DNA from: a virus
Lineage: Duplodnaviria; Heunggongvirae; Uroviricota; Caudoviricetes
Reading direction: 5' to 3' (one strand)
DNA: 19,276 bases
Virus record (IMG/VR): IMGVR_UViG_2617270963_000006
In this document: positions 1 through 19,276 of the stretch, one piece after another
How positions within the stretch are numbered: the first letter of the stretch is position 1
How the letters are laid out: each line of letters opens with the position of its first letter
Made by a program: the position numbers and the translations under genes
Notes under the pieces: model-generated
Database searches by the model: none
Told to the model about the DNA's origin: nothing
Seen by the model: the letters and a program-made list of their open reading frames with translations, nothing else

Positions 1-324
1 CTTTTTCCAGAGGCGGTCGAACTCCGCCTTCGCAAAATAAGCGGAAGCCTGGCGAAGGATATCGTTACTGCGGCGCAGTTCACGATTTTCACGTTCCAGC
101 TCTTTCAGACGCTGACGTTCAGCGGTGGTGAGCCCTCCATCACCGCCCCCGGTATCCCGCTCATGCTGGCGAACCCAGACACGCAGAGTCTCCGGCGTAC
201 AGCCAATCTTTGGAGCAATGGAACAAATTGTCGCCCATTGTGAGTCATATTCGCTCTGACTTTCCAGAACCATACGGACTGCCCGTTGACGGACTTCGGG
301 GGAAAAACGAGTATTTTTAGTCAT
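1..324 (-). CDS. IS3-family transposase OrfA (108 codons; stop codon lies just outside the window)
   Basis: Minus-strand translation from ATG at 322-324 gives [108 protein letters not shown], an HTH/leucine-zipper OrfA typical of IS3-family elements. Absent from the ORF track because it has no in-window stop. Confidence 0.8.
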
Positions 325-378
325 CCTGTTTACCTCTTTCTCAGGAAGTTTAGTCTCCAGGATTCCCGGGGCGGTTCA
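1..378 (-). mobile_element. IS3-family insertion sequence, IS629/IS1203-like, copy A (partial; body continues left of window). Terminal inverted repeat ends at 378.
   Basis: Reverse complement of 340-378 reads TGAACCGCCCCGGGAATCCTGGAGACTA, followed by an RBS and the transposase OrfA start. The same 14-nt terminus occurs at 18868 on the plus strand. Confidence 0.8.
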
Positions 379-1812
379 GTTTTCCCTGGCTTTATTGAGT
401 TCCTCCCTCAGTTCCTGGTATTTCGTTTCTACAGATGAGACATTTTCCAGTGATTGCGTGTCCTCATTATGTTTAACTGGAATTTCTTCCACTGATTCAG
501 GCGCTGCCTGTTCATTAGCCATTGTGTCCGATGTTTGTTGCTTTTCTTCATCGCCATGTTTTCCTTCTGCTGTTCCGCGCTGCGGCATCGGTGCTGATGA
601 GCGACCGCAGGCAATTTCCACGATTTCCGGATCCGGGTTAGCGTGATCGGTTTCGGTCAACACTTTGTTGAGATATTCAGTCACGCGTGCCGGGATGGCC
701 TCAATGCCGATTGGTGCTTCTTTCACGGAAGCCACCACAATGGCGCGGGAATAATCCAGCCCACCGGGCATGGCGATAAATTTGTCGCGAAAAACAGAAA
801 AGGGCGGCTTATTCTCTGACACGATTTCTTCAACGCGTTTTGCGTGTGCTGGGTGCAGGTTATAAATATCCACATCCATTGAACGGGCCAGAACGCCGGT
901 GGCTACATCTCGTGCGAGTGATGTCTTATCATGTTTGAATCCTTCACCACGATCGGTAATATTTCCGCCGCCAGCGTTAGCACCGGAAGGCGTACGGGTA
1001 ATGCCTGAAACATAATTTCCGTTCTGCCATTCTTTTGTCAGCAGGCCCTGATCAAGGTAGTCAGTTTTCATCCAGGTGGAAATGAACTTGTCGAATTCAG
1101 CCGGGCTGATGCGATGATTTGCAGAGTGGGGGAATGCTTTCCCTACAGATTCAGCCAGGCGACTAAGGTGATAGTTCGTCAGTTTATCCAGTTCATGATG
1201 CGCGGCGCGCACAGCAGTAAGCAGGCTCTGAAGGTAACTGTCCTCTGTGTCCATCTCCATACGGATCACGTTATTGCGTTGTTCTGGTGTGGCATGATGC
1301 CGGTATTTTCCATCTTCATCTTTGCTGAATAAGAAGAGGTGAAGGAAGCGATGAGTAAGGCTCAGAGTGGCGACGGGAATTTCACACTCAGAACAGTCAT
1401 CGTCGCTGTCCGGGGATTCGTTTTTCTCCACATCATCCGGAATAGTTCCGTCCGGGTCATCGTTGTCATCGCCAGCAGTTGTGGCATCTTCACCGTTGAT
1501 GTTGTCATTGAAGGGTATAGCCATCATGGTGATGCCATCTTCCCCGCCTTTTTCATAGCGGTTGCAGAATTCAGTATCAAACACGCCTTCCGGTGGAAGG
1601 TCATTCACGACGGGGAAATTTACGCGAACGGGTTTTTTGAAATCATCCTCGTCGTAGCCTGCATCGTCCATGGCTGCAATGCAGCGGGAAACTGCGACAG
1701 AAAGTTTTCTGGCATCAGCCCAGAAAAAACCGCCTTTGATGCCAAGGCGTTTTCTGACTTTATCGTTTTTTGCTTCGCAGTGTAGTGCAAAAGTCTGTTT
1801 ATCAGCGCTCAT
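376..1812 (-). CDS. hypothetical phage early protein, 478 aa, with a strongly acidic D/E-rich segment; C-terminus probably truncated by the IS insertion
   Basis: Long ORF in the track with ATG start and GAGG about 11 nt upstream. Its stop codon TGA is the first three bases of the IS terminal repeat (376-378). No family recognised. Confidence 0.55.
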
Positions 1813-1919
1813 TGTATTTAAACCTCTGGCTGGATTAGAATTAGAGGCCCTTTGTCTGATTTCTCCGAATACGGTGACGCAGGGAGAAATCCGGTAGCCT
1901 GCGCTGCCGGATTTTTATT

Positions 1920-2306
1920 TCAGTGGAAGGTTGCCTGGTTTGCTGTTTTGTGAGTTGTTTTTCCCTTTTCGTGCTGGCATTCAGAGCAGTCGCACTCAGA
2001 ATTTTCTCTTGCAAATTCAAGAGCCTGCGCCAGTGTATGGATTTGTTGTGCTCCAATGTTGCTTCTGACGACTTCACATGCAGCATGAATATATGGGCTT
2101 GGTGTTTTGCCATTTAACCCACATGAAACCAAACGACTGTCTTTATATTCGTTATTTCCAACTTCTGTAAGCACTGAAAAAGAAAATACAAAGTCGATTT
2201 TGTATTCTTTGCATATTTTACTGATGCGTTCTGCAATTTCTTTGAGTTCATTTATTGCATCAGGACTGGTTTCGGAAAATATTTCATTTTGCGCAAGTTC
2301 TTTCAT
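1920..2306 (-). CDS. hypothetical protein, 128 aa, C-terminal Cys cluster (CDCSEC), in an AT-rich segment
   Basis: ORF track; ATG start; weak RBS; same strand as the early-left operon. Confidence 0.4.
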   Translation of the reverse strand: MKELAQNEIFSETSPDAINELKEIAERISKICKEYKIDFVFSFSVLTEVGNNEYKDSRLVSCGLNGKTPSPYIHAACEVVRSNIGAQQIHTLAQALEFARENSECDCSECQHEKGKTTHKTANQATFH

Positions 2307-2379
2307 TTTGATTTTTCCGTGATTGATAATTAATGCGGTTTTTATTTCGGCAGATATGGAAGGTGTATTTTATTACTCG

Positions 2380-2601
2380 TCACAACGACTCTGCTTTTAC
2401 GGGTAAGCCATCGCGCCCGATGAAAACTTTAATCATGCAGTCGGTAATGCATGTTTTTGTTGTGAAGTTACGAATATAGAGTTTTCTCTTTTCAATATTG
2501 TTTGCTGAAGCGATATATGTCCGACCTTCATGAAGAACATAATCGCCAGGCGTCACGCACTGACGTGGTATTTCATCAGTTCCGAAGTGATGAGCAATCA
2601 T
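2380..2601 (-). CDS. hypothetical small protein (about 73 aa from the internal ATG; the ORF extends to a GTG at 2619)
   Basis: ORF track 2380-2619. The ATG at 2599-2601 is preceded by GGAGA with a 5-nt spacer. Confidence 0.3.
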
Positions 2602-3058
2602 AATTATCTCCATTTTCACAAATGAACTTTGTTGATGCGGTGCCTGGTGCCTCCAGGTGGCGTTAACCAGTTAACAATTAACGCCGGGTCAGGGGACGAT
2701 GACTTTCCGTGACATCCTGTCGGTTTAACTGTTCCGCGTGCGCTGAGCCGCATTCACCGCATCACAAAATTCACTTTAAAAAGGGCGGACATCAGCAATC
2801 GGCAAACCGATATCCGCCAAGGGTTACACACAGCAATGTTGTTATTCACAACCGGAAGCGCACGGTCGAAGAAATCTAACGACAATCCTTCTATGGGAAA
2901 GAGTCTTCGCCTCGCGCTTTCGTGTAGTACCCTGGCTTTTCAGGGTAATGTCTGTTCAGTAAAGTGAGAGTGCCGGAACTCACCCGTGTCCGGCGCACGA
3001 TCTCCACCTCACCCGTGGAGAACTCCTCAACTACAAACCCCGTAAGGAGAGTGAATTT

Positions 3059-3268
3059 ATGACACAAGAAGAAAAAGTGATGTTTCTGATGCGGCTGGCT
3101 GTCGATACCTACAATACACAATTCAGGGAGAAAGATATACCTCAAAAGGCAGTTCCTGCCGCGGTAGATAAGGGCGGTGCTATTGCCGTATTTTACGATG
3201 CATTTGAATCATTTTTTGATGAAAAACTCGACGCTGTTAGCGACTTCGGAACATCGAGTAATAAATAA
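3059..3268 (+). CDS. hypothetical small protein, 69 aa, opposite in orientation to the surrounding early-left genes
   Basis: ORF track; strong RBS AAGGAGAG 7 nt before the ATG; its 3' end overlaps the 3' end of the convergent minus-strand gene 3237-3596 by 32 nt. Confidence 0.4.
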   Translation: MTQEEKVMFLMRLAVDTYNTQFREKDIPQKAVPAAVDKGGAIAVFYDAFESFFDEKLDAVSDFGTSSNK

Positions 3269-3596
3269 CGTTCATTACGGTTCTTAAACAACAATCAGTG
3301 GGCTTGATGTTGTTCTTTTCAAGCTCACTTGCCATCACTTCCATTATTCTTGCGCTTACACGAATTATTTGGTGGCTGTAAGCGACGCAACTATCGCTGA
3401 TATTGCTGTTTATTTCTATTACTTCATTTTCACTGGCGGCGCTAAATTTGGATATGCCGTTTCCATTGTCCTGTTTCAGTGCTGTTTCCGCTATCCGGAT
3501 GCGTTCCTGCGTTGCGGAATTTGGGCTAAGTCGATAAACCTGTCTGGCATCTTCCAGAAGCAGGGCGATAATGTGCTTCAGTTCTGTTTCATTCAT
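3237..3596 (-). CDS. hypothetical protein, about 119 aa
   Basis: ORF track 3237-3617 (TTG); the internal ATG at 3594-3596 has GGAG with a 6-nt spacer. Confidence 0.45.
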   Translation of the reverse strand: MNETELKHIIALLLEDARQVYRLSPNSATQERIRIAETALKQDNGNGISKFSAASENEVIEINSNISDSCVAYSHQIIRVSARIMEVMASELEKNNIKPTDCCLRTVMNVIYYSMFRSR

Positions 3597-3627
3597 AGTT
3601 AACTCCGGTAGTTGCAATTTATTAATA

Positions 3628-3813
3628 TCAGGCGGTCAGCTTTTTAAGCTTCTGAACTGCTTTATTCATTTCATCCATACAGTCGATGAATTCGTCCAGT
3701 TTAAGCTGCATTTTTCCGGCGGCCTGAAGAATTTCAAGTTTTAAGGGCGCAAGTTTTTTGTTGTAATCGACGCAGGTTATTAACTCGCGGCCAGTAATAT
3801 TTTGGCTTGGCAC
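3628..3813 (-). CDS. hypothetical small protein, 61 aa (GTG start); overlaps 3734-4018 in another frame, so it may be the downstream half of a frameshifted gene
   Basis: ORF track; coiled-coil-like translation; no good RBS. Confidence 0.25.
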   Translation of the reverse strand: MPSQNITGRELITCVDYNKKLAPLKLEILQAAGKMQLKLDEFIDCMDEMNKAVQKLKKLTA

Positions 3814-4018
3814 GAGATCCGGGTCTTGAACCTACACAAACTATATAGCTCTCTTCTTTCCTCGGAAGGCCAGGTGCATCTAGCAGACGGCCTAGTTCGA
3901 ATTTTTTTACGTTGACACCAGGAGGAATCACCTCGACGATAAACCCGATTTTTACCTTCGTTACACCGTTTGATGAGCTTGACCATTTAACTTCATCGTT
4001 CAATTTGAACTTCATCAT
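3734..4018 (-). CDS. hypothetical protein, about 94 aa, immediately downstream of N
   Basis: ORF track 3734-4078; tandem ATGs at 4016-4018 and 4013-4015 preceded by GAGG; starts just after the N stop codon. Confidence 0.4.
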   Translation of the reverse strand: MMKFKLNDEVKWSSSSNGVTKVKIGFIVEVIPPGVNVKKFELGRLLDAPGLPRKEESYIVCVGSRPGSRAKPKYYWPRVNNLRRLQQKTCALKT

Positions 4019-4023
4019 TAACC

Positions 4024-4329
4024 TCAATCGTAATAAGCCGGAATTGATTTTCCGCGTTGTTTCTGGCGGCCTGAGCAAGTCACACCCATTTCACTGCGTG
4101 GTTTGCGGTAGTAAATACGGTTCTGTTTACTCTCGACTTCTTCTGCCTTCTTGCAGCGAAGGCTTCCGAGTGATACTGCTTTGTCTGCTCCGACGCAACC
4201 AGAGATCTTTAGCGCAATCTTCCGTGTCAGTCTTTCACTACTGCGCCGCTCTGCAATAAGTTCTTCCCTGCGAGCTTTATAGCGGCTTTTTGCCGTACCT
4301 TTGGATTCTTTCCAGATTATGGTTACCAT
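4024..4329 (-). CDS. N: N-like transcription antitermination protein (about 101 aa)
   Basis: Arg-rich N-terminus (SRYKARREELIAERRSSER) and a C-terminus (YYRKPRSEMGVTCSGRQKQRGKSIPAYYD) closely resembling the lambda N C-terminus. ATG at 4327-4329 with AGGAGA 5 nt upstream. Sits downstream of a nut-like site and leftward of cI. Confidence 0.7.
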   Translation of the reverse strand: MVTIIWKESKGTAKSRYKARREELIAERRSSERLTRKIALKISGCVGADKAVSLGSLRCKKAEEVESKQNRIYYRKPRSEMGVTCSGRQKQRGKSIPAYYD

Positions 4330-4439
4330 GATGGTCTCCTTTAAGTGGCTTTGGTGTATGACGCGTCGAGGTGTTTTTCTTCTCGATCGCGGCCTTGCAA
4401 CTGAAATTCGCGTCATCCCCAAAACCACTTAGATTTTGG

Positions 4440-4479
4440 TCTCAACGGTTAGGTTGAGAGTCCATCAATGTTAAAGAGC
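4440..4479 (-). promoter_or_regulatory. nutL-like site: boxA (GCTCTTTAACATTG) followed by a boxB hairpin (TCTCAAC-CTAACC-GTTGAGA) on the minus strand
   Basis: Read directly on the minus strand. The same boxA string recurs downstream of cro at 6087-6101. Confidence 0.5.
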
Positions 4480-4662
4480 CGGCCAATCTGTTCCGTTTGG
4501 CTTCCAGCGTCCTGCTGTTGAATTGAAGATGACCTAAGTTATCTGGTTGCGCAATAACTATATTTATCATTTTATGAAAAACGTTATAAATGACTGATAA
4601 CAAAAATATTTTATTTTTTGTGGTATCCGCGTGATATTTTCAAGGGGGAAAGGCTGATTGTT

Positions 4663-4884
4663 ATGGGTGATTGCATGTTAATCGAAGGGGAATTTGGTGT
4701 GTTGCACCAGCGGGTAGTCGAAATTCTAGGGGTGTCGTTGCTTGAGGTTATTGCTACTGGGGAAGCTATTTCAGCAGATGCTATTGCGGGAATGATCCGA
4801 GTGCTTCACCATGATGAATTGGATGATCTCGCTGTGAAGTTAGCTATAGATGTGTTACTTCAGGATATGCGACTGTGTAATTAA
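4663..4884 (+). CDS. hypothetical small acidic protein (about 73 aa) between nutL and cI, opposite in orientation to both
   Basis: ORF track 4618-4884; ATG at 4663 preceded by AAGGGGGAAAGG; AT-rich upstream region; hairpin immediately downstream. Confidence 0.4.
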   Translation: MGDCMLIEGEFGVLHQRVVEILGVSLLEVIATGEAISADAIAGMIRVLHHDELDDLAVKLAIDVLLQDMRLCN

Positions 4885-4917
4885 GTAAATAAAACCCGGC
4901 ACTGGAGCCGGGGGATT
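4885..4917 (-). terminator. rho-independent terminator for leftward (cI) transcription
   Basis: Hairpin CCCGGC-ACTGGA-GCCGGG at 4895-4912; on the minus strand it is followed by TTTTATTTA. Confidence 0.5.
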
Positions 4918-5036
4918 TAGAAATGGCATTTTATGAATTGGCTACTTGGCGAATGGTTTACCATCGGTGGTATTGAGCACAATAAAAGGCCGTTCTTCGT
5001 GAGTGTTCTTATAGCAAAAGTTCAGTTGGAGTCTGA

Positions 5037-5744
5037 TTACCAGCTATGTGATGACCAGAACACTCGCCCTATGATTCTTACGTTTTTGTAGAATTCTTCT
5101 CTGTTCATTACTTCATCAGGATACTCTTCGCGGTTTATCGATCTGATAATTACCGATGTTGGCGTGGCTATGAGCGTTTTTACCCTTAACAAATCAGCTT
5201 GGCAAATTGCATATGTTTTACCATCCCTGATGCTCGTATCTTGCGTGTTTACCCCCACCACATCACCATCATGGAGTGTTGGCTCCATGCTTTGCCCAAC
5301 AACCCTGACCAACTTTGCCGCTTTTTCTGGAACTCCCATTTTTTTCAGGTAATAGCGCCTAAAAACTAGAGAGAATTCTGCGGACTCCTCCAATGCACAA
5401 CTTCCTCCGCCAGCTGAAAGTGAAATATTTAGAAGGGGGAGCGCAACAAATTCGTCATTATCATTTTGATGATCATCCCAGGCGATAGCTTTTAAAGATG
5501 ATTCCCGAGCATTAGATGGCTCTTCTGCGCTCTGTGGTCTCATTGACCCTATACCAGAGCTTAGCCATTCAGGGCGAACTCTTAACGCGTTGGCTAATTC
5601 GACCATTTTACGTGATCCGGTTGTTTTACCAGATGACATCTTTTGTATGGCTGGTTGTGATACCCCCACCATGTCTGCAAGTTGTGCTTGTGACAACCCG
5701 GCTGAACTCATGGCGGCATTTAGTCTTTCTGCGAATGTTTTCAT
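5037..5744 (-). CDS. cI: CI-type prophage repressor (N-terminal HTH, C-terminal S24/LexA-like autocleavage domain)
   Basis: The translation has an N-terminal HTH (LSQAQLADMVGVSQPAIQKM), a possible Ala-Gly cleavage site (SAGGG) and the S24 motif GQSMEPT. It is divergent from the cro-like gene. Confidence 0.85.
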   Translation of the reverse strand: MKTFAERLNAAMSSAGLSQAQLADMVGVSQPAIQKMSSGKTTGSRKMVELANALRVRPEWLSSGIGSMRPQSAEEPSNARESSLKAIAWDDHQNDNDEFVALPLLNISLSAGGGSCALEESAEFSLVFRRYYLKKMGVPEKAAKLVRVVGQSMEPTLHDGDVVGVNTQDTSIRDGKTYAICQADLLRVKTLIATPTSVIIRSINREEYPDEVMNREEFYKNVRIIGRVFWSSHSW

Positions 5745-5854
5745 ACCTGTAATCTATAACCACGGTTATCAAAAGTAAAACAACAATTGTTATTGCTCTG
5801 GTGTATAACTCATGTTATTTTTGGTTATGCTTTATTTGCTGTAGAGGTATGCTC
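5745..5854. promoter_or_regulatory. OR-like operator/promoter region between cI and cro, with 14-bp palindromic sites of form ATAAC-N4-GTTAT
   Basis: ATAACCACGGTTAT at 5756-5769 and ATAACTCATGTTAT at 5805-5818. A weaker match (ATAACTATATTTAT, 4554-4567) lies in the putative OL region. Confidence 0.5.
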
Positions 5855-6079
5855 ATGAATTTAGTGATTCAGCGAGCCTTGAATATTGTTGGCAGTCAAA
5901 AACGACTTGCAGCTGATTGCGGCGTATCACAGCCCGCTGTTCATAAATGGTTGCGAGGCGGAAAAGTTTCTCCTGAAAAAGTTTTCGCTATCGTTAATGC
6001 CACCAATGGTCAGGTTAAGGCTTACGAAATTCGCCCGGACTTACCGCACCTGTTTCCTCATCCGAACCAGGCTGAATAA
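5855..6079 (+). CDS. cro: Cro-like HTH regulator (74 aa)
   Basis: ATG at 5855 with GAGG 7 nt upstream; HTH motif (QKRLAADCGVSQPAVHKWLRG); divergent from cI. Confidence 0.65.
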   Translation: MNLVIQRALNIVGSQKRLAADCGVSQPAVHKWLRGGKVSPEKVFAIVNATNGQVKAYEIRPDLPHLFPHPNQAE

Positions 6080-6086
6080 GTAACAC

Positions 6087-6127
6087 CGCTCTTTAACATT
6101 GCTGGTCGTTCACCTCTAACAGGGTGA
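6087..6127 (+). promoter_or_regulatory. nutR-like site: boxA CGCTCTTTAACATTG plus boxB-like hairpin TCACC-TCTAACAG-GGTGA
   Basis: Read directly; boxA is identical over 14 nt to the nutL boxA. Confidence 0.5.
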
Positions 6128-6195
6128 GCAAACATCAGTGGCAAACCCATTGGGGATTGCCGCTTAACCCCATATCAATATAGGAAAATTAACAA

Positions 6196-6492
6196 ATGTC
6201 ACAAACAAGTTACAGCAAACTGTCACAGCGCGATATCGATCGCGCTGAAACGGATTTACTTATCAACCTGTCAGCTCTGACGCAAAGGGGACTGGCGAAG
6301 ATGATTGGCTGCCATGAATCGAAGGTCAGTCGTACCGACTGGCGATACATCGCGGCGATTTTATGCGCGTTCCAGATGGCATCTGATATCAGTCCGATCA
6401 GCCGGGCTTTCCAGCATGCCATTAACGTTCATGCAAATAAAAAACGTCCGGTTGGGGCCGGACGTTCTGAGCAAATCCTGATGAACATCTGA
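6196..6492 (+). CDS. cII: CII-like transcriptional activator (98 aa)
   Basis: C-terminus NKKRPVGAGRSEQILMNI resembles the lambda CII C-terminus (NKKRPAATERSEQIQMEF, recalled); central HTH; position after cro and nutR. Confidence 0.7.
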   Translation: MSQTSYSKLSQRDIDRAETDLLINLSALTQRGLAKMIGCHESKVSRTDWRYIAAILCAFQMASDISPISRAFQHAINVHANKKRPVGAGRSEQILMNI

Positions 6493-6562
6493 TATTCAGG
6501 CAGGGCATGGAGCAATACACGGGAATAATTCTGCCACATCTGGAAGAATTTCGCCAGCAACA

Positions 6563-6621
6563 ACACCAACCGCAGCAGCCTGAAGCCGATTGGGTTAACC
6601 CGGAGATACCGGGACCGTCTG
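6563..6621 (+). repeat. iteron-like direct repeat, copy 1 (about 58 bp)
   Basis: ACACCAACCGCAGCAGCCTGAAGCCGATTGGGTTAACCCGGAGATACCGGGACCGTCTG; a near-identical copy follows at 6653-6712. Confidence 0.6.
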
Positions 6622-6652
6622 TGAAGATGTGCAGTCACACCAATGTGCAGTC

Positions 6653-6712
6653 ACACCAACCGCAGCAGCCTGAAGCCGATTGGGTTAACCCGGGAGATAC
6701 CGGGACCGTCTG
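6653..6712 (+). repeat. iteron-like direct repeat, copy 2 (one extra G relative to copy 1)
   Basis: Direct comparison with 6563-6621. Confidence 0.6.
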
Positions 6713-6745
6713 CGGTATGGAGTAAATCTTGTATGCGAGGGGACT

Positions 6746-7828
6746 ATGCGTAATTACGCAACAATTTCACCTCAGTTCTGGTTAGGCGATACAGGGCGAA
6801 AACTCAGGAAGTCTGGTCCGGAATGTATGGTAGTGGCGTTGTATATGATGACCTCGCCTCATTCCAATATGCTGGGCCTTTATTACCTGCCTGTTTTGTA
6901 CATTGCTCACGAAACCGGACTTGATCCTGAAGGGGCTTCTAAGGGGCTTCAAATGGCTTGCGAGGCTGGTTTTTGCAGCTATGACCATGATTCTGAGGTT
7001 GTATGGGTGCATGAAATGGCAGCATGGCAGGTTGGTGAATCGCTGAAACCTGGCGATAACCGTTGTGCTGGGGTAAGAAATGAATATTCCGCGTTGCTGG
7101 AAAATCCTTTTTTATCATCCTTTTATGATAGATATAAGGATGATTTCCACCTGGATGTCAGACGTGAATCATGTCGGAAAATTGAAGCCCCTTCAGAGCC
7201 CCTTTCAAGCCAAGAACAGGAACAGGAACAAGAACAGGAAAGGGATAAAACCCTTCTGGTCCATGGCGAAAAAATCGCCACGGACCCACAGGGGGATTTT
7301 TGTCCTGTTCTGACTGAACGTCCAGGACCAGCTGGCACGACACCGGAAGCAGATTCCGGGCGTTGTGTGCAGCAGGTGCTGATCGTCGAACCGGAGCAAC
7401 AACGCCAACCGCAGCAGCCTGAAGCCGATTCCGCGATGAGCGGGAAGCCGATTGGGTTAACCCGGGCGATGCCGGGACCGTCTGCGGGACGAGTTGATTA
7501 TCCTGACGTGTTCGAACGGGTCTGGCGTGAATATCCGCATCGGGCAGGGTCAAACCCGAAGAAATCCGCGTTCAATGCCTGGAGGGCCAGATTACGCGAA
7601 GGGGTGTCACCGGATGTCGTGCTGGATGGCGTGAGGCGTTACGCAAGATACCTGGAGGCTACCGGGAAAGCGGGAACTGAATTTGTTCAGCAGGCATCGA
7701 CGTTTTTTGGCCCGAACAGGAATTTCGAAAATCCGTGGTCGCTGCCGAAGGCTGGCGCAGTCAGCCTGCGTTGCGTGAATCACATTTCTGAACCGGACAC
7801 CGAAATTCCGCCGGGTTTCAGGGGGTAA
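6746..7828 (+). CDS. phage replication initiator / replisome organiser (360 aa) with a DnaT-like C-terminal tail
   Basis: ATG at 6746 with GAGGGG upstream. The C-terminal residues SEPDTEIPPGFRG match the C-terminus of E. coli primosomal protein DnaT as recalled (SEPDSQIPPGFRG). It contains a third iteron copy and sits directly upstream of a DnaC-like gene. Confidence 0.7.
   Translation: MRNYATISPQFWLGDTGRKLRKSGPECMVVALYMMTSPHSNMLGLYYLPVLYIAHETGLDPEGASKGLQMACEAGFCSYDHDSEVVWVHEMAAWQVGESLKPGDNRCAGVRNEYSALLENPFLSSFYDRYKDDFHLDVRRESCRKIEAPSEPLSSQEQEQEQEQERDKTLLVHGEKIATDPQGDFCPVLTERPGPAGTTPEADSGRCVQQVLIVEPEQQRQPQQPEADSAMSGKPIGLTRAMPGPSAGRVDYPDVFERVWREYPHRAGSNPKKSAFNAWRARLREGVSPDVVLDGVRRYARYLEATGKAGTEFVQQASTFFGPNRNFENPWSLPKAGAVSLRCVNHISEPDTEIPPGFRG
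7211..7240 (+). repeat. hexanucleotide (GAACAG/GAACAA)n microsatellite encoding a (QE)n linker inside the replication initiator
   Basis: CAAGAACAGGAACAGGAACAAGAACAGGAA translates to QEQEQEQEQE. Confidence 0.6.
7405..7486 (+). repeat. iteron-like repeat, copy 3, interrupted by a 20-bp insertion or partial duplication, inside the initiator gene
   Basis: CCAACCGCAGCAGCCTGAAGCCGATT ... ATTGGGTTAACCCGGGCGATGCCGGGACCGTCTGCG; the internal GAAGCCGATT is duplicated. Confidence 0.55.
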
Positions 7829-7834
7829 TCAGCC

Positions 7835-8575
7835 ATGAAAAACATTTCGACAGGAGGGATTCTTGAACGGGTGCGCCGTCTGGCACCACCGCACGTGGCA
7901 GCACCGTTCCGGACGACCGACGAATGGCGGGAATGGCAACTGGCTGAGGGCCGTAAGCGCAGCGAGGAAATTAACCGCCTGAATCATCAGGCGCGGGTTG
8001 AAAAAATCCTGAACCGTGCGGGCATCCAGCCGCTTCACAGGAAGTGCTCATTCGGGAACTACCGGGTGCAGAACGACGGTCAGCGCCATGCTCTGAGCCA
8101 GGCGAAATCCATTGCCGATGAATTGATGACCGGTTATACAAACTTCGTGTTCAGCGGGAATCCGGGAACCGGAAAAAATCATCTGGCGGCGGCTGTGGGT
8201 AATCGTCTGCTGAATGCCGGTAAATCCGTGATAGTGGTCACCGTGGCGGATGTGATGAGCGCGTTACATGCCAGCTATGACGACGGACTGTCAGGGGAAA
8301 AATTTTTGCGTGAACTGTGCGAAGTGGACCTCCTGGTTCTTGACGAAATTGGCATCCAGCGTGAGACGAAAAACGAGCAGGTGGTACTGCACCAGATTGT
8401 TGACCGCCGGACGGCATCACTGCGCAGTGTCGGGATGCTGACAAACCTGAATCATGCCGCAATGAGCAAGCTTCTTGGTGAGAGGATTATGGACCGGATG
8501 ACCATGAACGGTGGTCGTTGGGTGAATTTTAACTGGGAGAGCTGGCGGTCAAACGTTGGACGTCAGGGTATGTGA
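7835..8575 (+). CDS. DnaC-like helicase loader (AAA+ ATPase, IstB/DnaC family), 246 aa
   Basis: Walker A GNPGTGKNHLAAAVG and Walker B LLVLDEIG in the translation; strong overall resemblance to E. coli DnaC; abuts the stop of the initiator gene. Confidence 0.9.
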   Translation: MKNISTGGILERVRRLAPPHVAAPFRTTDEWREWQLAEGRKRSEEINRLNHQARVEKILNRAGIQPLHRKCSFGNYRVQNDGQRHALSQAKSIADELMTGYTNFVFSGNPGTGKNHLAAAVGNRLLNAGKSVIVVTVADVMSALHASYDDGLSGEKFLRELCEVDLLVLDEIGIQRETKNEQVVLHQIVDRRTASLRSVGMLTNLNHAAMSKLLGERIMDRMTMNGGRWVNFNWESWRSNVGRQGM

Positions 8576-8600
8576 GAATTTTTGACGAGGTAAATTTTCG

Positions 8601-9371
8601 ATGGAAACCGTATTGCATGCACTGAAAGCGATGGGAAAAGCCAATTCTGTTGAACTGGCGGCGCGGCTTGATATCAGCCGTGAAGAAGTTCTCAACGAAC
8701 TGTGGGAGCTCAAAAAAAATGGCGTTGTTGATAAAACGGGTCACACCTGGTTTCTGGCTGTCGAAGGTGAAGCCGGGGTAACCGAAGGGCAGGCACTGCA
8801 ACCTGAAGCGCCGGATGTGGTAACCGAAGAGGTCGCTCCAAAAGTTACCGCAGACATGATGATTGAGTTTATCGATCAGGATGGGGCTAAAACGTGTGAG
8901 GAACTGGCGGGGGAGTTCGGTGTCAGCACTCGTAAGGTTGCTTCCACGTTGGCGGTGGTAACAGCAACGAGACGCCTGGTACGCGAGATCAGCAACGGAA
9001 AATTCCGTTACAAAATGCCTGATGTCGAAAACGGCGATTTGAGCGCTTTATCATCGCAGAATAAGCAATCACACCATGACGCAGAAAACAGCGCGGCAGG
9101 CGATGAAATGAATCGTTTTCCGTTGGCATCAGAGAGCACGGCAAAGGCCAGTACAGATGAGTTTATCCGAGAAGTTCCATCATTCACCGAAAAATCTGCC
9201 AGTTCGGTGATGCTTCCATCGCTGCATGCTGCCAGTCGAGAACTTCGTCGCGCCAAAAAACAGGTCCAGAAGTGGGAGCGAGTCTGCGCCGCGCTGCGGG
9301 AGCTGAACAAGCACCGGGATATTGTTCGACAGATTGTCGATTCATCCGGTCGTATTGTGTCGGAAAAGTGA
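8601..9371 (+). CDS. hypothetical phage protein, 256 aa, N-terminal winged-helix-like region
   Basis: ORF track; ATG with an upstream GAGG; same strand and tight spacing with neighbours. Confidence 0.55.
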   Translation: METVLHALKAMGKANSVELAARLDISREEVLNELWELKKNGVVDKTGHTWFLAVEGEAGVTEGQALQPEAPDVVTEEVAPKVTADMMIEFIDQDGAKTCEELAGEFGVSTRKVASTLAVVTATRRLVREISNGKFRYKMPDVENGDLSALSSQNKQSHHDAENSAAGDEMNRFPLASESTAKASTDEFIREVPSFTEKSASSVMLPSLHAASRELRRAKKQVQKWERVCAALRELNKHRDIVRQIVDSSGRIVSEK

Positions 9372-9386
9372 TTGCCGGAGGCGCTT

Positions 9387-9782
9387 ATGGCGAAACCTTT
9401 TACACACGAACAGCGGGAAGAACTGAAGGCACGAATTATCGGATTGGTACGCAAAAATGAACGCATGACGATATCGCAACTGGAGAGAGCGACGGGAGCA
9501 GGCTGGCATTCAGTCAGACGTTGCCTTGTGGATGTACTGGCTTGTGGCGATTTATACATGTCCGGTAAATACGGTGTTTTTGCATCAGAACAGGTGTATC
9601 GCGTATGGCGTAAGACACCGGAGAAAACAACTGACCAGACATTGATTCGAAAGTTACCAGACGGAGAAATTCGCCGCTACGATAGACGCCTGAACATAAT
9701 TTGTCGTGAGTGCCGCCAGAGCGAAGTTATGCAGCGTGTGCTGGCTTTCTATCAGGGGAATTTTCAGGAGGCGGTACTGTGA
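9387..9782 (+). CDS. hypothetical phage protein (about 131 aa), HTH-like segment
   Basis: ORF track 9372-9782 (TTG); the ATG at 9387 has GGAG with a 6-nt spacer. Confidence 0.5.
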   Translation: MAKPFTHEQREELKARIIGLVRKNERMTISQLERATGAGWHSVRRCLVDVLACGDLYMSGKYGVFASEQVYRVWRKTPEKTTDQTLIRKLPDGEIRRYDRRLNIICRECRQSEVMQRVLAFYQGNFQEAVL

Positions 9783-9838
9783 GTGAATTAGCTATCAGGC
9801 TTCAATTGTCGCTGGCATTCGCATCAAAGGAGAATGAG

Positions 9839-10423
9839 ATGACCACTTTTACAAAAGAGCAGTTAATCAGTCATGTTAGTGAAAATGTAAAGGCGATGAA
9901 ATTTGCAGTAAAACAGACAGCATTCAAAAATTCTCTCGAGGCAATTGAGTTGGATTTAGCACTGGCCCTTGTTGCTCAGGCTTCGCTGGAAGCAGAGCCC
10001 GTGCTTTATATGAATCGATTTACCGGAAAGACATTCTCACTGGAAGAGCAACCTGGTGCTGATAAGGAACCGGAAATATACGTGCCGCTATATGCTGCCC
10101 CGCCAGACAGCGCCGCCATGCTTCAGGCTGGAAACTTTCGGGAAAAGAAGGGTTCGTCAACCAATAATTTTCGGGAAATCTCGGAAACGTCAACCAACCA
10201 TCCGGTAACTCTGGATGGTTGGATAAGCTGTAGTGAGCGAATGCCGGATGACGGTCAGCACGTAATTATTTTATGTGATGGCGCATTCGTTCTTTATGCG
10301 CAATATCGAGACGGTGAGTTTTTTGATGTAGTCCGTGATGGTGATGAATTTTTCGAAACACAGAGCCGCAATGTAACCGACTGGATGCCGCTACCAGAAC
10401 CGCCGCAGGAGGTGCGCCAATGA
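9839..10423 (+). CDS. phage protein with a DUF551-type C-terminal domain (Eaa/Ead-like), about 194 aa
   Basis: ATG at 9839 with AAGGAGAA upstream; C-terminal motif VTDWMPLPEPP, which I recall as characteristic of DUF551 phage proteins. Confidence 0.55.
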   Translation: MTTFTKEQLISHVSENVKAMKFAVKQTAFKNSLEAIELDLALALVAQASLEAEPVLYMNRFTGKTFSLEEQPGADKEPEIYVPLYAAPPDSAAMLQAGNFREKKGSSTNNFREISETSTNHPVTLDGWISCSERMPDDGQHVIILCDGAFVLYAQYRDGEFFDVVRDGDEFFETQSRNVTDWMPLPEPPQEVRQ

Positions 10424-10503
10424 TCTGGCCTGAAGCCTTTGCAATTACAGGCGTTGCTATAGCTATTGATTTTTTAGTATATGTTATTTGTCGGTGGGGG
10501 TAA
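10420..10503 (+). CDS. tiny hydrophobic peptide (27 aa, MIWPEAFAITGVAIAIDFLVYVICRWG), predicted single transmembrane helix
   Basis: Not in the ORF track (under 60 aa). ATG overlaps the upstream stop (ATGA); AGGAGG 7 nt upstream. Confidence 0.35.
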   Translation: MIWPEAFAITGVAIAIDFLVYVICRWG

Positions 10504-10538
10504 AAACGTTCGCCGGGATTAACACCAAAGGAGGGAAT

Positions 10539-10643
10539 ATGTCGGATGATATATCACTGGCAATGGAAGGTGCGCTGGCTGTTATTGCTGTTGTGGGCGT
10601 TTACTGCCTGGTTGTGTTTTTGATGGATCGACTAGGGAACTGA
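10539..10643 (+). CDS. tiny hydrophobic peptide (34 aa, MSDDISLAMEGALAVIAVVGVYCLVVFLMDRLGN), predicted single transmembrane helix
   Basis: Not in the ORF track. AAGGAGGG immediately upstream of the ATG. Confidence 0.35.
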   Translation: MSDDISLAMEGALAVIAVVGVYCLVVFLMDRLGN

Positions 10644-10774
10644 ATTCATTACGATATGGGAATTCCCATATCGGGTAAAAACGGTTTGCGGTAAAGCGAG
10701 AGTTAAGCAGAATTGCTGCGGGTGCTTGAGGCTGTCTGCCTCGGGCATGCCACCGTAAGGCAGACAGAGAAAAA

Positions 10775-10860
10775 CCCCAGTTAACATTACGCGTCCTGCA
10801 AGACGCCTAACATTAATCTGAGGCCAATTTCATGCTAGACACATGTAGGTTAGCCTCTTA
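10775..10860 (-). ncRNA. sok: candidate Sok-like antisense RNA of the hok/sok module (position approximate)
   Basis: Inferred from hok-family organisation: the antisense regulator lies opposite the hok leader. No promoter or terminator was pinned down. Confidence 0.3.
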
Positions 10861-10888
10861 CGCGCCGAAAGGCAAGGAGAAGCAGGCT

Positions 10889-11044
10889 ATGAAGCAGCAA
10901 AAGGCGATGTTAGTCGCCCTGATCGTCATCTGTATTACCGTCGTAGTGACGGCACTGGTAACGAGGAAAGACCTCTGCGAGGTACGAATCCGAACCGGTC
11001 AGACGGAGGTTGCTGTCTTCACAGCTTACAAACCTGAGGAGTAA
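10889..11044 (+). CDS. hok: Hok/Gef-family type I toxin (51 aa)
   Basis: MKQQKAMLVALIVICITVVVTALVTRKDLCEVRIRTGQTEVAVFTAYKPEE is nearly identical to chromosomal Hok homologues (HokD/RelF as recalled). In-frame upstream extension from ATG 10832 (track ORF 10832-11044). Terminator follows. Confidence 0.85.
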   Translation: MKQQKAMLVALIVICITVVVTALVTRKDLCEVRIRTGQTEVAVFTAYKPEE

Positions 11045-11111
11045 GAGACCAGGCGAGGGAGAAATCCCTCGCCACCTCTGATGTGTCAGGCATCCTCAAC
11101 GCACCCGCACT

Positions 11112-11134
11112 TAACCCGCTTCGGCGGGTTTTTT
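11112..11134 (+). terminator. rho-independent terminator after hok
   Basis: CCCGC-TTCG-GCGGG followed by TTTTTT. Confidence 0.7.
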
Positions 11135-11253
11135 CACGTACTGTGGTTGTGAATACGATTGGTATTAGGCTATGCTAACAACATTAGCCTGACTAATTTT
11201 GTATTGACTTGATTTTTGTTAAAGAACAGGACGGAGAAGTAAGGGTACACCCA

Positions 11254-11433
11254 ATGAGCTACGCACTAAAAAAACACCCGCGATTGACTATTCCCCCTCG
11301 CGATAAAAGCGTTGTGGCAGCTCCGCGCCCGGCTATCGATGAAAATTGCACTCATCGTGAGCAGGTGAAAAATGCTTTCGATTTCGGTTTTTCTCGTTAC
11401 GAGAAGGCAATGGAAGAACTTTCAAAAGTGTAA
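11254..11433 (+). CDS. putative antitoxin of the Doc-family module (59 aa)
   Basis: Small ORF immediately upstream of the Doc-like toxin, separated by about 18 nt; ATG at 11254 (track ORF begins at a TTG at 11209). Not recognisably Phd-like. Confidence 0.5.
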   Translation: MSYALKKHPRLTIPPRDKSVVAAPRPAIDENCTHREQVKNAFDFGFSRYEKAMEELSKV

Positions 11434-11451
11434 TGATGGGTATTGTGCTCT

Positions 11452-11937
11452 ATGGCTGAGATTGTTGAAGGAGTGCACTACCTTTCGTTTGATGATCTTA
11501 CCGAAATTAATCGCCTTTTAATTGAGCTTCAAACACCAGATGAACCTGTTAGTGTGCTGAGTGTTGATAATTTAAGTTCTTCTCAGTCTCGTCCCAGCAT
11601 GGTTCGATGGTATGAACAGACTAATGACATGTTTGTACTGGCATCAGTATTGATTGAAAGTCTGATTCAGAATCATCCATTTGCTAATGCAAACAAACGA
11701 ACAGCTATGATGGCTGGTTATGTCTTCTTGTTGTTGAATGGCTATGAGTTAACAGCACCAGGCGATGAAATCGTGGAAATGGCAGAGGGACTGGCCTGCA
11801 AAACCTATACTCGAGAAGATCTCGAGAACTGGTTGTGTTATTGGTCTCGTGCGTATGACAGCCGGGAATTATGTAAAACAGGCGCAACTATTGTTTTGTA
11901 TGAAACTATCAAGCTTAAAATAGAACAGCAAAACTAA
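11452..11937 (+). CDS. doc: Doc (death-on-curing) / Fic-fold toxin, about 161 aa
   Basis: Catalytic motif HPFANANKR fits the Doc signature HxFx(D/N)(A/G)NKR. Start is uncertain: ATG at 11452 or TTG at 11443. Confidence 0.75.
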   Translation: MAEIVEGVHYLSFDDLTEINRLLIELQTPDEPVSVLSVDNLSSSQSRPSMVRWYEQTNDMFVLASVLIESLIQNHPFANANKRTAMMAGYVFLLLNGYELTAPGDEIVEMAEGLACKTYTREDLENWLCYWSRAYDSRELCKTGATIVLYETIKLKIEQQN

Positions 11938-11953
11938 AGGTGCTTCTAATGAA

Positions 11954-11976
11954 AATCCGCTTCGGCGGGTTTTGTT
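11954..11976 (+). terminator. rho-independent terminator after the Doc module
   Basis: CCGC-TTCG-GCGG followed by a T-rich tract. Confidence 0.55.
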
Positions 11977-11987
11977 GTATTGGAGTA

Positions 11988-12305
11988 TCATGATATTACT
12001 TGGATCCCGTTTTTCTCTACGACTGAAAGAAGGCGAAGAGCGGCACCTCCCGGCCGTTTTACACCACGTTCCCAGTCTGATATCAGGTTTTTACTGACGT
12101 TGAGGTATCTGGCAAAAACAGGTTGAGACAGATGCTCTCGTTCGCGCAGTGCACGGATCCTTTCCGGAGACATTACCGGCGCTGGCTGGAGACAAGTTTC
12201 ATCGAATTCTCGCATAGTCTGTTTCGTTACTGCGCCGATATCATGAAGCGATTCCATCATTTCATGTACGGATGCAAGCGCATCACTGCGGTAATTTTTA
12301 CTCAT
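11988..12305 (-). CDS. HTH (XRE-type) antitoxin, HigA/MqsA-like, 105 aa
   Basis: C-terminal HTH (LSQPVFARYLNVSKNLISDWERGVKRPGGAALRLL); GGAGG 7 nt upstream; lies directly downstream of a RelE-like toxin ORF on the same strand. Confidence 0.65.
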   Translation of the reverse strand: MSKNYRSDALASVHEMMESLHDIGAVTKQTMREFDETCLQPAPVMSPERIRALREREHLSQPVFARYLNVSKNLISDWERGVKRPGGAALRLLSVVEKNGIQVIS

Positions 12306-12359
12306 TGGGTACCTCCGTAAACTGACCCTGTAGAATCAGTTGTGCCAGTTGTTCATCTG

Positions 12360-12668
12360 TTAGATTGAGTACGTGAGGAGCCCCTTCCGAAATGCACTTT
12401 CCTCAGTAGCGGTTATATTTTCACGTTCATTTTTTGCGTATGCATATACGAAAAAGGCCCTTGTGCCGACGCGATAGAAAATGATTGTGCGATAACCGCC
12501 AGATTTGCCGCCACCGACTCGTGGCAGACGTTGCTTGATAACGCCGTTACCCAGGTTTGCTGAGATAAGCCCGTTATCAGCCTGTTTAACAATTTCGCGC
12601 AGTGACTGGTCGGATATTTTGTTTTTGTGTGCAAATCGCTCAAACCAGGCGTTTTTAAAAATGCGCAT
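12360..12668 (-). CDS. RelE/ParE-superfamily toxin (HigB-like; toxin-first arrangement), 102 aa
   Basis: Segment GGGKSGGYRTIIFYRVGTRAFFVYAYAKNEREN is typical of RelE/HigB-like killer proteins; followed by the HTH antitoxin. Confidence 0.65.
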   Translation of the reverse strand: MRIFKNAWFERFAHKNKISDQSLREIVKQADNGLISANLGNGVIKQRLPRVGGGKSGGYRTIIFYRVGTRAFFVYAYAKNERENITATEESAFRKGLLTYSI

Positions 12669-12772
12669 TTTTTTGTTCCGTTATTAATGTATAACACATA
12701 GTATTACATTGCGTAGGGATCTGCAATGCCATCAGTTTGACAACGTCGCGTATCCGGGATTATATTCATCGC

Positions 12773-12851
12773 ACGCCAGCAAAATCTGGCGTCGGGATTA
12801 GGAACCCCGGATAGAAACCGCGACAGAGACACGCCGCGAGCGTGTTTTTTA
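12773..12851 (+). ncRNA. candidate small RNA (about 80 nt) with its own promoter and intrinsic terminator, carrying a TTAGGAAC motif
   Basis: Promoter TTGACA (12737-12742), 18-nt spacer, TATATT (12761-12766). Terminator ACACGC-CGCGA-GCGTGT plus T-run at 12829-12851. No ORF. Confidence 0.3.
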
Positions 12852-13013
12852 TTGTCGTATGCACACGCACATCTGAATTATGGTGGGGCGTATAGGGGAG
12901 CTGAAAAGCTCGCCGGTTGGTTTCCCGGTAGTTCCTAACCCTGTACGTCTCGCCACCCGATGATTAGGAACCTGACGGTGGTGATAGTTTAGAAACCACT
13001 CGAGGGCGTCATT

Positions 13014-13685
13014 ATGACAACTCAAGTTTCTGTTGAAACACTCTCCACGATTACTTACAAGCAGATCCCCGTTATCACTACCGAACTTTTGGCGCACCTT
13101 TACGGCACAGAAGCTATTCGTATTCGCCAGAATCACCACGAAAACAAAGGTCGTTTCATTGAGGAAAAACACTTCTTCAAACTTGAAGGTGAAACTTTAC
13201 GTGAGTTCAAGCACAGAGTAGCTTTTAACTACTCTGTGAAAATTGCCCGTAACGTTCGCTCCCTCATCCTATGGACAGAACGCGGCGCAGCCCGTCACGC
13301 AAAAATGCTCGAAACTGATCAGGCGTGGGAGGTATTCGAAAAACTGGAAGACTGCTATTTCAGCCAGGGAAAAACAGCACCAACCGAACAGCAGCCGCAG
13401 ATTCAGCCACAATTCACAGCCGAAGAAATCATCCTCCTTTGCTACATGCAGCTCTGGATGGAAAAAGCCCAGGACCTCAGCAAACACCTGTATCCCATTA
13501 TGAAAGAGCTGAACTCCTCATACACGAACAAGCTGTATGACATTGCGTTTGAGACCATCTACATGGTGACGAAGAACAGAGACGCGCTACTAAGGGAGGT
13601 AACACGTCTCGACATGTCAAGTTCCATTATCCAGCGGGCCATGCCAATGCTGAAAAGCCTGCGGGCAAGACAATTTGAATTCTGA
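13014..13685 (+). CDS. phage antirepressor-like regulator (ORF6N/Rha-type N-terminal domain), 223 aa
   Basis: N-terminal segment (ITYKQIPVITTELLAHLYGTEAIRIRQNHHENKGRFIEEKHFFKLEG) resembles ORF6N/Rha antirepressor domains; GAGGG RBS; terminator follows. Confidence 0.6.
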   Translation: MTTQVSVETLSTITYKQIPVITTELLAHLYGTEAIRIRQNHHENKGRFIEEKHFFKLEGETLREFKHRVAFNYSVKIARNVRSLILWTERGAARHAKMLETDQAWEVFEKLEDCYFSQGKTAPTEQQPQIQPQFTAEEIILLCYMQLWMEKAQDLSKHLYPIMKELNSSYTNKLYDIAFETIYMVTKNRDALLREVTRLDMSSSIIQRAMPMLKSLRARQFEF

Positions 13686-13691
13686 AACTAA

Positions 13692-13713
13692 AGGAGCTTC
13701 GGCTCCTTTTTTG
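13692..13713 (+). terminator. rho-independent terminator
   Basis: AGGAGC-TTCG-GCTCCT followed by TTTTTT. Confidence 0.6.
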
Positions 13714-13739
13714 TTGGGAAAATCCAGTGAGAGGGAATA

Positions 13740-14150
13740 ATGAACCAGACTATCTTCCTCCGAAGTAAGCAGCAGCAACAATTTGCCATTAACGCCATCC
13801 TTGCAACAACTCTCGATAAAGACAAACCCGTTACGATCCGCATCACCGATTACAAGCGGAATCTCGATCAAAATGCCAAATTTCACGCGATGGTCGCTGA
13901 TATCTCCCGACAGGTTCAGTGGTGCGGCAGATGGCTAAAACCAGAACAGTGGAAAGTTTTGTTAATCAGCGGACATGCCGTGGCTACAAAACAGGAAGCT
14001 GATGTTTTGCCAGGTCTTGAAGGTGAATACGTCAATATCCGCGAAAGCAGTGCGCAGATGAGCGTGAAGCGTATGGCAAGCCTGATTGAGTACACAACTT
14101 CCTGGGCTGTGGAGCAGGGTGTCAGATTTACCGACAGGAGGTATGAATGA
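13740..14150 (+). CDS. ninB: NinB (Orf-family recombination mediator), 136 aa
   Basis: Translation resembles lambda NinB, including the conserved block [27 protein letters not shown]. Confidence 0.85.
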
Positions 14151-14338
14151 GACGACAGCGACGAAGCATTACCGATATAGTCTGTGAAAACTGCAATTAC
14201 CTTCCAACGAAACGCTCCCGAAATAAACCCAGGCCAATCCCCAACGAATCTGATGTAAAAACCTTCAATTATACGTCTCACCTGTGGGATGTCCGGTGGC
14301 TCAGACGTCGTGCAAGATTTAATAGTCACTCCGGATAG
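14147..14338 (+). CDS. ninE: NinE-like small protein (63 aa)
   Basis: Start overlaps the ninB stop (ATGA). Basic Cys-containing peptide ([27 protein letters not shown]...) at the ninE position upstream of ybcO; family assignment from memory. Confidence 0.5.
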
Positions 14339-14358
14339 TTCAATGTACGAGGAATAAG

Positions 14359-14652
14359 ATGATGGCAAACCTACGCAAAGAAGCGCGTGGCAGAGAATGT
14401 CAGGTACGGATTTACGGCGTATGCAATGGCAATCCTGAAACTACAGTTTTGGCGCATTACCGAATAGCTGGAATTTGCGGAACGGGAATGAAGCCAGATG
14501 ACCTGTTGGCTGCATGGGCCTGTAGTGACTGCCATAATGAAATCGATCGCCGTACTCGCATTCTCGACAACAACGACGCCAGACTTTACCACCTGGAAGG
14601 CGTGATCAGGACGCAGGCGATATTGCTGAAGGAGGGGAAGATTAAGTCATGA
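14359..14652 (+). CDS. ybcO: YbcO-like (DUF1364) putative nuclease, 97 aa
   Basis: Conserved Cys/His pattern (CQVRIYGVCNGNPETTVLAH ... CSDCHNEIDRR) as in DLP12 YbcO; GAGGA RBS. Confidence 0.8.
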   Translation: MMANLRKEARGRECQVRIYGVCNGNPETTVLAHYRIAGICGTGMKPDDLLAAWACSDCHNEIDRRTRILDNNDARLYHLEGVIRTQAILLKEGKIKS

Positions 14653-15011
14653 ATGAATATGAGTTTGTGCTTCCCTGGCCGCCGACGGTGAATACCTACT
14701 GGCGAAGACGGGGAAGCCAGTACTACATCAGCGATAAAGGCCAGAAATACCGAAAAGACGTACAGCAAATCATCCGGCAACTCAGATTAGACATTTTCAC
14801 TAAATCACGACTTCGCATCACAATTATTGCTGAACCACCAGACTCCCGCCGTCGCGACCTCGATAACATCCTGAAAGGTTTACTCGACTCTCTTATCCAC
14901 GCCGGATTTGCGGAAGACGACGAGCAATTCGATGACATTCGCGTAATTCGCGGCGTGAAAGTGCCTGGCGGTAGAGTGGGGATAAAAATCACCGAACTGG
15001 AGAACATTTGA
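14649..15011 (+). CDS. rusA: RusA Holliday-junction resolvase, 120 aa
   Basis: LPWPPTVNTYW ... RRRDLDN motifs; start overlaps the ybcO stop (ATGA). Confidence 0.9.
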   Translation: MNEYEFVLPWPPTVNTYWRRRGSQYYISDKGQKYRKDVQQIIRQLRLDIFTKSRLRITIIAEPPDSRRRDLDNILKGLLDSLIHAGFAEDDEQFDDIRVIRGVKVPGGRVGIKITELENI

Positions 15012-15205
15012 TGAATGCTAAAATTCAAACGATACCTGAATTACTGATCTGCACCAGGGGAAATCAGACAGAAGTCGCCAGAATACCGAACTGCAATCGT
15101 GCTACAGTCAGAAAATACATTGATGATAAAGATGCGAAAAAGCACGCCGTCGTCAATGGCGTCCTTATGGTTCATCGCGGATGGGGTAAAGATACTGATG
15201 CGTGA
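15011..15205 (+). CDS. small putative DNA-binding (HTH-like) protein, 64 aa
   Basis: ATG at 15011 with GGAG 8 nt upstream; HTH-like segment [20 protein letters not shown]; its 3' end overlaps the Q start by 8 nt. Confidence 0.45.
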
Positions 15206-15578
15206 TATCCGGCAGGTTCTTGAGCGCTGGGGGGCATGGGCGGTAAATAACTATGAGGATGTTACATGGTCGCCCATTGCTGCCGGATTTAAGGGACTGA
15301 TCCCCGAAAAAGTAAAATCACGTCCACAGTGCTGTGACGATGATGCGATGGTGATATGCGGGTGCATAGCCCGCCTTTACCGGAACAATCGCGATCTGCA
15401 TGACTTGCTGGTTGATTACTACGTGTTGGGGGAGACGTTCATGGCGCTGGCACGTAAGCATGGATGCTCTGATGGAACTATCGGTAAAAAATTACAGAAA
15501 GCGGAGGGCGTGGTTGAAGGGATGTTAATGTTACTTGGTGTCAGACTGGAAATGGACCGATATGCGCAACGCCTCTGA
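15198..15578 (+). CDS. Q: late-gene antiterminator Q (QuuD/phage-82-type), 126 aa
   Basis: [25 protein letters not shown] ... [14 protein letters not shown] motif resembles Q antiterminators of DLP12/phage-82 type; position after rusA. Confidence 0.75.
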
Positions 15579-15709
15579 CAGGAGGCGTTTGCCGTTCACT
15601 ATGTGAAGTGTGTCAATTTGTGAGCGTTATGCTGTTTACTTTATAGTACAGGGACGTAAGAGTTATCTACCTGTTAATAACATATATACAACAATGAACA
15701 GGGGGCAAA
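15579..15709 (+). promoter_or_regulatory. candidate late promoter (PR'-like) / Q-utilisation region
   Basis: Location immediately downstream of Q; plausible sigma70 elements TTGTGA-N18-TATAGT near 15626-15656; no hairpin terminator before the next ORF. Confidence 0.3.
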
Positions 15710-16369
15710 ATGGACATTGAAGATTTTCTGGAGGCGGAAGACAATGATCTGTCTCTGTGGAATGATGATATTTTAAGCATTGACTGGTTCGTTATCCTCA
15801 AAGAGCTTTTGAAATACCAGAACAGGTTAAAGTTAAACTATTCAGAATTACTTCTGCTGGCTAATTTTGTTTCATTTCACCAGGACGTAGATTCGCAAAC
15901 ATTACCATCAATATCTCTTTTTGCCACCAGAATGCGTGCATCTCGTGCCATTATAGAAGAAGGCTTTCAACGCCTGGAGGAGAAAGGGATGTTGCAGAAG
16001 ATAAGTTATGCTCAAATCGGTCATGATTATGATTTGCGGAACGTTTATGACATCAAGCCATTAATTCGTAAGTTAATTGAGGTGCTGAAAACCGAGTATG
16101 ATAAAAAGCACACTTGCCCCCTCTGCGGCAAAATAGCTGTCTCTGATGAGGAAATTGAGAAAAAATTCGGATTCAGAATTTGCGGGAATAAGAAAAGGCC
16201 GCAAAGCTGGTGCCGTTCATGCAGAAGCACGAAACAACGCAGACTGAATTCATCGCTAATTGGCAAAAAAAGCCCCGAAAATCTCCGCCCGAGGTGGTGT
16301 GAAGCGTCGCGGAACCCCGGATTCCACTCACGATTGAACGAGGTGCTAAAAAGTATTTTACGTACGTAA
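15710..16369 (+). CDS. hypothetical protein, 219 aa: N-terminal winged-helix-like DNA-binding region, central CxxC...CxxC zinc ribbon, basic C-terminus; AT-rich insert gene
   Basis: ORF track; AGGGGG RBS; visibly AT-rich versus flanking phage genes (by eye, not computed); intrinsic terminator 50 nt downstream. Confidence 0.6.
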   Translation: MDIEDFLEAEDNDLSLWNDDILSIDWFVILKELLKYQNRLKLNYSELLLLANFVSFHQDVDSQTLPSISLFATRMRASRAIIEEGFQRLEEKGMLQKISYAQIGHDYDLRNVYDIKPLIRKLIEVLKTEYDKKHTCPLCGKIAVSDEEIEKKFGFRICGNKKRPQSWCRSCRSTKQRRLNSSLIGKKSPENLRPRWCEASRNPGFHSRLNEVLKSILRT

Positions 16370-16416
16370 AAATCTGCATATCATGATAAGAGTGGTTACA
16401 TTGCCACGCTGCTTAA

Positions 16417-16439
16417 CCCGCCGATGCGCGGGTTTTTTT
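16417..16439 (+). terminator. rho-independent terminator after the 219-aa gene
   Basis: CCCGC-CGATGC-GCGGG followed by TTTTTTT. Confidence 0.7.
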
Positions 16440-16619
16440 GTACCCAGAATCCTGTGAGCTATACGGAAAGTACACAGAAAGGAAGGTACGACCGCAATTA
16501 ATAACAAAATCTTAAAAATCTCATATGGCACTATTAGTTTTCTAAATATTGTATATTTTAAGTATTGCAGGATAACCCTGTAACGAAGTTTGCGTAACAG
16601 CATTTTGCTCTACGAGTTT

Positions 16620-16649
16620 GCCAGCCTCCCCTGGTGGCTGGCTTTTTTT
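16620..16649 (+). terminator. rho-independent terminator
   Basis: GCCAGCC-TCCCCTGGT-GGCTGGC followed by TTTTTTT. Confidence 0.7.
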
Positions 16650-16885
16650 GTATCCGTTCAACGGGAATGTTACATACCTCACAATTAAGTCAGTTGAATG
16701 TTGTCTGCCCGGATGAGAATTTGTTAGAAAAAACTGCATGGTGAATCCCCCTGAGCGGAGGGGCGACTGGTGACGGTATAATCTCTGATTATCAAAACGA
16801 GAATGACGCGGGTTTAGTGGCACCGGGCTGAACTCACCGGGAGGCACCCGGCACCATGCAATGGCACATAGCGCCACTCTCCAGC

Positions 16886-16940
16886 CCCTCTCCGGAGGGG
16901 CTTTCTTATGGACAAAAAAGCCCGCGCTGGGAGACGCGGG
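16886..16940. terminator. back-to-back hairpins: plus-strand CCCCTC-TCCG-GAGGGG then T-rich; minus-strand terminator (A-run, then GCCCGCG-CTGGGAGA-CGCGGGC)
   Basis: Read directly from the sequence; orientation of function uncertain. Confidence 0.4.
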
Positions 16941-17038
16941 CGGCAAGGAATAAACAATGAAACGTGAAGTAATATTTCAGCTGGCGAATAATACCCCATA
17001 GTAATCACTCTGCGCAACTGCGCGACCTTTTTCGAATT

Positions 17039-17095
17039 GCGGGCTGTAGTCTCCCTTCTGCCATTGTCCTGTAACTTCCGGACTTCAGCCCGCTC
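17039..17095 (+). promoter_or_regulatory. 13-bp stem (one mismatch) with a 28-nt loop and T-rich 3' flank, 40 nt upstream of the nanS-p-like start; candidate terminator/attenuator
   Basis: GCGGGCTGTAGTC (17039-17051) pairs with GACTTCAGCCCGC (17080-17092). Confidence 0.4.
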
Positions 17096-17134
17096 CTTAT
17101 TTTACTCACAATATTATCCCGGCCGGGAGGATTC

Positions 17135-18907
17135 ATGGCATTTAAACACTATGATGTTGTCAGGGCGGCGTCGCCGTCAGACCTTGCGAAACGAATAACT
17201 CAAAAACTGAAGGAAGGGGGGCAGCCTTATGGTAGTGCGCTGATTTCGACAGCTGGTTATGGTGCGGAGTTCATCCAGCCAGTTGTGAGTGAGGGGAGCA
17301 TCTCATCACCAGAGGAGCCAGGCAACCGTCCGACGACCTCAGCGCCTTCTGTTGCGCCAGAATATTACTATGTGATCGCGCTTGCTGGTCAGTCCAATGG
17401 TATGTCATACGGTGAGGGACTGCCATTACCGGATACATTCGACAGCCCTGATCCACGTATTAAACAGTTAGCGCGTCGCAGTACGGTGACACCGGGCGGT
17501 GCAGCATGCAAATATAACGACATCATTCCGGCGGACCATTGTCTGCATGATGTGCAGGACATGAGCCGTCTTAACCATCCGAAAGCGGACCTGTCAAAGG
17601 GGCAGTACGGAACCGTGGGGCAGGGGCTGCATATCGCCAAAAAACTGCTGCCGTTTATACCGGCGAATGCGGGCATTCTGCTGGTTCCGTGCTGTCGTGG
17701 GGGTTCAGCGTTCACCACCGGAGCTGATGGCACATACAGTGACGCGAGTGGCGCCTCGGAGAATTCACCCCGCTGGGGTGTGGAAAAGCCGCTGTATAAG
17801 GACCTTATCGGTCGAACAAAAGCGGCACTGGAGAAGAACCCGAAAAATGTGCTGTTTGCCGTGGTGTGGATGCAGGGGGAATTTGATTTTGGCGGTACGC
17901 CGGCAAATCATGCCGCACAGTTTGGTGCGCTGGTTGATAAATTCCGTGCAGACCTGGCGGATATGGCAGGCCAGTGCGTCGGTGGCTCTGCTGGCGGTGT
18001 TCCCTGGATATGCGGGGACACGACGTATTTCTGGAAGCAGAAGAACGAATCCACGTACCAGACGGTGTACGGCAGCTATAAAAATAAAACGGAAAAGAAT
18101 ATCCATTTCGTACCGTTCATGACCGATGAGAACGGGGTGAATGTGCCGACGAACAAACCGGAAGAAGACCCGGACATTCCGGGTATCGGTTATTACGGTT
18201 CGAAATGGCGTGACAGCTCAGCCACCTGGACGTCACAGGACAGGGCGAGCCATTTCAGTTCATGGGCTCGCCGTGGGATTATTTCCGACCGTCTGGCAAC
18301 GGCGATTCTGAGCTGCGCGGGTAAGTCTTCTGCGTTTGTTAATGGTACTGCCGGGGTGGTTGTTCCAGACAGACCGGTTACCACCTCAGAGTCTGTAATT
18401 TTTTACGATGCCAAAAAAGCTACAGACAATCAGCTGAAACCCTATGGCTGGGACGGTGTGTATGGCAGGGGCACACTGGTTGATGACAGCGGCAATAAAG
18501 CTCTGCGAATTGAGAAAAATAACAGCGCGAAATCCTGGTCAATGTACTGTGATATTGCTGCAGACAAGGCAAAACTTTTACTGGAAAAAGGCGGGGAAAT
18601 TGCTGTCCGGTTTAAAATCCCCGAAAACGTCAATCTTGAGACAACCAGAAACAAGTATGCCTTTGGTTTGTACTGGCGAATAGCGGAATGGCCGGGTGAG
18701 GGTGGTGAAGGCCATCTGAGTTCTTTCTTTGTCCAGACAGATAAAGCCAGTATTAATGTTGCATACCATCATACAGTTAATCAACAAAAAGAACTTGGCA
18801 CGTTTGGCGCATTCGACCATGACTGGCATACGCTTGCATTTAAATTTAAGGGCAGTAACAGCATTAATGAACCGCCCCGGGTTTCCTGGAGAGTGTTTTA
18901 TCTGTGA
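17135..18907 (+). CDS. nanS: NanS-p-type prophage esterase (DUF1737 N-terminus plus SGNH/SASA sialate O-acetylesterase domain), C-terminally truncated and fused to IS sequence
   Basis: N-terminus MAFKHYDVVRAASPSDLAKRITQKLKEGGQPYG and the GQSNG motif (IALAGQSNGMSYG) are characteristic of NanS-p encoded downstream of Q/stx in lambdoid prophages. The frame enters the IS at 18868, so the last 12 codons are IS-derived. Confidence 0.75.
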   Translation: MAFKHYDVVRAASPSDLAKRITQKLKEGGQPYGSALISTAGYGAEFIQPVVSEGSISSPEEPGNRPTTSAPSVAPEYYYVIALAGQSNGMSYGEGLPLPDTFDSPDPRIKQLARRSTVTPGGAACKYNDIIPADHCLHDVQDMSRLNHPKADLSKGQYGTVGQGLHIAKKLLPFIPANAGILLVPCCRGGSAFTTGADGTYSDASGASENSPRWGVEKPLYKDLIGRTKAALEKNPKNVLFAVVWMQGEFDFGGTPANHAAQFGALVDKFRADLADMAGQCVGGSAGGVPWICGDTTYFWKQKNESTYQTVYGSYKNKTEKNIHFVPFMTDENGVNVPTNKPEEDPDIPGIGYYGSKWRDSSATWTSQDRASHFSSWARRGIISDRLATAILSCAGKSSAFVNGTAGVVVPDRPVTTSESVIFYDAKKATDNQLKPYGWDGVYGRGTLVDDSGNKALRIEKNNSAKSWSMYCDIAADKAKLLLEKGGEIAVRFKIPENVNLETTRNKYAFGLYWRIAEWPGEGGEGHLSSFFVQTDKASINVAYHHTVNQQKELGTFGAFDHDWHTLAFKFKGSNSINEPPRVSWRVFYL

Positions 18908-19276
18908 ACTCAGGCTGCCAGATCATCGTTTCCGATGGAAGCATAATAAGCTTTTTCTGCTTCTGCCGGAGGAGTATGGCCCAGCCTTTCCAGCAATCGT
19001 CGATTGTTATACCAGTCCACCCACGTGAGTGTGGCCAGTTCCACTTCTGCACGGTTTTTCCAGCTCTTACGGTGTATTACCTCCGCTTTGTAAAGACCAT
19101 TGATGCTCTCCGCCATCGCGTTGTCATACGAGTCGCCTGTACTTCCTGTTGATGCCAGTAATCCGGCTTCCTTAAGCCGCTGTGTGTAGGCCAGCGATAC
19201 ATACTGAGAACCTTTATCACTGTGATGGACCGTGCCGGACGGTCGACGGGCCCATAACGCCTGCTCCAGTGCATCC
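18868..19276 (-). mobile_element. IS3-family insertion sequence, IS629/IS1203-like, copy B (partial; body continues right of window). Terminal inverted repeat begins at 18868.
   Basis: Plus strand from 18868 reads TGAACCGCCCCGGGTTTCCTGGAGAG, matching the copy A terminus over the first 14 nt and 9 of the next 11. Transposase OrfB lies on the minus strand. Confidence 0.8.
18910..19276 (-). CDS. IS3-family transposase OrfB, C-terminal 121 codons (DDE catalytic region); 5' part outside window
   Basis: Minus-strand translation is an open frame from the window edge: DALEQALWARRPSGTVHHSDKGSQYVSLAYTQRLKEAGLLASTGSTGDSYDNAMAESINGLYKAEVIHRKSW...GHTPPAEAEKAYYASIGNDDLAA. Confidence 0.85.
   Translation of the reverse strand, partial: DALEQALWARRPSGTVHHSDKGSQYVSLAYTQRLKEAGLLASTGSTGDSYDNAMAESINGLYKAEVIHRKSWKNRAEVELATLTWVDWYNNRRLLERLGHTPPAEAEKAYYASIGNDDLAA

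Follow-up and report, generated by a model that had tools for sequence, protein, structure and literature searches.

The window, that is, the whole 19,276-nucleotide stretch of DNA analysed here, was found by exact-protein look-ups to be the entire contig JHDN01000008.1 (19,276 bp) of assembly GCA_000601155.1 from E. coli 1-110-08_S3_C1. Between two terminal fragments of an insertion sequence (IS), it carries the interior of a lambdoid prophage, which shares 98% identity with the prophage integrated at ynfG in E. coli NCCP15648 (Table 1) and its relatives, O104:H4 strains among them. The NCCP15648 prophage adjoins ynfG, ynfH and dmsD, and its recE and nanS-p are both intact. A literature search on the WGS accessions gave no match, and one on the strain name gave incidental mentions only.

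Genes of the interior were assigned from gene and Pfam tables. kilR is the first of the interior genes; it is followed, in this order, by a cI-like repressor, a cro-like gene, cII, replication genes, hok/sok (also an RNA family match), a Fic/Doc-like gene, a pair formed by an HTH and a RelE-like gene, ninB, rusA, Q, and a gene for a DnaD_N protein. Between Q and nanS-p, neither tRNA genes nor stx were found. Four Rfam matches scored above the gathering score, namely sok RNA (beside hok), isrK, C4 antisense RNA and the STnc100 sRNA. In addition, direct repeats of 36-49 nt and AAGGGGCTTC-type inverted repeats were observed inside the 72-aa and 360-aa genes of the replication region; these repeats may represent iterons or an origin.

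Table 1. Positions of the features discussed, in window coordinates unless a locus of another genome is named
Feature	Position	Strand	Remarks
Left-hand IS629 fragment	1-378	-	IS positions 1-378; IRL at 354-378; all 108 orfA codons at 1-324
Truncated recE (exodeoxyribonuclease VIII)	376-1812	-	478 of 690 codons; TGA stop is IS629 bases 1-3
Prophage interior	379-18867	.	18,489 bp
cI-like repressor	5037-5744	-	
cro-like gene	5855-6079		
cII	6196-6492		
Replication-region repeats	6556-6715, 7395-7487, 6930-6952 / 7182-7204		
Replication genes	6746-8575		
hok/sok	10720-11044		
sok RNA	10720-10894		Rfam
Fic/Doc-like gene	11452-11937		
HTH plus RelE-like pair	11988-12668	-	
isrK	12773-12850		Rfam
C4 antisense RNA	12876-12960		Rfam
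Q	15198-15578		
DnaD_N protein gene	15710-16369		
STnc100 sRNA	16708-16913		Rfam
Truncated nanS-p-like SASA esterase gene	17135-18907	+	590 aa; phage part 577 codons and two bases, of 636 codons
Right-hand IS629 fragment	18868-19276	-	IS positions 902-1310; IRR at 18868-18892; orfB 3′ end at 18910-19276
Left IS629 deletion	L023 11929-13808		1880 bp; recE 3′ 639 nt, gam, bet and exo codons 1-54 (exo 5′ end) lost
Right IS629 deletion	L013 13161-14997		1837 bp; nanS-p 3′ end, DUF1378, DUF826, holin, lysozyme (endolysin) and start of a 37-aa ORF lost
Frameshift regions of CP116919.1	L014 14514-15720; L030 6564-7270		Rz, phosphatase gene and cI-like repressor gene

IS629 fragments at the two contig ends

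Both IS bodies lie on the minus strand. The left-hand fragment codes for an OrfA of the IS3 type that carries an HTH_Tnp_1 domain, and the stop codon of this orfA is located just beyond the window edge. The right-hand fragment codes, at 18910-19275, for 121 aa at the C-terminus of an rve/DDE OrfB (rve, rve_3; positions 262-369 of the NCBIfam IS3 profile NF033516). A repeat finder paired 354-378 with 18868-18892 as a 25-nt inverted repeat with 92% complementarity: CCCGGGGCGGTTCA at 365-378 is the reverse complement of TGAACCGCCCCGGG, and TGAACCGCCCCGGG is read directly at 18868-18881. A first-pass annotation, made from the window's letters, had described the same IS3-family terminus as facing inward at 378 and at 18868. 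The shared TGAACCGCCCCGGG and the minus-strand bodies were borne out, but the two termini are not the same: the end at position 378 is IRL (TGAACCGCCCCGGGAATCC, then orfA; also written …GGGAATCC), whereas that at position 18868 is IRR (TGAACCGCCCCGGGTTTCC, adjoining the orfB stop; also written …GGGTTTCC). That opposite IS ends face inward is required by two copies of the same orientation. IRL and IRR agree at 23 of 25 positions and both begin with TGAACCGCCCCGGG, that is, they are imperfect terminal inverted repeats starting with 5′-TG. Since the two fragments share no IS positions, they cannot be aligned to each other.

Window positions 229-378 are 100% identical to copies that RefSeq calls ‘IS3-like element IS629 family transposase'. 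Two complete copies, each of 1310 bp and in direct orientation, are present in the finished GenBank chromosome CP116919.1; identity to these full copies is 99.2% for the left-hand fragment (compared at the same site) and 98.8% for the right-hand one, and the latter furthermore equals the IS end of the sibling contig JHDL01000039.1, with no differences over 409 nt. In each CP116919.1 copy, orfA (108 aa; HTH) is overlapped in the -1 frame by orfB (296 aa; DDE/rve), and there is an ALIL frameshift pseudoknot, which scored 116 bits in the full copy at the left-hand site. When this full-length copy was compared with IS3-family copies of RefSeq genomes, the identity was 99.4%. Most of the full-length IS was found in 3,043 of the 5,426 finished E. 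coli genomes. The terminal repeats, the orfA/orfB layout, the near-identity to copies so named in RefSeq and the length of 1310 bp all fit the initial designation of the element as IS629-like, which is thus upheld.

Two phage genes are cut by these copies. Intact recE encodes 690 aa in the relatives L001 and L023, and intact nanS-p encodes 636 aa in L001, L013 and L015. As had been noticed from the letters alone, the 478-aa early-left ORF ends on a TGA that is the first triplet of the IS, and the nanS-p-like ORF runs 12 codons into the other copy; both details were confirmed, with IS629 supplying one base of codon 578 and then the 12 codons and the stop of the 590-aa ORF. The exact 478-aa recE protein was found on 11 contigs. 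The exact 590-aa protein is known from the window contig only, because five bases (8913, 17701, 17768, 17785 and 18470), four of them in nanS-p, are private to this contig and differ from those in the sibling colonies and in every other contig of the lineage. The private nanS-p bases probably stem from reads of paralogous nanS-p copies that were mixed during assembly.

Junctions and deletions in a finished chromosome and in sibling colonies

Both window junctions are present in CP116919.1 (loci L030 and L014). Window positions 1-12310, including the left junction, match this chromosome at 99.87%; the right junction is identical, with one mismatch over the last 1 kb of phage sequence preceding it, and the spacing between the two IS copies, calculated from the record coordinates, is 18,491 bp versus 18,489 bp in the window. 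Read in the direction of the window, the left copy is flanked as GGACAT-IS-GTTTTCC and the right copy as CATTAA-IS-AGACGCC. No target duplication was found at either copy, the flanking CAT, GTT, TAA and AGA being mutually unlike.

The far side of the left copy carries exo′ (171 aa from Met55), DUF4222, the integrase gene, ynfG, ynfH and dmsD, and that of the right copy carries Rz, a phosphatase gene, the genes for the small and large terminase subunits and portal. Comparison with intact relatives, L023 for the left side and L013 for the right, defined the intervals that each copy replaces (Table 1). At both sites, therefore, the arrangement is that of an IS-adjacent deletion, in which the IS is retained, its flanks are non-contiguous in the intact relatives and target duplication is missing. 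The two replaced stretches are of near-equal size, which may be a coincidence.

Some features of CP116919.1 itself were also recorded. Frameshifts affect Rz, the cI-like repressor gene and the lipopolysaccharide core heptose(II)-phosphate phosphatase gene, and the 5′ third of nanS-p contains a divergent mosaic patch (L014 11400-12150, corresponding to window 17155-17881) of ~91% identity between near-identical flanks. The patch and the frameshifts could have arisen by recombination with a paralogue or by genuine decay, or they could be errors of long-read sequencing.

The far-side junctions were then located in the window's own strain and its siblings. The Rz side has no usable junction-specific ORF, and the contig JHDN01000034.1 (51.5 kb) of the window's assembly was reached through a 90-aa annotation-specific protein; on this contig portal, terminase and Rz are followed by 447 nt of the IS629 IRL end, and its junction between Rz and the IRL is identical to that of CP116919.1. 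For the exo side, the junction-specific 171-aa exo protein from Met55 is annotated in both 1-110-08_S3_C1 and C2. The variant in 1-110-08_S3_C1 is the form with the L023 residues, and the CP116919.1 version had no match in the protein collection. Furthermore, the sibling contig JHDL01000039.1 (221 kb) runs from 489 nt of the IS629 IRR end through exo′, DUF4222, int, ynfG and ynfH to dmsD, with an identical junction. All four IS-phage junctions hence exist in the window's strain.

The same interior was also found on the sibling-colony contigs JHDL01000008.1 and JHDM01000005.1, in an ENA isolate assembly, in Logan assemblies and on several gut metagenome scaffolds, and all of these contigs likewise stop inside the IS. 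Searches of the 5,426 finished RefSeq E. coli genomes with a 300-bp query for each of the four junctions gave no exact match to any of them; the full-coverage matches were two-piece only, with IS629/IS1203 located at a distance of 33-143 bp in exo genes that belong to other prophages (O157, O103 and O121). These searches also yielded no intermediate in which one of the four sites carries a simple insertion and its duplication.

Interpretation of the two IS629 copies

It is highly probable, in our judgement, that the window, one complete short-read contig, stems from a defective lambdoid prophage integrated at ynfG, in which two direct, full IS629 copies each mark a local deletion, the prophage being collinear outside them. 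The assembler would have halted at both ends inside the multicopy 1310-bp IS629. The left copy would connect codon 478 of recE with codon 55 of exo, and the right copy would connect codon 578 of nanS-p with a site immediately upstream of Rz; outside the copies, collinear order would be kept, with int and the attachment site on one side and Rz, terminase and portal on the other. The IS ends would be paired in this collinear manner by analogy with CP116919.1, the one finished genome of the same lineage. The first-pass annotation correctly reported that int, recombination, lysis and structural genes are absent from the window, but as a sign of loss from the genome this absence does not hold, since the missing int, lysis and structural genes are accounted for by a contig boundary inside a repeat and not by a genomic deletion of that size.

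These records directly show the four junctions, the missing target duplications, the intervals deleted and the collinear order beyond the copies. Each deletion may have arisen by either of two routes, which yield the same product. One would be a transposase-driven deletion beside the IS, possibly aided by the IS-excision enhancer (IEE); the other would require a further IS629 to insert close by, after which the two direct copies would recombine with each other. IS629-associated genomic deletions and IEE-dependent IS-adjacent deletions, from a few nt to >40 kb, are reported in PMC9943667, with Ooka 2009 and Kusumoto 2011 as the works cited there; models are discussed in bioRxiv 10.1101/2023.06.07.543989. 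As a consequence of the two deletions, of which one takes out most of the recombination module and the other holin and endolysin, the prophage is presumably no longer able to lyse the cell or to use its Red/RecE recombination module.

If the two copies were independent simple IS629 insertions, each should have its own 3-4 bp duplication and the interrupted gene should continue beyond it. Phage genes do carry on past both copies, and IS629 can enter this recE simply, as illustrated by an independent 1310-bp insertion with the 4-bp duplication GAGG in locus L028 (11846-13155; NCTC record UGEC01000002.1), located 83 bp upstream of the window's recE junction and in opposite orientation. However, exo codon 55 and sequence upstream of Rz stand at the far flanks where the rest of recE and of nanS-p would be expected, 1880 and 1837 bp have been lost, and the four flanks are all unlike, so that this reading is barely conceivable; it is already refuted by the far-side junctions in CP116919.1, JHDN01000034.1 and JHDL01000039.1. 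Matching target duplications with intact genes beyond them are found at neither copy, and the truth thus lies between the two alternatives that the first-pass annotation had set against each other, namely two independent insertions and a deletion or composite structure. Of its proposal of an IS-mediated rearrangement or an IS-bounded remnant, the rearrangement agrees, in a limited sense, with the missing duplications and with the ~1.85 kb missing per copy, whereas the prophage is not IS-bounded, as it continues beyond both copies.

The remnant could alternatively be viewed as a composite transposon, in which an 18.5-kb cargo of regulatory and toxin-antitoxin genes is mobile as a unit and the rest of the prophage is gone. 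Two same-orientation IS copies around a cargo do form the formal architecture of a compound transposon, yet the outer flanks are neighbouring parts of the same prophage in their original order and orientation, the sequences at these flanks (GGACAT before the left copy and AGACGCC after the right one, hence CAT and AGA) form no duplication, and int, terminase and portal are still present. Moreover, in every contig or genome that bears any of the four junctions, the surroundings are those of the ynfG prophage, and a second context did not come to light. We therefore regard such a unit as very improbable, and the mobility suggested initially is not sustained, given the missing flanking duplication and the single prophage context.

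A small chance is left to the ends being paired the other way in this isolate, with exo′-IS629-Rz in the chromosome and the window as a segment that has been excised or moved elsewhere and is closed by a single IS copy. A short-read assembly graph would look the same for this and for the collinear order, and the block does carry phage replication genes; on the other hand, collinear order is seen in the one finished genome that has these junctions, and contigs with the A and B junctions occur in several independent assemblies and metagenomes, as is expected for stable chromosomal inheritance. A related scenario starts from the content of the block between the IS629 repeats, which comprises immunity, replication and toxin-antitoxin functions (cI, cro, cII, O/P-like, hok/sok, Fic/Doc-like and RelE-like). 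In part of the population, a circle of ~19.8 kb might be looped out between the direct repeats and maintain itself like a lambda-dv plasmid; this would be very surprising, and nothing in the present analysis supports it.

IS629 in this prophage family and in known systems

Other members of the prophage family show further decay. In L026 (4987-11250; UGBU01000002.1), recE is fused to the integrase gene and a group II intron is located close by, and IS1 lies inside a kinase gene in L029 (5317-6014). On JAASXI010000064.1 and ~11 similar contigs (L015 13902-13977), nanS-p is intact and an IS629 IRR end is located inside DUF826. This L015-type prophage is a close relative, with six mismatches over 13.2 kb, and its IS position falls inside the stretch that is deleted in the window type; the IS629 there may have been inserted independently, or it may mark an intermediate stage of a nested series of deletions. 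The family is a repeated target of IS629. In O157, prophages house 62% of the IS629 copies (PMC3271280).

The decay of lambdoid prophages by IS629 insertion and deletion is already well known, and the two deletions described here provide a further example of a lambdoid prophage that IS629 has crippled, its holin, its endolysin and its Red/RecE recombination module being lost. The lineage is found again in several isolates from the human gut and in metagenomes, and the case has little importance beyond annotation. For annotation, it illustrates that IS fragments at contig ends can be misread as an IS-bounded island, and that structural inference from repeats at contig ends first needs long-read or cross-contig evidence.

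With their terminal repeats, length of 1310 bp, orfA/orfB organization and prophage location, the two copies resemble IS629 (isoforms IS1203 and IS3411) of the IS3 family, known from E. coli and Shigella prophages. They differ from simple IS629 insertions in that both stand without a 3-4 bp target duplication, which indicates that the copies are not simple insertions and is not an argument against their identity as IS629. The small IS629-associated deletions of O157 and the IEE-dependent deletions are alike in that IS629 lies beside missing prophage DNA, target duplication is missing and genes are inactivated. Unlike in those cases, the IS is retained here instead of being excised, so that no microhomology joint can be read. 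Compound transposons with direct IS repeats, such as Tn9 with IS1, share only the architecture of two copies flanking a cargo: in contrast to the Tn9 type, no duplication surrounds the unit, it has no second context, and its flanks are the collinear remnants of one prophage.

Follow-up and report, generated by a model that had tools for sequence, protein, structure and literature searches.

What kind of protein is encoded by a large, acidic, leftward open reading frame that stops at an insertion sequence in the early region of a lambdoid prophage, and how much of its function is likely to have survived there? The window, by which is meant the whole 19,276-nucleotide stretch of DNA that was analysed, came with a preliminary description in which this ORF was said to carry an acidic low-complexity stretch, to be cut short at the IS junction and to lack any assignable motif, and was put forward as a candidate DNA mimic or anti-defence gene. 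The ORF is present exactly as given there: it begins with ATG, lies on the minus strand at 376..1812 and encodes 478 amino acids. A probable ribosome-binding site, AGAGG, can be read 10 nt upstream of the start codon (1823..1827, minus strand). The feature is already annotated in public databases, the identical 478-aa protein being listed at NCBI as EYE15196.1 ("enterobacterial exodeoxyribonuclease VIII family protein"; isolates of E. coli 1-110-08_S3). The reading favoured here, to which we give a joint probability of about 0.8, is that the window holds the 5' 69% of a pL-operon gene, cut by IS629, whose product is homologous to the N-terminal region of RecE and lacks a nuclease domain, that the intact protein is likely to be an accessory factor and that the window copy is likely to be crippled.

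An IS629 end within an early-left gene

The gene belongs to a leftward early operon. Upstream of it, also on the minus strand, lie an ORF for a 128-aa protein of unknown function (1920..2306; end-to-end match to phrog_2016, E 1e-76) and kil (2380..2619; PHROG match), and N is found at 4024-4428, in the upstream half of the early-left arrangement. The order kil, small ORF, RecE-like gene and gam-bet-exo recurs in five independent phages or prophages, namely ML35, PhiR5_2, POCJ13, phiSTEC1589-Stx1c and a 66%-identical relative. The product of the phrog_2016 ORF has a Cys-rich C-terminal end, CDCSECQHE, and the ORF occupies the same position in ML35, PhiR5_2, POCJ13 and phiSTEC1589. Further along the window are cI, cro, cII, replication genes, ninB, rusA and Q. 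The nin/replication region also contains genes for a Doc-like toxin homologue (phrog_577; 11443-11937, plus strand) and a Ren-like exclusion protein (phrog_142; 9372-9782, plus strand), and an Ant-like anti-repressor is encoded at 13014-13685. The Q antiterminator lies at 15099-15578, and the slot downstream of it is where Stx phages carry stx; here it is followed by a 219-aa ORF (15710-16369, plus strand; phrog_34160) and then by a 590-aa ORF (17135-18907, plus strand; phrog_143, E 2e-303), both of unknown function.

The first 378 nt of the window are the left end of IS629, a member of the IS3 family, lying on the minus strand and identified by identity to annotated IS629 records, with the terminal inverted repeat ending at 378. 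Positions 2-378 match, at 99-100% identity, a stretch that many Stx-phage and prophage records annotate as "IS3 family IS629 / IS629 transposase OrfA", and orfA is read as an intact 108-aa translation on the minus strand from 324 down to 1. Near-identity, orfA and the terminal repeat together place the element as IS629 by its left end, the only end inside the window, since the window begins within the element, as does a near-identical IMG/VR contig. When the uninterrupted allele of E. coli ML35 is aligned, DNA identity begins exactly at 379, which sets the break at 378/379. The ML35 protein (WP_032207275.1, "RecE family exodeoxyribonuclease") has 690 residues, and the first 478 of them agree with the window protein at every position. 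Where the ML35 frame runs on as ...KAREN-IPPKNPVD..., the window frame meets a TGA, the three outermost bases of IS629 (376..378, minus strand). The element therefore lies between codons 478 and 479 and has brought the stop codon with it. The remaining coding segment (379..1812, minus strand), recognised from the ORF list, the identity to ML35 and the family matches, holds the first 478 of the 690 codons for a RecE N-terminal-region homologue without a nuclease domain; 212 residues (31%) are missing, the 5' 69% of the gene is kept and no foreign residue is added. The truncation proposed in the preliminary description is thus borne out, and alignment to full-length homologues leads to the same result, as more than 100 close homologues run to 680-700 aa, which excludes a common end of all of them at residue 478. 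The terminal repeat of IS629 opens with TGA, so that in this orientation the element can, frame permitting, end an interrupted gene immediately and without foreign residues.

Beyond the break, the window is 100% identical to the ML35 prophage DNA over 379-2400 and 99.9% identical over 379-3767. Neither the lost 3' portion of the gene nor the Red genes turned up elsewhere in the 19,276-nt window when they were sought there. The IS629 junction is absent from 5,426 complete E. coli genomes and from a one-genome-per-species set; it was matched in one IMG/VR contig only, and otherwise in draft genomes of E. coli 1-110-08_S3. The truncated 478-aa allele is rare, being present in 11 contigs as against hundreds with 690-aa alleles. 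Insertions of IS629 in E. coli O157/Stx-type prophages resemble the present one, with a 99-100% identical element in the lambdoid early region. The element separates the downstream genes, which in relatives are gam-bet-exo-xis-int, from the upstream part of the operon. IS629 insertion is a common cause of prophage decay, of which the window gene is one more sign; among the Sakai prophages, most recombination modules of the Exo VIII and Red types are disrupted (PMC2669165).

Membership of the RecE N-terminal-region family

The earlier statement that the protein has no assignable motif proved to be wrong. Residues 53-197 match PF06630 (Exonuc_VIII) with 48.9 bits against a gathering cut-off of 25 (E 9e-13), residues 1-477 match positions 1-431 of the 883 in PHROG 607 (E 1e-210), and positions 1-457 of the 877 in NCBIfam NF007259 (exodeoxyribonuclease VIII) are matched with a score of 568 (E 5e-170). 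Alignment with Rac RecE of K-12 gave an overall identity of 55%, which rises above 90% over residues 250-412 of the window protein. The protein is therefore placed, above curated threshold, in the RecE/Exonuc_VIII N-terminal-region family (PF06630, PHROG 607). The preliminary description had itself named a confident match to a characterised recombination or replication protein family as a result that would count against its anti-defence proposal, and such a match is what the search returned.

Membership of this family does not extend to a functional exodeoxyribonuclease VIII, which is recognised by a C-terminal PD-(D/E)XK nuclease. Pfam gave no match to the PF12684 PD-(D/E)XK domain in the window protein or in the 690-aa allele, the sole Pfam match of the intact allele being PF06630. 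The intact allele covers positions 1-598 of 877 in NF007259 with a score of 742, and both this score and the 568 of the window protein lie below the equivalog cut-off of 1269. Nor is recT found immediately downstream, that position being taken by IS629 in the window and by gam-bet-exo in ML35 and four related phages. The intact allele departs from nuclease-bearing RecEs after a common CxxC...CxxC motif and ends in a short hydrophobic helical hairpin, which is kept among nuclease-less alleles. RecE proteins of 915 and 1049 aa that do have the nuclease domain, PF12684, share 85-96% identity with the window protein over the common region. The window ORF is thus an IS629-truncated allele of a nuclease-less RecE N-terminal-region gene in a lambdoid prophage.

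Comparison with Rac RecE, of which residues 1 to about 563 were taken as the N-terminal region, brings out both sides of this relationship. Rac RecE is homologous to the window protein over all of the retained length, carries PF06630 and has its gene likewise placed after kil in a leftward early operon; the IPxKNPVD..LLAASRGEF and CxxC...CxxC motifs of the intact allele are conserved in it. It differs in having its own C-terminal PD-(D/E)XK 5'-3' exonuclease domain (residues 564-866), followed by recT, whereas in the intact allele a 45-aa helical hairpin replaces the nuclease and gam-bet-exo comes next, and the window copy ends at 478. The acidic linker is also longer in the window protein than in Rac RecE. 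The closest counterparts are the 690-aa "RecE family exodeoxyribonuclease" proteins of ML35, PhiR5_2, POCJ13, 75/02 Stx and phiSTEC1589-Stx1c, which represent the same gene. The DNA of the phage copies is 91-98% identical to the window, and the kil and phrog_2016 neighbours are the same in this group. All of these copies are unbroken, encode 682-690 aa and have gam next to them, whereas the window copy is broken by IS629 after codon 478.

The family is narrow, as only 208 clusters reached E 0.001 or better when 1.84 billion representative proteins were searched exhaustively. Among 65 diverse relatives, Pfam recognised PF06630 in 39, a C-terminal PF12684 PD-(D/E)XK nuclease in 16, the 3'-5' exonuclease PF16473 at the same C-terminal position in eight, RecT in two and RNase_T in one. 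Fusions to PD-(D/E)XK nucleases, to DEDD-type exonucleases or to RecT point to an accessory role in recombination. One nuclease-less relative is followed by recT. A point against such a role is that some relatives have no recognisable recombinase or annealase nearby, as in a P2-like cox context and in a Rac-like prophage with a 3'-5' exonuclease fusion followed by xis-int.

Some observations concern the naming and architecture of individual relatives. Proteins of about 690 aa that are encoded upstream of gam-bet-exo and named exodeoxyribonuclease VIII or RecE family exodeoxyribonuclease (ML35 at L002:4362-6434; P0001-P0119) are devoid of the nuclease domain and, judged by their domain content, the annotated name over-states the support given by sequence. 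A relative of 848 aa (P0145; L011:5001-7547) joins the RecE N-module to a C-terminal Rv2179c-like 3'-5' exonuclease domain (PF16473) that replaces the PD-(D/E)XK 5'-3' nuclease; its linker has an insert, about 170 aa long, and bears a faint YdfE_C flag, and xis-int follows directly, with no annealase gene. The faint flag on this one relative prompted consideration of K-12 YdfE, a Qin-prophage gene truncated by IS2, as an analogous RecE-N fragment, and this candidate was rejected when BLASTP gave no similarity.

Predicted domains, selection and the acidic linker

An AlphaFold2 model of the 478-aa protein, built from a 71-sequence alignment, has a mean pLDDT of 82. It predicts an N-terminal alpha/beta domain (residues 1-102; 1507..1812, minus strand; pLDDT 84-97), partly within the PF06630 match, and a large, mainly helical core domain (residues 140-414; 571..1395, minus strand) that is the most conserved folded part. 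The conserved features of the core are R255, a glycine-rich SGxxAGGGNxTDR loop (276-288), DxDIYN, PGxLDYSRA (349-357) and TExDH (386-390). Between the two domains runs an acidic linker predicted to be disordered (residues 103-139; 1396..1506, minus strand; pLDDT <50), and the core is followed by a disordered linker (415-456; pLDDT <50) and a helix at about 457-478 that is cut at its C-terminal side by IS629, these last two occupying 379..570 on the minus strand. In the full-length model, the part removed by IS629 comprises an ordered motif at 480-510 (pLDDT 66-85) right after the helix, a long disordered, Q/E/P-rich segment (513-643) that holds the CxxC...CxxC motif, and the helical hairpin at 646-688. 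No fold relatives were found among PDB structures or BFVD viral predicted structures, sequence and profile searches of PDB chains gave no match, and no similarity of the predicted fold to any solved protein was detected.

Selection was estimated by Nei-Gojobori dN/dS, for which the ML35 allele was compared with three progressively more divergent alleles that also lack the nuclease. Values were 0.20-0.25 for the whole gene and 0.10-0.14 for the core domain (140-414), as against 0.4-0.75 for the disordered linkers. The lowest of the gene, 0.05-0.07, were those of the motif at 479-512, which is conserved in Rac RecE too and is lost in the window copy, and the C-terminal hairpin gave 0.09 (versus POCJ13). 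The nuclease-less gene is thus kept in being by purifying selection.

The acidic run noted in the preliminary description is real, the most acidic 30-residue window of the protein being residues 115-144 (1381-1470) with a net charge of -14, within a protein of net charge -33 and pI 4.86. In 64 relatives the segment equivalent to the linker ranges from 4 to 173 aa (median 25) and has a net charge of -21 to +1 (median -4), being negative in almost all of them. Its alignment columns have occupancies of 0.36-0.66 and top-residue frequencies of 0.10-0.19. Together with the structure prediction, these values identify the acidic run as a variable inter-domain linker of predicted disorder.

Proposed role and effect of the truncation

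The role of the intact protein is most likely, by homology, gene fusions and synteny, to be that of a non-catalytic accessory of double-strand-end recombination. In a 2023 review the N-terminal domain of RecE is described as "of unknown function", and enhanced linear-linear recombination activity is attributed to full-length RecE (PMC11611040). A search of the literature for the RecE N-terminal region, PF06630 or an anti-defence role yielded only that pair of statements, and the retron literature was found to concern the nuclease activity of RecE, not its N-terminal region. The 690-aa protein of intact phages, whose gene lies between kil and gam-bet-exo (lambda Red) and is under purifying selection, is predicted to consist of two confidently folded domains (1-102 and 140-414) joined by the variable acidic disordered linker, the core being followed by a helix, the constrained motif 479-512, the long Q/E/P-rich disordered segment with CxxC...CxxC, and the C-terminal hairpin in place of the RecE nuclease. 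Such a protein may act as an accessory or scaffold alongside an exonuclease/annealase pair, much as the N-terminal region of Rac RecE boosts linear-linear recombination. The window copy keeps both folded domains and has lost the 479-512 motif, the Cys motif and the hairpin, so that it is most likely an impaired allele, either crippled or inactive, of a prophage in decay.

The possibility that the 478-aa product still functions, so that the IS629 insertion is phenotypically mild for this gene, is an unlikely one that nevertheless deserves some weight. Both folded domains are present in full and are predicted with confidence, the lost part is for the most part (513-643) predicted to be disordered, and IS629 has left the start codon, the probable ribosome-binding site and the operon upstream untouched. 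Set against this are the loss of the segment under the strongest constraint, conserved even in Rac RecE, the loss of a hairpin that nuclease-less alleles keep at low dN/dS, and the scarcity of the allele, the junction of which does not occur in the complete E. coli genomes searched. The converse proposal, that the native protein was a true RecE exonuclease of about 900 aa with a RecT partner and that its catalytic C-terminus was lost to IS629, draws on the nuclease-bearing 915- and 1049-aa proteins that are so similar over the common region, and on the position of the region downstream of IS629 outside the window. It can be given hardly any probability, because the ML35 prophage, to which the window is identical or nearly so as far as 3767, has at this place a 690-aa nuclease-less allele followed by gam-bet-exo, and because the nuclease-bearing forms differ from the window protein at several residues within 1-478.

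The proposal of the preliminary description, that the protein is a counter-defence factor whose acidic stretch serves as a DNA mimic or decoy blocking restriction enzymes or other DNA-binding host defences, is also highly improbable. In its favour are the acidity of the protein as a whole and of the run itself, the net negative charge of the equivalent linker in almost all relatives, the situation of the gene in an early-left operon beside kil and, in relatives, gam, where lambdoid phages keep host-takeover genes, and the absence of any known fold relative, so that structure rules out no function. Known DNA mimics such as T7 Ocr and ArdA are products of early phage genes that present their acidic residues on a rigid folded surface. 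The window protein resembles them in its strongly acidic composition and in being the product of an early phage gene, but its acidic run is predicted to be disordered (pLDDT <50), is poorly conserved and sparsely occupied in alignments, and varies between 4 and 173 aa, which is at odds with a conserved mimic surface. Structure prediction, to which the preliminary description had looked for such a surface, thus failed to support it, and PADLOC defence-system models gave no match. A non-specific decoy role of the acidic linker may nonetheless exist. A broader alternative, which we regard as doubtful, is that the nuclease-less module is an autonomous, selected protein and not a decayed RecE, acting either as a new DNA-end tethering or recombination-licensing factor used with both Red and RecET, or in counter-defence or host takeover with the linker as decoy; if this were true, the window copy would be a natural C-terminal truncation mutant.

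The preferred reading remains that of an accessory recombination protein inactivated or weakened by IS629. Taken by itself, the window feature matters little, as it is a recognisable, annotated prophage gene broken by a common IS. The wider meaning lies in the family, in which thousands of proteins of lambdoid and Stx phages that are named exodeoxyribonuclease VIII or RecE family exodeoxyribonuclease have no nuclease domain and consist of the RecE N-terminal region only. With purifying selection acting on them and lambda Red genes as their neighbours, these nuclease-less proteins offer a convenient natural system for finding the function of the RecE N-terminal region.

What the first reader, a model, noticed from the sequence alone, without database searches (positions are those of the whole stretch)
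4530..4917. Reverse-oriented small gene inserted between nutL and cI at the rexAB/sieB-equivalent position
A roughly 73-aa acidic protein gene on the plus strand sits between PL/nutL and the end of cI, opposite in orientation to both. It has an AT-rich upstream region and strong RBS, and a hairpin at its 3' end that acts as a terminator for the leftward cI transcript. In lambdoid phages this slot typically carries lysogen-expressed exclusion or defence genes (rexAB, sieB and analogues). The product matches nothing I recognise.
Basis: partly seen in the sequence, partly recalled or inferred. Interest (0 to 1): 0.5.

Follow-up and report, generated by a model that had tools for sequence, protein, structure and literature searches.

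The report
Phage-borne YmgA/AriR-like small connector gene
The small rightward gene next to the phage's early leftward promoter is real and strongly conserved, and it encodes a three-helix acidic protein distantly related to the bacterial YcgZ/YmgA/AriR proteins that bind host signalling enzymes, so it may let the prophage retune host stress, capsule or biofilm signalling, which is untested.

The parts
4024..4329 (-). N antiterminator gene, the first gene of the PL operon (context)
   Evidence: ORF list. Weak Pfam N_peptide hit, E 8e-4. The homologous CDS is annotated as antitermination protein N in phage 06-3462.
4440..4480 (-). nutL: boxB hairpin at 4440-4459 and boxA at 4470-4480, both read on the minus strand
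   Evidence: Read from the sequence. Positions 4434-4517 are 95% identical to annotated nutL/boxA of phage 21, mEp235 and HK629.
4529..4587 (.). OL operators (ATAAC-N4-GTTAT type) at 4529-4542, 4554-4567 and a weaker one at 4574-4587. PL must lie in or next to this block, pointing left.
   Evidence: The pattern search gave 16 matches against 7.0 expected. They cluster as three sites at OL and three at OR (5756, 5780, 5805). PL itself is inferred, not mapped.
4606..4640 (+). Candidate promoter of the small gene: T-rich tract at 4606-4619 and extended -10 TGaTATTTT at 4632-4640. The predicted transcription start is near 4647.
   Evidence: The conserved block ATTTATTTTT + 13-16 nt + TGn(C/G/T)A..(C/T)T is seen in the alignment of five phages with unrelated operators. 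TGnNAnnnT ends 24-40 nt before the start in 46 of 58 unique upstream regions, as 17 different nonamers, against about 7.5 in shuffles. No operator-like site overlaps it. Transcription has not been shown.
4663..4884 (+). The small gene. It encodes a 73-aa protein from ATG 4663, or more probably a 69-aa protein from ATG 4675. The product is an acidic three-helix YmgA/AriR-like protein (PHROG 3946).
   Evidence: Searches cover family, distribution and selection. Searches cover fold and remote homology.
4885..4917 (-). Intrinsic terminator: stem at 4895-4912 with the U-tract at 4894-4885 on the minus strand. It ends the leftward cI transcript and lies 10 nt after the stop codon of the small gene.
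   Evidence: Terminator scan and folding with z -3.2 (plus strand) and -4.0 (minus strand).
5037..5744 (-). cI repressor gene (context). Only 152 bp separate it from the small gene, so this phage has no cargo in the slot.
   Evidence: Pfam HTH_3 and Peptidase_S24. In 69 related loci the same gap is 66-2595 bp, median 1213 bp.

Best explanation
The ORF is a functional gene of a narrow Enterobacteriaceae (pro)phage family (PHROG 3946). It encodes a roughly 67-aa acidic three-helix protein that is a remote, phage-borne relative of the small enterobacterial connector proteins YcgZ, YmgA and AriR (YmgB). It is an autonomous module. A conserved T-rich tract plus an extended -10 element about 30 nt upstream would drive it rightward, away from PL, and it stops at the hairpin that also terminates the cI transcript. 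In most relatives it forms the fixed PL-side border of the hyper-variable cargo slot downstream of cI. By analogy with its only characterised relatives, it most likely has no enzymatic or DNA-binding activity. It would act as a dimer or oligomer that binds a host regulatory enzyme and changes its output. YmgB binds the RcsC histidine-kinase domain and switches on the Rcs phosphorelay (colanic-acid capsule, curli repression, acid resistance). Independently, YmgB binds SpoT to raise ppGpp. A prophage copy could therefore reprogramme envelope-stress, capsule, biofilm or stringent signalling of the host. Rcs activation would also give broad resistance to superinfecting phages. Shown here: the gene is real and under purifying selection, it has the YmgB fold and profile-level homology, it has conserved synteny, and it has a conserved promoter-like motif. 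Inferred: that it is expressed (timing unknown), that it binds a host protein, and which protein. Helix 3, which is YmgB's SpoT-binding surface, is the part that does not align. Read by eye, the phage family has a different, highly conserved acidic helix there (DLAVELAIDVL) and no equivalent of YmgB Arg74. The target may therefore differ from those of YmgB.
Against: No Pfam YmgB (PF10798) hit appears even at E<=10, and an HMM search of PDB sequences does not find 2OXL. Foldseek ranks 2oxl first, but its E-value (0.95) is not significant. Sequence homology covers only helices 1-2. The window's own protein modelled poorly on the shallower alignment (pLDDT 59.6), so the fold is inferred from a relative that is 43-44% identical. 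There are no expression data, no partner and no phenotype. The characterised relatives act as a three-protein complex from a chromosomal operon, whereas this is a solitary gene. Some members lie outside immunity regions, so the link to PL is not obligatory.
Confidence: 0.55

Rival explanations
1. It is a stand-alone superinfection-exclusion or defence protein, the functional analogue of rexAB, sieB or bstA, acting directly on incoming phage.
For: It sits in the cI-N interval, a recognised hotspot for prophage defence genes (PMC8585504). Neighbouring cargo in relatives includes a BstA-like 307-aa ORF. The promoter-like element is not overlapped by an operator-like site, so expression in the lysogen is possible.
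Against: There is no PADLOC hit. The protein is a 67-aa soluble helical protein with no enzymatic or membrane features. It is conserved while the true cargo varies. It is oriented against cI, so it does not share PRM. Members also occur next to chromosomal genes.
Confidence: 0.12
2. It is a regulator of the phage's own lysis-lysogeny switch, for example a small anti-repressor or a partner of CI, Cro, CII or N. It is placed beside OL so that its synthesis is coupled to immunity.
For: It lies immediately beside OL/PL and diverges from PL, much as PRM and PR diverge at OR. This synteny holds in most loci.
Against: Near-identical proteins (80-96% identity) accompany unrelated repressors and operators: HK022-like cI in ST104, and 212-aa LexA-type repressors in epsilon34 and S107. 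That argues against a repressor-specific partner. Members also exist far from any switch: at a prophage end after tail-fibre genes, and in chromosomal loci.
Confidence: 0.12
3. It is an early anti-defence protein, for example an acidic DNA mimic or an inhibitor of a host nuclease or restriction system.
For: It is small and acidic (pI about 4.2-4.4) and is located in the early region next to PL.
Against: The best structural match is YmgB, not a DNA-mimic fold. The BFVD search gave no significant viral structural neighbours. It is transcribed away from PL rather than within the early operon. It also occurs in chromosomal, non-phage contexts.
Confidence: 0.08
4. It belongs to DUF2767, the family of YdhZ/FumD, a 69-aa protein named 'fumarate hydratase D'.
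For: One UniRef entry of a family member carries the DUF2767 name. The diverged member P0159 gives a sub-threshold DUF2767 hit (E 0.032, 14.7 bits against a cut-off of 20.7) and sits about 630 bp from a genuine FumD gene. hhalign of the family against DUF2767 gave 17% probability, E 1.4e-3.
Against: The window protein and mainstream members give no DUF2767 hit at E<=10. A 17% probability is not evidence of homology. DUF2767 does not link to the YmgB group (<1%), whereas the phage family does (94.6%).
Confidence: 0.03

Closest known systems
AriR (YmgB), YmgA and YcgZ of the E. coli ycgZ-ymgABC operon (Pfam PF10798 YmgB; PDB 2OXL)
   Different: The phage family has no Pfam PF10798 hit. It lacks the roughly 25-residue N-terminal extension of AriR. 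Helix 3 is a different, strongly conserved acidic helix without YmgB Arg74, the SpoT contact (by-eye alignment; PMC10704370). It is a solitary gene in a phage immunity region rather than a three-paralog operon under BluR/MarA/RpoS. BLAST cannot connect the two families.
Lambda rexAB, P22 sieB and BTP1 bstA (lysogen-expressed genes of the cI-N region)
   Same: They occupy the same genomic interval between cI and PL/N.
   Different: rexAB and bstA lie on the cI strand and share the repressor's promoter. This gene is on the opposite strand with its own promoter-like element, is conserved rather than variable, and borders the cargo rather than being it. There is no sequence or structural similarity.
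Hha/YmoA family of small helical H-NS co-regulators
   Same: They are small helical proteins, often carried on mobile elements, that act only by binding a host regulator. YmgB was described by its crystallographers as Hha-like (my own knowledge of Lee et al. 2007, which is cited but was not readable here).
FumD/YdhZ (DUF2767)
   Same: It is similar in length, has a vaguely similar helix 1 motif (hh-G-x-x-V-hE), and is adjacent to a family member in one chromosome.
   Different: The profile comparison is not significant (17%), and DUF2767 has no link to the YmgB group.

Membership tests
YmgB/AriR family (Pfam PF10798; YcgZ/YmgA/AriR connector proteins) | Matches the Pfam PF10798 model above its gathering score | tested here: not met
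   No PF10798 hit at E<=10 was found for the window protein, for mainstream members or for diverged members. K-12 AriR scores 90 bits, YcgZ 24.9 bits, and K-12 YmgA also fails the model.
YmgB/AriR family (Pfam PF10798; YcgZ/YmgA/AriR connector proteins) | Profile-profile homology to the YcgZ/YmgA/AriR group | tested here: met
   hhalign gave 94.6% (E 7e-8) against YmgA orthologs and 94.6% (E 6.7e-8, 40 columns) against the pooled three families. It gave 73.8% against YcgZ and 45.2% against AriR alone. Reversed-profile controls gave 5.3% and 1.1%.
YmgB/AriR family (Pfam PF10798; YcgZ/YmgA/AriR connector proteins) | Three-helix fold of PDB 2OXL | tested here: met
YmgB/AriR family (Pfam PF10798; YcgZ/YmgA/AriR connector proteins) | Homodimerisation or hetero-complex formation, and binding to the RcsC HK domain or SpoT TGS/helical domains | not testable with these tools
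   This is known only for E. coli YmgB (PMC6900184; PMC10704370). It needs two-hybrid, pull-down or multimer modelling.
YmgB/AriR family (Pfam PF10798; YcgZ/YmgA/AriR connector proteins) | Chromosomal ycgZ-ymgABC operon context next to bluR/bluF | tested here: not met
   Here and in 69 of 80 viral loci the gene is solitary and lies between PL and a prophage repressor. The K-12 operon context is shown.
Lysogen-expressed cargo of the lambdoid cI-N slot (rexAB / bstA type) | Lies between cI and PL/N | tested here: met
Lysogen-expressed cargo of the lambdoid cI-N slot (rexAB / bstA type) | On the cI strand and co-transcribed with the repressor from PRM | tested here: not met
   The gene is on the opposite strand and is separated from cI by a terminator that faces cI.
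Lysogen-expressed cargo of the lambdoid cI-N slot (rexAB / bstA type) | Variable between otherwise related phages (mosaic cargo) | tested here: not met
   The gene is conserved, while the ORFs between it and cI fall into at least 38 clusters.
Lysogen-expressed cargo of the lambdoid cI-N slot (rexAB / bstA type) | Expressed in the lysogen and excludes other phages | not testable with these tools
   Only a promoter-like motif free of operator-like sites is seen. There is no PADLOC hit.
DUF2767 (YdhZ/FumD) | Matches PF10965 / NF007630 above threshold | tested here: not met
   There are no hits for the window or mainstream proteins. P0159 is sub-threshold (14.7 bits against 20.7). hhalign gave 17%.

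The most novel reading that the evidence does not exclude
Lambdoid and P22-like prophages of E. coli, Salmonella and Klebsiella carry a dedicated, constitutively expressed mimic of the host's YmgA/AriR connectors. This mimic plugs directly into a host signalling enzyme, either the RcsC kinase domain or SpoT. In this reading, one 67-aa protein would turn on capsule and acid-resistance programmes and repress curli in the lysogen. That would provide receptor-masking superinfection exclusion and could explain lysogenic-conversion effects on acid resistance and biofilm. It would do so even in hosts such as Salmonella and O157:H7, which are reported to lack the chromosomal ycgZ-ymgAB unit (PMC3509220).
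Probability: 0.2. Interest if true: 0.7.

Novelty: new variant of a known kind. Interest (0 to 1): 0.5.

Why it matters
The gene is very common. The exact protein is on at least 1000 E. coli contigs, and relatives occur in P22-like Salmonella phages and in Klebsiella, Enterobacter and Citrobacter prophages. Every database consulted here lists it as hypothetical. Linking it to the YcgZ/YmgA/AriR connectors gives a concrete hypothesis that is cheap to test: a prophage can rewire two-component or stringent signalling with one tiny protein. It also identifies a conserved landmark and promoter that mark the PL-side border of the cI-N defence hotspot, which is useful for mining cargo genes. If the Rcs link holds, it would be a new, indirect mode of prophage-mediated exclusion and lysogenic conversion.

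Tried and rejected
- **Family scans.** Pfam, NCBIfam and PADLOC scans of the window protein found nothing useful. PHROGs gave only 'unknown function'.
- **PDB sequence searches.** HMM searches of PDB sequences with two family profiles gave only chance hits such as symportin, USP28 and MutM.
- **First structure model.** The first AlphaFold run on a shallow alignment with the window protein as target was too poor to use (pLDDT 59.6).
- **DUF2767/FumD lead.** This lead came from a UniRef name and a neighbouring gene. I followed it with the last homolog search and rejected it.
- **Fold libraries.** Foldseek against viral models (BFVD) gave nothing significant. The afdb50 library was unavailable.
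- **Rfam.** Rfam found no RNA family in 4300-5100.
- **Generic promoter scan.** The sigma-70 scan found no rightward promoter upstream of the gene; its single match is on the minus strand inside the ORF. The promoter proposal therefore rests on comparative conservation.
- **Alternative reading of the upstream block.** I considered that the conserved TTGATA...ATTTATTTTTT block is an IHF/UP element serving PL rather than this gene. The T-tract also precedes copies that are not next to PL (L008, L011), so I assign it to the gene, but I could not exclude a dual role.
- **Canonical AriR/YmgA in phages.** tblastn of AriR and YmgA against 50,697 phage genomes found nothing.
- **Literature.** Searches found no paper on this gene, on DUF2767, or on YmgB-like phage proteins. 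Lee et al. 2007 could not be read.

Full report
**What is in the window.** This is the immunity region of a lambdoid prophage that is near-identical (99.3%) across the query region to the Stx phages PA28 and 06-3462.
- Reading leftward from PL, there is an N gene (4024..4329).
- Upstream of N lies a nutL that is 95% identical to annotated phage 21 / mEp235 nutL. I read boxA at 4470-4480 and boxB at 4440-4459 from the sequence.
- To the right lie cI (5037..5744, HTH_3 plus Peptidase_S24), cro (5855..6079) and a cII-position ORF (6196..6492).
- A palindromic motif, ATAAC-N4-GTTAT, occurs three times between cI and cro (5756, 5780, 5805) and three times to the right of nutL (4529, 4554, and a weaker site at 4574). 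The window has 16 matches against 7 expected. I take these as OR and OL.

- The reported ORF is 4663..4884 on the plus strand (73 aa), with a second in-frame ATG at 4675 (69 aa).
- The protein is acidic, with pI 4.3-4.4.
- The 100 bp upstream are 27% GC.
- Ten nucleotides after the stop codon lies a 6-bp GC stem (4895-4912). It folds well on both strands (z -3.2 and -4.0), but only the minus strand has a U-tract.

**The gene is real.**
- It is annotated as a hypothetical protein in phage 06-3462 and in 29 of the 30 listed rows among 50 matching complete E. coli genomes.
- The exact 73-aa protein occurs on at least 1000 contigs.
- A profile search found 607 related protein clusters in Salmonella, Klebsiella, Enterobacter, Citrobacter and relatives.
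- A full HMMER pass over 1.84 billion representatives found only 65 clusters at 50% identity, so the family is narrow.
- Pairwise dN/dS among homologs with unsaturated dS is 0.055-0.13.
- The window copy is a divergent member, 43% identical to the Salmonella mainstream and 61% to its nearest relatives.
- Those nearest relatives begin at the residue matching ATG 4675, which I take as the likely start.

**What the protein is.**
- Pfam, NCBIfam and PADLOC give nothing. PHROGs gives phrog_3946, function unknown.
- AlphaFold2 on a shallow alignment was poor (pLDDT 59.6). With a diverse alignment and the mainstream member P0012 as target, it gave a confident three-helix model (pLDDT 85.7, pTM 0.70).
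- Foldseek also ranked 2OXL first (prob 0.93, TM 0.60/0.64), although its E-value of 0.95 is not significant.
- I fetched the K-12 ycgZ-ymgA-ariR operon and 73 orthologous loci, extracted 196 YcgZ, YmgA and AriR sequences, and ran hhalign locally.
- The phage family matches YmgA orthologs at 94.6% probability (E 7e-8). It matches the pooled three families at 94.6% (E 6.7e-8, 40 columns spanning helix 1, the loop and helix 2). The motif around the invariant glycine is shared. Reversed-profile controls gave 5% and 1%.
- K-12 YmgA itself also fails the Pfam YmgB model, so missing that threshold does not exclude membership of the wider group.
- BLAST cannot see the relationship, and canonical AriR and YmgA have no tblastn match in 50,697 phage genomes.
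- A competing lead, DUF2767/FumD, was tested and rejected.

**Where the gene sits, and why that matters.**
- The gene occupies the same place in phage ST104, epsilon34, S107, a Klebsiella prophage, and the contigs of the diverged members P0172 and P0183. It lies immediately right of the PL operon, on the strand opposite to PL and cI.
- Between it and cI, on the cI strand, lie different genes in each phage.
- All 80 IMG/VR loci carry the gene. In 69 it is followed by a minus-strand S24 repressor at 66-2595 bp (median 1213 bp). The intervening ORFs fall into at least 38 clusters, including BstA-like, P63C-like and ParA-like proteins.
- The window, with a 152-bp gap, is the no-cargo extreme.
- The cI-N interval is a known mosaic hotspot whose cargo (rexAB, bstA) shares the repressor's promoter (PMC8585504). 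This gene is therefore the conserved border of that hotspot, not its cargo.
- A few members lie elsewhere. One is after tail-fibre genes at a prophage end. One is beside an Rrf2 regulator. One is in a Cedecea-like chromosome next to a GGDEF gene and FumD. The protein therefore does not need PL or the repressor in cis.

**Its own promoter.**
- The leaders of phages with unrelated operators share a T-rich tract (ATTTATTTTT) followed 13-16 nt later by TGn(C/G/T)A..(C/T)T.
- An extended -10-like TGnNAnnnT ends 24-40 nt before the start codon in 46 of 58 unique leaders. It appears as 17 different nonamers, against about 7.5 expected in shuffles. These leaders are related sequences, so the shuffle comparison overstates independence.
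- In the window the motif is TGATATTTT (4632-4640), 34 nt before ATG 4675. That spacing again favours ATG 4675 as the start.
- No operator-like site overlaps it. The nearest ends at 4587.
- I infer that the gene is not sterically repressed by CI and may be expressed in the lysogen. This is not shown. The generic sigma-70 scan did not flag a rightward promoter here.

**How it most likely works.** The only characterised relatives act purely by protein-protein contacts.
[quoted passage not shown] This activation is RcsF-independent and does not need the RcsC periplasmic domain (PMC11451591).
- YmgB also binds SpoT through its third helix and raises ppGpp, independently of Rcs (PMC10704370).
- Rcs activation produces capsule and broad phage resistance (PMC7553319).

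I therefore propose that the phage protein is a connector-like binder of a host regulatory enzyme. Helices 1-2 are the part homologous to YmgA, YcgZ and AriR. Helix 3 does not align: the phage family has a different, highly conserved acidic helix (DLAVELAIDVL). By eye it carries Val where YmgB has the SpoT-contacting Arg74. The target may therefore be neither of YmgB's partners. Tschowri et al. report that Salmonella and classical O157:H7 lack the complete chromosomal bluR-bluF-ycgZ-ymgAB unit, and they suggest a phage-associated origin for it (PMC3509220). Both are hosts of phages that carry this gene, which I note as suggestive only.

**Rivals.**
- A direct exclusion or defence protein, a regulator of the phage's own switch, and an anti-defence DNA mimic each remain possible at about 0.1.
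- Several points argue against the rivals. Near-identical proteins accompany unrelated repressors. Copies occur outside immunity regions. There is no defence-family hit. The structural match is specific to YmgB.
- A spurious ORF is excluded by the selection signal.

**Verdict.** The finding is a previously unannotated, widespread phage branch of the YcgZ/YmgA/AriR connector-like proteins, with its own promoter-like element, bordering the cI-N hotspot. Its function is inferred by analogy only.

Noticed in passing
window 6556-6624, 6646-6715, 7395-7487: There are three copies of a roughly 70-90 bp direct repeat. Two lie upstream of, and one lies inside, the 360-aa ORF 6746..7828. That ORF sits in the replication-initiator (O) position but has no Pfam hit. 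The repeats could be iterons or an origin.
   Followed up: partly
window 12773-12850, 12876-12960, 13014-13685: Rfam finds isrK and a C4 antisense RNA directly upstream of an ORF6N/P22_AR_C antirepressor gene. This would be a P1 immI-like c4/ant control module inside a lambdoid prophage, that is, a second immunity layer.
   Followed up: partly
window 10720-10894 and 11443-11937: There is a sok antitoxin RNA match (110 bits), and about 550 bp downstream a Fic/DOC-family ORF. These suggest toxin-antitoxin-type modules in the nin-like region.
   Followed up: no
window 16708-16913 and 17135-18907: An STnc100 sRNA match (165 bits) is followed by a NanS-p-like esterase gene (DUF1737 + SASA + DUF6645). 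No stx genes were seen between the late-regulator region and the esterase, so this may be a stx-negative relative of the Stx phages it matches.
   Followed up: no
L088-L167 (IMG/VR loci), region between the YmgB-like gene and the repressor: The cargo slot holds at least 38 clusters of minus-strand ORFs. Recurrent ones include a 156-aa plus 103-aa pair (12-13 loci), a 359-aa P63C-like protein (ST104 orf23 type), a 307-aa BstA-like protein, a 289-aa protein and a 340-aa ParA-like ATPase. The conserved small gene could serve as an anchor for mining this hotspot.
   Followed up: partly
L013 4001-5048: In a Cedecea-like chromosome, a diverged family member (P0159) sits beside a GGDEF gene. About 630 bp away is a true FumD/YdhZ (DUF2767) gene whose helix 1 motif loosely resembles the family. 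The profile comparison was not significant.
   Followed up: yes
window 4885-5036: The 152-bp spacer between the small gene and the end of cI contains a 52-aa plus-strand ORF (4933..5091) with no family hit. It is probably non-coding. Whether it is a remnant of lost cargo was not examined.
   Followed up: no

Follow-up and report, generated by a model that had tools for sequence, protein, structure and literature searches.

The spacer between cII and the replication initiator gene of this lambdoid prophage holds a short array of repeats that is probably an unstable duplication of linker-coding DNA from the initiator gene itself, with no origin function, no real protein product and, as its main effect, a set of deletion-prone direct repeats. 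The analysis concerns a stretch of viral DNA of 19,276 nucleotides (IMG/VR record IMGVR_UViG_2617270963_000006), referred to here as the window. The array is an ordinary lineage-specific segmental duplication or VNTR, and genetic instability is its one demonstrated consequence.

Three paralogous repeats and their distribution

The window comes from the early region of a lambdoid prophage and carries an S24/HTH repressor gene (5037-5744, minus strand), a YdaS/Cro-like gene (5801-6079), a lambda-type cII gene (6196-6492, plus strand) with an oop-like terminator (6441-6468, minus strand), and then the replication initiator gene, which encodes 360 residues (6746-7828, plus strand; phrog_1701) and has cII as its upstream neighbor. 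A DnaC/IstB-like helicase loader gene (7835-8575, plus strand) adjoins the initiator gene downstream, and nin-region genes are also present. An Rfam scan of positions 5000-9000 gave nothing credible and left the oop family unmatched. Positions 6100-7900 are 98-99% identical to the Shigella phages POCJ13 and 75/02 Stx and to the Escherichia phages PhiR5_2 and phiSTEC1589-Stx1c, and 81 of 5,426 complete E. coli genomes, O104:H4 outbreak strains among them, carry the replication module in prophages. Two studies of Eru-type Stx-phage replication regions mention neither iterons, nor DnaC, nor phages of the POCJ13/75-02 type, and a literature search on POCJ13 and DnaC found nothing relevant.

A repeat search and pairwise alignment bore out the three repeats that a first-pass annotation had reported from the letters of the sequence. 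Copy A (6556-6624, plus strand), identified by pairwise local alignment as a paralogue of copy C, and copy B (6646-6715, plus strand), found by both methods 90/91 bp after A, lie upstream of the initiator gene, while copy C, the putative source sequence, lies inside it (7395-7487, plus strand), approximately 750 bp away. The repeat unit is 59-69 bp long and the array has a period of 90/91 bp; the junction between A and B, also recovered by the repeat search, consists of two tandem copies of the 16-bp unit ATGTGCAGTCACACCA (6627-6658, plus strand). Positions 6563-6621 of A and 6653-6712 of B are identical at 59 of 59 aligned sites and differ by one 1-bp indel (CCCGG-AG in A, CCCGGGAG in B), which in A is a deletion (CCCGG-AGATA). 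Each upstream copy is approximately 95% identical to C: 63 of 66 sites match between A (6556-6621) and C (7395-7484), and 60 of 63 between B (6653-6715) and C (7402-7487), the homology of A with C reaching 5' to 6556 and that of B with C reaching 3' to 6715. The best local alignment of the cII-initiator spacer with the gene scores 85, compared to 20.6 +/- 2.1 (maximum 27) for 200 dinucleotide shuffles, and the similarity is thus far above chance.

Both upstream copies lack a segment of C that had been described as a 20-bp insertion and is in fact 23 bp long (7421-7443). It consists of CCGCGATGAGCGG and a second GAAGCCGATT, and is bounded by the 10-bp direct repeat GAAGCCGATT at 7421 and 7444. 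All three copies encode QPQQPEAD in the phase of their own ORF; that part of the earlier description stands, but the absolute frames of the upstream ORF and the initiator gene differ, and there is no single frame common to the three. The 23 bp are not a whole number of codons, and the 3' halves of the repeats are therefore translated differently, as WVNPGDTGTVCG upstream and as KPIGLTRAMPGPSAG in the initiator gene.

The upstream copies occur in one narrow prophage lineage only, the POCJ13/75-02 Stx type, where they are present in 81 of 81 E. coli genomes with the module. When the 600 bp 5' of each initiator were blasted against that initiator's own gene, upstream copies were found only where the locus is 97-99% identical to that of the window. 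They are absent from the full-length relatives at 68-71% identity (L010-L019) and from approximately 65 more distant relatives of the N-terminal domain, that is, from all of the approximately 75 loci that share this domain at 48-71% identity. Among the 80 fetched loci with the C-terminal module, upstream copies are present in 20 of 20 at 98% identity or above, which are IMG/VR loci, and in none of the 60 at 68-73%. Correspondingly, three places match copy C in the phages that carry the module, compared to one in each of seven Tritos-type phages. An exact search with 29 nt that distinguish the upstream form gave matches in 33 IMG/VR contigs and in 0 of 185,579 species-representative genomes. 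The comparison with related prophages that had been proposed as a check therefore confines the upstream copies to one lineage, the 60 relatives with the C-terminal module at 68-73% identity having the intragenic copy only.

The full length of the initiator matches phrog_1701, and each of its halves matches a PHROG of its own. Pfam and NCBIfam contain no family for it, the sole weak match being a 25-residue, DnaT-like C-terminal tail. An AlphaFold2 model built with 32 homologues shows a folded N-terminal domain of winged-helix-like topology (approximately residues 7-133), a long low-confidence segment with pLDDT below 50 (residues 134-249) and a confidently modeled helical C-terminal domain (residues 250-337). 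A Foldseek search of the model against the PDB returned nothing significant; the best E value was 0.07 and the top matches were all winged-helix regulators. Copy C encodes residues 217-247 (EQQRQPQQPEADSAMSGKPIGLTRAMPGPSAG) and, given the low pLDDT of residues 134-249, is predicted to be part of a disordered inter-domain linker. The C-terminal module and the orthologous linker segment share approximately 80% DNA identity with the replication proteins of Tritos and six other phages, and the E. coli relatives L010-L017 have in common with the window both this module and the N-terminal domain. Compared to the Tritos/L010 type, copy C of the window lineage carries a 1-bp deletion that is compensated by a 1-bp insertion, and reads SAMSGKPIGLTRAMPGPSAG where its counterpart reads SAIQREADRVVPENTGQPVG. 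In the Klebsiella-type homologue L018 the segment is absent. Because a compensated frameshift is tolerated and the segment can be missing, the linker appears to be poorly constrained as protein and C dispensable for protein function.

All four of the indels and substitutions that set window-type C apart from its Tritos/L010 counterpart, among them the compensating pair of 1-bp indels, are present in the upstream copies. These private mutations in common with C, the narrow lineage and the variable copy number described below support one of the two suggestions of the first-pass annotation, namely a duplication of part of the resident initiator gene as the source of the upstream pair.

Instability of the array and the ORF within it

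The number of upstream copies varies between near-identical genomes. One copy is present in UCPROB-002 (L003) and in L006, two in the window, and three in TOE17 (L086); 23CRST047 (L085) also has three, in which the 23-bp segment is retained and the period is 113 bp. A junction-specific query found at least two copies in 68 of the 81 genomes, three of these having three, and among the IMG/VR contigs 28 have two copies and five have one. An apparent 100-bp length excess in three genomes was an artefact of joined BLAST pieces. The 16-bp unit ATGTGCAGTCACACCA occurs once, twice or five times in natural variants (five units in P0002; one unit, together with a frameshift, in P0004), and the 23-bp segment is present in some upstream copies and absent from others.

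Copies also exchange sequence and recombine. In L085, a single SNP separates the core of the last upstream copy (u3) from the C of the same genome, and the two have the GATGCC and GGGAGATGCC variants in common; paralogues are here nearer to one another than to their orthologues, which points to sequence exchange between the upstream copies and C. In E. coli SW071619 the 5' half of an upstream copy is joined to the 3' half of C and the N-terminal two thirds of the initiator are lost; RefSeq annotates what remains as a frameshifted pseudogene with its N-terminus missing. Such recombination between upstream and intragenic copies has therefore occurred in nature and has deleted the N-terminus of the initiator. 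Private mutations of the resident allele, copy-number polymorphism in near-identical genomes and recombination between copies, the features that mark a duplication or VNTR, were all found.

The upstream pair gives rise to an ORF of 72 codons (ORF72; 6507-6725, plus strand; phrog_2751), as had been proposed. ORF72 starts with ATG, has a purine-rich stretch upstream, is annotated in GenBank and RefSeq as a 'hypothetical protein' and has been clustered as a PHROG. Its variants are 42, 72, 88 and 102 residues long, and P0004, P0008 and P0010 are frameshifted forms; the changes of frame arise from one or five 16-mers, or from the presence or absence of the 23 bp, and fall after residue 28-46 or so, the first 28 residues being retained throughout the variants recovered. 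In L085 no ORF is annotated, and codon 44 is a stop. In 31 related loci, the 20 unique codons at the start of ORF72 show 0 synonymous and 5 non-synonymous changes, whereas the counts are 22:11 for cII and 28:18 for the dnaC-like gene; the numbers for ORF72 are small, and the pattern they suggest is that of non-coding DNA. Homologues were found only within this lineage of E. coli prophages, Pfam and NCBIfam gave no match, its own PHROG is the only family it hits, and the unique leader (6486-6568) has no match elsewhere in E. coli genomes, sensitive blastn included. We also considered ORF72 as the remnant of another initiator's N-terminus and rejected this, its leader occurring in no larger protein and in no other DNA context. 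With neither frame nor length conserved, and no synonymous excess in these small counts, phrog_2751 does not behave as a small gene, and ORF72 is most likely not a real one.

A candidate origin inside the initiator gene

Lambda-type origin iterons are several direct repeats of approximately 17-22 bp, regularly phased beside an A+T-rich unwinding region; in ori-lambda, four 19-bp iterons and an AT-rich region lie within gene O. The repeats described here do not support the label 'iteron-like' that they had been given: they are 59-69 bp long with a 90-bp period, they are GC-rich (GC of repeats and flanks 0.55-0.65, with no AT-rich region adjoining), and they are missing below approximately 97% identity. 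Short phased units, an AT-rich neighbor and conservation together with the DNA-binding domain of the initiator were thus all missing, and the repeats are not supported as origin iterons. The fold of the leader RNA (6493-6770) is not unusual (z = -0.99), and a promoter scan of the array found no sigma-70-like site. The unit does hold two short dyads, GGGTTAACCC and CCCGG-N6-CCGGG. The Tritos-type segment keeps the dyad stems, with different loops and no compensatory changes, and in one upstream copy of L085 the dyad is broken. The reverse complement of GAAGCCGATT is two to three positions off an 11-bp motif of the initiator family, and it is this different motif, inside the gene, that shows the conservation expected of an origin.

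Two clusters of the 11-mer lie in the initiator gene. Cluster 1 (6929-6950, plus strand) comprises GAAGGGGCTTC and TAAGGGGCTTC, phased at 11 bp within the codons for EGASKGL. Cluster 2 (7184-7205, minus strand) comprises two 11-mers, which on the plus strand read GAAGCCCCTTC and AGAGCCCCTTT. Between the clusters GC falls to approximately 0.32 (7080-7170), forming a candidate unwinding region, and cluster 2 is followed by a purine-rich (GAACAR)n stretch (7211-7239) in which the number of hexamers is 3-7. We surveyed 81 loci, whose initiators are 48-71% identical, for the 9-bp core of the motif with at most one mismatch. The density of the core is 6.6 per kb around the 5' half of the gene and 0.2 per kb in the flanks, a 33-fold difference, and the core is always found as a pair at gene nucleotides 182-207 or so and as a pair or triplet at approximately 425-475, with 11-bp spacing. 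The AT-rich dip is likewise conserved in the 81 loci, at gene nucleotides 331-435.

Constraint on this motif acts on the DNA. Cluster 2 lies on the plus or the minus strand according to clade, which changes the peptide (EGAFKGL compared to EAPSEPL) and leaves the DNA motif unchanged. In 63 distinct homologues the cluster 1 codons E62, G63, A64, K66, G67 and L68 are almost invariant in DNA, with a codon entropy of 0-0.6 bit in the motif compared to 1.25-2.4 bit at the domain's other conserved four- and sixfold sites. In one clade of relatives, though not in the window, two further 11-mers precede the start codon at -37/-26, possibly for autoregulation. Literature matches to the 11-mer were confined to unrelated primers. 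Phased short repeats, DNA-level constraint and an AT-rich neighbor are therefore found together inside the initiator gene, and the GAAGGGGCTTC clusters with the AT-rich dip are likely the origin, or at least its candidate. Neither an origin split across the gene start nor an unusual arrangement, both raised by the first-pass annotation, finds support, since the candidate lies wholly within the initiator gene, as in lambda.

Could the repeats nevertheless act beside such an origin, as accessory or regulatory sites bound by the initiator or by a host factor, so that origin function is in effect split across the gene start? Titration or handcuffing of origin firing and autoregulation of the initiator are conceivable modes, and the repeats lie in the pR leader directly 5' of the initiator ribosome-binding site, are kept in all carriers, and contain dyad-symmetric sub-elements and GAAGCCGATT, which is two to three mismatches from the family 11-mer; the true 11-mer pair at -37/-26 in another clade is a precedent within the family for initiator sites before the gene. 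We nonetheless regard this as unlikely. The repeats are missing from all relatives below approximately 97% identity in spite of common N- or C-terminal domains, their length of 59-69 bp, 90-bp period and high GC are unlike those of iterons, copy number and the 23-bp segment vary freely, the dyad is broken in one upstream copy of L085, and the DNA-level constraint seen across the family falls on a different motif. That all carriers of this initiator allele retain at least one upstream copy is expected, because homologous recombination removes the last copy only together with the gene. It is also quite unlikely that the upstream array is a functional accessory element whose copy-number variation tunes initiator expression or origin firing in the Stx-phage lineage; on this reading the degenerate GAAGCCGATT would be the site for the initiator, or the GGGTTAACCC and CCCGG-N6-CCGGG dyads the sites for a host factor. 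We infer instead that the upstream array has no function.

We give correspondingly little credence to the upstream copies being a recombination scar, the linker remnant of a different initiator gene displaced in a module swap. Lambdoid phages have mosaic replication modules, the two halves of this initiator are found in other combinations, and the 5' flank of copy B (GCAGTCACACC) is slightly nearer to the Tritos-type flank (GCAATCACACC) than the resident flank is, but all four window-lineage differences of the resident C are present upstream, the leader at 6486-6568 is unmatched elsewhere in E. coli genomes by sensitive blastn, and MEQYTGIILPHLEEF occurs in no longer protein. That ORF72 is instead a real small protein with a variable number of 30-residue modules, the DNA repeats being coding repeats, strikes us as very improbable. 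Its ATG start, purine-rich upstream stretch, database annotation, PHROG cluster and retained first 28 residues are set against natural frameshifts in three variants, the L085 stop, the absence of synonymous changes among the five in the unique part, and the lack of homologues beyond this lineage and of family matches, and copied linker-coding DNA by itself accounts for the sequence.

Proposed history of the array and comparison with known systems

Linker duplication, the reading we prefer, would have begun when approximately 70-95 bp of linker DNA were copied into the cII-initiator spacer of a recent ancestor with the POCJ13/75-02 Stx/PhiR5_2 module. The mechanism of this original duplication we can only infer. 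The fragment would then have become a short tandem array by unequal recombination or slippage, with a unit of 90 bp, or of 113 bp where the 23-bp segment was kept; this segment can be lost between the two GAAGCCGATT direct repeats. The array is still changing, with 1-3 units and 1-5 copies of the 16-bp sub-repeat, and swaps sequence with copy C. It would otherwise be a passive passenger of the pR transcript leader, and ORF72 would exist only because the copied DNA was in-frame coding sequence. Direct repeats lie on either side of the DNA-binding domain and the candidate origin, at a distance of 750-840 bp, and a recombination event between them removes the two together.

The repeats themselves matter little; the more useful by-product is the origin prediction, in that the comparison points to the probable origin site of the widespread phrog_1701 initiator family, for which there is no Pfam family. 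For the replication module found in the Stx-converting phages POCJ13 and 75/02 Stx and in prophages of O104:H4 outbreak strains of E. coli, the analysis also disposes of one false origin candidate and of phrog_2751, a 'hypothetical protein' that is probably spurious. Recombination between the direct repeats, which takes out the DNA-binding domain together with the candidate origin, is a built-in route to replication-defective prophages, and, because its copy number varies, the array is a potential typing marker.

As with ori-lambda, the repeats accompany the initiator gene in an early operon of lambdoid type (cI-cro-cII-initiator-loader), and copy C, like the ori-lambda iterons, lies in the part of the gene that encodes an inter-domain linker. 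Unlike those iterons, the repeat unit is three times longer (59-69 bp), GC-rich, without helical phasing and without an AT-rich neighbor, and is found in one lineage with variable copy number. The element that does resemble ori-lambda is the set of GAAGGGGCTTC clusters with the AT-rich dip (6929-7260). The Tritos-type (phrog_3729) replication proteins of E. coli phages Tritos, Evi, vB_EcoS-640R1 and others have the C-terminal module in common with the window initiator, and their orthologous linker segment, approximately 79-82% identical in DNA, carries repeated PEADS and GAAGCCGATT motifs. They differ in the N-terminal domain, in a linker that is in the ancestral frame (EADRVVPENTG) and in having no copies 5' of the gene. 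The array also resembles partial-gene duplications and VNTR arrays in prophages, with which it shares high paralogue identity and copy number varying among near-identical genomes, slippage at short direct repeats (here the 10-bp GAAGCCGATT and the 16-bp unit), gene conversion between paralogues and recombinational deletion between copies. Unlike in the usual prophage VNTRs, the array consists of in-frame linker-coding DNA set directly 5' of the gene it came from, and it therefore yields a plausible-looking ORF and brackets the DNA-binding domain.

Repeat clusters and a candidate origin inside the initiator gene

Two 11-bp-phased clusters of the 11-mer GAAGGGGCTTC lie inside the gene for the 360-aa initiator, at 6929-6950 on the plus strand and at 7184-7205 on the minus strand, and flank a conserved AT-rich dip at 7080-7170. 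Across ~80 diverged initiator homologues (compared loci L004-L083), the repeats are conserved at the DNA level and enriched 33-fold, with synonymous sites frozen at the repeats and repeat orientation flipping between clades. Judged from these sequence features, the GAAGGGGCTTC clusters and the AT-rich dip are probably the true iteron/origin region of the uncharacterised phrog_1701 initiator family.

One clade of relatives (loci L020, L021, L028, L031-L033 and L039-L061) harbors an additional pair of GAAGGGGCTTC 11-mers just upstream of the gene, at -37/-26 relative to the initiator ATG; this pair is absent from the window. It may function as an autoregulatory operator or, alternatively, may represent an origin that reaches beyond the gene start.

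The candidate origin is lost, together with the N-terminal two thirds of the initiator, in the prophage of E. coli SW071619 (locus L084; NZ_CM129853.1, 2432052-2432463), through a natural deletion between an upstream copy of the linker-coding repeat and the intragenic copy (copy C). This deletion leaves the prophage replication-defective.

Variation in the initiator linker and its C-terminal tail

The EQEQEQ linker is encoded by a (GAACAR)n hexamer tract (7211-7239) that ranges from 3 to 7 units across near-identical prophages, and this variation in unit number accounts for initiator lengths of 358, 360 and 362 aa. Comparison with locus L001 and the E. coli relatives L010-L017 revealed a compensated frameshift in the linker of the window lineage (7421-7487), in which a 1-bp deletion is followed ~55 bp further on by a 1-bp insertion, recoding ~19 residues (SAMSGKPIGLTRAMPGPSAG versus SAIQREADRVVPENTGQPVG). 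In the 72-aa upstream ORF (6507-6725), the repeat copies are read in the ancestral phase.

The initiator ends in 25 residues (aa 336-360, window 7754-7828; …CVNHISEPDTEIPPGFRG) for which both NCBIfam (E = 0.009) and PDB entries 2ru8, 6aep and 9zbt (E = 0.009-0.03) give a weak match to the tail at the C-terminus of E. coli DnaT, and this match explains the 'primosomal protein I' annotations. The similarity in sequence hints at a common partner-binding peptide in the two tails.

Other elements of the window

Far downstream of the main replication module, the nin region contains a 219-aa ORF (15710-16369, plus strand) that matches the DnaD N-terminal domain (PF21984, E = 2.6e-8) and is a predicted second replication-related protein. 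Within the 3' end of cII, a hairpin followed by a T-run (6441-6468, minus strand) resembles an intrinsic terminator; a consensus scan found no promoter to accompany it and the hairpin has no Rfam match. Its position is equivalent to that of the lambda oop terminator.

Follow-up and report, generated by a model that had tools for sequence, protein, structure and literature searches.

In phage lambda, the N-terminal domain of the O protein reads repeats situated in O's own coding sequence beside an AT-rich stretch, and the C-terminal end of the protein specifies the helicase loader. In Escherichia coli, DnaT consists of an N-terminal domain that oligomerises, a linker that docks on PriB and an ssDNA-binding domain of three helices (PF17948), with PriA/PriB targeting at forks, and its gene lies immediately upstream of the gene for DnaC, the N-terminal region of which binds DnaB. 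In our comparison of 76 Enterobacteriaceae species, dnaC starts 2 nt after dnaT in 73, and the DnaT tail is conserved to the same degree as the DNA-binding domain, the mean column identity being 0.91 in the C-terminal tail, 0.90 in the DNA-binding domain and 0.80 in the N-terminal domain. In the 2026 preprimosome structures, the DnaT C-terminal domain was fitted from 4OU7 (residues 84-153); PriA is contacted by this 84-153 bundle and PriB by the acidic DnaT linker, while DnaB/DnaC recruitment "remains unknown", with the authors favouring the DnaT N-terminal domain as the recruiter (PMC13377028). Regarding the origin of the pair, dnaC has been reported as a domesticated phage gene (PMC5109545). 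O-like proteins with DnaT-derived C-termini are also already in the literature: in DopC-DopE, a domesticated lambda O/P-like pair, a DnaT C-terminal element was recognised on the O-like relative by an HHpred match to 2ru8 (Brezellec et al. 2017, PMC5509034). According to the description in that paper, on which our comparison is based, DopC is encoded on the chromosome and has a P-like protein as its partner, and what is reported is a domain-level match, not a tail motif or a link to DnaC (PMC5509034). A further pair, YdaU-YdaV(-YdaW), is found in the Rac prophage of E. coli K-12. No experimentally defined function of YdaU, YdaV or YdaW was found in the searchable literature, nor did that on ydaU/ydaV, on "DnaT-like" proteins and on DnaT C-terminal function yield a description of a role for the tail.

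The window analysed here is a whole stretch of 19,276 nucleotides from a virus of the Caudoviricetes (IMG/VR record IMGVR_UViG_2617270963_000006). An ORF at 6746-7828 (+) encodes an initiator of 360 aa, composed of a winged-helix N-terminal domain, an acidic disordered linker, a helical C-terminal domain (CTD-A) and a DnaT-like tail, and is followed at 7835-8575 (+) by the gene for a DnaC-family AAA+ helicase loader of 246 aa. Only 6 nt separate the initiator stop from the loader start, and both genes are in the same frame (TAA TCA GCC ATG). The gene order agrees with dnaT-dnaC, as a previous sequence-only reading had pointed out, and so does the tight spacing; the Rac pair likewise has the same order and the same 6-nt spacing, with a DUF1627/YdaW-family gene coming next in the prophage as well as in the present phage. 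Escherichia phage PhiR5_2 matches the region at 99.9% identity and has its genes in the order cI, cro, cII, hypothetical, "O", "DnaC", and the initiator carries the labels "DNA replication protein O", "primosomal protein I" or "DNA-binding protein" in PhiR5_2, POCJ13 and 75/02 Stx. Together, the two genes make up the replication module of a lambdoid phage of the Stx type and are situated downstream of cI-cro-cII in the early rightward operon, which is also the position of O-P in lambda. The module is an ordinary one, an origin-binding initiator and then a DnaC-type helicase loader, and the locus itself is routine, the gene pair being already annotated in the near-identical deposit as a phage O/DnaC pair or with the name "primosomal protein I".

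The second gene was previously described as a clear DnaC-like loader with intact Walker motifs, and this description holds over its full length. Aligned with E. coli DnaC, the protein shows 50% identity and 71% similarity over 242 aa (residues 1-241; E=4e-90), and the two are collinear, including the N-terminal region. Walker A is GNPGTGKN (aa 108-115; 8156-8179, +) and Walker B is DLLVLDE (aa 165-171; 8327-8347, +), and the sensor-I sequence LTNLN and an Arg-finger region GERIMDR, the counterpart of GERVMDR in DnaC, are present too. In Pfam, the loader matches IstB_IS21 and Bac_DnaA. Since it passes the cut-off of the phage/prophage subfamily model NCBIfam PRK12377 (490.7 bits, cut-off 389) and misses that of the chromosomal DnaC equivalog NF005931 (313 bits, cut-off 357), the loader is by its profile scores a YdaV-type paralogue and not the chromosomal DnaC. 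It is 84% identical to YdaV of the Rac prophage. The loader is thus of the AAA+ DnaC type, in contrast to the P protein of lambda.

The initiator is covered in full length by PHROG 1701 (E=6.5e-152) and has 2215 homologues in our search. A Pfam search gave no family at E<=0.1, which places the protein outside Phage_rep_O, unlike lambda O, and outside Phage_rep_org_N. Its N-terminal domain (aa ~6-95; 6761-7030, +) is predicted with good confidence to adopt a winged-helix fold, and as the presumed origin-binding domain it would bind DNA in a sequence-specific manner. The following linker contains QEQEQEQEQE (aa 156-165), encoded by a (QE)5 microsatellite of (GAACAG)n type at 7211-7240 (+), of which Tandem Repeats Finder reports GAACAG x4.5 at 7214-7240. 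Disorder is predicted for this region, with pLDDT below 50, and near-identical phages have (QE)4, (QE)5 or (QE)6, corresponding to proteins of 358, 360 and 362 aa. The earlier suggestion of a flexible linker prone to slippage is therefore borne out. The acidic QE/QD run is kept across homologues that are ~50% identical, including those linked to P-type genes. Further downstream, CTD-A (aa 252-331; 7499-7738, +) is common to DnaC-linked and lambda-P-linked initiators; its AF2 models show 3-4 helices with pLDDT of about 74-90, and conservation in the P-linked homologues reaches W331. A protein-collection search with the C-terminal 123 aa alone returned 24 near-identical fragments and no added diversity.

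In regard to DNA recognition, the gene of the initiator contains two clusters of an 11-bp AAGGGGCTTC unit, which are candidate iterons and whose repeat count was reached by 0 of 200 shuffles. Cluster 1 (6930-6950, +) consists of two copies with 11-bp spacing, located in the codons for EGASKGL (aa 62-68). In cluster 2 (7182-7211, -) the unit is inverted, forming an inverted repeat that encodes EAPSEPL, and in relatives the same cluster is in direct orientation and encodes EGASKGL again. Because the inversion preserves the DNA motif and alters the peptide, the comparison argues for selection on cluster 2 at the DNA level. Relatives have AAGGGGCTTC at both of the same gene positions, and a divergent subfamily has GAAAGGGTT there instead, so the putative iterons covary with the initiator subfamily in showing two conserved positions, a motif switch from AAGGGGCTTC to GAAAGGGTT and one inverted cluster. 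The stretch between the clusters (7050-7200) is AT-rich in the composition profile (GC 0.38) and, by analogy with ori-lambda, could possibly be the unwinding region. Such in-gene repeats beside an AT-rich stretch would parallel lambda O, although the units differ from those of ori-lambda, with two clusters of 11-bp repeats at a distance of about 245 bp here versus four 19-bp iterons there. A replication origin within the initiator gene is probable for a group of Stx-type phages. Upstream of the initiator, an ORF of 72 aa (6507-6725, +) that matches phrog_2751 consists mostly of two ~70-nt repeats (6556-6624 and 6646-6715), and a third copy is found at 7395-7487 in the part of the gene encoding the initiator linker. 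These copies are possibly further origin-associated sites.

The part of the initiator that resembles DnaT is its very end. The tail (aa 337-360; 7754-7825, +) closes with the core SEPDTEIPPGFRG at 7787-7825, which shares 11 of 13 residues with the C-terminus of E. coli DnaT. In BLASTP against E. coli K-12 DnaT (NC_000913), only residues 337-360 align, with DnaT 156-179, at 15 of 24 identities and a pairwise E of 1e-7, in agreement with the observation that started this work, namely that the initiator ends in what is essentially the C-terminal tail of DnaT. The C-terminal motif can be written S-x-P-D-x-x-I-P-x-G-F-R-G, the form in DnaT being S-E-P-D-x-x-I-P-P-G-F-R-G. The tail peptide of the initiator is VNHISEPDTEIPPGFRG, with I354, P355 and F358 as motif residues. 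Likewise, the NCBIfam DnaT model NF002770 scores the initiator at 15.6 bits, with a cut-off of 201, and matches residues 337-360 alone. YdaU of the Rac prophage ends with ...VNTVSLPDSAIPPGFRG, and here the tail is again the sole part in common with the present initiator, since the N-terminal domain of YdaU is of the DUF1376 family and its C-terminal domain is a different one.

Such a tail turned out to be widespread next to loaders of the DnaC type. It terminates the upstream ORF, at the very end or at most 4 residues away, in all of the 160 sampled phage loci with DnaC-type loaders (80 having close DnaC-like genes, and 80 in which the loader is 68-100% identical to another DnaC-like query that is itself 57% identical to the present loader), a count to be read with regard to the redundancy and relatedness of the sampled loci and to the position of the tail codons right next to the loader gene, which makes part of the co-occurrence plain linkage. 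The upstream ORFs bear at least 15 different N-termini, and the tail terminates at least 4 different C-terminal domains. True DnaT domains are among them, so that phage initiators with a true DnaT domain and the tail exist upstream of a DnaC-like gene. Approached from the tail, 120 phage loci were collected with a DNA pattern that demands TAA or TAG as the stop codon and, four codons ahead of the Ile of I-P-x-G-F, a Pro, by which variants are under-sampled; a P-type gene was present in none of them and an adjacent DnaC-like gene in 65. In the remaining 55, the fetched stretch contains no DnaC-like gene, and their initiator ORF is intact wherever the contig has the whole gene. This fits the use of host DnaC, and it also fits binding of the tail to any host factor, not DnaC specifically.

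Four homologues, P0088, P0097, P0098 and P0100, retain the N-terminal domain, the QE linker and, as far as W331, CTD-A, and have an extension of ~75 aa in place of the tail. In all four, the gene downstream of the initiator is of the lambda-P type (PF06992). On these comparisons, the C-terminal end of the initiator would specify the helicase loader, the tail accompanying loaders of the DnaC type and the alternative extension those of the P type, on otherwise collinear proteins. As for further candidates, P0114, which looked like a tail-less initiator before a DnaC-like gene, is frameshifted, the C-terminal domain and the tail being encoded further on in a different frame; the homologue P0104 could not be positioned on any contig; and 14 loader columns that co-vary with an R-to-T variant of the tail come from a single clade and are phylogenetically confounded, so they were set aside.

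The pattern suggests, as a hypothesis, that the tail couples the initiator, and by extension DnaT, to DnaC-family loaders. In its broadest form, the I-P-x-G-F-R-G tail would be the missing element with which DnaT, like many phage initiators of enterobacteria, recruits or activates loaders of the DnaC family and through them DnaB. The chromosomal dnaT-dnaC operon would then be a co-domesticated phage cassette that exchanged its origin-binding domain for an oligomerisation module stabilised by PriB. We regard this broad form as plausible, if just short of probable.

Alternatively, the tail could be a general C-terminal docking motif, comparable to the acidic-I-P-F tip of SSB, with DnaB, the SSB-tip pocket of PriA or ssDNA as the partner, the link to DnaC then being indirect. 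The absence of a phage loader from 55 of the 120 tail-bearing loci can be read in this way, and because removal of residues 154-179 from DnaT makes ssDNA binding mildly weaker (Kd 12.9 to 27 uM), this segment adding modestly to ssDNA affinity and cooperativity (PMC4132743), the DnaT tail may have a DNA-related role. Initiators upstream of distant DnaC-like loaders (29-45% identical) also have endings that are loosely alike, such as FIPEDF, PPEGWNQ, LPDWMRGEDE and MPSWAQE (7 cases, compared by eye). A motif that shifts as the loader diverges is, on the other hand, what a co-evolving pair of peptide and loader would show. Furthermore, the tail is exchanged exactly where the loader is of the lambda-P type, with all other domains kept, and since P-type loaders deliver DnaB too, a motif directed to DnaB, SSB or DNA would be expected to persist there. 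A partner other than the loader thus appears unlikely.

A second alternative follows the sequence-only reading, which took the initiator and the loader for the phage's own counterpart of the host dnaT-dnaC pair. The initiator would then be a functional DnaT counterpart that engages the restart primosome of PriA and PriB, or takes the place of DnaT in it, to load DnaB. The tail common to both proteins and the gene order speak for this, as does the acidic linker, which resembles the PriB-docking linker of DnaT (PMC13377028). The pairwise alignment with DnaT, however, finds similarity restricted to the last ~24 residues, and fold conservation was not found, which is essentially the outcome that the sequence-only reading had named as its own refutation. 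DnaT 1-88, the N-terminal oligomerisation domain, gives no alignment to the initiator, which has no equivalent of it. The DnaT DNA-binding domain PF17948, which matches E. coli DnaT at 75 bits and some other phage initiators, among them that of another locus (L127) at 65 bits, does not match the present initiator, and the PHROG families matched do not overlap. A profile match of the whole C-terminal domain to the DnaT structure sequence 6aep (E=3.8e-4) had suggested homology of this domain with DnaT; it was rejected as tail-driven, being gone once the tail was removed. The hhalign probability against DnaT is 97.8% with the tail and 24% without it, the C-terminal domain profile built with the tail left off has no match among PDB sequences at E<=10, and Foldseek with the model of this domain returned no DnaT structure, the top match having E=1.6. 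Without the tail, no sequence, profile or fold search connects the initiator to DnaT. Neither the PriA-contacting bundle 84-153 nor the PriB-contacting linker is conserved in the initiator, and the acidic QE linker, which is present too in the tail-less P-linked homologues, has no sequence match to the DnaT linker and cannot be aligned with it. The QE linker may still contact PriB, as it is acidic like that of DnaT. Nothing was found that points to PriA or PriB, and the predicted DNA-binding domain of the initiator and the probable iterons indicate origin-dependent initiation instead. By its domain content, the protein reads as an origin initiator rather than a DnaT counterpart, and the restart-primosome role proposed for it is decidedly improbable. 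The initiator may compete with host DnaT for DnaC.

At the nucleotide level, 7 of the 15 residues identical between the tail and DnaT use different synonymous codons, including Ser as AGC versus TCT. Among 150 distinct tail-coding DNAs, Pro3, Pro8, Gly10 and Phe11 occur with every synonymous codon and Gly13 with three of four, and the codon of Ser1 alternates between the TCN and AGY families. Because synonymous codons differ and vary in this way, the likeness to DnaT is neither chance nor nucleotide carry-over, and the peptide is under selection at the protein level. That the tail merely hitch-hikes on the ribosome-binding and translational-coupling signals of the loader gene is hardly credible, even though the stop codon lies 2-6 nt from the loader start or overlaps it and the two final codons (AGR GGG), which are codon-biased, also serve as the Shine-Dalgarno sequence of the loader, given the free synonymous variation at Pro3, Pro8, Gly10 and Phe11 and the TCN/AGY switch at Ser1, the intact tail at 55 loci without a loader gene in the fetched stretch, and a conservation running 13-24 codons upstream, well past any ribosome-binding site.

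The preferred reading, a lambdoid module with an in-gene origin and a tail that docks on DnaC-family loaders, is the best explanation overall, and together with a domesticated dnaT-dnaC cassette we consider it reasonably probable. According to it, the winged-helix domain would bind the 11-bp AAGGGGCTTC repeats in the two clusters of its own gene, flanking the AT-rich stretch, with the origin inside the initiator gene as in lambda O, and the acidic disordered (QE)n linker would join this domain to the helical C-terminal domain. The last ~24 residues would form a flexible tail whose I-P-x-G-F-R-G end acts as a short linear motif docking on a loader of the DnaC family, be it that of the phage or host DnaC, and this docking would carry the loader-DnaB complex to the opened origin. 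Host DnaT, with the same tail, probably uses it for the same contact with the loader. The dnaT-dnaC operon would then most simply be a domesticated copy of a phage initiator-loader cassette, so that the mirroring of the host operon by the phage, as it was first described, probably runs in reverse, from phage to host.

The phages could in this respect be regarded as a natural domain-swap experiment, in which the tail accompanies DnaC-type loaders on unrelated scaffolds and is exchanged where the loader is of the P type. The value of the comparison lies in a question about the host, the handover from the PriA-PriB-DnaT preprimosome to DnaB-DnaC, which is still "unknown" in the structural work of 2026, and for which the tail hypothesis is specific and cheaply testable. 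Our results suggest that dnaT, along with dnaC, is of phage origin, and the association of the tail with DnaC-type loaders across phages hints at how DnaT may recruit the helicase loader.

The initiator (6746-7828, plus strand, 360 aa) and the loader (7835-8575, plus strand, 246 aa), separated by a spacer that reads TAA TCA GCC including the stop codon, form a module that is a known kind of phage pair. The phage is lambdoid and of the Stx type; within the window, region 6400-8700 shares 99.9% identity with Escherichia phage PhiR5_2 and ~94% with the Shigella phages POCJ13 and 75/02 Stx. The gene order in PhiR5_2 is exoVIII, kil, N, cI, cro, cII and a 72-aa hypothetical gene, followed by 'DNA replication protein O', 'DNA replication protein DnaC', YdaW-family, LygF, NinB, RusA and NinH. 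Two small ORFs on the minus strand (~11988-12668) match the positions of PhiR5_2 genes annotated as HigA antitoxin and HigB toxin, and, lying between the replication and nin regions, would form a toxin-antitoxin pair. In POCJ13 and 75/02 Stx, the first replication gene is labelled in GenBank as 'primosomal protein I', an older name of DnaT, so the resemblance to DnaT had already been registered by annotation pipelines. By sequence, the nearest characterised neighbour is YdaU-YdaV from the Rac prophage of E. coli K-12, in which YdaV shares 84% identity with the window's loader and YdaU ends in VNTVSLPDSAIPPGFRG. No experimentally established function of YdaU or YdaV was found in the literature open to search.

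Compared with the E. coli K-12 references used for DnaT and DnaC, the loader shows 50% identity to DnaC along the whole protein and carries Walker A (GNPGTGKN), Walker B (DLLVLDE), LTNLN and GERIMDR motifs, which bears out the sequence-only reading of this gene as a DnaC homologue with intact Walker motifs. It scores above the threshold of NCBIfam PRK12377 (490.7 vs a cut-off of 389) and below that of the NCBIfam chromosomal DnaC equivalog (313 vs 357). In regard to the initiator, its proposed DnaT-like C-terminus holds for the terminal 13 residues, 11 of which are identical in BLASTP; only the last 24 residues align at all (DnaT 156-179, 15/24 identical), and the match to the NCBIfam DnaT model is confined to the same 24 residues (15.6 bits vs a cut-off of 201).

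Four approaches, addressing the condition that the sequence-only reading had named as its own refutation, place the limit of the DnaT resemblance at this C-terminal tail of ~24 residues. Pfam PF17948, the DnaT DNA-binding domain, is hit by E. coli DnaT and by other phage initiators and has no match in this one, and PHROG families matched by the C-terminal half of DnaT do not overlap those matched by the initiator C-terminal domain. A profile of 42 full-length homologues matched the DnaT structure sequence 6aep (E=3.8e-4) in an alignment spanning the whole C-terminal domain, while the tail-less C-terminal-domain profile gave no match among PDB sequences at E<=10. Likewise, hhalign of this domain family against the family with true DnaT domains gave 97.8% probability with the tail included vs 24% (29 columns, P=8e-4) after the last 24 residues were removed. 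Modelling the C-terminal 116 residues with AF2 gave four helices at pLDDT 74, and Foldseek retrieved no DnaT structure with this model, the best match of any kind having E=1.6. No DnaT domain was thus detected in front of the tail; at most, the helices preceding the tail hold a faint, unproven echo of DnaT (W...L..G.T.eel....Y..a.GK). Since the similarity stops at the tail, the proposal that the phage encodes a DnaT counterpart using the PriA route is unsupported.

Codon usage indicates that the tail is under selection at the peptide level. Where the tail agrees with DnaT, at 15 residues, the codons differ at 7, and 150 distinct tail-coding DNAs use every synonymous codon at Pro3, Pro8, Gly10 and Phe11 of the 13-residue core, three of the four at Gly13, and both codon families at Ser1. 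Bias is restricted to the last two codons, AGR GGG, which constitute the Shine-Dalgarno sequence of the loader. Within DnaT itself, compared across 76 Enterobacteriaceae species, the tail equals the DNA-binding domain in conservation and exceeds the N-terminal domain, and dnaC starts 2 nt downstream of dnaT in 73 of them.

As judged from the sampled loci, the tail is a genuine, portable motif tied to loader type. In 80 phage loci whose loader shares 86-100% identity with that of the window, the upstream ORF always ended in IPPGFRG (80/80, at least four N-terminal architectures), and in an unbiased set of 80 loci, collected with a different DnaC-like query (57% identical to the window's loader; set loaders 68-100% identical to that query), the motif lay <=4 residues from the upstream ORF end in 80/80, behind ~15 different N-termini; the loci are redundant and related, and linkage adds to this co-occurrence. 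The tail caps at least four C-terminal domains, namely that of the initiator, the YdaU type, a third helical one (WIWGRIV...PNWTAWANDVR) and genuine DnaT domains. In the reverse direction, a DNA-pattern scan for the tail yielded 120 loci, all true ORF ends, with a DnaC-like gene next in 65, no DnaC-like gene within the fetched stretch in 55, and a lambda-P-like gene in none. In 47 of these 55, which thus lack the loader and the DUF1627 gene, the next ORF is homologous to window 9372-9782; in such E. coli prophages (L082, L089, L097 and ~44 more) it lies 40 nt past the stop of the tail-bearing initiator.

The most informative homologues are P0088, P0097, P0098 and P0100, which have the N-terminal domain, QE linker and C-terminal domain in common with the initiator up to the invariant W331, and then carry a ~75-residue extension ending in L-[DE]-x-E-E-W instead of the 27-residue tail. 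In all four, the next gene is of the lambda-P type (PF06992). As the C-terminal domain is common to DnaC-linked and P-linked initiators, it is not the loader-specific part. An apparent exception to the tail rule, the homologue P0114 from a Klebsiella prophage (L282, 4400-4950), was set aside as a frameshifted gene: the frameshift lies at the C-run ACACCCCCA, just past the acidic linker, beyond which the C-terminal domain and tail are read in a different frame as far as the DnaC-like start. The disrupted form was seen on 13 contigs. Seven initiators upstream of loaders beyond the DnaC clade (29-45% identical) have no IPxGFRG. Several of them, in this small sample inspected by eye, end in FIPEDF, PPEGWNQ, LPDWMRGEDE or MPSWAQE (L371, L374, L376, L377); the combination of Pro with a hydrophobic and an aromatic residue is reminiscent of both the tail of DnaT and the C-terminal tip of SSB, and is offered as a lead only.

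In the AF2 model of the whole initiator, aa ~6-95 are confidently folded as an N-terminal winged helix, aa ~100-250, with the QE run among them, are disordered, and aa ~250-335 form a helical C-terminal domain. The QE run was confirmed at exactly 7211-7240, and the suggested slippage agrees with the presence of 4, 5 or 6 units among near-identical phages; an acidic QE/QD run is kept in homologues of only ~50% identity. Replisome organisers at L038 2858-3994 and L062 2864-3994, with a MASNWIKLE-type N-terminus and a YdaU-like C-terminal domain, hold a ~115-aa insertion that separates the acidic linker from this domain (378 vs 262 aa).

Directly before the QE run lies the second of two clusters of an 11-bp unit inside the initiator gene, present as AAGGGGCTTC x2 at ~6929-6950 and inverted at ~7182-7211, with 38% GC in between. 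The first cluster falls within the codons for helix 61-73 of the winged helix (EGASKGL). In relatives the motif occupies both positions in direct orientation, thus encoding EGASKGL twice, whereas the inverted cluster of the window encodes EAPSEPL, and a divergent subfamily has a different 11-bp-spaced motif, GAAAGGGTT, at both positions. Owing to their fixed position, an inversion that survived at the expense of the peptide, and their change with the protein subfamily, these repeats appear to behave as iterons and are putative binding sites of an origin, which would lie inside the initiator gene as ori-lambda does inside gene O. Repeats of ~70 nt at 6556-6624 and 6646-6715 make up most of the 72-aa ORF (6507-6725, phrog_2751, 'hypothetical' in PhiR5_2), and a third copy (7395-7487) lies within the initiator linker. 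Each contains GAAGCCGATT, which agrees at 8/10 positions with the reverse-complemented 11-bp iteron, and also GGTTAACC and a CCCGG-N5/6-CCGGG palindrome; the copies may represent further origin sites or a scar left by recombination. Between the two upstream copies, ATGTGCAGTCACACCA x2 forms a perfect 16-nt tandem duplication (6627-6659).

We propose that the winged helix would bind the in-gene repeats and open the AT-rich region, and that the flexible tail, as its covariation with the loader suggests, would dock on a DnaC-family loader carrying DnaB, either the phage's own or host DnaC in phages without one. The loader would then set DnaB onto the opened origin, placement of DnaB on DNA being established DnaC behaviour. 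By analogy, the same logic may apply to the DnaT tail, which has been described as a highly flexible 20-residue segment. The tail also makes a modest contribution to ssDNA binding by DnaT (PMC4132743). In the 2026 preprimosome structures, only DnaT residues 84-153 were fitted and DnaB/DnaC recruitment 'remains unknown' (PMC13377028); the authors favour the DnaT N-terminal domain as recruiter. For DopC, an O-like protein, a C-terminal element of DnaT was noted earlier (PMC5509034). Some phage initiators combine a true DnaT domain with the tail and lie upstream of a DnaC-like gene, and a phage gene has been reported as the ancestor of dnaC (PMC5109545); the host dnaT-dnaC operon therefore probably copies the phage arrangement, and not the reverse. 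The link between tail and loader provides a hypothesis that can be tested on a question still open in replication restart.

Follow-up and report, generated by a model that had tools for sequence, protein, structure and literature searches.

Two candidate single-helix membrane micro-protein genes next to the hok/sok locus of a lambdoid prophage

Two very short open reading frames, here called ORF1 and ORF2, lie between a DUF551 gene and the hok promoter of an E. coli lambdoid prophage; both code for conserved, hydrophobic peptides, and translation has been observed for ORF2. The best explanation of this arrangement, to which we give a probability of about 0.55, is that they are two separate and genuine accessory genes, each for a micro-protein that would cross the inner membrane once, and that they are neither killers nor lysis proteins, nor parts of the hok/sok system.

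The locus and its two small reading frames

The window is the whole stretch of DNA that was analysed (19,276 nucleotides), and its positions are counted from its first letter. The features that matter for the argument are the following.

9839-10423, plus strand: DUF551 gene (Ea22-variant type, 194 aa; Pfam PF04448, 74.7 bits; a DUF551 protein in the annotation of NZ_AP045820.1)
10408-10412, plus strand: Shine-Dalgarno core of ORF1, GGAGG, within the DUF551 coding sequence and 7 nt 5' of the ATG
10420 (ATG) to 10503 (TAA), plus strand: ORF1, 27 aa, MIWPEAFAITGVAIAIDFLVYVICRWG, from the ORF list; putative single-helix micro-protein
10498-10508, no strand: left copy of the direct repeat GGGTAAAAACG, covering the ORF1 stop codon
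10528-10535, plus strand: Shine-Dalgarno of ORF2, AAGGAGGG, from the sequence
10539 (ATG) to 10643 (TGA), plus strand: ORF2, 34 aa, MSDDISLAMEGALAVIAVVGVYCLVVFLMDRLGN, the same as RefSeq WP_001278450.1, Sakai ECs_5710 and XECs145
10654-10671, no strand: perfect palindrome of 18 bp, ATATGGGAATTCCCATAT, in the gap from ORF2 to the hok promoter
10673-10683, no strand: right copy of GGGTAAAAACG, extending into the inferred hok -35
10686-10713, plus strand: inferred hok promoter (TTGCGG, 16 nt, CAGAAT), the right-hand limit of both small genes
10720-11134, plus strand: hok/sok/mok locus (mok 10832-11044, hok 10889-11044; Rfam RF01794, 110 bits; Pfam HOK_GEF, 82.6 bits)

An earlier note on this DNA had placed two frames of these lengths at these positions, each behind a consensus Shine-Dalgarno and both upstream of the hok locus and of a toxin-antitoxin cluster, and in all of this it was right. 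The Rfam sok match spans 10720-10894 (110 bits) and both frames lie 5' of it, while the annotation of a 99.9%-identical record places a Doc-type and a RelE-type toxin-antitoxin pair after hok/sok. We infer the position of the hok promoter from the start of the Rfam sok/hok match at 10720 and from conservation across aligned hok loci. Little weight is given to the promoter and terminator scan, a simple one that called no promoter on the plus strand and missed the hok promoter itself; in the window-type locus it also found no promoter for the expression of ORF2 in lysogens.

The 18-bp palindrome was considered as a part of ORF2 or as a terminator and rejected as both, since it is also found 5' of hok loci that have no ORF2 and is followed by no T-run. 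It is kept in diverged ORF2 alleles and belongs to the sequence upstream of hok, not to ORF2. The other database matches to a 16-mer of the palindrome are mostly unrelated sequences, some of which appear, from a reading of their flanking DNA, to code for helix-turn-helix proteins.

The combination of features seen in the two frames is rare. A filter for ATG ORFs of 22-60 codons that have a Shine-Dalgarno core and reach at least 2.0 in a hydrophobic 17-mer passed ORF1, ORF2 and Hok and nothing else on either strand of the whole 19-kb window. When the 300-nt region was shuffled 5000 times with its dinucleotides preserved, one such ORF arose in 0.46% of the shuffles and two arose in none. The conservation check that the earlier note had proposed also speaks for the genes: both frames are kept in diverged relatives and a synonymous bias appears only in the proposed frames, and on these grounds they behave as real coding genes, each for a membrane peptide with a single helix.

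Averaged over the best 17 residues, Kyte-Doolittle hydrophobicity reaches 2.3 in ORF1 and 2.95 in ORF2. The claim of one transmembrane helix each stands for ORF2, with its uncharged hydrophobic span of 19 residues, and for the consensus of the ORF1 family, which has an uncharged span of the same length; in the window allele of ORF1 this span is broken by Asp17 in the middle of the helix. ORF1 carries aromatic residues at both of its ends, and only 3-5 residues follow the helices (RWG in ORF1, DRLGN in ORF2). Searches of both peptides against Pfam, NCBIfam, PHROGs and PADLOC, and of ORF2 against PDB sequences, gave no usable lead; the one match among the PADLOC defence models (E=0.023, to Cmr5) is compositional.

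ORF1, a small gene overlapping the end of an early gene

The ATG of ORF1 overlaps the TGA of the DUF551 gene as ATGA, as the earlier note had observed in proposing translational coupling, and this overlap is conserved across a whole family. The family is defined here by MxWP[ED]AF, a hydrophobic span and [CF]RWG in a peptide of 22-27 aa whose start overlaps the upstream stop; its consensus is MxWPEAF…ICRWG, its modal length is 27 aa, and it is widespread and unnamed. The window allele, MIWPEAF…ICRWG with the ATGA overlap, belongs to it. The pattern is common to 933W, BP-4795, WGPS2, PhiR12_1, TH18, SJ46, SPN3UB and one Klebsiella phage, and its carriers include, besides Stx and other lambdoid phages, one that is P1-like and phages of Klebsiella and Salmonella. 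Homologues were found in 103 phage records and, by profile search, in 153 protein clusters from E. coli, Shigella, Salmonella and E. albertii. A degenerate DNA pattern applied to one genome per species was too strict and returned E. coli and Shigella only. ORF1 is absent from the K-12 prophage CPS-53 (after yfdS) and from phage lambda (after ea22). Its database entries are scattered and carry the names “hypothetical protein” or “bacteriophage protein”, and two structural papers on the Ea22/DUF551 (exo-xis type) block mention no transmembrane or small ORF there.

Genes from at least four unrelated PHROG families precede ORF1, and the start/stop overlap is kept every time. Relatives with unrelated upstream genes also keep a purine-rich Shine-Dalgarno equivalent to that of ORF1. 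In loci that are only ~73% identical in DNA, the 27-codon frame, the overlapping start and the CRWG end are all kept. Over codons 8-27, pooled pS is 0.59 and pN 0.26, and pN/pS is 0.44 in the proposed frame vs 0.72 and 1.49 in the other two frames, which contain stops. ORF1 is intact in about 75 of the 79 loci (~95%) that were picked through the DUF551 gene alone. A few phages carry an ORF1 with TAG at codon 3 or a frameshift, and the gene must therefore be dispensable for at least some phages.

In the proposed mechanism, ribosomes that finish an early gene of the Ea22/DUF551 type would restart at the overlapping ATGA and translate ORF1, aided by the Shine-Dalgarno in the last codons of the DUF551 gene. 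A translationally coupled ORF1 would be produced whenever the operon of the upstream gene is expressed.

ORF2, a translated neighbour of hok

ORF2 is already known, as the RefSeq hypothetical protein WP_001278450.1, as ECs_5710 of E. coli O157:H7 Sakai and as XECs145, so the earlier description of both genes as unannotated fails for ORF2. XECs145 is a ribosome-profiling ORF of the Sakai prophage Sp6 (Hücker et al., 2017; PMC5597208), with an identical 34-aa core and the same order of DUF551-type gene, small ORF and mok/hok. A full-text literature search with the peptide strings had found no paper, and the match came through the supplement. In LB, its RNA RPKM is 79, its footprint RPKM 346, its RCV 4.35 and its coverage 0.99 (PMC5597208), figures whose footprints are not assignable with full certainty, given a start extended into ORF1 and several similar copies per O157 genome. 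Translation was present in untreated cultures and lost under cold and osmotic stress, and the authors' predictor assigned the product to the inner membrane (PMC5597208). That study drew XECs145 from an upstream in-frame start, as a 54-aa product overlapping the last 22 nt of ORF1, and does not note the Shine-Dalgarno-proximal ATG, the linkage to hok, the Tritos-type relatives or ORF1 (PMC5597208). Of the ribosome occupancy that the earlier note had named as a check, published profiling thus supplies the half that concerns ORF2; the screen was limited to ORFs of at least 30 aa, which places the 27-aa ORF1 outside its scope.

The Shine-Dalgarno of ORF2 is invariant in four diverged alleles and unpaired in the centroid RNA fold, and ORF2 would initiate independently at this strong and unstructured site. 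Synonymous to non-synonymous changes against diverged alleles number 6:1, 8:3 and 11.5:9.5 (P about 0.002), and the distant Tritos-type relatives, whose peptide is 54% identical over 28 aa, show pS 0.50 vs pN 0.17. By these counts, ORF2 is under purifying selection. The family has the core AL/VA..AV..(V/I)YCL.V.LMDRL in 29-34 aa directly 5' of the hok promoter, a description that the window ORF2 matches; it is confined to E. coli prophages, and an exhaustive profile search retrieved its own members and no credible outside relative. The alignment of loci that have no ORF2 shows a single copy of GGGTAAAAACG where ORF1 meets the hok promoter, and ORF2 probably travels as a short cassette inserted at that place.

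The -1 frame between ORF1 and ORF2 is open at G GGG TAA, and rare database entries are 74-aa fusions of the two. A programmed -1 frameshift was rejected, as the G-run has the same length in 66/66 sampled motif-bearing loci and ORF2 has a strong Shine-Dalgarno; the fusions are treated as rare variants or homopolymer sequencing errors.

The relation of ORF2 to hok deserves separate discussion. ORF2 was followed by hok in 58 of the 61 assessable loci chosen through DUF551, and its relatives are almost always directly 5' of the hok promoter. The opposite does not hold: the hok region is present in 4956 of 5426 E. coli genomes and the ORF2 region in only about 670. In loci L079-L081, where hok gives way to other DNA directly behind its -10, ORF2 remains intact with synonymous changes. 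The idea that either ORF is a decayed duplicate of hok was discarded, as DNA and protein similarity to hok is absent; BLASTP of ORF1 and ORF2 against Hok gave compositional matches only (E>=0.03 in a 5-sequence search). Because both ORFs lie 5' of the hok mRNA start and have no similarity to Hok, ORF2 survives the loss of hok, and hok loci without ORF2 exist, the best reading of the sequences is that ORF1 and ORF2 do not belong to the hok/sok system.

One of the less improbable alternatives, still an unlikely one, is that ORF2 is functionally tied to hok, either as a partner in the membrane that moderates or helps Hok or as a co-transcribed and translated upstream ORF that affects hok mRNA folding or promoter use. 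In its favour, each ORF2 relative that was found sits directly before a hok promoter, in at least four upstream contexts: the DUF551 gene with ORF1 in the window, a ~500-bp intergenic region in phage Tritos, HannyBb, and an ORF6N gene in locus L223. The scan showed no terminator in the stretch from ORF2 to the start of hok, and ORF2 has diverged to pS 0.5-0.75 while the hok-locus DNA 3' of it stays ~91-95% identical to the window. These points are countered by the purifying selection on ORF2 in L079-L081 despite the replacement of hok, by the majority of hok loci of this type that lack ORF2, by its dissimilarity to Hok, and by the expectation that a hitch-hiking cassette of any kind would sit near an addiction module. 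A stronger version, which makes the ORF2 family a hitherto unnoticed protein part of the hok/sok loci of prophages (a membrane peptide of 29-34 aa, possibly co-transcribed with mok/hok, that contacts Hok or shapes the expression of hok mRNA), is more doubtful still; if it were true, some hok/sok modules would be three-part systems. With two separate accessory genes, the near-constant adjacency of ORF2 and hok would be mere linkage, though it hints at a link.

Possible roles of the two peptides

The earlier note had listed exclusion, type I toxicity and holin-like activity as possible roles for peptides of this kind. It is known that single-pass membrane proteins of prophages can have exclusion roles. 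That one or both peptides serve in superinfection exclusion or defence, blocking DNA entry or a phage receptor or transporter, has a small chance of being correct: ORF2 is translated in untreated lysogen cultures and its surroundings are an accessory island with many toxin-antitoxin systems, but no PADLOC defence model or named exclusion protein resembles either peptide, and ORF1 is part of an early lytic operon and is not obviously expressed in lysogens. Exclusion proteins such as HK97 gp15 and T4 Imm are likewise prophage-encoded and embedded in the membrane, with which the lysogen expression of ORF2 fits; they are larger than ORF1 and ORF2 and unrelated to them in sequence.

A type I toxin with an unrecognised antisense RNA antitoxin, represented by ORF2 or ORF1, is improbable, and the evidence has gone against this suggestion of the earlier note. 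Both peptides have the class features of small size (27 and 34 aa), hydrophobicity and a single helix, and hok/sok is a fitting neighbourhood; promoter-like sites lie on the minus strand at 10563-10536 and 10504-10476, and for a paralogous locus in Sakai (XECs166) minus-strand transcription has been reported over the corresponding stretch upstream of hok. The number of such sites is nonetheless that of chance (3 found vs 2.2 expected in shuffles), and the better one has a -35 that is not kept in locus L005. Neither peptide matches any toxin family, and neither reaches E<=1 with HOK_GEF (PF01848), for which the Hok of the window scores 82.6 bits. Over 10200-11300, Rfam returned sok and two sub-threshold matches in the hok terminator region, with nothing over 10420-10660 at E<=1. 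The resemblance to Hok/Gef and Sok is limited to small size, an N-terminal hydrophobic helix and the neighbouring locus, whereas an HMM match, a periplasmic C-terminal domain, a mok-like leader, a fold-back mRNA and a detected antisense RNA are all missing from both peptides. Moreover, the Shine-Dalgarno of ORF2 is unpaired in the predicted fold, and its heavy translation in growing, healthy lysogens (RCV 4.35) is unlike that of a silenced toxin, while ORF1 is coupled within an operon, and type I toxin genes are not built that way.

It is also very unlikely that the ORFs are translated but functionless, by hitch-hiking or through a constraint on DNA or RNA, with ORF1 only terminating and restarting ribosomes. 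Their shortness, the nonsense and frameshift alleles of ORF1 and the narrow host range of ORF2 would fit; however, only the proposed frames of both show the excess of synonymous changes, and ORF1 keeps its length, its N-terminal motif and its C-terminal CRWG at saturated synonymous divergence and beside unrelated genes. Finally, a holin-like or antiholin-like role in lysis, which smallness and hydrophobicity alone would suggest, can hardly be correct, given that Pfam, NCBIfam and PHROG give no holin family match, that both peptides are short with cytoplasmic tails of 3-5 residues vs the charged C-tail of holins, that an annotated class II holin, lysozyme and spanin/lysis cassette lies ~8-8.3 kb downstream in the 99.9%-identical record, and that ORF2 is expressed in cultures that do not lyse.

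Small membrane proteins of bacteria are known to act by helix-helix contact with larger membrane proteins. By analogy, the two accessory micro-proteins would insert in the inner membrane and act through such contacts with a larger host or phage membrane protein, in accessory or “moron” roles such as the modulation of a host membrane protein or the blocking of superinfection. AcrZ, MgrB, MgtS and CydX are comparable in that they have fewer than 50 aa, about one transmembrane helix and a ribosome-binding site of their own, and were found by ribosome profiling and not by standard annotation. The likeness is one of size, helix and translation only: ORF1 and ORF2 have no sequence similarity to these proteins, are prophage-borne and mobile, and ORF1 would be translated through a stop/start overlap.

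Annotation routinely overlooks small membrane proteins, and the accessory regions of Stx and other lambdoid prophages are poorly understood. ORF1 would add a widespread, conserved and coupled micro-gene to the Ea22/DUF551 (exo-xis type) block, while ORF2, a micro-protein translated in lysogens and found mostly beside hok, raises the question of whether hok loci have a protein accessory. What is gained is practical and changes no paradigm: a better annotation of these regions and two well-defined candidates.

Two small reading frames upstream of hok

The window comes from a lambdoid prophage of E. coli. Over the 1.5 kb tested it is 99.9% identical to NZ_AP045820.1, in whose annotation N, a cI-like repressor, cII, replication genes, DUF1627, DUF977 and DUF551 follow one another; behind DUF551 stand a small hypothetical protein and Hok, then a Doc-type toxin, a RelE/HTH pair, the genes from NinB to Q, and a holin with a lysozyme. 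An earlier note had described two Shine-Dalgarno-led hydrophobic ORFs of 27 and 34 aa upstream of hok (ORF1 and ORF2), and this description of the sequence is correct:

9839–10423, DUF551 gene (Pfam PF04448)
within the DUF551 gene, Shine-Dalgarno sequence of ORF1, GGAGG, 7 nt upstream of its ATG
10420–10503, plus strand, ORF1, 27 aa, MIWPEAFAITGVAIAIDFLVYVICRWG; ATG start and DUF551 stop codon TGA overlap as ATGA
10498–10508 and 10673–10683, direct repeat GGGTAAAAACG, bracketing a 175-bp ORF2 cassette
10539–10643, plus strand, ORF2, 34 aa, MSDDISLAMEGALAVIAVVGVYCLVVFLMDRLGN
10654–10671, perfect 18-bp palindrome ATATGGGAATTCCCATAT, between ORF2 and the hok -35

Between the two ORFs there is a 35-nt spacer with the Shine-Dalgarno sequence AAGGAGGG, followed by ORF2. 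With the Rfam hok/sok match (110 bits) beginning at 10720, both ORFs are located 5′ of the hok transcript and precede the toxin-antitoxin cluster, as had been claimed. Three toxin-antitoxin systems follow the small ORFs in tandem, hok/sok being the first and the others occupying 11254–12667: a 60-aa ORF with a Doc-family toxin (11254–11937) and, on the minus strand, an HTH protein with a RelE/ParE toxin (11988–12667), both assigned as annotated in the near-identical RefSeq record. The 3′ end of hok with its terminator (11053–11134) gives a sub-threshold Rfam match to the Hfq-binding sRNA isrK (31 bits, where the gathering score is 50), and the putative hok -10 (10708–10713) reads CAGAAT in the window and TAGAAT in most other aligned hok loci, with the variants TAGGAT in L105 and TAAAAT in L223.

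Both are coding genes, and each encodes a hydrophobic peptide about one helix long. ORF2 has an uncharged hydrophobic span of 19 residues, as does the ORF1 family consensus, although in the window allele of ORF1 the span is broken by Asp17; the best Kyte-Doolittle 17-residue means are 2.3 for ORF1 and 2.95 for ORF2. A filter for ORFs of 22–60 codons with an ATG start, a Shine-Dalgarno core 5–13 nt upstream and a 17-mer with a hydrophobicity of 2.0 or more retained, on both strands of the 19.3 kb, ORF1, ORF2 and Hok only. When the 300-nt region was shuffled 5000 times with dinucleotides preserved, one such ORF appeared in 0.46% of the shuffles and two in none. Codon 17 of ORF1 (GAT, window 10470) puts the Asp at mid-helix; at this position most relatives carry Ala or Thr, and the window allele is common (44 sampled loci).

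The ORF1 family and its coupling to varied upstream genes

DNA searches place the ORF1 region, at 72–75% identity, in other E. coli prophages and in Stx phages, with an ORF of equal length, an identical overlapping ATGA start and an ICRWG end (e.g., MSWPEAFSNVGIAMAVALVVYSICRWG and MTWPDAFAIVGVAMSIALIVFAICRWG). Matches by tblastn were obtained in 103 phage records; the carriers include 933W, VT2-Sakai, BP-4795, Min27 and ArgO145, the P1-like Salmonella phage SJ46, Salmonella SPN3UB and Klebsiella prophages, and there are shorter relatives (MSWPEAFAIVGVAMAIAAIFIFWG, MNWPDAFLYVGIAWAFAYAITRI and MDWPTAFCIVGCAFAIAWLFRS). A profile search of 5.8 billion proteins gave 153 clusters (E ≤ 1) from E. coli, Shigella, Salmonella and E. 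albertii which, where named, are called “hypothetical protein”, “bacteriophage protein” or, in error, “DUF551 partial”; the modal length of the family is 27 and its consensus MTWPEAFTTVGIAMAVALVVYSICRWG. No ORF1 follows ea22 in phage lambda or yfdS in K-12 CPS-53, and two structural papers on the exo-xis/Ea22 region mention no transmembrane or small ORF like it.

The gene 5′ of ORF1 may be DUF551, Ead_Ea22 plus DUF551, or a protein without a Pfam domain, and these genes span at least four PHROG families (phrog_60, 1621, 2814 and 2960). Despite this, the start of ORF1 overlaps the upstream stop in every case (ATGA, TGATG or TAATG) and a purine-rich Shine-Dalgarno sequence is kept before it, so that translational coupling is a property of the ORF1 module itself. 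ORF1 is expressed by this stop/start coupling; the coupling proposed from the ATGA overlap with the DUF551-like gene holds, and coupling as such is kept throughout the family.

Eight diverged ORF1 alleles, when pooled, give a pS of 0.56 and a pN of 0.22. To avoid circularity the test was redone on codons 8–27, outside the motif by which alleles were found, and there pS is 0.59 and pN 0.26 (ratio 0.44); the other two frames give ratios of 0.72 and 1.49, and both contain stops. ORF1 is intact in about 75 of 79 loci (sampled through the DUF551 gene alone), the remainder showing one frameshift or TGG-to-TAG at codon 3. The latter change is identical in three phages from two sequence backgrounds, POCJ13 (L003), 75/02 Stx (L004) and phiSTEC1589-Stx1c (L009), at about locus position 1226–1234, and the 75/02 Stx homologue also carries a 1-nt deletion further along the ORF.

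ORF2, its translation and its place beside hok

The earlier note had called both ORFs unannotated; ORF2, at least, was already in RefSeq (WP_001278450.1) and in prophage Sp6 of O157:H7 Sakai (ECs_5710), and about 1000 contigs carry exactly this peptide. It is XECs145 of Hücker et al. (2017; PMC5597208), drawn there from an upstream in-frame start, predicted to be in the inner membrane and judged “real” by the classifier of those authors. Ribosome profiling gave, in LB, an RNA RPKM of 79.1, a footprint RPKM of 346.1, a ribosome coverage value of 4.35 and a coverage of 0.99, in BHI an RNA RPKM of 121, a footprint RPKM of 150 and a ribosome coverage value of 1.14, and, under cold plus osmotic stress, a fall in footprint counts from 316 to 1 with RNA unchanged (PMC5597208), figures to be read bearing in mind that the extended ORF shares the last 22 nt of ORF1 and that several related copies are present in O157 genomes. 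ORF2 is translated in lysogen cultures via its own Shine-Dalgarno sequence, which is invariant across alleles and unpaired in the centroid fold.

ORF2 is under purifying selection. Its synonymous and non-synonymous differences number 6 and 1 from the related locus L006, 8 and 3 from L079, and 11.5 and 9.5 from L067 (synonymous excess, P 0.002–0.005; no such excess in other frames), and its 34 codons are kept in 14 of 14 distinct DNA alleles in the sample. A translated hypothetical gene is what ORF2 had been reported to be before; its correct start, the selection pattern, the distant relatives and the linkage to hok are new.

Three rare database entries (P0028, P0032 and P0033) present ORF1 and ORF2 as one 74-aa two-helix protein (…ICRWGVKTFAGI[NH]TKGGNMSDD…). 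The frame into ORF2 is open from within ORF1, and both would be fused if the G-run that precedes the ORF1 stop (10495–10503) were one G longer; the run has its normal length in 66 of 66 sampled loci in which the motif was found.

The ORF2 family is narrow: among 1.84 billion representatives searched exhaustively by HMM, 15 matched at E ≤ 0.001, and 13 of these belong to it (the window type and two relatives of 29–30 aa). The other two, a repeat protein of 105 aa and a protein of 4211 aa that showed no matched stretch, were rejected as relatives. The 29–30-aa relatives (e.g., MLVLKCALAIAAVMAIYCLAVVLMDRLSD), with a GTG start preceded by a Shine-Dalgarno sequence, are found in phages Tritos, Evi, mEp460_ev081 and HannyBb, in contig L223 and in a few plasmid-collection records, and they too are under purifying selection (pS 0.50, pN 0.17, P = 0.01). 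In Tritos, HannyBb and L223, whose DNA was read, the relative lies directly 5′ of a hok promoter, with different genes on its upstream side; a place next to hok is presumed, in part from the coordinates of earlier hok matches, for Evi, mEp460_ev081 and most plasmid-collection matches.

In the set sampled through DUF551, hok comes after ORF2 in 58 loci and is gone from that place in three (L079–L081), having been replaced there immediately after its -10; ORF2 is still intact in them. Many hok loci are without ORF2, the ORF1 stop abutting the hok -35 in L007, L008 and 933W, and the hok region is present in 4956 of 5426 E. coli genomes and the ORF2 region in about 670. With this recurrent adjacency on one side and these separations on the other, a functional tie of ORF2 to hok is unlikely, and a role for ORF2 as a protein accessory of hok/sok loci is less likely still.

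The ORF2-less loci (L007, L008 and 933W) have a single copy of GGGTAAAAACG, linking the ORF1 stop to the hok -35, which suggests that the ORF2 cassette may have been gained or lost by recombination at this short repeat. The palindrome is conserved while its flanks diverge and occurs also upstream of hok loci that never had ORF2 (L105 type); it is part of the sequence upstream of hok. Without a T-run it is no typical terminator; it could be a protein-binding site. A 51-aa minus-strand ORF (10632–10787) extends over the hok promoter and the palindrome into the final 12 nt of ORF2, and resembles XECs166, a RIBOseq-positive minus-strand ORF of a paralogous hok locus in O157:H7 Sakai (RNA RPKM 166–637); by this analogy, antisense transcription leftwards from the sok side may occur.

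Proposed mode of action and its alternatives

It is very likely that both ORFs are real genes. Their products would insert into the inner membrane, ORF1, as the positive-inside rule suggests, with its N-terminus out and its C-terminus in, Trp3 and Phe7 being placed at one interface and Tyr21 and Trp26 at the other, and both would work by helix-helix contacts made with some larger membrane protein, a mode of action that is proposed tentatively. The overall reading, of two genuine genes acting as inner-membrane helix-contact micro-proteins, is given a probability of about 0.55.

Superinfection exclusion, also raised in the earlier note, is about as unlikely as the tie to hok. Neither peptide matches Hok/Gef or any family in Pfam, NCBIfam, PHROGs or PADLOC, nor did a PDB sequence search with ORF2 return a match. 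An unrecognised type I toxin, another possibility named in the earlier note, is improbable. The two peptides show no likeness to Hok or to each other beyond composition, no Rfam antitoxin RNA family overlaps either ORF, and antisense promoter-like sites over them occur at chance frequency and are poorly conserved; neither fits such a toxin, ORF1 being an operon-internal, coupled gene and ORF2 being efficiently translated in healthy cultures. Functionless translation is set against purifying selection and is very improbable. A lysis role has hardly any probability, the holin-like character that had been suggested being disfavoured by small size, tails of 3–5 residues, no family matches and a distance of 8 kb from the lysis cassette.

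In L083, L086, L087 and L091 (about locus position 1728–1900) a different ORF overlaps the end of DUF551 as GTGATG and begins with a hydrophobic helix (MDSFAKYTIIDWIAFLQVLLIWFYMAY…) and, therefore, the slot after DUF551 seems to favour membrane proteins. ORF1 and ORF2 belong to a known kind, the small membrane proteins of prophages, and ORF1 represents a widespread yet uncharacterised family.

Follow-up and report, generated by a model that had tools for sequence, protein, structure and literature searches.

Three unrelated toxin-antitoxin cassettes in a variable accessory slot of an Escherichia coli lambda-like prophage

Within the stretch of DNA analysed here (19,276 nucleotides, hereafter the window), an E. 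coli lambda-like prophage carries a 2.3-kb region, positions 10420-12700, in which three unrelated toxin-antitoxin (TA) gene pairs lie as separate cassettes: a hok/mok/sok locus, a Doc gene with a 59-aa partner, and an inverted type II pair of HigB2/HigA2-like genes (Table 1). The initial annotation had named these three modules, and its family calls of hok/sok, Doc and RelE/HigB-like are all correct, as seen from matches to PF01848, RF01794, TIGR01550 and PF06296; it had also placed them correctly, with the replication-side genes (DUF1627, DUF977, DUF551) on one flank and ant/ninB on the other. This 2.3-kb region is an ordinary mosaic of a kind of phage cargo that has already been annotated, and not a new system. 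The reading we favour, with a probability of roughly 0.7, is that of a recombination-permissive accessory slot of a lambdoid prophage that holds three autonomous TA cassettes and one tiny peptide cassette, with separate family mechanisms and no combined system. Each TA cassette would act, or would formerly have acted, through the mechanism of its own family, and short repeats would have been the sites where recombination brought the cassettes together, the terminator hairpin in the case of Doc and GGGTAAAAACG in that of the peptide cassette, p34.

Table 1. Features of the slot, its edges and its right-hand neighbour (positions in the window)
Feature	Position	Strand	Details
p27, 27-aa single-helix membrane ORF	10420..10503	+	conserved backbone gene, left slot edge
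p34 cassette, 175-bp	10498..10683	+	34-aa hydrophobic ORF (10539-10643) between 11-nt direct repeats (10498-10508 and 10673-10683)
hok mRNA	10720..11135	+	mok 10832-11044, hok 10889-11044, intrinsic terminator 11113-11135
Sok-like antisense RNA and putative promoter	10770..10875	-	RNA from ~10840 to 10770; hairpin and U-tail
Doc cassette	11133..11953	+	DocAT 11254-11433 (59 aa), Doc 11452-11937
Second hairpin terminator	11952..11973	.	common to convergent doc (+) and higA2 (-)
HigA2-like putative antitoxin/repressor	11988..12305	-	105 aa, intact, own GGAGG Shine-Dalgarno
HigB2-like toxin gene, frameshifted	12301..12668	-	present ORF 12668-12360, 102 aa
higBA2 promoter/operator region, right cassette edge	12669..12708	-	putative; inverted repeat
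Antirepressor module, independent neighbour	12737..13685	+	promoter 12737-12766, isrK-like RNA 12773-12850, C4-like RNA 12876-12960, ant 13014-13685

The slot was compared across 45 IMG/VR loci and several complete genomes; many of the sampled loci are close relatives, and locus counts are not to be read as independent events. Between conserved flanks the cargo varies and the gene set is not constant; the comparison that had been suggested with the initial annotation thus speaks for a variable slot. The cassettes are present or absent independently of one another and occur in every combination (hok with HigBA2 but without Doc, HigBA2 alone, hok and Doc without HigBA2, and all three), while elsewhere the same site holds alternative cargo such as QueH, DUF4406, DUF4014, DUF4145, Bro-N antirepressors or a HigA-like HTH protein. 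Among 5,426 complete E. coli genomes, Doc was found in 125 and HigBA2 in 217, and at least 80% of the 2.3-kb region is carried by 33; these counts and the independent presence and absence of the cassettes therefore support the idea of a variable slot. The stacking of TA modules in this slot has a direct precedent in the relB-relE-hokD (relBEF) locus of Qin, a cryptic lambdoid prophage of E. coli K-12, where a RelE-superfamily type II module adjoins a hok gene at the equivalent position, between immunity/early genes and the DUF968/Q late-regulator genes. The Qin locus differs in its toxin family, as K-12 RelE has been assigned to Pfam ParE, PF05016 (PMC11980606), and also in its antitoxin-first order on the same strand as hokD and in having no Doc.

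At the left edge, two membrane peptides had been counted as part of the island. Both hydrophobic ORFs exist, but the first, p27, belongs to the phage backbone and is not cargo. Its start codon shares bases with the stop of DUF551 (ATGA), it is kept at 27 aa across loci (25 aa in one), with a conserved WPEAF...VYxICRWG motif, and it is present in many prophages whatever element comes next, be it hok, the 34-aa cassette or higA2. Its Shine-Dalgarno sequence was found in at least six differing upstream contexts, 933W among them, and Pfam, NCBIfam and PHROG profile searches gave no family match. The second ORF, which is preceded by a strong AAGGAGG Shine-Dalgarno sequence and is invariant wherever it is found, lies in a cassette that is flanked by the 11-nt repeats GGGTAAAAACG, a sequence with three copies in the window against 0.02 expected, and that contains a perfect 22-bp palindrome (10652-10673). 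No family match was obtained for it in Pfam, NCBIfam, PHROG or PADLOC profile searches, and the segment is absent from 933W.

The hok/mok/sok locus is, judged by its sequence, a complete type I module that is 90% identical to the experimentally tested hokW-sokW. Hok, of the family of ~50-aa membrane toxins, matches PF01848 (E 1.4e-23; 82.6 bits against a cutoff of 22) and the MokW-like phrog_251 (E 3e-32), and is enclosed by a 70-aa mok ORF with the same frame and the same stop, the overlap by which hok translation is coupled in this family, in agreement with the annotation of mokW/hokW in 933W. The Rfam sok/hok-leader RF01794 matches at 10720-10894 with 110 bits, where the gathering score is 59. 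When the full-length hok mRNA is folded, the 5' GGGUGCUUGAGG (tac) pairs with the 3' CCUCAACGCACCC (fbi), with a z of -7.4, and in both the MFE and the centroid fold of 10720-11136 the first 12 nt are paired with 11093-11105, the pairing expected of fold-back inhibition. The Sok-like RNA, which lies on the opposite strand over the mok start region, is predicted to form its hairpin and U-tail at -32.9 kcal/mol (z -5.7) and is collinear, by alignment, with the annotated sokW of 933W; a putative promoter can be read upstream of it (-35 TTGCCT at 10875-10870, -10 TAACCT at 10852-10847).

The identity to hokW-sokW of Stx2 phage 933W (Sakai prophage Sp5) extends at the nucleotide level over ~10676-11112 and includes the same mok/hok overlap, the relative position of Sok and the 5'/3' fold-back pairing, and the same family of 27-aa ORF precedes both. 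The 933W copy, in contrast, lies near the right prophage end among other neighbour genes, has no p34 cassette, and differs in sequence past the fbi element. Function has been tested solely for hokW-sokW: Hok toxicity and its neutralisation by Sok have been shown there, and the module assists lysis and phage release, the only function tested for any close relative (PMC8621323). In the locus described here, a stable, folded hok mRNA would be silenced by the short-lived Sok antisense RNA, and a drop in Sok would allow Mok and Hok to be translated and Hok to damage the inner membrane. By analogy, the most likely role of the module is to aid lysis and the release of phage upon induction; in addition, it may kill cells from which the prophage has been lost.

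The second cassette encodes a Doc protein that matches TIGR01550 over its full length (positions 2-122 of 122; 122 bits against a cutoff of 38.65), as well as PF02661 (44.5 bits) and Doc chains in the PDB, and that carries the Fic motif HPFANANKR, which is read directly from the sequence and fits H-x-F-x-(D/N)-(A/G)-N-K-R. As a Fic-fold kinase it would be expected to phosphorylate EF-Tu and so to stop translation; EF-Tu phosphorylation and growth arrest are established for P1 Doc in the literature cited in PMC9207808. Its partner, which we call DocAT, is encoded 18 nt upstream of doc and is annotated merely as hypothetical. It has no Pfam or NCBIfam match and belongs to phrog_2208, labelled 'unknown function', and further searches likewise detected no similarity to any annotated antitoxin family. 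A Phd/YefM-family antitoxin was considered and ruled out, since BLASTP gave no alignment with Phd and the Pfam and NCBIfam searches were empty; by sequence, DocAT is a member of a small unannotated family, distinct from Phd.

Because similarity to Phd or to annotated antitoxin families was not detected, position and shape are the two grounds on which DocAT is proposed to be the antitoxin of Doc. With regard to position, it lies directly upstream of Doc in all 11 Doc-bearing IMG/VR loci, the pair also occurs in APEC O1, strain 120899 and O157 F6321, and it is found directly upstream of a Fic/Doc gene in unrelated contexts, namely in a tail-gene setting in Ewingella and beside an IS element. One exception is the locus L054, where a 76-aa gene with no Pfam match follows DocAT in place of the Fic-domain gene. 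As to shape, the AlphaFold2 (AF2) model has a disordered N-terminus and a confident C-terminal helix (34-57), the last 24 residues are nearly invariant among close relatives, and the wider family repeats a C-terminal motif, QVxNAF..F.RY.KA..LSKV. This amphipathic helix, through which DocAT would neutralise Doc, has hydrophobic residues at 0, +4, +7, +11 and +14, which is the spacing of the hot spots F56, M60, H63, L67 and L70 of Salmonella Phd (PMC9207808). The cassette resembles phd-doc of P1 and Salmonella Typhimurium in its Doc, with full TIGR01550 match and Fic motif, and in a small upstream gene that ends in such a helix, but differs in that DocAT is not Phd/YefM and its model shows no recognisable folded N-terminal DNA-binding domain, and in that Doc here is 161 aa long with a C-terminal extension of ~30 residues.

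The initial annotation gave each module its own terminator; two strong hairpins were found, not three. The first follows hok, and the second, called on the plus strand and with a U-tract that reads as weaker on the minus strand, separates doc from higA2, which converge on it and share it. The hairpin sequence stands as a 20-nt direct repeat on either side of the Doc cassette (11113-11132 and 11954-11973, 19 of 20 positions identical), and locus L024, where Doc is absent, has one copy of this repeat.

Since the HigB2-like toxin and the HTH protein are both encoded on the minus strand, the third module is, as had been noted, inverted. The order is toxin-first, and toxins of PF06296 are listed with a T/A order (PMC11980606). 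The HigB2-like ORF matches PF06296 (E 7e-38); the HigA2-like protein matches HTH_3 (E 1e-7), finds its best PDB match in V. cholerae HigA-2 (5jaa_A, E 8e-8, residues 45-99, the C-terminal HTH), and is 100% conserved among related loci. Upstream of the toxin gene, inspection of the sequence shows an inverted repeat (GTTAT-N6-ATAAC, 12680-12695) that may serve as operator, and a homology breakpoint at 12708 is common to loci L010, L036 and L021. The pair is like V. cholerae HigB2-HigA2 (PDB 5JAA, 5JA8, 8A0X) in its order, in PF06296 and in the C-terminal HTH of the antitoxin; R47, R60, Y77 and K79 align with the catalytic R51, R64, Y82 and K84 of VcHigB2 (PMC5416850), and the top ten Foldseek matches of an AF2 model of the intact allele are all HigB2. 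The identity, however, is only ~22%, the E. coli family has 123 aa with an additional C-terminal helix and strand, unlike VcHigB2, the location is a prophage as opposed to a superintegron, and the toxin in the window is truncated at residue 95.

The truncation results from a 1-nt deletion at 12382/12383 (codon 96; del1@287 when compared with the 372-nt allele that is intact in L058/L024), which leaves 95 native and seven out-of-frame residues, with the native C-terminal coding part (12381-12301) now out of frame. Because of this deletion the Pfam profile is covered over 1-95 of 120, whereas intact alleles cover 1-120. In close relatives the full protein of 123 aa is encoded, and the family is 123-129 aa long throughout; the 28 residues lost, 96-123, are conserved across an aligned sample of the family chosen from 1,925 homologues found, and in the model of the intact protein they account for helix 4, the final strand and half of helix 3 (pLDDT 92-96). 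Indels were found in 19 of 45 sampled HigB2 copies, at no fewer than four different sites, and the gene is frameshifted in the window and in every close Doc-linked copy. The window's deletion occurs alone in two IMG/VR loci (L013 and L025) and together with other indels in 23CRST047, in O104:H4 2011C-3493 and in five more IMG/VR loci. We give almost no credence to a sequencing or assembly error behind which HigB2 would be intact: the N-terminal variant of other strains does sit in an A5/A4 run, a typical error site, but here AAGG-GGCT stands against AAGGCGGCT or AAGGTGGCT, which is no simple homopolymer miscount, and the same deletion recurs in these independent records. Intact HigB2 would be a ribosome-dependent mRNA-cleaving toxin, as is known for VcHigB2 (PMC5416850), and HigA2 its HTH antitoxin and repressor. 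From the deletion we infer a loss of toxin function, and what is left is most likely a module in decay, with the antitoxin as its one intact part. The 102-aa product could nonetheless retain some toxicity or antitoxin binding, because all four aligned catalytic residues are kept and the C-terminal helix of VcHigB2, which the antitoxin displaces, contains no catalytic residue (PMC5416850).

The proposal that the 2.3-kb region forms a combined anti-phage locus found no support, as none of the five TA proteins gave a PADLOC match above noise (only weak generic ones, to HTH and, with an E of 2e-3, to Fic) and one toxin gene out of three is disrupted. Its description as a prophage defence hotspot survives in part: variable cargo does lie between conserved flanks, but PADLOC returned only weak or generic matches where known defence systems would be looked for among that cargo. 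To our knowledge, neither Doc nor HigBA2 has a defence phenotype. It seems unlikely to us that the cassettes make up an abortive-infection island, in which the toxins would be restrained until a superinfecting phage stops host transcription or translation and cell death would then protect other lysogens. The slot is variable in the manner of known defence hotspots, and DUF4145, an alternative cargo, weakly matches PD-T7-4 in PADLOC (E 7e-4); plasmid R1 hok/sok excludes T4 (Pecota and Wood, 1996, as cited in PMC11980606), and RelE/ParE-superfamily toxins have been argued to serve defence (PMC11980606). The cassettes nevertheless occur independently, HigB2 is frameshifted both here and in the close Doc-linked copies, and hokW-sokW, where tested, serves the prophage's own lysis (PMC8621323).

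Possible, if doubtful, is that the cassettes serve prophage addiction only, killing cells that lose the prophage or stabilising the segment with benefit to neither phage nor host. They behave like self-contained mobile units that bring promoters and terminators of their own, and recurrent loss of the toxin with retention of the antitoxin is typical of the decay of selfish TA modules. Addiction is also what hok/sok of R1 and phd-doc of P1 are classically known for; segregational loss of an integrated prophage, on the other hand, is rare. This explanation largely overlaps with that of an accessory slot of autonomous cassettes and is set apart from it solely by the denial of any benefit to the phage, whereas hokW-sokW alters phage yield and not maintenance (PMC8621323).

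An interaction of the TA modules with the neighbouring antirepressor-like gene had also been supposed, and here the evidence argues for an independent neighbour. The ant unit has its own promoter, with an 11/12 match to the sigma-70 consensus, followed by the isrK-like (69 bits) and C4-like antisense (66 bits) RNAs recognised by Rfam and by ant itself, which is ORF6N joined to P22_AR_C; the HigBA2 cassette stops at ~12708, ahead of this promoter, and elsewhere is often not beside ant. That the surviving HigA2 has been co-opted to control the divergent isrK-C4-ant unit, tying the TA remnant to induction, is a very improbable idea, for all that ~100 bp (12669-12772) hold both the higB2 promoter and, pointing away from it, that of isrK, that HigBA2 adjoins an Ant-type gene in L024, L033-35, L041 and L058, and that the antitoxin stays identical while the toxin decays. 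Cassette homology ends 29 bp short of the isrK -35 element, no HigA2-type operator was found near the isrK promoter, and the group with the most loci has HigBA2 apart from this ant unit. The unit, outside the island, is reminiscent of IsrK/anrP of the Salmonella prophage Gifsy-1 (IsrK is described in PMC4825925) and of C4/ant of the P1 immI region in having isrK and C4 elements directly upstream of an ORF6N/P22_AR_C antirepressor, but differs from both in that the isrK-like and C4-like elements, as recognised here from sequence, stand in tandem.

The window takes in a lambdoid prophage from the early-right region through lysis; in the segment holding its toxin-antitoxin genes (10300-12900) it shares 99.8% identity with E. 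coli 23CRST047 and 99.3% with O104:H4 strains. Because the prophage also occurs in the O104:H4 outbreak lineage, a well-studied pathogen carries these toxin-antitoxin genes. In the RefSeq records of 23CRST047 and the O104:H4 strains, the gene order runs from N, a LexA-type repressor, cro and cII through two replication proteins, DUF1627, DUF977 and DUF551 to the toxin-antitoxin stretch, which is followed by an antirepressor, ninB, ninE, rusA, ninH, Q and the lysis genes. Profile matches (PF01848, TIGR01550 and PF06296, together with the Rfam hok leader/sok model) bear out the three toxin families named in the initial annotation, and the anatomy it described is real, down to the two short hydrophobic ORFs and the minus-strand orientation of the third module. 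Each module is an autonomous cassette from a known family, already annotated in public genomes, and the new points are modest: an unannotated family of Doc partners, a conserved 27-aa ORF, and cassette junctions bounded by repeats.

Features of the toxin-antitoxin stretch and of the adjoining antirepressor region
Feature	Position	Strand	Description
p27 ORF	10420-10503		27-aa membrane ORF
p34 cassette	10498-10683		175 bp; invariant 34-aa hydrophobic ORF (10539-10643), strong ribosome-binding site
hok leader/sok	10720-10894		Rfam, 110 bits vs gathering score 59
mok/hok ORF	10832-11044	+	Hok/Gef domain PF01848, E 1.4e-23
DocAT	11254-11433	+	59 aa, 18 nt upstream of Doc; phrog_2208, 'unknown function'
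Doc	11452-11937	+	Fic/Doc; TIGR01550, 122 bits vs cutoff 38.65; motif HPFANANKR
HigA2-like HTH protein	12305-11988	-	downstream of toxin ORF
HigB2-like toxin ORF	12668-12360	-	PF06296, E 7e-38
Near-consensus promoter	12737-12766		upstream of ant
isrK	12773-12850		Rfam match
C4 antisense RNA	12876-12960		Rfam match; in tandem with isrK, directly upstream of ant

The proposal that this slot is variable is supported by the related prophages compared, which carry hok with the HigB2/HigA2-like pair (HigBA2), HigBA2 alone, HigBA2 directly after p27, hok and Doc without HigBA2, or all three, while other prophages have unrelated cargo there (QueH, DUF4406, DUF4014, DUF4145, Bro-N antirepressors or a HigA-like HTH protein). 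Among 5,426 complete E. coli genomes, the HigBA2 cassette was found in 217 and the Doc cassette in 125, with all matches chromosomal; 33 genomes carry 80% or more of the complete stretch. At one comparison locus (L033, 4831-5136) a second, HigA-like HTH gene directly follows higA2 in the same slot, and at another (L041, 1783-2457) the slot holds a DUF4145 protein that weakly matches the defence family PD-T7-4. For hok stacked with a type II module at this place a precedent has long been known, as the Qin prophage of K-12 has relB-relE-hokD at the equivalent position. Our literature search retrieved only papers on P2/P4 hotspots, the hokW-sokW paper and general toxin-antitoxin reviews, none of which describes this locus or a lambdoid hotspot here.

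The region offers a clean small example of lambdoid accessory-gene assembly, in which whole cassettes are swapped at short repeats (the terminator hairpin and an 11-nt motif). A 20-nt hairpin sequence occurs twice in the window, at 11113-11132 and 11954-11973 (19 of 20 nt identical), and brackets the 821-bp Doc cassette; in L024, a locus used for comparison, the equivalents of 10380-11132 and 11954-12760 directly adjoin, with the terminator hairpin common to both. Three different architectures agree on 12708 as the end of HigBA2 homology. The assignment of one terminator to each module has to be revised, as there are only two such hairpins, the second of which is common to the convergent doc and higA2. 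The p34 cassette is flanked by 11-nt direct repeats (GGGTAAAAACG) at 10498 and 10673, has a 22-bp perfect palindrome (CGATATGGGAATTCCCATATCG) at its end, and is absent from phage 933W. A third copy of the 11-nt motif lies far from the island, at 5175-5185 on the minus strand.

Neither p27 nor p34 has a family match. Both of the membrane peptides that had been counted as part of the island do exist as ORFs, but p27 belongs to the phage backbone rather than to the cargo, since its length, motif and ribosome-binding site are kept in many backbones: it is a single-helix ORF of 27 aa (25 aa in one locus) whose motif WPEAF...VYxICRWG and Shine-Dalgarno sequence are retained across many lambdoid prophages with differing upstream genes. 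Phage 933W and RefSeq records have this ORF but leave it unannotated, and as a widely conserved membrane ORF of Stx-type and related prophages it constitutes a minor lead. p34 was also considered as a fourth toxin, type I-like and paired with an antisense RNA, but was rejected as such for want of evidence: the minus strand over its start does not fold stably (z +1.5), and the region has no more promoter-like sites (4) than the 4.0 expected by chance.

The hok/sok module appears to be complete, and over ~10676-11112 it shares 90% identity with the hokW/sokW of phage 933W. In the predicted fold of the full-length hok mRNA (10720-11136; z -7.4) the first 12 nt pair with 11093-11105, which is the fold-back (fbi/tac) arrangement, and the terminator hairpin lies at the end of the fold. 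The Sok counterpart on the minus strand (10840-10770; z -5.7) corresponds to the annotated sokW and consists of a single-stranded 5' part, a long hairpin and a U-tail. The hokW-sokW pair has been shown to be a type I system requiring RNase III and Hfq; it aids lysis after mitomycin C, and in its absence the yield of phage Sp5 is halved (PMC8621323).

Doc is full length, and DocAT, the product of the small ORF ahead of it, accompanies it at every locus examined. DocAT has no match in Pfam or NCBIfam and is negative in PADLOC as well. Its relatives with 45% and 71% identity are encoded directly upstream of a Fic-domain gene in very different settings, one adjoining an IS element and the other among the tail/baseplate genes of an Ewingella prophage. 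That the Ewingella pair (L055/L056, 3001-3670) is inserted amid the tail/baseplate genes of a myovirus-like prophage indicates that DocAT and Doc travel together, and do so between phages whose backbones differ greatly. DocAT belongs to a small family, of 17 clusters at 90% identity and 39 representatives at the 50% level, with an N-terminal half that is variable except for an L-x-IP-x-RDK motif and a nearly invariant C-terminal stretch of 24 residues; the AlphaFold model has a disordered N-terminus and one confident helix, residues 34-57. The C-terminal helical peptide of Phd suffices to neutralise Doc (PMC9207808), and the hydrophobic residues F42, F46, Y49, M53 and L56 of DocAT have the spacing of the Salmonella Phd hot spots. 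The reading of DocAT as a diverged Phd was rejected: BLASTP gave no alignment, and a profile search of 1.8 billion representatives returned 39 small relatives with no link to a named family. As sequence similarity to Phd is absent, we infer that DocAT is a non-Phd antitoxin of Doc, one that probably neutralises the toxin through a single helix and without a DNA-binding domain. An unannotated 59-aa family ahead of this Doc subfamily is likewise a minor lead.

The third module is HigBA2-like: PF06296, which its toxin matches, is the HigB2 family and has a toxin-first gene order (PMC11980606). The best solved relative of both its proteins is the Vibrio cholerae HigB-2/HigA-2 complex, and the ten best Foldseek matches to the model of the intact allele are all HigB2 chains. 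Relative to an intact 372-nt allele that is 99.5% identical (in HCP4S3_I4 and L024), higB2 in the window is one base short, at CDS position 287, and its product has 95 native and 7 foreign residues. Translation in all frames places the conserved C-terminus (...APHVLNLTDEQLAQLILQGQFTEVPNE*) out of frame, its stop codon overlapping the antitoxin ATG. The 28 lost residues are conserved among aligned homologues (drawn from 1,925 found, nearly all of 123-129 aa) and in the model account for half of helix 3, helix 4 and the final strand (pLDDT 92-96). The toxin has likely lost its function; this is not certain, because the four catalytic residues, as defined for VcHigB2 (PMC5416850), are retained. 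Programmed frameshifting can be set aside, as the indel sites differ between strains and intact alleles exist. RefSeq/PGAP labels the frameshifted ORFs, in the window and in L001, L003 and L004, 'type II toxin-antitoxin system RelE/ParE family toxin' with no pseudogene flag, and the gene models are of 85, 104 and 112 aa in the three strains examined. The chief value of the analysis is to correct this picture: the seeming triple toxin arsenal consists of two apparently functional cassettes and one that is decaying.

We surveyed 45 copies of higB2, taken from the window, from complete genomes and from IMG/VR loci that a search with the antitoxin had retrieved; 26 are intact and 19 have indels: a deletion at 47 alone (5 copies), at 287 alone (3), at both (5), at 287 with a further deletion (2), or, in a divergent allele, an insertion at 102 (4). 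Within the allele of at least 96% identity, all 14 Doc-linked copies are broken, and at least two separate primary indels are responsible, whereas the gene is intact in 7 of the 8 Doc-less copies (p = 5e-5 in a naive Fisher test, uncorrected for the shared ancestry of prophages that are close relatives). HigA2 has been kept 100% identical in the Doc-cassette lineage while HigB2 was repeatedly inactivated. A strict incompatibility of Doc with intact HigB2 is contradicted by L021 and MFDS1019527, in which an intact, more divergent HigB2 sits beside Doc. We read the breakage as ordinary toxin decay with retention of the antitoxin, and the correlation with Doc as an unexplained detail. One could imagine instead that the stacked modules are interdependent: the co-resident toxins might interfere with one another, or the orphan HigA2 might have been recruited as a regulator, such as one acting on the adjacent isrK-C4-ant induction switch. 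As a separate matter, DocAT would then define a new minimal family of Doc antitoxins devoid of a DNA-binding domain. We consider this combination highly improbable.

The antirepressor, which has ORF6N and P22_AR_C domains, is preceded by a promoter, isrK and C4 in an arrangement resembling the Gifsy-1 IsrK locus (PMC4825925); isrK-C4-ant also resembles the P1 immI control region, such that features of both are combined. This unit is situated beyond the boundary of the HigBA2 cassette and, in many prophages, does not adjoin HigBA2, and nothing points to a functional link between the two, so that the coupling to the antirepressor that had been suggested is not indicated. Nor is a role as a combined anti-phage locus, as PADLOC was negative for membership of a defence system and one of the toxins is a frameshifted remnant. 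Farther to the right, a full-length Rfam match (165 bits) to the STnc100 sRNA is found at 16708-16913, downstream of Q and upstream of a SASA-family esterase gene.

Follow-up and report, generated by a model that had tools for sequence, protein, structure and literature searches.

Does a Hok-like reading frame in a prophage belong to a complete hok/sok-type type I toxin–antitoxin locus, and is this particular copy likely to kill? The question was raised by a prediction made from the letters alone for a 19,276 nt stretch of Caudoviricetes DNA (IMG/VR record IMGVR_UViG_2617270963_000006; the whole stretch is called the window below). The original prediction put the locus at 10700–11134, a range that we found to run from the hok −10 box to the terminator, with only the presumed −35 box (∼10686–10691) falling outside. 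As far as sequence can tell, all parts of a complete locus are present, and the prophage is lambdoid (Table 1). It is very probable that the locus is a hok/sok module of the HokD/HokW type, residing in a lambda-like Escherichia coli prophage and working as its homologues in plasmid R1 and phage Sp5 do.

Table 1. Elements of the hok/sok locus of the window, in order of position
Feature	Position	Strand	Basis or remark
Presumed hok −35 box TTGCGG	10686–10691	+	Read from sequence; 16 nt upstream of −10 box
hok −10 box CAGAAT	10708–10713	+	6 nt upstream of predicted +1 G10720
Predicted full-length hok (mok-hok) mRNA, 415 nt	10720–11134	+	Start of Rfam match, end of terminator
tac element GGGUGCUUGAGG	10720–10731	+	mRNA 5′ end; pairs with 11094–11106 in MFE fold
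5′ hairpin of leader	10732–10767	+	Rfam structure and MFE fold; covariation at 10734:10765
Predicted Sok antisense RNA, ∼71 nt	10770–10840	−	Fold with hairpin and U tract; predicted ends
ucb (anti-SD) box, also 3′ arm of tac stem, AAACCCCAG	10772–10780	+	Contains rare A10774
mok Shine-Dalgarno GAGG	10820–10823	+	8 nt upstream of ATG 10832
Sok-target hairpin, CAUG/CAUG stem, loop CUAGACA	10831–10845	+	Rfam structure and truncated-mRNA fold (with G10774)
mok-like ORF, 70 aa, in frame with hok	10832–11044	+	ATG 57 nt upstream of hok start
Sok −10 box TAACCT	10847–10852	−	Same as sokW TAGGTTA on + strand
dcb box GCCUC	10853–10857	+	Pairs with mok SD in open form; canonical in 96% of alignment cells
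Sok −35 box TTGCCT	10870–10875	−	Read from sequence; 17-nt spacer to −10 box
hok Shine-Dalgarno AGGAG	10875–10879	+	Read from sequence; invariant in alignment, including K-12 hokD
hok toxin gene, HokD type	10889–11044	+	51 aa; Pfam HOK_GEF match
Tyr47 codon context TACA	11027–11030	+	A11030: TACG lost, Glu48Lys; TACG kept in 99 of 101 homologues
3′ hairpin, presumed protective 3′ end of processed mRNA	11052–11073	+	99% canonical; upstream of fbi
fbi element CCUCAACGCACCC	11094–11106	+	12 bp with tac, one bulged C; conserved, covaries
Intrinsic terminator of hok mRNA	11113–11134	+	7-bp stem, UUCG loop, T run

Identity and distribution of the locus

A stretch of 551 nt with the locus in it is 99.8% identical to E. 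coli chromosomes in which a Hok family or HokD toxin is annotated, and this identity puts a chance resemblance far out of the question. We observed matches in 4717 of the 5426 complete E. coli genomes and in 101 phage records, including Stx phages, mEp460 and induced prophages. The locus is thus already known: it is annotated routinely, and the exact protein occurs on 198 contigs in NCBI under the name ‘type I toxin-antitoxin system Hok family toxin’. The counterpart protein with Glu48 is found there on at least 1000 contigs and is named HokD.

The window is collinear with a prophage of E. coli strain TOE17. Its gene order starts with RecE, KilR, a cI-like repressor, a Cro-like protein, CII and O-like and DnaC-like replication genes; it continues with DUF1627, DUF977, DUF551, a 34-aa hydrophobic ORF, hok, and a 59-aa ORF with a Doc toxin; and it ends with an HTH antitoxin and a RelE-like toxin on the other strand, an ORF6N antirepressor, NinB, NinE, RusA, NinH and Q. 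This order places hok in the accessory region that separates the replication genes of this lambdoid prophage from its nin genes, and hok points the same way as the early right operon. The two type II toxin–antitoxin modules that adjoin it make up, together with hok, an uncommon grouping of three such modules; in one of them decay is plain to see.

Toxin gene and upstream reading frame

The 51-aa Hok toxin with an LCEVRIR motif that had been predicted is borne out. The ORF codes for MKQQKAMLVALIVICITVVVTALVTRKDLCEVRIRTGQTEVAVFTAYKPEE, and this product matches Pfam HOK_GEF (PF01848) over profile positions 1–42 of 42, with 83.9 bits and an E-value of 5.6e-24 (cut-off, 22 bits). Members of the Hok/Gef family have an N-terminal hydrophobic helix, a Cys conserved within LCE(V/I)R and, close to the C terminus, either a Tyr that can be edited or a Cys; the window toxin shows this pattern, with Cys15, Cys30 (inside LCEVRIR) and Tyr47. 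Two NCBIfam models scored below their cut-offs, NF007279 with 46.7 bits (cut-off 73) and NF007290 (HokA) with 39.5 bits (cut-off 89), and so gave no help in assigning a subfamily. In alignments with hok relatives, 47 of the 51 residues are identical to K-12 HokD and 43 to HokW. We gave no credence to a minus-strand ORF at 10632–10787 (51 aa) or to other small ORFs in the range, which are unsupported and overlap conserved RNA elements.

For comparison at the DNA level, we gathered 119 related loci from IMG/VR and GTDB genomes; the region from −200 to +270 around the hok start was taken from each, and 101 distinct sequences were left.

The upstream, mok-like extension of the hok frame was also correctly foreseen. 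Starting at ATG 10832, the 70-aa frame has a Shine-Dalgarno (SD) sequence of its own and stays open through the hok start. This is no peculiarity of the window: the mok start is at −57, in frame, in 80 of the 101 homologues, while it is at −58 in six and at −56 in nine. Phage records annotate such an ORF as MokW, and the hokW locus of the Stx2 phage has one too; an in-frame mok is the usual state of the HokD/HokW clade. In R1 the mok start is 58 nt upstream of hok and out of frame, as compared with 57 nt and in frame in the window. We had considered that the in-frame mok could be a 1-nt deletion relative to R1, an idea that was dropped since the same 80 homologues, hokW among them, are alike in this respect.

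Transcript and leader RNA

The ends of the hok transcript were inferred by homology. The presumed −35 region is poorly conserved among the homologues. The intrinsic terminator of the original prediction was found too: the stem AACCCGC/GCGGGUU with the loop UUCG occupies 11113–11130, and the T run reaches 11134. According to the alignment, K-12 hokD has the same terminator.

A simple promoter and terminator scan detected neither a sigma-70 site, on the plus or the minus strand, nor the hok terminator. The rule of the scan for promoters was a 4-of-6 hexamer match, of which both CAGAAT and TAACCT fall short; the terminator was probably missed because its stem takes up two of the T residues. We did not take the scan as proof of missing promoters or of a missing terminator, and relied on homology with sokW and on the folds instead. 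As a matter of observation, the hok and Sok promoters both match the consensus poorly.

The long structured leader of the original prediction is supported by two results. First, Rfam RF01794 matched positions 10720–10894 of the plus strand with 110.3 bits (E = 1e-24; gathering score, 59 bits) over the full model, 1–157. Second, the 415-nt transcript has a predicted minimum free energy (MFE) of −174.3 kcal/mol, with z = −7.5 relative to 100 shuffles. Although RF01794 goes by the name ‘sok’, what it models is the leader of hok: it matched the plus strand, that of hok, and its 157 nt end at the hok AUG. We therefore did not count it as evidence for the short antisense Sok RNA.

In the MFE fold of the full-length RNA the first 12 nt, the tac element, pair with the fbi element at 11094–11106 (CCUCAA-C-GCACCC), and positions 10776–10780 of the ucb box pair with the mok SD region (10818–10823). 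This predicted fold is the closed and untranslatable architecture of the R1 hok mRNA (PMC9841398). By prediction, loss of the 3′ end makes the ucb box change partner, from the mok SD in the full-length RNA to tac in the 3′-truncated one. For a 3′-truncated RNA with the consensus base G10774 an open fold of R1 type is predicted, having a tac stem (10720–10727/10772–10778), pairing of the mok SD with dcb (10820–10824/10853–10857) and an exposed target hairpin. The mok SD would thus be bound by ucb in the closed form and by dcb in the open one, with canonical pairs in 93–96% of alignment cells. The loop of the Sok-target hairpin starts with CUAG, which is of the YUNR type; conservation of its stem is moderate (63% canonical).

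The helices are conserved among the 101 distinct loci, far more so than in a control in which the helix partner was slid by 1–3 columns. The share of alignment cells with a standard pair was 93% for the tac/fbi helix (39–60% with the partner slid), 96% for the tac stem (26–70%), 93% for the ucb/SD helix (22–40%), 96% for the SD/dcb helix (22–78%) and 99% for the 3′ hairpin (50–68%). Compensatory changes were observed as well. The tac/fbi pair 10723:11103 is TA in 80 loci and CG in 14; the pair 10734:10765 of the 5′ hairpin is AT in 68, GC in 14, GT in 5 and TA in 5; and the ucb/SD pair 10779:10819 is AT in 86 and GC in 9. In the 3′ hairpin the pair 11059:11066 is GC in 69 loci and AT in 27, and 11056:11069 covaries too.

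Predicted antisense Sok gene

A candidate antisense Sok gene, with a promoter and a terminator, can be recognized at the sequence level opposite the mok start region. The predicted Sok begins near 10840 with nine unpaired nt, which are followed by a long hairpin and GGGGUUUUUCUCU; its folding energy is −30.4 kcal/mol (z = −5.1). The −35 box is conserved in most homologues, and both promoter hexamers are the same in the window and in hokW. For a ‘pro-less’ construct of sokW, the mutagenesis primers YO-421/YO-422 turn TAGGTTA, the plus-strand form of the −10 box TAACCT, into CCGGCTC, and cells with ‘pro-less’ sokW lose the protection from HokW growth arrest (PMC8621323). The complementarity of sokW to the hokW leader is 71 nt (PMC8621323), which fits a Sok RNA running from 10840 to ∼10770.

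Comparison with known hok/sok systems

The closest K-12 relative is hokD (relF) of the cryptic prophage Qin, which like the window locus resides in a lambdoid prophage. From the hok SD through the coding region, the 3′ hairpin and fbi to the terminator the DNA of the two is near-identical. However, K-12 hokD is truncated by relBE just upstream of the hok SD and is without the hok promoter, tac, ucb, the mok start and the Sok promoter and gene, all of which the window has. The window locus represents this K-12 locus in untruncated form.

The locus hokW-sokW of the Stx2 phage Sp5 (933W type) was shown experimentally to be a type I toxin–antitoxin system (PMC8621323). Its DNA is 91% identical to the window over 441 nt; the two do not differ in tac, fbi or the Sok −35 and −10 boxes, and in each of them mok and hok form one 70-aa frame. 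They differ in location, hokW-sokW being near the int/att end of the Stx phage and the window locus between the replication and nin genes, and at the 3′ end, where hokW past fbi has no counterpart of the terminator sequence of the window. Toxicity of Hok, its neutralization by Sok and trimming of the mRNA at its 3′ end were shown for HokW (84% identical) and sokW (PMC8621323).

With hok/sok (parB) of R1 the window locus appears to have in common tac/fbi, ucb, mok SD/dcb, the CUAG target loop and the logic of 3′ processing; in both, the Sok promoter is located inside the mok 5′ region (PMC9841398; Rfam model). HokW is 44% identical to R1 Hok (PMC8621323), and the distance of the window toxin from R1 Hok is similar. 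The R1 locus is a plasmid addiction system, whereas the window locus is on a prophage. In hokB/sokB of K-12, a locus with a toxin of the same family, the Tyr codon in TACG is recoded to Cys by TadA (PMC5630033, PMC12214031). The editable codon is number 29 in hokB, but 46 or 47 in hokC, hokD and hokE; in HokD-type toxins the editable Tyr is the C-terminal one.

Proposed mode of action

The mechanism is proposed because of the homology with hok/sok of R1 (PMC9841398) and hokW-sokW of Sp5 (PMC8621323). What we computed or observed for the window are sequence elements, predicted folds, covariation, the identity of the Sok −10 box with that of sokW and the prophage context; from these analogies we infer the transcript ends, processing, toxicity and biological role of the locus.

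The weak promoter with its −10 box at 10708–10713 would give rise to a stable mRNA of ∼415 nt. Since tac and fbi would be paired, and the mok SD would be sequestered by ucb, the full-length mRNA would be neither translated nor bound by Sok, and therefore inert. Slow trimming of the 3′ end would take off fbi, whereupon the tac stem would refold, the mok SD would be freed and the target hairpin exposed. Ribosomes entering at mok ATG 10832 would open the hok start region and allow synthesis of the 51-aa membrane toxin. As long as it is present, the short and unstable Sok RNA, made from its own promoter, would pair with the leader and lead to RNase III cleavage, thus blocking the toxin. Should the supply of Sok fall, Hok would be made, insert into the inner membrane and damage it.

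Three rare substitutions in the window copy

It had been argued that the intact reading frame suggests a functional killer, a claim that would be countered by inactivating mutations in the leader. The frame is indeed intact, and a functional killer is plausible; however, three rare substitutions make the strength of killing uncertain. Over 469 aligned positions we observed only three sites where at least 85% of the 101 homologues agree on a base and the window has another. These rare base changes, at regulatory and recoding sites of the window copy, are the new detail of the present analysis. The hokW locus has the consensus at all three (T10708, G10774 and TACG).

The first is C10708: the hok −10 box reads CAGAAT in the window versus TAGAAT in 93 of the 101 homologues, and the C is shared only with E. 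coli TOE17. The second is position 10774, where the window has A and 96 of the 101 homologues have G. A10774 breaks the pair C10725:G10774 of the tac stem, leaving C·A, which Rfam flags as non-canonical. By prediction, the energy of the 5′ domain changes from −34.2 to −28.0 kcal/mol, a loss of about 6 kcal/mol; the probability of the canonical tac stem in the processed RNA falls from about 0.9 with G10774 to at most 0.08 with A; and the balance between the open and the closed form moves by ∼3 kcal/mol toward the closed one. A shifted and weaker tac stem, GGGU:ACCC, is still predicted with A10774. The same base is also part of ucb, and in the foot of the Sok terminator it turns G:C into G:U and lengthens the U tract. 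Predictions of RNA energies are approximate. Leader changes of this type had been named in the original prediction as a possible refutation; the substitutions of the window copy are predicted to weaken the system and need not inactivate it.

The third is A11030, which turns TACG at codon 47 into TACA and Glu48, otherwise invariant, into Lys. K-12 hokD keeps TACG and Glu48. TACG is the recognition motif of TadA, and editing turns the Tyr of K-12 hokC, hokD and hokE into Cys (PMC5630033). In the window the TadA motif (TAC in TACG) is absent, the sequence being TACA, while the loop context is kept; because of TACA, canonical editing of Tyr47 is not expected. An exact 69-mer with TACA was found in three of the 5426 complete E. 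coli genomes.

The alleles related to that of the window are instructive with regard to A10774. The TOE17 copy is the window allele except for G at 10774, while an O104:H4-type allele has A10774 with the consensus at the other two sites. Position 10774 must therefore have changed more than once or have been moved by recombination. That near-identical alleles differ here may point to a regulatory switch nucleotide that has changed repeatedly.

Because of the three rare substitutions, toxin expression or activation is probably weaker in the window allele than in the consensus. One could go further and think of the window copy as an attenuated or decaying allele, with the right anatomy yet weakened or silent, a relic tolerated in a prophage whose toxins are eroding. 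If so, there would be less transcription from the altered −10 box, the fold switch would be blocked at the tac stem, and Tyr47 would not be recoded to Cys. The only three departures from the ≥85% consensus fall in the −10 box, the tac stem and the TadA motif, the latter being nearly universal in the homologues; the canonical tac stem is predicted to be lost; and in R1 every substitution of the base opposite the equivalent of 10774 abolished toxicity (PMC9841398). Moreover, the adjacent gene of a RelE-like toxin is frameshifted in the window, and the TOE17 copy of that gene is frameshifted at another place. The rest of the locus speaks for function, since the ORF, both starts, both SD sequences, fbi, the terminator and the Sok gene are all intact. 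The occurrence of the Lys48 protein on 198 contigs indicates that the allele persists, the O104:H4 lineage has A10774 by itself, and the shifted tac stem can form; the predicted energies are approximate. As for editing, the Cys that it creates in HokB engages in a disulfide, which raises toxicity, but unedited Hok toxins remain toxic if over-expressed, and the editing level of K-12 hokD is only 6% (PMC12214031). Weighing these points, we regard a decaying allele as possible, with the odds against it.

We claim no statistical significance for the three substitutions, as most of the 440 nt are functional in some sense; that they fall in named elements is suggestive only. It is less likely than not that the locus is a naturally attenuated hok/sok module in which the three substitutions together could tune down a prophage toxin.

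Possible roles of the locus in the prophage

Very probably the locus is a hok/sok module that works as in R1 and Sp5 and rides as a moron in a lambdoid E. coli prophage, with the replication genes on one side and the nin region on the other. Experiments on what hok/sok does in a prophage come solely from hokW-sokW of Sp5 (PMC8621323). There, induction with mitomycin C brings Sok down and HokW up, and deletion of hokW-sokW delays lysis and halves phage release (PMC8621323). By analogy, help with lysis and phage release on induction is the most likely role of the window locus.

The original prediction had mentioned stabilisation or abortive infection as possible roles. In defence against superinfection, a lytic phage would stop host transcription, the labile Sok would decay and Hok would kill the cell before the cycle is completed. 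The hok/sok locus of R1 has been implicated in phage defence, according to a citation in PMC8621323, and the two type II toxin–antitoxin modules next to hok in the accessory region would fit such a function; but a 2025 survey reported that hok is not enriched near defence systems, and the window allele may be weakened. A defensive role thus appears improbable.

Prophage addiction is the classic role of plasmid hok/sok carried over to a phage: loss of the prophage would let Sok decay, the stable hok mRNA would kill the cell and the element would be stabilised. We consider this role equally improbable. The fourfold enrichment of hok in prophages (2025 survey) and the wide spread of the locus in E. 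coli prophages are in its favour, yet chromosomal hok loci tested earlier gave no post-segregational killing, according to a preprint that reviews them, and K-12 Qin keeps hokD without mok or Sok, so that the regulated module is not needed to keep Qin.

Significance

As an identification the result adds little: most E. coli genomes have HokD/HokW loci, these are known to be enriched in prophages, and one example from a prophage has already been characterised. The window locus does show the complete ancestor form of the truncated K-12 hokD. A further use lies in the natural allele, without the TadA motif and with a weakened tac stem, which bears on how hok loci of chromosomes and prophages stay harmless, and also on whether mRNA editing controls the toxicity of hok. 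For research on hok regulation and on bacterial mRNA editing the allele with its three substitutions, and above all with its lost editing motif, is a lead of minor weight. If attenuation of the allele is true, the TACA/Lys48 variant, present on ∼200 contigs, would provide a natural test of Tyr-to-Cys editing in HokD-type toxins.

Toxin–antitoxin modules around hok

Three toxin–antitoxin modules, hok/sok, a Doc module and a RelE-like module, follow one another at 10889-12668 of the window. We counted the neighbours of hok in 80 related viral loci from IMG/VR (L002-L081) and observed that Doc and RelE-like genes adjoin hok in only three of them; common neighbours are a DUF977 gene upstream, present in 42 of the 80, and a 27-aa ORF, present in 35. 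Of two very small hydrophobic ORFs 5′ of hok in the window, the 27-aa one overlaps the stop codon of the DUF551 gene; the 34-aa ORF that follows is annotated in RefSeq as hypothetical.

Features of the prophage around and downstream of hok (window coordinates)
Feature	Coordinates	Strand	Remark
27-aa hydrophobic ORF MIWPEAFAITGVAIAIDFLVYVICRWG	10420-10503	+	Just upstream of hok
34-aa hydrophobic ORF MSDDISLAMEGALAVIAVVGVYCLVVFLMDRLGN	10539-10643	+	Just upstream of hok
59-aa ORF and 161-aa Fic/Doc-family protein	11254-11937	+	Directly downstream of hok
RelE-family toxin (Pfam PF06296) and HTH antitoxin	11988-12668	-	
Rfam isrK (69 bits) and C4 antisense RNA (66 bits) matches	12773-12960	+	
ORF6N/P22_AR_C antirepressor gene	13014-13685	+	Immediately 3′ of the isrK and C4 matches
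sRNA STnc100, full-length Rfam match (165 bits)	16708-16913	+	

The 161-aa protein has a match to Pfam Fic (E-value 2.9e-11) and carries the motif HPFANANKRT; its counterpart in the near-identical record of E. coli strain TOE17, which has a prophage collinear with the window, is annotated as a death-on-curing toxin. The 59-aa ORF had no match in Pfam. The two genes probably form a type II toxin–antitoxin pair with an unclassified antitoxin.

In the RelE-like module the toxin gene lies upstream of the antitoxin gene, a HigBA-like order. In the window, loss of 1 nt close to the 3′-end cuts the toxin to 102 aa, with 7 other residues replacing the last 28; in TOE17 the gene is broken by another 1-nt indel, this one close to the 5′-end. 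Decay of the toxin gene seems to be under way independently in each strain.

Variation at nucleotide 10774

Over 551 nt the TOE17 sequence is identical to that of the window except at position 10774, a nucleotide common to the tac stem, the ucb and the Sok terminator. TOE17 has G at this site, whereas the window shares an A with the O104:H4-type allele (L005); this distribution implies recurrent mutation, reversion or recombination at this nucleotide.

Other RNA elements of the prophage

The region with the isrK and C4 matches and the antirepressor gene resembles the c4-ant control region of P1/P7, or an antirepressor control region of the Gifsy isrK type, here situated in a lambdoid prophage. 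The strong STnc100 match is located downstream of a region syntenic to the antiterminator Q gene of TOE17; on its other side follows a 590-aa ORF, whose collinear counterpart in TOE17 is the DUF6645 gene.

Position and spread of the hok module

A record under the name Actinobacillus phage vB_Apl-pPE4 (PP818812.1) contains this E. coli-type hok locus with 93% DNA identity, which is unexpected in a Pasteurellaceae phage. Matches in GTDB on very small contigs that bear the labels Acinetobacter and Xanthomonas (L096 and L098) look like contamination.

Stx2 converting phage I has a homologous locus, hokW, at 3001-3441. In Stx phages of the 933W type the hokW locus is found near the attachment-site end rather than between the replication and nin genes, so the place of the module within lambdoid genomes is not fixed: it moves from one position to another.

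Follow-up and report, generated by a model that had tools for sequence, protein, structure and literature searches.

The DNA analyzed here (the window, 19,276 nt, IMG/VR record IMGVR_UViG_2617270963_000006) contains, within an E. coli lambdoid prophage, a two-gene cassette that pairs a Doc-type kinase toxin with a 59-residue protein encoded upstream, most likely its antidote. The segment from 11254 to 11973 is a self-contained 'moron' of temperate phages, found in those of Enterobacterales as well as Pseudomonas. It represents a new flavor of the well-known toxin-antitoxin theme and not a new type of system; combinations of Doc with non-Phd antitoxins are already documented, both as MazE/AbrB-Doc (PMC1626090, PMC13034048) and as PanA-Doc (PMC10440598), and three antitoxin super-families have been reported for Doc (PMC3141249). 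A preliminary description of this DNA had proposed a Doc toxin with a different class of antitoxin, and the partner does fall outside Phd/YefM and the other described antitoxin families, although the principle of such a pairing is not new.

Boundaries and setting of the cassette

The cassette is delimited by the following features.

11113..11135, + strand: intrinsic terminator of the upstream hok/sok module (AACCCGC-TTCG-GCGGGTT and a T-run); left boundary of the cassette
11116..11132, + strand: copy 1 of a 17-nt direct repeat, CCGCTTCGGCGGGTTTT, forming the terminator core; copy 2 is at 11957-11973
11952..11973, no strand assigned: hairpin of an intrinsic terminator, with an A-run on one side and a T-run on the other, apparently bidirectional; right boundary of the cassette

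The direct repeat CCGCTTCGGCGGGTTTT has exactly two matches in the window, compared with none in 200 shuffles, and phage matches to the query end at 11133-11134, within the T-run right after the left hairpin. On the other side, the right terminator separates doc from a convergent HTH gene. In two related loci (L031 and L032) the block of homology starts precisely with the ATG (11254), closes with the terminator (11976-11978) and is confined to the two genes and the terminator; a third gene is not part of the cassette. Because this homology starts at the ATG, the upstream region is exchangeable.

The cassette follows a terminator within the early-right (nin) operon. It is found in 125 E. coli genomes, corresponding to 2.3% of complete E. 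coli genomes, and carriers include the O104:H4 outbreak lineage, O157:H7, O121:H19 and ETEC strains. The host elements are integrated lambdoid or P2-like prophages, and the cassette is essentially absent from plasmids. We also note that a neighboring RelE/ParE-like gene is frameshifted.

The putative Doc-family toxin

11452..11937, + strand: gene for the 161-residue Doc-family toxin (WP_000818160), with TIGR01550, Pfam Fic, phrog_577 and PDB matches
11674..11700, + strand: codons of the catalytic motif H75-P-F77-A-N79-A-N81-K82-R83, which fits HxFx(D/N)(A/G)NKR

The 161-residue protein is, as judged by sequence, a bona fide member of the Doc family. It matches TIGR01550 DOC_P1 over profile positions 2-122 of 122 (122.2 bits, cutoff 38.65; E=1.3e-35), Pfam PF02661 (Fic/DOC; 44.5 bits, cutoff 24; E=2.9e-11) and phrog_577, 'Doc-like toxin' (E=1e-50). 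Among proteins in the PDB the closest solved Doc is 9VZC (E=1e-12, residues 6-116), and P1 Doc (PDB 3K33) is matched by phmmer across 63 residues (E=1e-4). The Doc motif has the form HxFx(D/N)(A/G)NKR, with a Lys in place of the second Gly of the Fic motif (PMC13034048). The signature HPFANANKR by which the toxin was initially recognized is intact at H75-R83, with the TIGR01550 and Pfam Fic matches both above cutoff, and H75, F77, N79, N81, K82 and R83 are invariant across 38 homologues. The doc dN/dS of 0.13-0.16 indicates strong purifying selection. The AF2 model of the monomer is all-helical and of low confidence (mean pLDDT 50.6), and was built from an alignment of 38 sequences that are all at least 63% identical. 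We infer from homology that the protein is toxic and that EF-Tu is its target.

The small upstream protein and its family

11254..11433, + strand: gene for the 59-residue partner (WP_000119356, phrog_2208), a RefSeq CDS; predicted neutralization-only antitoxin

The small open reading frame is a real gene under purifying selection, with dN/dS values of 0.05-0.12 where computable, synonymous sites being saturated in most distant pairs. A Shine-Dalgarno-like AAGGG is situated 8 nt before the ATG, and strong GAGGG-type Shine-Dalgarno sequences precede the gene in relatives. The product matches phrog_2208 (E=2.7e-42), which is annotated as function unknown, and is labelled 'hypothetical' in all sources; it has no match in Pfam, NCBIfam, PADLOC or the PDB. 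None of 37 family members has a Pfam match, PF02604 included, and hhalign returns probabilities of 1.4% for the family against P1 Phd, 0.25% against the Enterococcus faecalis AbrB-type Phd, and 0.15% against YhfG. Inspection of the 59-residue sequence did not find the (S/T)xxxE(G/N) inhibitory motif. The earlier remark that the upstream protein does not resemble Phd is borne out by the missing PF02604 match, the low hhalign probability for P1 Phd, and an AF2 model that contains no beta-sheet.

About 39 clusters at 50% identity, which range from Enterobacterales to phages of Pseudomonas, keep a stand-alone format of 44-62 residues with a conserved N-terminal motif. No longer relative tying the family to a DNA-binding antitoxin emerged when 1.8 billion representatives were searched exhaustively by HMM, or in an iterated profile search; all proteins recovered stand alone and have 38-95 residues. 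Those of 82-95 residues, which have an internal Met where the family begins, appear to be mis-called at the start. A literature search found nothing specific on a module of Doc with this protein, either in lambdoid phages or as phage defense.

Linkage of the two genes

11434..11451, + strand: 18-nt intergenic spacer that offers the doc ATG no clear Shine-Dalgarno sequence

In 125/125 E. coli carriers and in 169/169 related loci that were fetched, the small gene precedes the Doc gene by 7-18 nt. Many of the fetched loci overlap, coming from the same contigs; they represent 52 distinct gene pairs (spacer of 7-18 nt in 52/52), collected by searching with the small protein as well as with Doc. In the 125 E. 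coli genomes both genes are present as a full-length 684-nt block, which is gapless among the 40 records listed and in no case lies on a plasmid, and none of these genomes has an intact Doc without the small gene. The pairing is also seen in Pseudomonas phages Sirocco and LPPA56, and the divergent members P0152, P0162 and P0174 are likewise paired with Doc. A conserved operon of a small gene and a toxin gene that move together is one mark of a type II module and is observed here, and this tight and universal linkage fits a toxin-antidote pair.

The lack of a clear Shine-Dalgarno sequence at the doc ATG suggests that doc translation is coupled to that of the small gene. In most relatives, doc is in frame +1 relative to the small gene, with spacers of 7-13 nt. 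In the window the two frames are the same, separated by TAA TGA and five codons, and we considered a read-through or fusion product and rejected it, as the frame relation is not conserved. The conserved SKV-stop end of the small gene could plausibly serve as the doc Shine-Dalgarno sequence in relatives (AAGGTG), although not here (AAAGTG, 22 nt from the ATG).

Linkage is not absolute at the edges of the small family. Among nine distant members examined for context, three have no Doc gene beside them, and the family is therefore not strictly Doc-bound; non-Doc neighbors of distant members include YspA/SLOG and a DUF6945 protein, and some members stand alone. These cases lend some weight to a reading in which the small protein is not an antidote at all, but an adaptor, activator, chaperone, trigger sensor or mere passenger, with the Doc-like kinase serving as a lytic host-takeover tool and not as a toxin restrained in the lysogen. 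The PHROGs category of the Doc family, 'moron, auxiliary metabolic gene and host takeover', is in keeping with it, and the lack of a strong promoter of its own together with the nin-operon site past a terminator would permit mainly antiterminated lytic expression. However, the order, size, spacing and co-occurrence of the genes constitute an antitoxin-toxin signature, the consistent presence of the small gene beside intact Doc in E. coli is as expected if Doc alone is lethal, and a terminator on either side gives a moron-like, independently expressed architecture. We regard a non-antidote role as unlikely.

A predicted Doc-binding helix

11284..11307, + strand: codons of the N-terminal motif L11-T-I13-P14-P-R16-D17-K18, from the family alignment
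11353..11424, + strand: codons of a predicted amphipathic C-terminal helix, residues 34-57 (HREQVKNAFDFGFSRYEKAMEELS); putative Doc-binding, Phd-C-like element

AF2 predicts a single helix in the 59-residue protein (residues 34-57, pLDDT 91-95) with nothing else folded; there are no strands, and no RHH, AbrB, Phd/YefM or HTH fold. A Foldseek search of the PDB with this model gave no matches, as is to be expected of a lone helix. Residues 34-57 are significantly amphipathic, with a hydrophobic moment of 1.11 compared to 0.46 +/- 0.23 in shuffles, and A41, Y49 and L56 among them are 89-100% conserved. The N-terminal segment is predicted to be extended and proline-rich (pLDDT about 84), the N-terminal half is basic (six K+R versus three D+E), and I13, P14 and R16 of the IPxRDK motif are 91-97% conserved across the family.

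When aligned without gaps from the C-terminus, F42, F46, Y49, M53 and L56 fall on the P1 Phd hot spots 56, 60, 63, 67 and 70, with the Phd 'gatekeepers' F56 and L70 identical in the two proteins. The correspondence has a shuffle p of 0.02-0.03, similar to that of a P1-Phd versus EF-Phd control, although the best-scoring gapless register is four residues off the C-anchored one and the similarity to Phd-C is weak. A gapless alignment is also obtained between the 26 C-terminal residues and the C-terminal helix resolved for the E. faecalis antitoxin (p=0.006), with the conserved H34 falling on H54. In our reading the protein is probably a neutralization-only antitoxin, one that would bind Doc via a Phd-C-like helix.

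The same alignment could be taken to suggest that the partner is a truncated C-terminal tail of a longer Phd-type antitoxin and that the module is a degenerating, non-functional remnant, particularly as chromosomal toxin-antitoxin loci often decay and the adjacent RelE/ParE-like gene is frameshifted. We consider this very improbable, because purifying selection on both genes is strong, the Doc motif does not vary, and the 44-62 residue format with its N-terminal motif recurs in about 39 clusters with no longer relative among the 1.8 billion representatives.

The upstream region

11147..11176, + strand: weak candidate sigma-70 promoter, TTGTGA-18 nt-TATGCT, with 8 of 12 matches
11167..11190, no strand assigned: inverted repeat AGGCTA-N12-TAGCCT, with 6 bp arms at 11167-11172 and 11185-11190 and a 12-nt spacer

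A consensus scan requiring at least 9 of 12 matches finds no + strand promoter upstream of the small gene, whereas in divergent relatives better sites (TTGAyy...TAnAcT) precede its ATG by 70-100 nt. The preliminary description reported an inverted repeat at 11166-11190 and proposed it as an autoregulatory operator. The repeat is nominally there, in the form of 6-bp arms, but when this 118-nt upstream region is shuffled with dinucleotides preserved, 34% of the shuffles have at least one such repeat, and the repeat is not conserved, being disrupted without compensation in the close relatives L014, L018 and L030 and not present in the other upstream-region types. A repeat that is at the level of chance and broken or missing in relatives does not sustain the operator proposal. 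As the 59-residue protein is predicted to be without a DNA-binding domain, it probably does not autoregulate the module through the repeat, and autoregulation is not obligatory for type II modules (PMC10440598).

We have weighed against this a canonical type II module, in which the small protein would bind both Doc and DNA, using a basic proline-rich N-terminal arm and dimerization to recognize 11167-11190 and repress its own operon. Such autoregulation is usual among type II antitoxins, and the basic N-terminal half with its conserved motif, the position of the repeat astride the best local promoter candidate (TTGTGA-18-TATGCT), and the short palindromes in other upstream-region types (GGATGT-N4-ACATCC and GATCT-N5-AGATC) are all compatible with it. 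We nonetheless give it a low probability. The arms are just 6 bp, a length readily matched in shuffles, no operator is common to the upstream-region types even though the N-terminal motif of the protein is kept, the close relatives have broken versions of the repeat, there is neither a DNA-binding fold in the AF2 model nor a match in Pfam or the PDB, and the upstream region is exchangeable in L031 and L032.

Comparison with known systems

The P1 Phd-Doc system (PDB 3K33, 3DD7) is similarly a two-gene operon of a temperate phage with the small gene first, and encodes a Fic-fold toxin with the HxFx(D/N)(A/G)NKR motif. Its antidote acts through a C-terminal helix, as is expected here, with hot spots spaced as F...F..L...N..L compared to F...F..Y...M..L in the 59-residue protein, and in Phd this helix is enough on its own to bind and neutralize Doc (PMC9207808). 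However, P1 Doc is only a distant relative, the prophage Doc being 35 residues longer, and Phd has a Phd/YefM beta-sheet DNA-binding domain that the 59-residue partner is without. P1 is moreover a plasmid prophage whose module acts by addiction, whereas the cassette described here is in integrated prophages.

The closest solved Doc is that of the chromosomal E. faecalis 'Phd'-Doc (PDB 9VZC; PMC13034048), whose antitoxin shows no similarity in sequence to P1 Phd but nonetheless inserts a C-terminal helix that is bent and 26-28 residues long (PMC13034048). A conserved His opens the C-terminal helix in both this antitoxin and the 59-residue protein, but the E. faecalis protein is 79 residues long and carries at its N-terminus an AbrB/MazE-like beta-dome, which binds a palindromic operator; this domain is lacking here. 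The TasA-TasB (MazE-Doc) composite of Bacillus thuringiensis pGI1 (PMC1626090) is a precedent for Doc with a non-Phd antitoxin, although TasA has the MazE/AbrB DNA-binding fold and the 59-residue protein does not. In the 'linear neutralization element' model of PanA(Phd-C):Doc from Corynebacterium doosanense (PMC10440598), a short helix suffices and can be attached to varied N-terminal modules; SUMO-Phd-C neutralizes a Doc, and single-domain neutralization-only antitoxins are known (PMC10440598). PanA carries a Panacea (DUF4065) domain, whereas the element here would be free-standing with its own conserved proline-rich N-terminal motif.

Two further systems also have small partners. The YhfG-Fic and VbhA-VbhT class I pairs resemble the cassette in that, in enterobacteria, the gene for a small and mostly helical protein precedes that for a Fic-fold enzyme (PMC2701414). 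Class I Fic antitoxins, however, pair with AMPylating Fic proteins (GNGR motif), and the 59-residue protein with a Doc-type kinase (NKR motif). PaaA2-ParE2 of E. coli O157:H7 is prophage-borne, with a largely disordered antitoxin of roughly 60 residues that has no DNA-binding domain and neutralizes via helices. It differs from the Doc pair in having a ParE toxin and a third gene, paaR2, that gives transcriptional control.

Proposed mechanism and significance

The reading that we favor, with moderate confidence, is that the cassette is a moron pair of a Doc-family kinase and an upstream 59-residue antidote of an undescribed family that are co-transcribed, with neutralization by helix docking and without autoregulation through the repeat. 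By homology, the Fic-fold kinase would block translation by phosphorylating EF-Tu (Thr382), and the 59-residue protein would be its antidote. Co-transcription and probable translational coupling would provide the small protein first and in excess. Alone, it would be largely unstructured, with helix 34-57 docking into the concave Doc groove as Phd-C of Phd-type antitoxins does; the N-terminal IPxRDK segment could provide a second contact, or a handle for degradation or sensing. We infer neutralization by direct binding, its mode, and the lability of the small protein.

A broader joint reading is possible, although we think it doubtful. It would make the small protein the first member of a 'linear' antitoxin family that is free-standing and has no DNA-binding domain, IPxRDK a sensor, a degron or a pseudosubstrate plugging the Doc active site and no mere passive tail, and the cassette an abortive-infection or superinfection-exclusion switch of the prophage within an island of three toxin modules (hok/sok, the Doc pair and a HigBA-like pair). 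In this reading, the distant members beside non-Doc genes hint that the mini-antitoxin scaffold can be re-paired with other effectors.

Doc is a textbook toxin, and the way in which Phd neutralizes it serves as a model in designing antitoxins, peptide inhibitors included. If the small protein is the antidote, a partner of about 50-60 residues with no DNA-binding domain would be the minimal natural Doc inhibitor, and would offer a clean system for asking what inhibition needs beyond a helix and how a toxin-antitoxin module is controlled without autoregulation. The gain is incremental, as both the mixing and matching of toxins and antitoxins and neutralization-only antitoxins are established concepts. 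Because no carrier's annotation gives the partner a name beyond 'hypothetical protein', automated toxin-antitoxin surveys would list these Doc genes as orphans, and a family name would correct such calls.

Results

Three adjacent toxin-type modules (hok/sok, small protein/Doc, and a HigBA-like pair) lie within the nin region of the window at 10720–12668, with the following features.

10720–10894, sok Rfam match (hok/sok module)
10832–11044, Hok open reading frame (hok/sok module)
11116–11132 and 11957–11973, 17-nt terminator core CCGCTTCGGCGGGTTTT, an identical direct repeat with copies 841 nt apart, bracketing the Doc cassette
11167–11172 and 11185–11190, inverted repeat AGGCTA/TAGCCT, with arms of only 6 bp
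11254–11433, plus strand, small gene, 59 aa
11452–11937, plus strand, predicted Doc toxin, 161 aa
11988–12305, minus strand, HTH antitoxin (convergent HigBA-like pair)
12360–12668, minus strand, RelE/ParE-like toxin (convergent HigBA-like pair)

The 161-residue protein is a member of the Doc family. The signature noted in the preliminary description, H75-P-F-A-N-A-N-K-R83, is encoded at nt 11674–11700 and matches the defined Doc motif HxFx(D/N)(A/G)NKR (PMC13034048). The protein scores 122 bits against TIGR01550 DOC_P1 (cutoff 38.65), 44.5 bits against Pfam Fic/DOC, and 1e-50 against phrog_577 'Doc-like toxin'; the nearest solved structures are E. faecalis Doc (9VZC, E=1e-12) and P1 Doc (E=1e-4). 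H75, F77, N79, N81, K82, and R83 are invariant among 38 homologues of 63–95% identity, dN/dS relative to related cassettes is 0.13–0.16, and doc is intact and under selection.

The small open reading frame is preceded by AAGGG 8 nt before its start, and it is a real gene: its dN/dS is 0.05–0.12 where computable (synonymous sites being saturated for most distant pairs), and relatives have strong GAGGG Shine-Dalgarno sequences. The exact 59-residue sequence occurs on at least 1000 contigs, yet in all public sources it goes by 'hypothetical' or 'bacteriophage protein', and its family in PHROGs, phrog_2208, is listed as of function unknown. It has no match in Pfam, NCBIfam, or PADLOC, none of 37 diverse family members has a Pfam match, and PDB sequence and profile searches gave nothing relevant. 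Profile-profile comparison yields probabilities of 1.4% with P1 Phd (a sequence identical to PDB 3HRY/3K33), 0.25% with the E. faecalis antitoxin of AbrB type (its sequence taken from the phage-borne copy at the related locus L172), and 0.15% with YhfG, and the small protein lacks the class I Fic antitoxin inhibitory motif (S/T)xxxE(G/N). The small protein thus falls outside the Phd/YefM, AbrB/MazE, and YhfG/VbhA families, and the earlier suggestion that the partner is not Phd-like is borne out.

Searching with the small protein gave 90 loci (nine species of Enterobacterales and Orbaceae from GTDB genomes, and 80 IMG/VR viral contigs), in each of which a Doc homologue starts 7–18 nt downstream, and a reverse search with Doc gave 80 viral loci, every one with a small-family gene directly upstream. 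In total, the two genes described initially as a pair adjoin in 169/169 fetched loci, many of which are the same contigs fetched twice, representing 52 distinct gene pairs. The pair is also present in Pseudomonas phages Sirocco and LPPA56, and with the divergent family members P0152, P0162, and P0174. It is carried by 125 of 5426 complete E. coli genomes, in at most three copies per genome, with the full 684 nt covered in all 125 and gapless among the 40 matches listed; in none of the 125 is it on a plasmid, the sole matching 'plasmid' record being a 4-Mb replicon. Among nine distant family members whose context was examined (six contig look-ups and three deposited phage genomes), three are not beside Doc (L180, 1036–1194; L181, 2001–2150; L173, 2354–2542), with no Doc gene after the small-family gene. 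In these contexts the gene is flanked by a DUF6945 gene and an unassigned gene, precedes a YspA/SLOG gene, or comes after an asparagine synthase gene and has no gene downstream of it. These may be orphaned copies or may have been re-paired with other effectors, and they allow for a wider role of the small-protein scaffold. At another locus (L178, 529–1920), a small-family gene is followed by tandem Fic/Doc genes of 145 aa, with HPFFNANKR, and 242 aa, with HCFHNGNKR. In Salmonella phage SW-37 (CP051275.1, around 25546–26190) the small gene and doc match partially or in two pieces, and the cassette may be disrupted in the deposited genome.

When 1.8 billion representatives were searched exhaustively with an HMM, the small-protein family comprised 39 clusters at 50% identity, all stand-alone proteins of 38–95 aa except for two spurious matches, and an iterated profile search gave 68 clusters at 90% identity, solely small proteins and none with a Pfam domain. 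The family alignment has two conserved elements, an N-terminal L-x-I-P-x-R-D-K followed by a proline-rich stretch (I13, P14, and R16 are 91–97% conserved), and a C-terminal Q-V-x-N-A-F-x-x-x-F-x-R-Y-x-K-A-x-x-x-L-S-K-V (A41 100%, Y49 89%, L56 97%). From this alignment, AlphaFold2 predicts (mean pLDDT 80) one helix at residues 34–57 (pLDDT 91–95) and an extended N-terminal 33 residues, with neither strands nor a helix-turn-helix. The helix is strongly amphipathic, with a family-mean hydrophobic moment of 1.11 against 0.46 +/- 0.23 for shuffles (p about 0.005).

Autoregulation of the cassette is unlikely, since the small protein has no predicted DNA-binding fold and nothing supports the operator that had been suggested, although we keep it as a possibility because the N-terminal half of the small protein is basic. 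The inverted repeat on which an operator had been proposed exists, but such a repeat is present in 34% of dinucleotide-preserving shuffles of the 118-nt upstream region, and it is broken by uncompensated changes in the close relatives L014, L018, and L030; the remaining types of upstream region have sequences unrelated to it. A consensus scan of the window found no plus-strand promoter before the cassette; the best candidate is TTGTGA-18-TATGCT, with 8/12 matches, and better sites occur in more distant relatives. About 40–110 nt ahead of the small gene, the leaders of other cassettes (L066–L090, L003, L004, and L061) contain the short palindromes CCACT-N3-AGTGG and GGATGT-N4-ACATCC, and directly before the Shine-Dalgarno sequence they have the motif GCACTGCCAA / TTGCCAA, which recurs among them and for which the window equivalent is TTGTTAAAGAAC. 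Such elements could act as operators or as hairpins in the leader RNA.

Discussion

Doc has been recorded with MazE/AbrB antitoxins (PMC1626090, PMC13034048) and with PanA (PMC10440598), three antitoxin super-families have been described for it (PMC3141249), and Fic proteins pair with YhfG (PMC2701414), so the general idea of a non-Phd partner is already known. What is new here is the specific partner, a conserved, phage-borne, and unannotated family of about 50–60 residues that seems to be made up of nothing but the neutralising element.

Doc antitoxins neutralise through a C-terminal helix that is able to act alone (PMC9207808, PMC10440598, PMC13034048). The 22-residue peptide Phd(52–73) has picomolar affinity for Salmonella Doc, inhibits phosphorylation of EF-Tu, and restores growth, with F56 and L70 as 'gatekeepers' (PMC9207808); Corynebacterium Doc is neutralised by a SUMO-fused Phd-C element, and neutralisation-only antitoxins have been noted (PMC10440598). 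In E. faecalis, an antitoxin that shares no sequence similarity with P1 Phd also inserts a bent helix of this kind (PMC13034048). A C-anchored gapless alignment puts F42, F46, Y49, M53, and L56 of the small protein on Phd positions 56, 60, 63, 67, and 70, and the conserved H34 aligns with H54 of the E. faecalis helix. The alignments score above shuffles at p=0.006–0.05, with the P1 Phd–E. faecalis control pair in the same range; when the register against P1 Phd is allowed to slide, the best one lies a helical turn away from the C-anchored one, and no profile method supports homology. The match in helix anatomy is suggestive only, but together with these precedents it leads us to propose that helix 34–57 docks in the Doc groove, and the IPxRDK segment would serve as an additional contact or as a handle for degradation or sensing. 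The spacer is short and doc is not preceded by a Shine-Dalgarno sequence, which suggests that the two genes are translationally coupled and that the antidote would thereby stay in excess. The cassette may stabilise the prophage, exclude other phages, or act in the lytic cycle.

Homology to L031 and L032 starts exactly at the small-gene ATG and runs to the terminator (11254–11976/8), and at distant loci the two genes alone are alignable; the unit is therefore the small gene, doc, and the terminator, with an exchangeable leader, and is a typical moron cassette. Within the window there are exactly two copies of the terminator core CCGCTTCGGCGGGTTTT, one ending the hok module and the other ending doc, where no such direct repeat is expected by chance, and they may mark the recombination joints of cassette insertion. 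Cassette-less phages, mEp460 (L182) among them, have the first copy in common with the window and diverge after it.

A stretch of 901 bases around the cassette matches E. coli chromosomes, for instance that of strain TOE17, at 100% identity, and O104:H4 outbreak strains at 99.8–99.9%. RefSeq annotates the matching region as the early-right region of a lambdoid prophage, in the order cI/cro/cII-like regulators, replication genes, Hok toxin, 'hypothetical protein', 'death-on-curing family toxin', a convergent HTH/RelE-ParE pair, and then ninB, ninE, antirepressors, rusA, and Q. Rather than an identical copy of the TOE17-type prophage, the window is a mosaic relative, with blocks at 91–99% identity and many indels (27 gap openings against TOE17 across 6.5 kb). 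Relative to TOE17, the RelE/ParE-like gene has a 1-nt deletion (GGAAGG-GGCTCC) giving a premature stop at 102 aa, and the TOE17 gene has another 1-nt deletion close to its 5' end, reflecting either independent inactivation in both strains or sequencing errors. Rfam matches to isrK (12773–12850) and C4 antisense RNA (12876–12960) lie directly upstream of an ORF6N/antirepressor-type gene (13014–13685), and constitute a P1/P7-style immI (C4-ant) control unit within a lambdoid prophage. The sRNA STnc100 has a full-length match at 16708–16913 (165 bits), after the Q antiterminator gene and ahead of an open reading frame of 590 aa (17135–18907) that occupies the late-leader position, where Stx phages have stx.

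Follow-up and report, generated by a model that had tools for sequence, protein, structure and literature searches.

HigB/HigA of Proteus vulgaris Rts1, the founding HigBA module, pairs a RelE-superfamily, ribosome-dependent mRNase, encoded first, with a helix-turn-helix (HTH) antitoxin. Rts1 HigB belongs to a Pfam family other than PF06296 (Table 1, PMC11980606). PF06296 is the HigB2/RelE family, characterized by a toxin-first gene order and ribosome-dependent mRNA degradation (review PMC11980606), and it includes HigB2 of Vibrio cholerae, which is encoded with HigA2 in the superintegron (VCA0468-0469; PDB 5ja8, 5jaa and 8a0x). The active site of VcHigB2 consists of R51, R64, Y82 and K84. In HigA2, a disordered N-terminal segment folds onto the toxin and displaces helix α3, and the C-terminal HTH dimer binds DNA (PMC5416850).

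Our analysis concerned a stretch of 19,276 nucleotides from a virus of the Caudoviricetes (referred to here as the window), which belongs to a lambdoid prophage and spans its early-right and nin region. Its minus strand carries a gene pair that resembles Rts1 HigBA by gene order, not by close homology. The likeness to V. cholerae HigB2/HigA2 goes further. Both toxins belong to PF06296 and are encoded first, the active-site Arg/Arg/Tyr/Lys set is conserved, and HigB2 is the top structural match of the modelled intact toxin. The antitoxins share their size and their layout of an N-terminal segment followed by a C-terminal XRE-HTH domain (E 8e-8). In contrast to V. cholerae HigB2, the window copy resides in a lambdoid prophage and its toxin gene is frameshifted. 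In addition, toxins of the E. coli prophage subfamily are extended at the C-terminus by about 25 conserved residues (profile positions 97-120), which are absent from VcHigB2.

Another close relative is an intact E. coli prophage allele, represented by P0001 and its relatives of 123 aa, which NCBI names “type II toxin-antitoxin system RelE/ParE family toxin”. It shares 98% protein identity with the reconstructed window toxin, is accompanied by the same antitoxin family, and occupies the same place, divergent from an ORF6N antirepressor-like gene in lambdoid prophages. By comparison, the window lacks one C at codon 96, which shortens the toxin ORF from 123 to 102 aa and turns the 8-nt overlap into a 54-nt gap. 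We consider it likely that the locus is a HigB2/HigA2-type type II toxin–antitoxin cassette, an accessory gene pair of the nin region of a lambdoid E. coli prophage, whose toxin is frameshifted and decaying. This kind of system (HigBA2, or PF06296 with an XRE-HTH partner) is already well known and is generically annotated in RefSeq; the window copy is its frameshifted state. Searches of the literature yielded no experiments on this module. The value of the analysis lies mainly in annotation: the locus is to be read as a frameshifted HigB2-family toxin with an intact HigA2-like antitoxin.

Layout of the module and family of its toxin

The module comprises the following features.

12360..12668, minus strand: truncated toxin ORF of 102 aa, consisting of HigB2-family (PF06296) residues 1-95 and a 7-residue frameshift tail, GLLTYSI
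11988..12305, minus strand: intact antitoxin of 105 aa, in which about 44 N-terminal residues precede a HigA2-like XRE helix-turn-helix domain at the C-terminus
12312..12316, minus strand: antitoxin Shine-Dalgarno sequence GGAGG, 6 nt before its ATG, read from the sequence
12381..12384, minus strand: frameshift site, a GGGG run in the window versus GGCGG (or GGTGG) in intact alleles, with one base missing between 12383 and 12382
12298..12382, minus strand: out-of-frame remnant of the toxin C-terminus, 27 codons and the TAA at 12300-12298, spanning the entire 54-nt gap as well as the 8 nt that overlap the start of the antitoxin gene

Both ORFs begin with ATG and are separated by the 54-nt interval 12306-12359. 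These positions, sizes and gap agree with the original prediction, which had described a RelE/HigB-like toxin followed by an XRE-type HTH antitoxin. Placement of the toxin in the RelE/ParE superfamily was borne out by a profile search, which also settled the subfamily: the ORF matches PF06296, the HigB2 family, at E 7.2e-38 with 129.9 bits (curated cut-off, 27 bits). The match covers only profile positions 1-95 of 120; the 102-aa ORF falls short of the full-length domain (about 123 aa, profile 1-120), the remainder of which is out of frame. The downstream gene proved to be an XRE-HTH antitoxin, as claimed, matching HTH_3 (E 1e-7, residues 50-94), HTH_31 and phrog_2104 (E 3e-43), and the ORF order is toxin-first. 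The toxin gene lies upstream of the antitoxin gene in the window and the two overlap by 8 nt in intact relatives, consistent with the one-operon arrangement predicted from gene order.

The best PDB sequence match of the toxin ORF is HigB-2, a weak one (E 4e-3, about 25% identity). Alignment places the equivalents of VcHigB2 R51, R64, Y82 and K84 at R47, R60, Y77 and K79 of the window toxin. Among 98 homologues, R60 and K79 never vary and R47 almost never does; the residue at position 77 is Tyr within the E. coli lineage and Phe in the majority of the others. All four equivalents lie upstream of the lesion and are retained in the truncated product, and VcHigB2, which is experimentally active, has only 3 more residues after the KNE motif than the truncated ORF; both observations speak against decay. 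The sequence that we take to be that of VcHigB2, which agrees with the stretch seen in the PDB alignment, scores 34.5 bits against PF06296, above the 27-bit cut-off, and matches profile positions 8-96 only.

With 98 homologues as input, AlphaFold modelled intact P0001 at moderate confidence (mean pLDDT 71.7); the model contains β1 (residues 2-6), α1 (7-15), α2 (20-31), β2 (45-48), β3 (60-67), β4 (70-77), α3 (87-101), α4 (105-113) and β5 (117-119). In a Foldseek comparison with the PDB, its sole significant match was HigB2 chain 8a0x_D (probability 0.99, TM-score 0.44-0.48).

The best PDB sequence match of the antitoxin is V. cholerae HigA-2 (chains 5jaa and 5j9i, E 7.9e-8), through residues 45-99 of its HTH part. 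Its N-terminal segment (residues 1-44) has the length expected of a HigA2-like antitoxin and is covered by phrog_2104, and shows no detectable sequence similarity to the HigA2 N-terminus. NCBIfam holds no model that matches the toxin, and the antitoxin matches there (MqsA-like, NadS and others) are all below cut-off. Among the PADLOC defence models, none matched the toxin, the nearby doc gene product or the 59-aa ORF, and the antitoxin gave only generic HTH matches. A known anti-phage defence system was therefore rejected, since the toxin has no PADLOC match.

The toxin frameshift and recurrent toxin lesions

Another minus-strand frame across the 54-nt gap ends in APHVLNLTDEQLAQLILQGQFTEVPNE followed by a stop, which is the conserved C-terminus of the family. 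This out-of-frame reading ends at the TAA at 12300-12298 and overlaps the antitoxin ATG at 12305-12303. Insertion of a single C gave a 123-aa protein that matches PF06296 over all 120 profile positions (1-120) and raised the score from 129.9 to 155.5 bits. A search of a collection of 5.8 billion proteins with this reconstructed toxin found P0001, an E. coli protein of 123 aa that is 98% identical to it and is present on 654 contigs. The search returned 1235 relatives, and most of the best 120 listed were 123-124 aa in length. In the eight P0001-encoding loci (L004-L011), the toxin gene at 4001-4372 overlaps the antitoxin gene at 4365-4685 by 8 nt. Conservation extends through the last 28 residues: all 98 homologues have A97 and E119, and at least 90% of them share L101, D105, Q107, L111, I112, G115, Q116 and F117.

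DNA alignment with three near-identical E. coli chromosomal copies (L001-L003) placed GGAAGG-GGCTCC of the window opposite GGAAGGCGGCTCC of L003. The closest intact relative (L030) has an extra C at 12382 in the pairwise alignment, and the lesion is scored del1@287 accordingly. Over 847 nt, this relative and the window differ by 7 SNPs and 2 indels. One of the indels is the missing C and the other an additional A in the A-run that directly precedes the toxin ATG; the remnant is free of substitutions. The allele is not confined to the window. Over the full 861 nt of the comparison, two independent IMG/VR contigs (L019 and L031) match the window at every base, the same C deletion occurs in the O104:H4 outbreak lineage (more than 15 complete genomes) and in strain 23CRST047, and the exact 102-aa product (P0122) is recorded on 85 contigs in the protein collection.

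These results show that what looks like a 54-nt gap is left over from the last 27 toxin codons, now out of frame, and that the toxin lesion is real and recent. Since the C-terminus is intact out of frame and carries no substitutions, the short form is a recent lesion and not an evolved architecture. Moreover, since the gap encodes this C-terminus and the intact relatives are 123 aa long, the native form is a 123-aa toxin whose gene overlaps that of the antitoxin. The 102-aa ORF and the 54-nt spacer had originally been taken for the native architecture, and this part of the original prediction did not hold: both derive from the 1-nt deletion, and the intact relatives have 123 aa and an 8-nt overlap.

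To survey related loci, IMG/VR was searched with the antitoxin protein as anchor, so that the sample is unbiased as to toxin state, and the upstream regions were compared with an intact reference. The toxin gene was broken in 14 of the 38 antitoxin-anchored loci. The original prediction had named frameshifts or stops in homologues as grounds for refuting it, and such lesions are present both in the window and in these related loci. Of the loci of the window lineage (nucleotide identity of 96% or more), 6 have an intact toxin gene and 10 carry the following broken alleles.

del1@43 with del1@287: 4 loci
del1@43 alone: 3 loci
del1@287 alone, the allele of the window: 2 loci
del6@269 with del1@287: 1 locus

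The remaining loci, with about 78% identity to the reference toxin gene, comprise 18 intact copies and 4 with ins1@96. The chromosomal copy L001 carries del1@269 together with del1@287, and one cluster member (P0130) has a frameshift at K79. Close relatives therefore show at least five other toxin-gene lesions (del1@43, del1@269, del6@269, ins1@96 and the frameshift at K79). Among the listed members of the 90% cluster, the intact 123-aa toxin is found on about 904 contigs and disrupted forms on about 667, contig counts that are biased by clone sampling through the heavy sequencing of outbreak clones such as O104:H4.

The antitoxin presents a different picture. The exact window sequence is present on at least 1000 contigs, and the members of the antitoxin cluster are nearly all 105-106 aa long. 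With at least six independent toxin-gene lesions, about 40% of the sampled copies broken and the antitoxin almost always intact, the family provides an example of asymmetric toxin–antitoxin decay. The pattern is neat, if unsurprising to a specialist in such systems, and could help to find out whether prophages retain orphan antitoxins for anti-addiction or regulatory roles. Retention of an intact antitoxin would be equally expected if residual toxicity persisted.

RefSeq labels broken alleles of 104, 68 and 112 aa as ordinary toxins. Annotation pipelines that treat broken alleles (68, 84-85, 102, 104 and 112 aa) as bona fide toxins inflate counts of toxin diversity.

State of the truncated toxin and its antitoxin

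By homology with V. cholerae HigBA2, the intact operon would encode a 123-aa ribosome-dependent mRNA endonuclease first and an antitoxin of 105-106 aa second, the end of the toxin gene with its stop codon overlapping the antitoxin start by 8 nt. The N-terminal segment of the antitoxin is predicted to fold onto the toxin and thereby neutralize it. A dimer of the C-terminal XRE-HTH domain would repress the operon promoter, probably at a conserved block at 12690-12708, and in the intact module the toxin and the HTH antitoxin may act as co-repressors, again by homology.

In the window, loss of the C at codon 96 shifts the frame, terminates the product after 102 residues and leaves the apparent 54-nt spacer. 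According to the model of P0001, the frameshift cuts the predicted α3 and removes α4 and β5 (28 of the 123 residues), with the tail GLLTYSI in their place. No other part of the protein is modelled with as much confidence as these lost residues (pLDDT 88-89), which are also strongly conserved, and their loss probably destabilizes or inactivates the toxin. As for the antitoxin, its GGAGG may permit translation without coupling to the toxin gene; because the antitoxin has this strong site of its own, the lost translational coupling should not silence it. The surviving antitoxin may still autoregulate the promoter and would neutralize related incoming toxins. At present the pair most likely consists of an attenuated or inactive toxin and a functional antitoxin/repressor, as a module in the course of decay.

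Alternatively, the module may still work with a toxin that is short by nature: the 102-aa protein would be a functional “minimal” HigB2-like mRNase, neutralized by the antitoxin, and the 54-nt spacer would be without consequence. The equivalents of the four catalytic residues are kept, and VcHigB2 likewise lacks profile positions 97-120. Since VcHigB2 is active without them, the lost extension is not required across the whole family, and the 102-aa protein might fold and cleave mRNA. The allele is also widespread, 102-aa forms being found on 85, 19 and 8 contigs, and the antitoxin is intact with its own Shine-Dalgarno sequence. However, the spacer encodes the conserved C-terminus of the subfamily out of frame and without a substitution, and the lost residues hold invariant and near-invariant positions in the 98 aligned homologues and are modelled at the high pLDDT given above. 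In addition, second lesions (del1@43, del1@269 and del6@269) have arisen on the same background. We therefore regard a naturally short working toxin as unlikely, yet as a real rival.

A further explanation is that the frame is restored during expression, by -1 slippage of tRNA-Gly on A-AGG-GGC (G-GGG) or by transcriptional slippage on the G4 run, which we consider highly improbable. The product would be a near-wild-type toxin of 123 aa, reading RKGAPHV... for RKAAPHV..., made stochastically at a low level as a small fraction of the products, and such a protein is just as little to be expected. The frameshift lies exactly in the GGGG run, where a P-site tRNA-Gly can re-pair perfectly after a -1 shift, and the frame downstream has remained fully open and shows no decay. 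In contrast, there is no canonical X XXY YYZ heptamer, the fold of 12300-12400 on the minus strand has z = -1.32, indicating no significant downstream structure, and no well-placed Shine-Dalgarno-like stimulator lies upstream. The sister alleles are broken at unrelated sites, which argues for random decay rather than programmed recoding. On the grounds of the z value and the missing slippery heptamer, programmed frameshifting was rejected as the main explanation and kept as a rival of low probability.

That the 102-aa product is still alive in one way or the other, either as an active “minimal” HigB2-like mRNase or through occasional -1 slippage on G-GGG that gives full-length toxin, appears to us distinctly unlikely. 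If true, the frameshift alleles would be attenuated, tunable toxin states under selection and not pseudogenes, and this would account for the rarity of antitoxin loss.

Finally, there is virtually no chance that a sequencing or assembly error removed the C from a toxin gene that is really intact: single-base indels often arise in this way, but the lost base is a C inside GGCGG with no change in homopolymer length, and the error was rejected because the same allele recurs across many independent assemblies (the two IMG/VR contigs, the O104:H4 and 23CRST047 genomes, and the 85 contigs with the exact product).

Regulatory sequences and prophage neighbourhood

The features outside the two genes are as follows.

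12686..12710, minus strand: candidate promoter/operator of the toxin–antitoxin genes, an imperfect dyad AATGTAATAC-TATGT-GTTATACATT, found by eye
11952..11973, no strand assigned: stem-loop with flanking A-run and T-run, between the convergent antitoxin and doc genes, from a terminator scan
12737..12850, plus strand: divergent promoter and IsrK-family sRNA, a neighbour outside the toxin–antitoxin module
12876-12960: C4-antisense-like RNA, from Rfam
13014-13685: ORF6N/P22AR (P22_AR_C) antirepressor-like gene, downstream of isrK and the C4-like RNA

A sigma-70 consensus scan of the minus strand over 12669-12740 gave nothing convincing upstream of the toxin gene, and an inverted-repeat search found only an A/T-rich palindrome over the toxin ATG. 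A manual promoter candidate, TTGCAG-17-TACTAT, was rejected: it matches the consensus at 7 of 12 positions only, and the L015 and L042 lineages do not preserve its spacing. At 12690-12708, inside the dyad at 12686-12710, lies a conserved 19-nt block, TGTAAYACTATGTGTTATA. Its near-identical core, TGT.A.ACTATGT.TTA.A, is common to three otherwise unrelated upstream regions, namely those of the window, L015 and L042 lineages. From this conservation we infer that the block and dyad are the best candidate for a promoter/operator that travels with the cassette.

The original prediction had placed the module divergent from an sRNA promoter, and this was confirmed. The consensus scan found TTGACA-18-TATATT (11 of 12 positions) at 12737-12766 on the plus strand, followed downstream by a match to the IsrK family in Rfam. 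The isrK match (RF01394) extends over 12773-12850 on the plus strand, scores 69.2 bits against a gathering score of 50, covers model positions 1-77 of 77, and starts 7 nt after the -10 hexamer of this promoter. The IsrK assignment is thus carried by a covariance score above threshold, a promoter upstream and an antirepressor-like gene downstream. The unit adjoining the toxin–antitoxin module is the isrK-orf45-anrP module known from Salmonella Gifsy-1, where it has been characterized (PMC4825925), and it explains the divergent sRNA promoter.

The gene order of the window begins with an exoVIII-like gene, cI (HTH and S24), cII and the gene of an IstB/DnaC-like replication protein, and continues with DUF1627, DUF977 and DUF551 genes, hok/sok, the 59-aa ORF and doc, and the toxin–antitoxin module. 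These are followed by isrK, the C4-like RNA, the ORF6N/P22AR antirepressor-like gene, ninB, ninE, rusA, ninH and Q, and at the end by a DnaD_N protein gene, the sRNA STnc100 and a NanS-p-like esterase gene. The position after the antitoxin gene differs between the window and the intact relatives: in 7 of the 8 intact loci (L004-L010) it is occupied by a second HTH gene, whereas the window has the convergent doc gene there. The stem-loop at 11952-11973, between the antitoxin and doc genes, is likely a shared bidirectional terminator.

Start region and public annotation of the toxin

The start codon of the frameshifted toxin gene forms the centre of a perfect 16-nt palindrome, AAAAATGCGCATTTTT (window 12657-12672), which may be a mere consequence of the conserved MRIFKN codons beside the A-run or may be regulatory. 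The A-run itself, directly 5' of the toxin ATG (window 12669-12674, - strand), differs in length between near-identical prophages: six A's precede the ATG in the window and in the two IMG/VR contigs identical to it over 861 nt (L019 and L031), and five or four in the others. These differences shift the spacing between a weak GGA Shine-Dalgarno sequence and the toxin start codon.

We surveyed the annotation of frameshifted alleles in the three near-identical E. coli chromosomal copies (L001-L003) and in members P0121-P0134 of the toxin's 90% protein cluster. In RefSeq/PGAP they carry no pseudogene flag and are entered as ordinary CDSs for a "RelE/ParE family toxin", at lengths of 68, 84-85, 98, 102, 104, and 112 aa; some of them are assigned internal start codons.

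Toxin systems and small genes beside the pair

Directly upstream of the HigB2/HigA2-type pair, window 10720-11937 (+) carries hok/sok and doc systems:

10720-10894, + strand region, sok of hok/sok (Rfam match)
~10889-11044, + strand region, hok ORF (transferred from L001)
11254-11433, +, 59-aa ORF preceding the Doc-family toxin
11443/11452-11937, +, Doc-family toxin (TIGR01550, E 1.4e-35)

With these two systems and the pair, the nin region contains three adjacent TA modules. The 59-aa ORF, which had no match in Pfam or PADLOC, may be the antitoxin of the Doc-family toxin.

Of the eight loci with an intact toxin, seven (L004-L010) have another small gene after that of the antitoxin (4696-5001, +), whereas the window lineage has the convergent doc gene at this place. 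Six of these seven additional genes match HTH_3 and encode ~101 aa; the gene call at this position in L010 is 154 aa long and has no Pfam match on record. The layout of L004-L010 suggests a three-gene arrangement.

Small RNAs and their neighbouring genes

The window contains a unit that corresponds, in E. coli, to the isrK-orf45-anrP module of Gifsy-1. It also has a match to the sRNA family STnc100, flanked on one side by the DnaD_N-domain gene that lies downstream of Q and on the other by a NanS-p-like esterase gene:

12737-13685, +, whole unit, from promoter to antirepressor-like gene
12773-12850, +, IsrK-family sRNA (69 bits), preceded by a near-consensus promoter
12876-12960, +, C4-antisense-like RNA (66 bits), downstream of the IsrK-family sRNA
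13014-13685, +, ORF6N/P22AR antirepressor-like gene, downstream of the C4-antisense-like RNA
16708-16913, +, STnc100 (full-length match, 165 bits)
17135-18907, NanS-p-like esterase gene, 590 aa (domains DUF1737, SASA, and DUF6645)

It is curious that one leader is matched by both the isrK and the C4 models.
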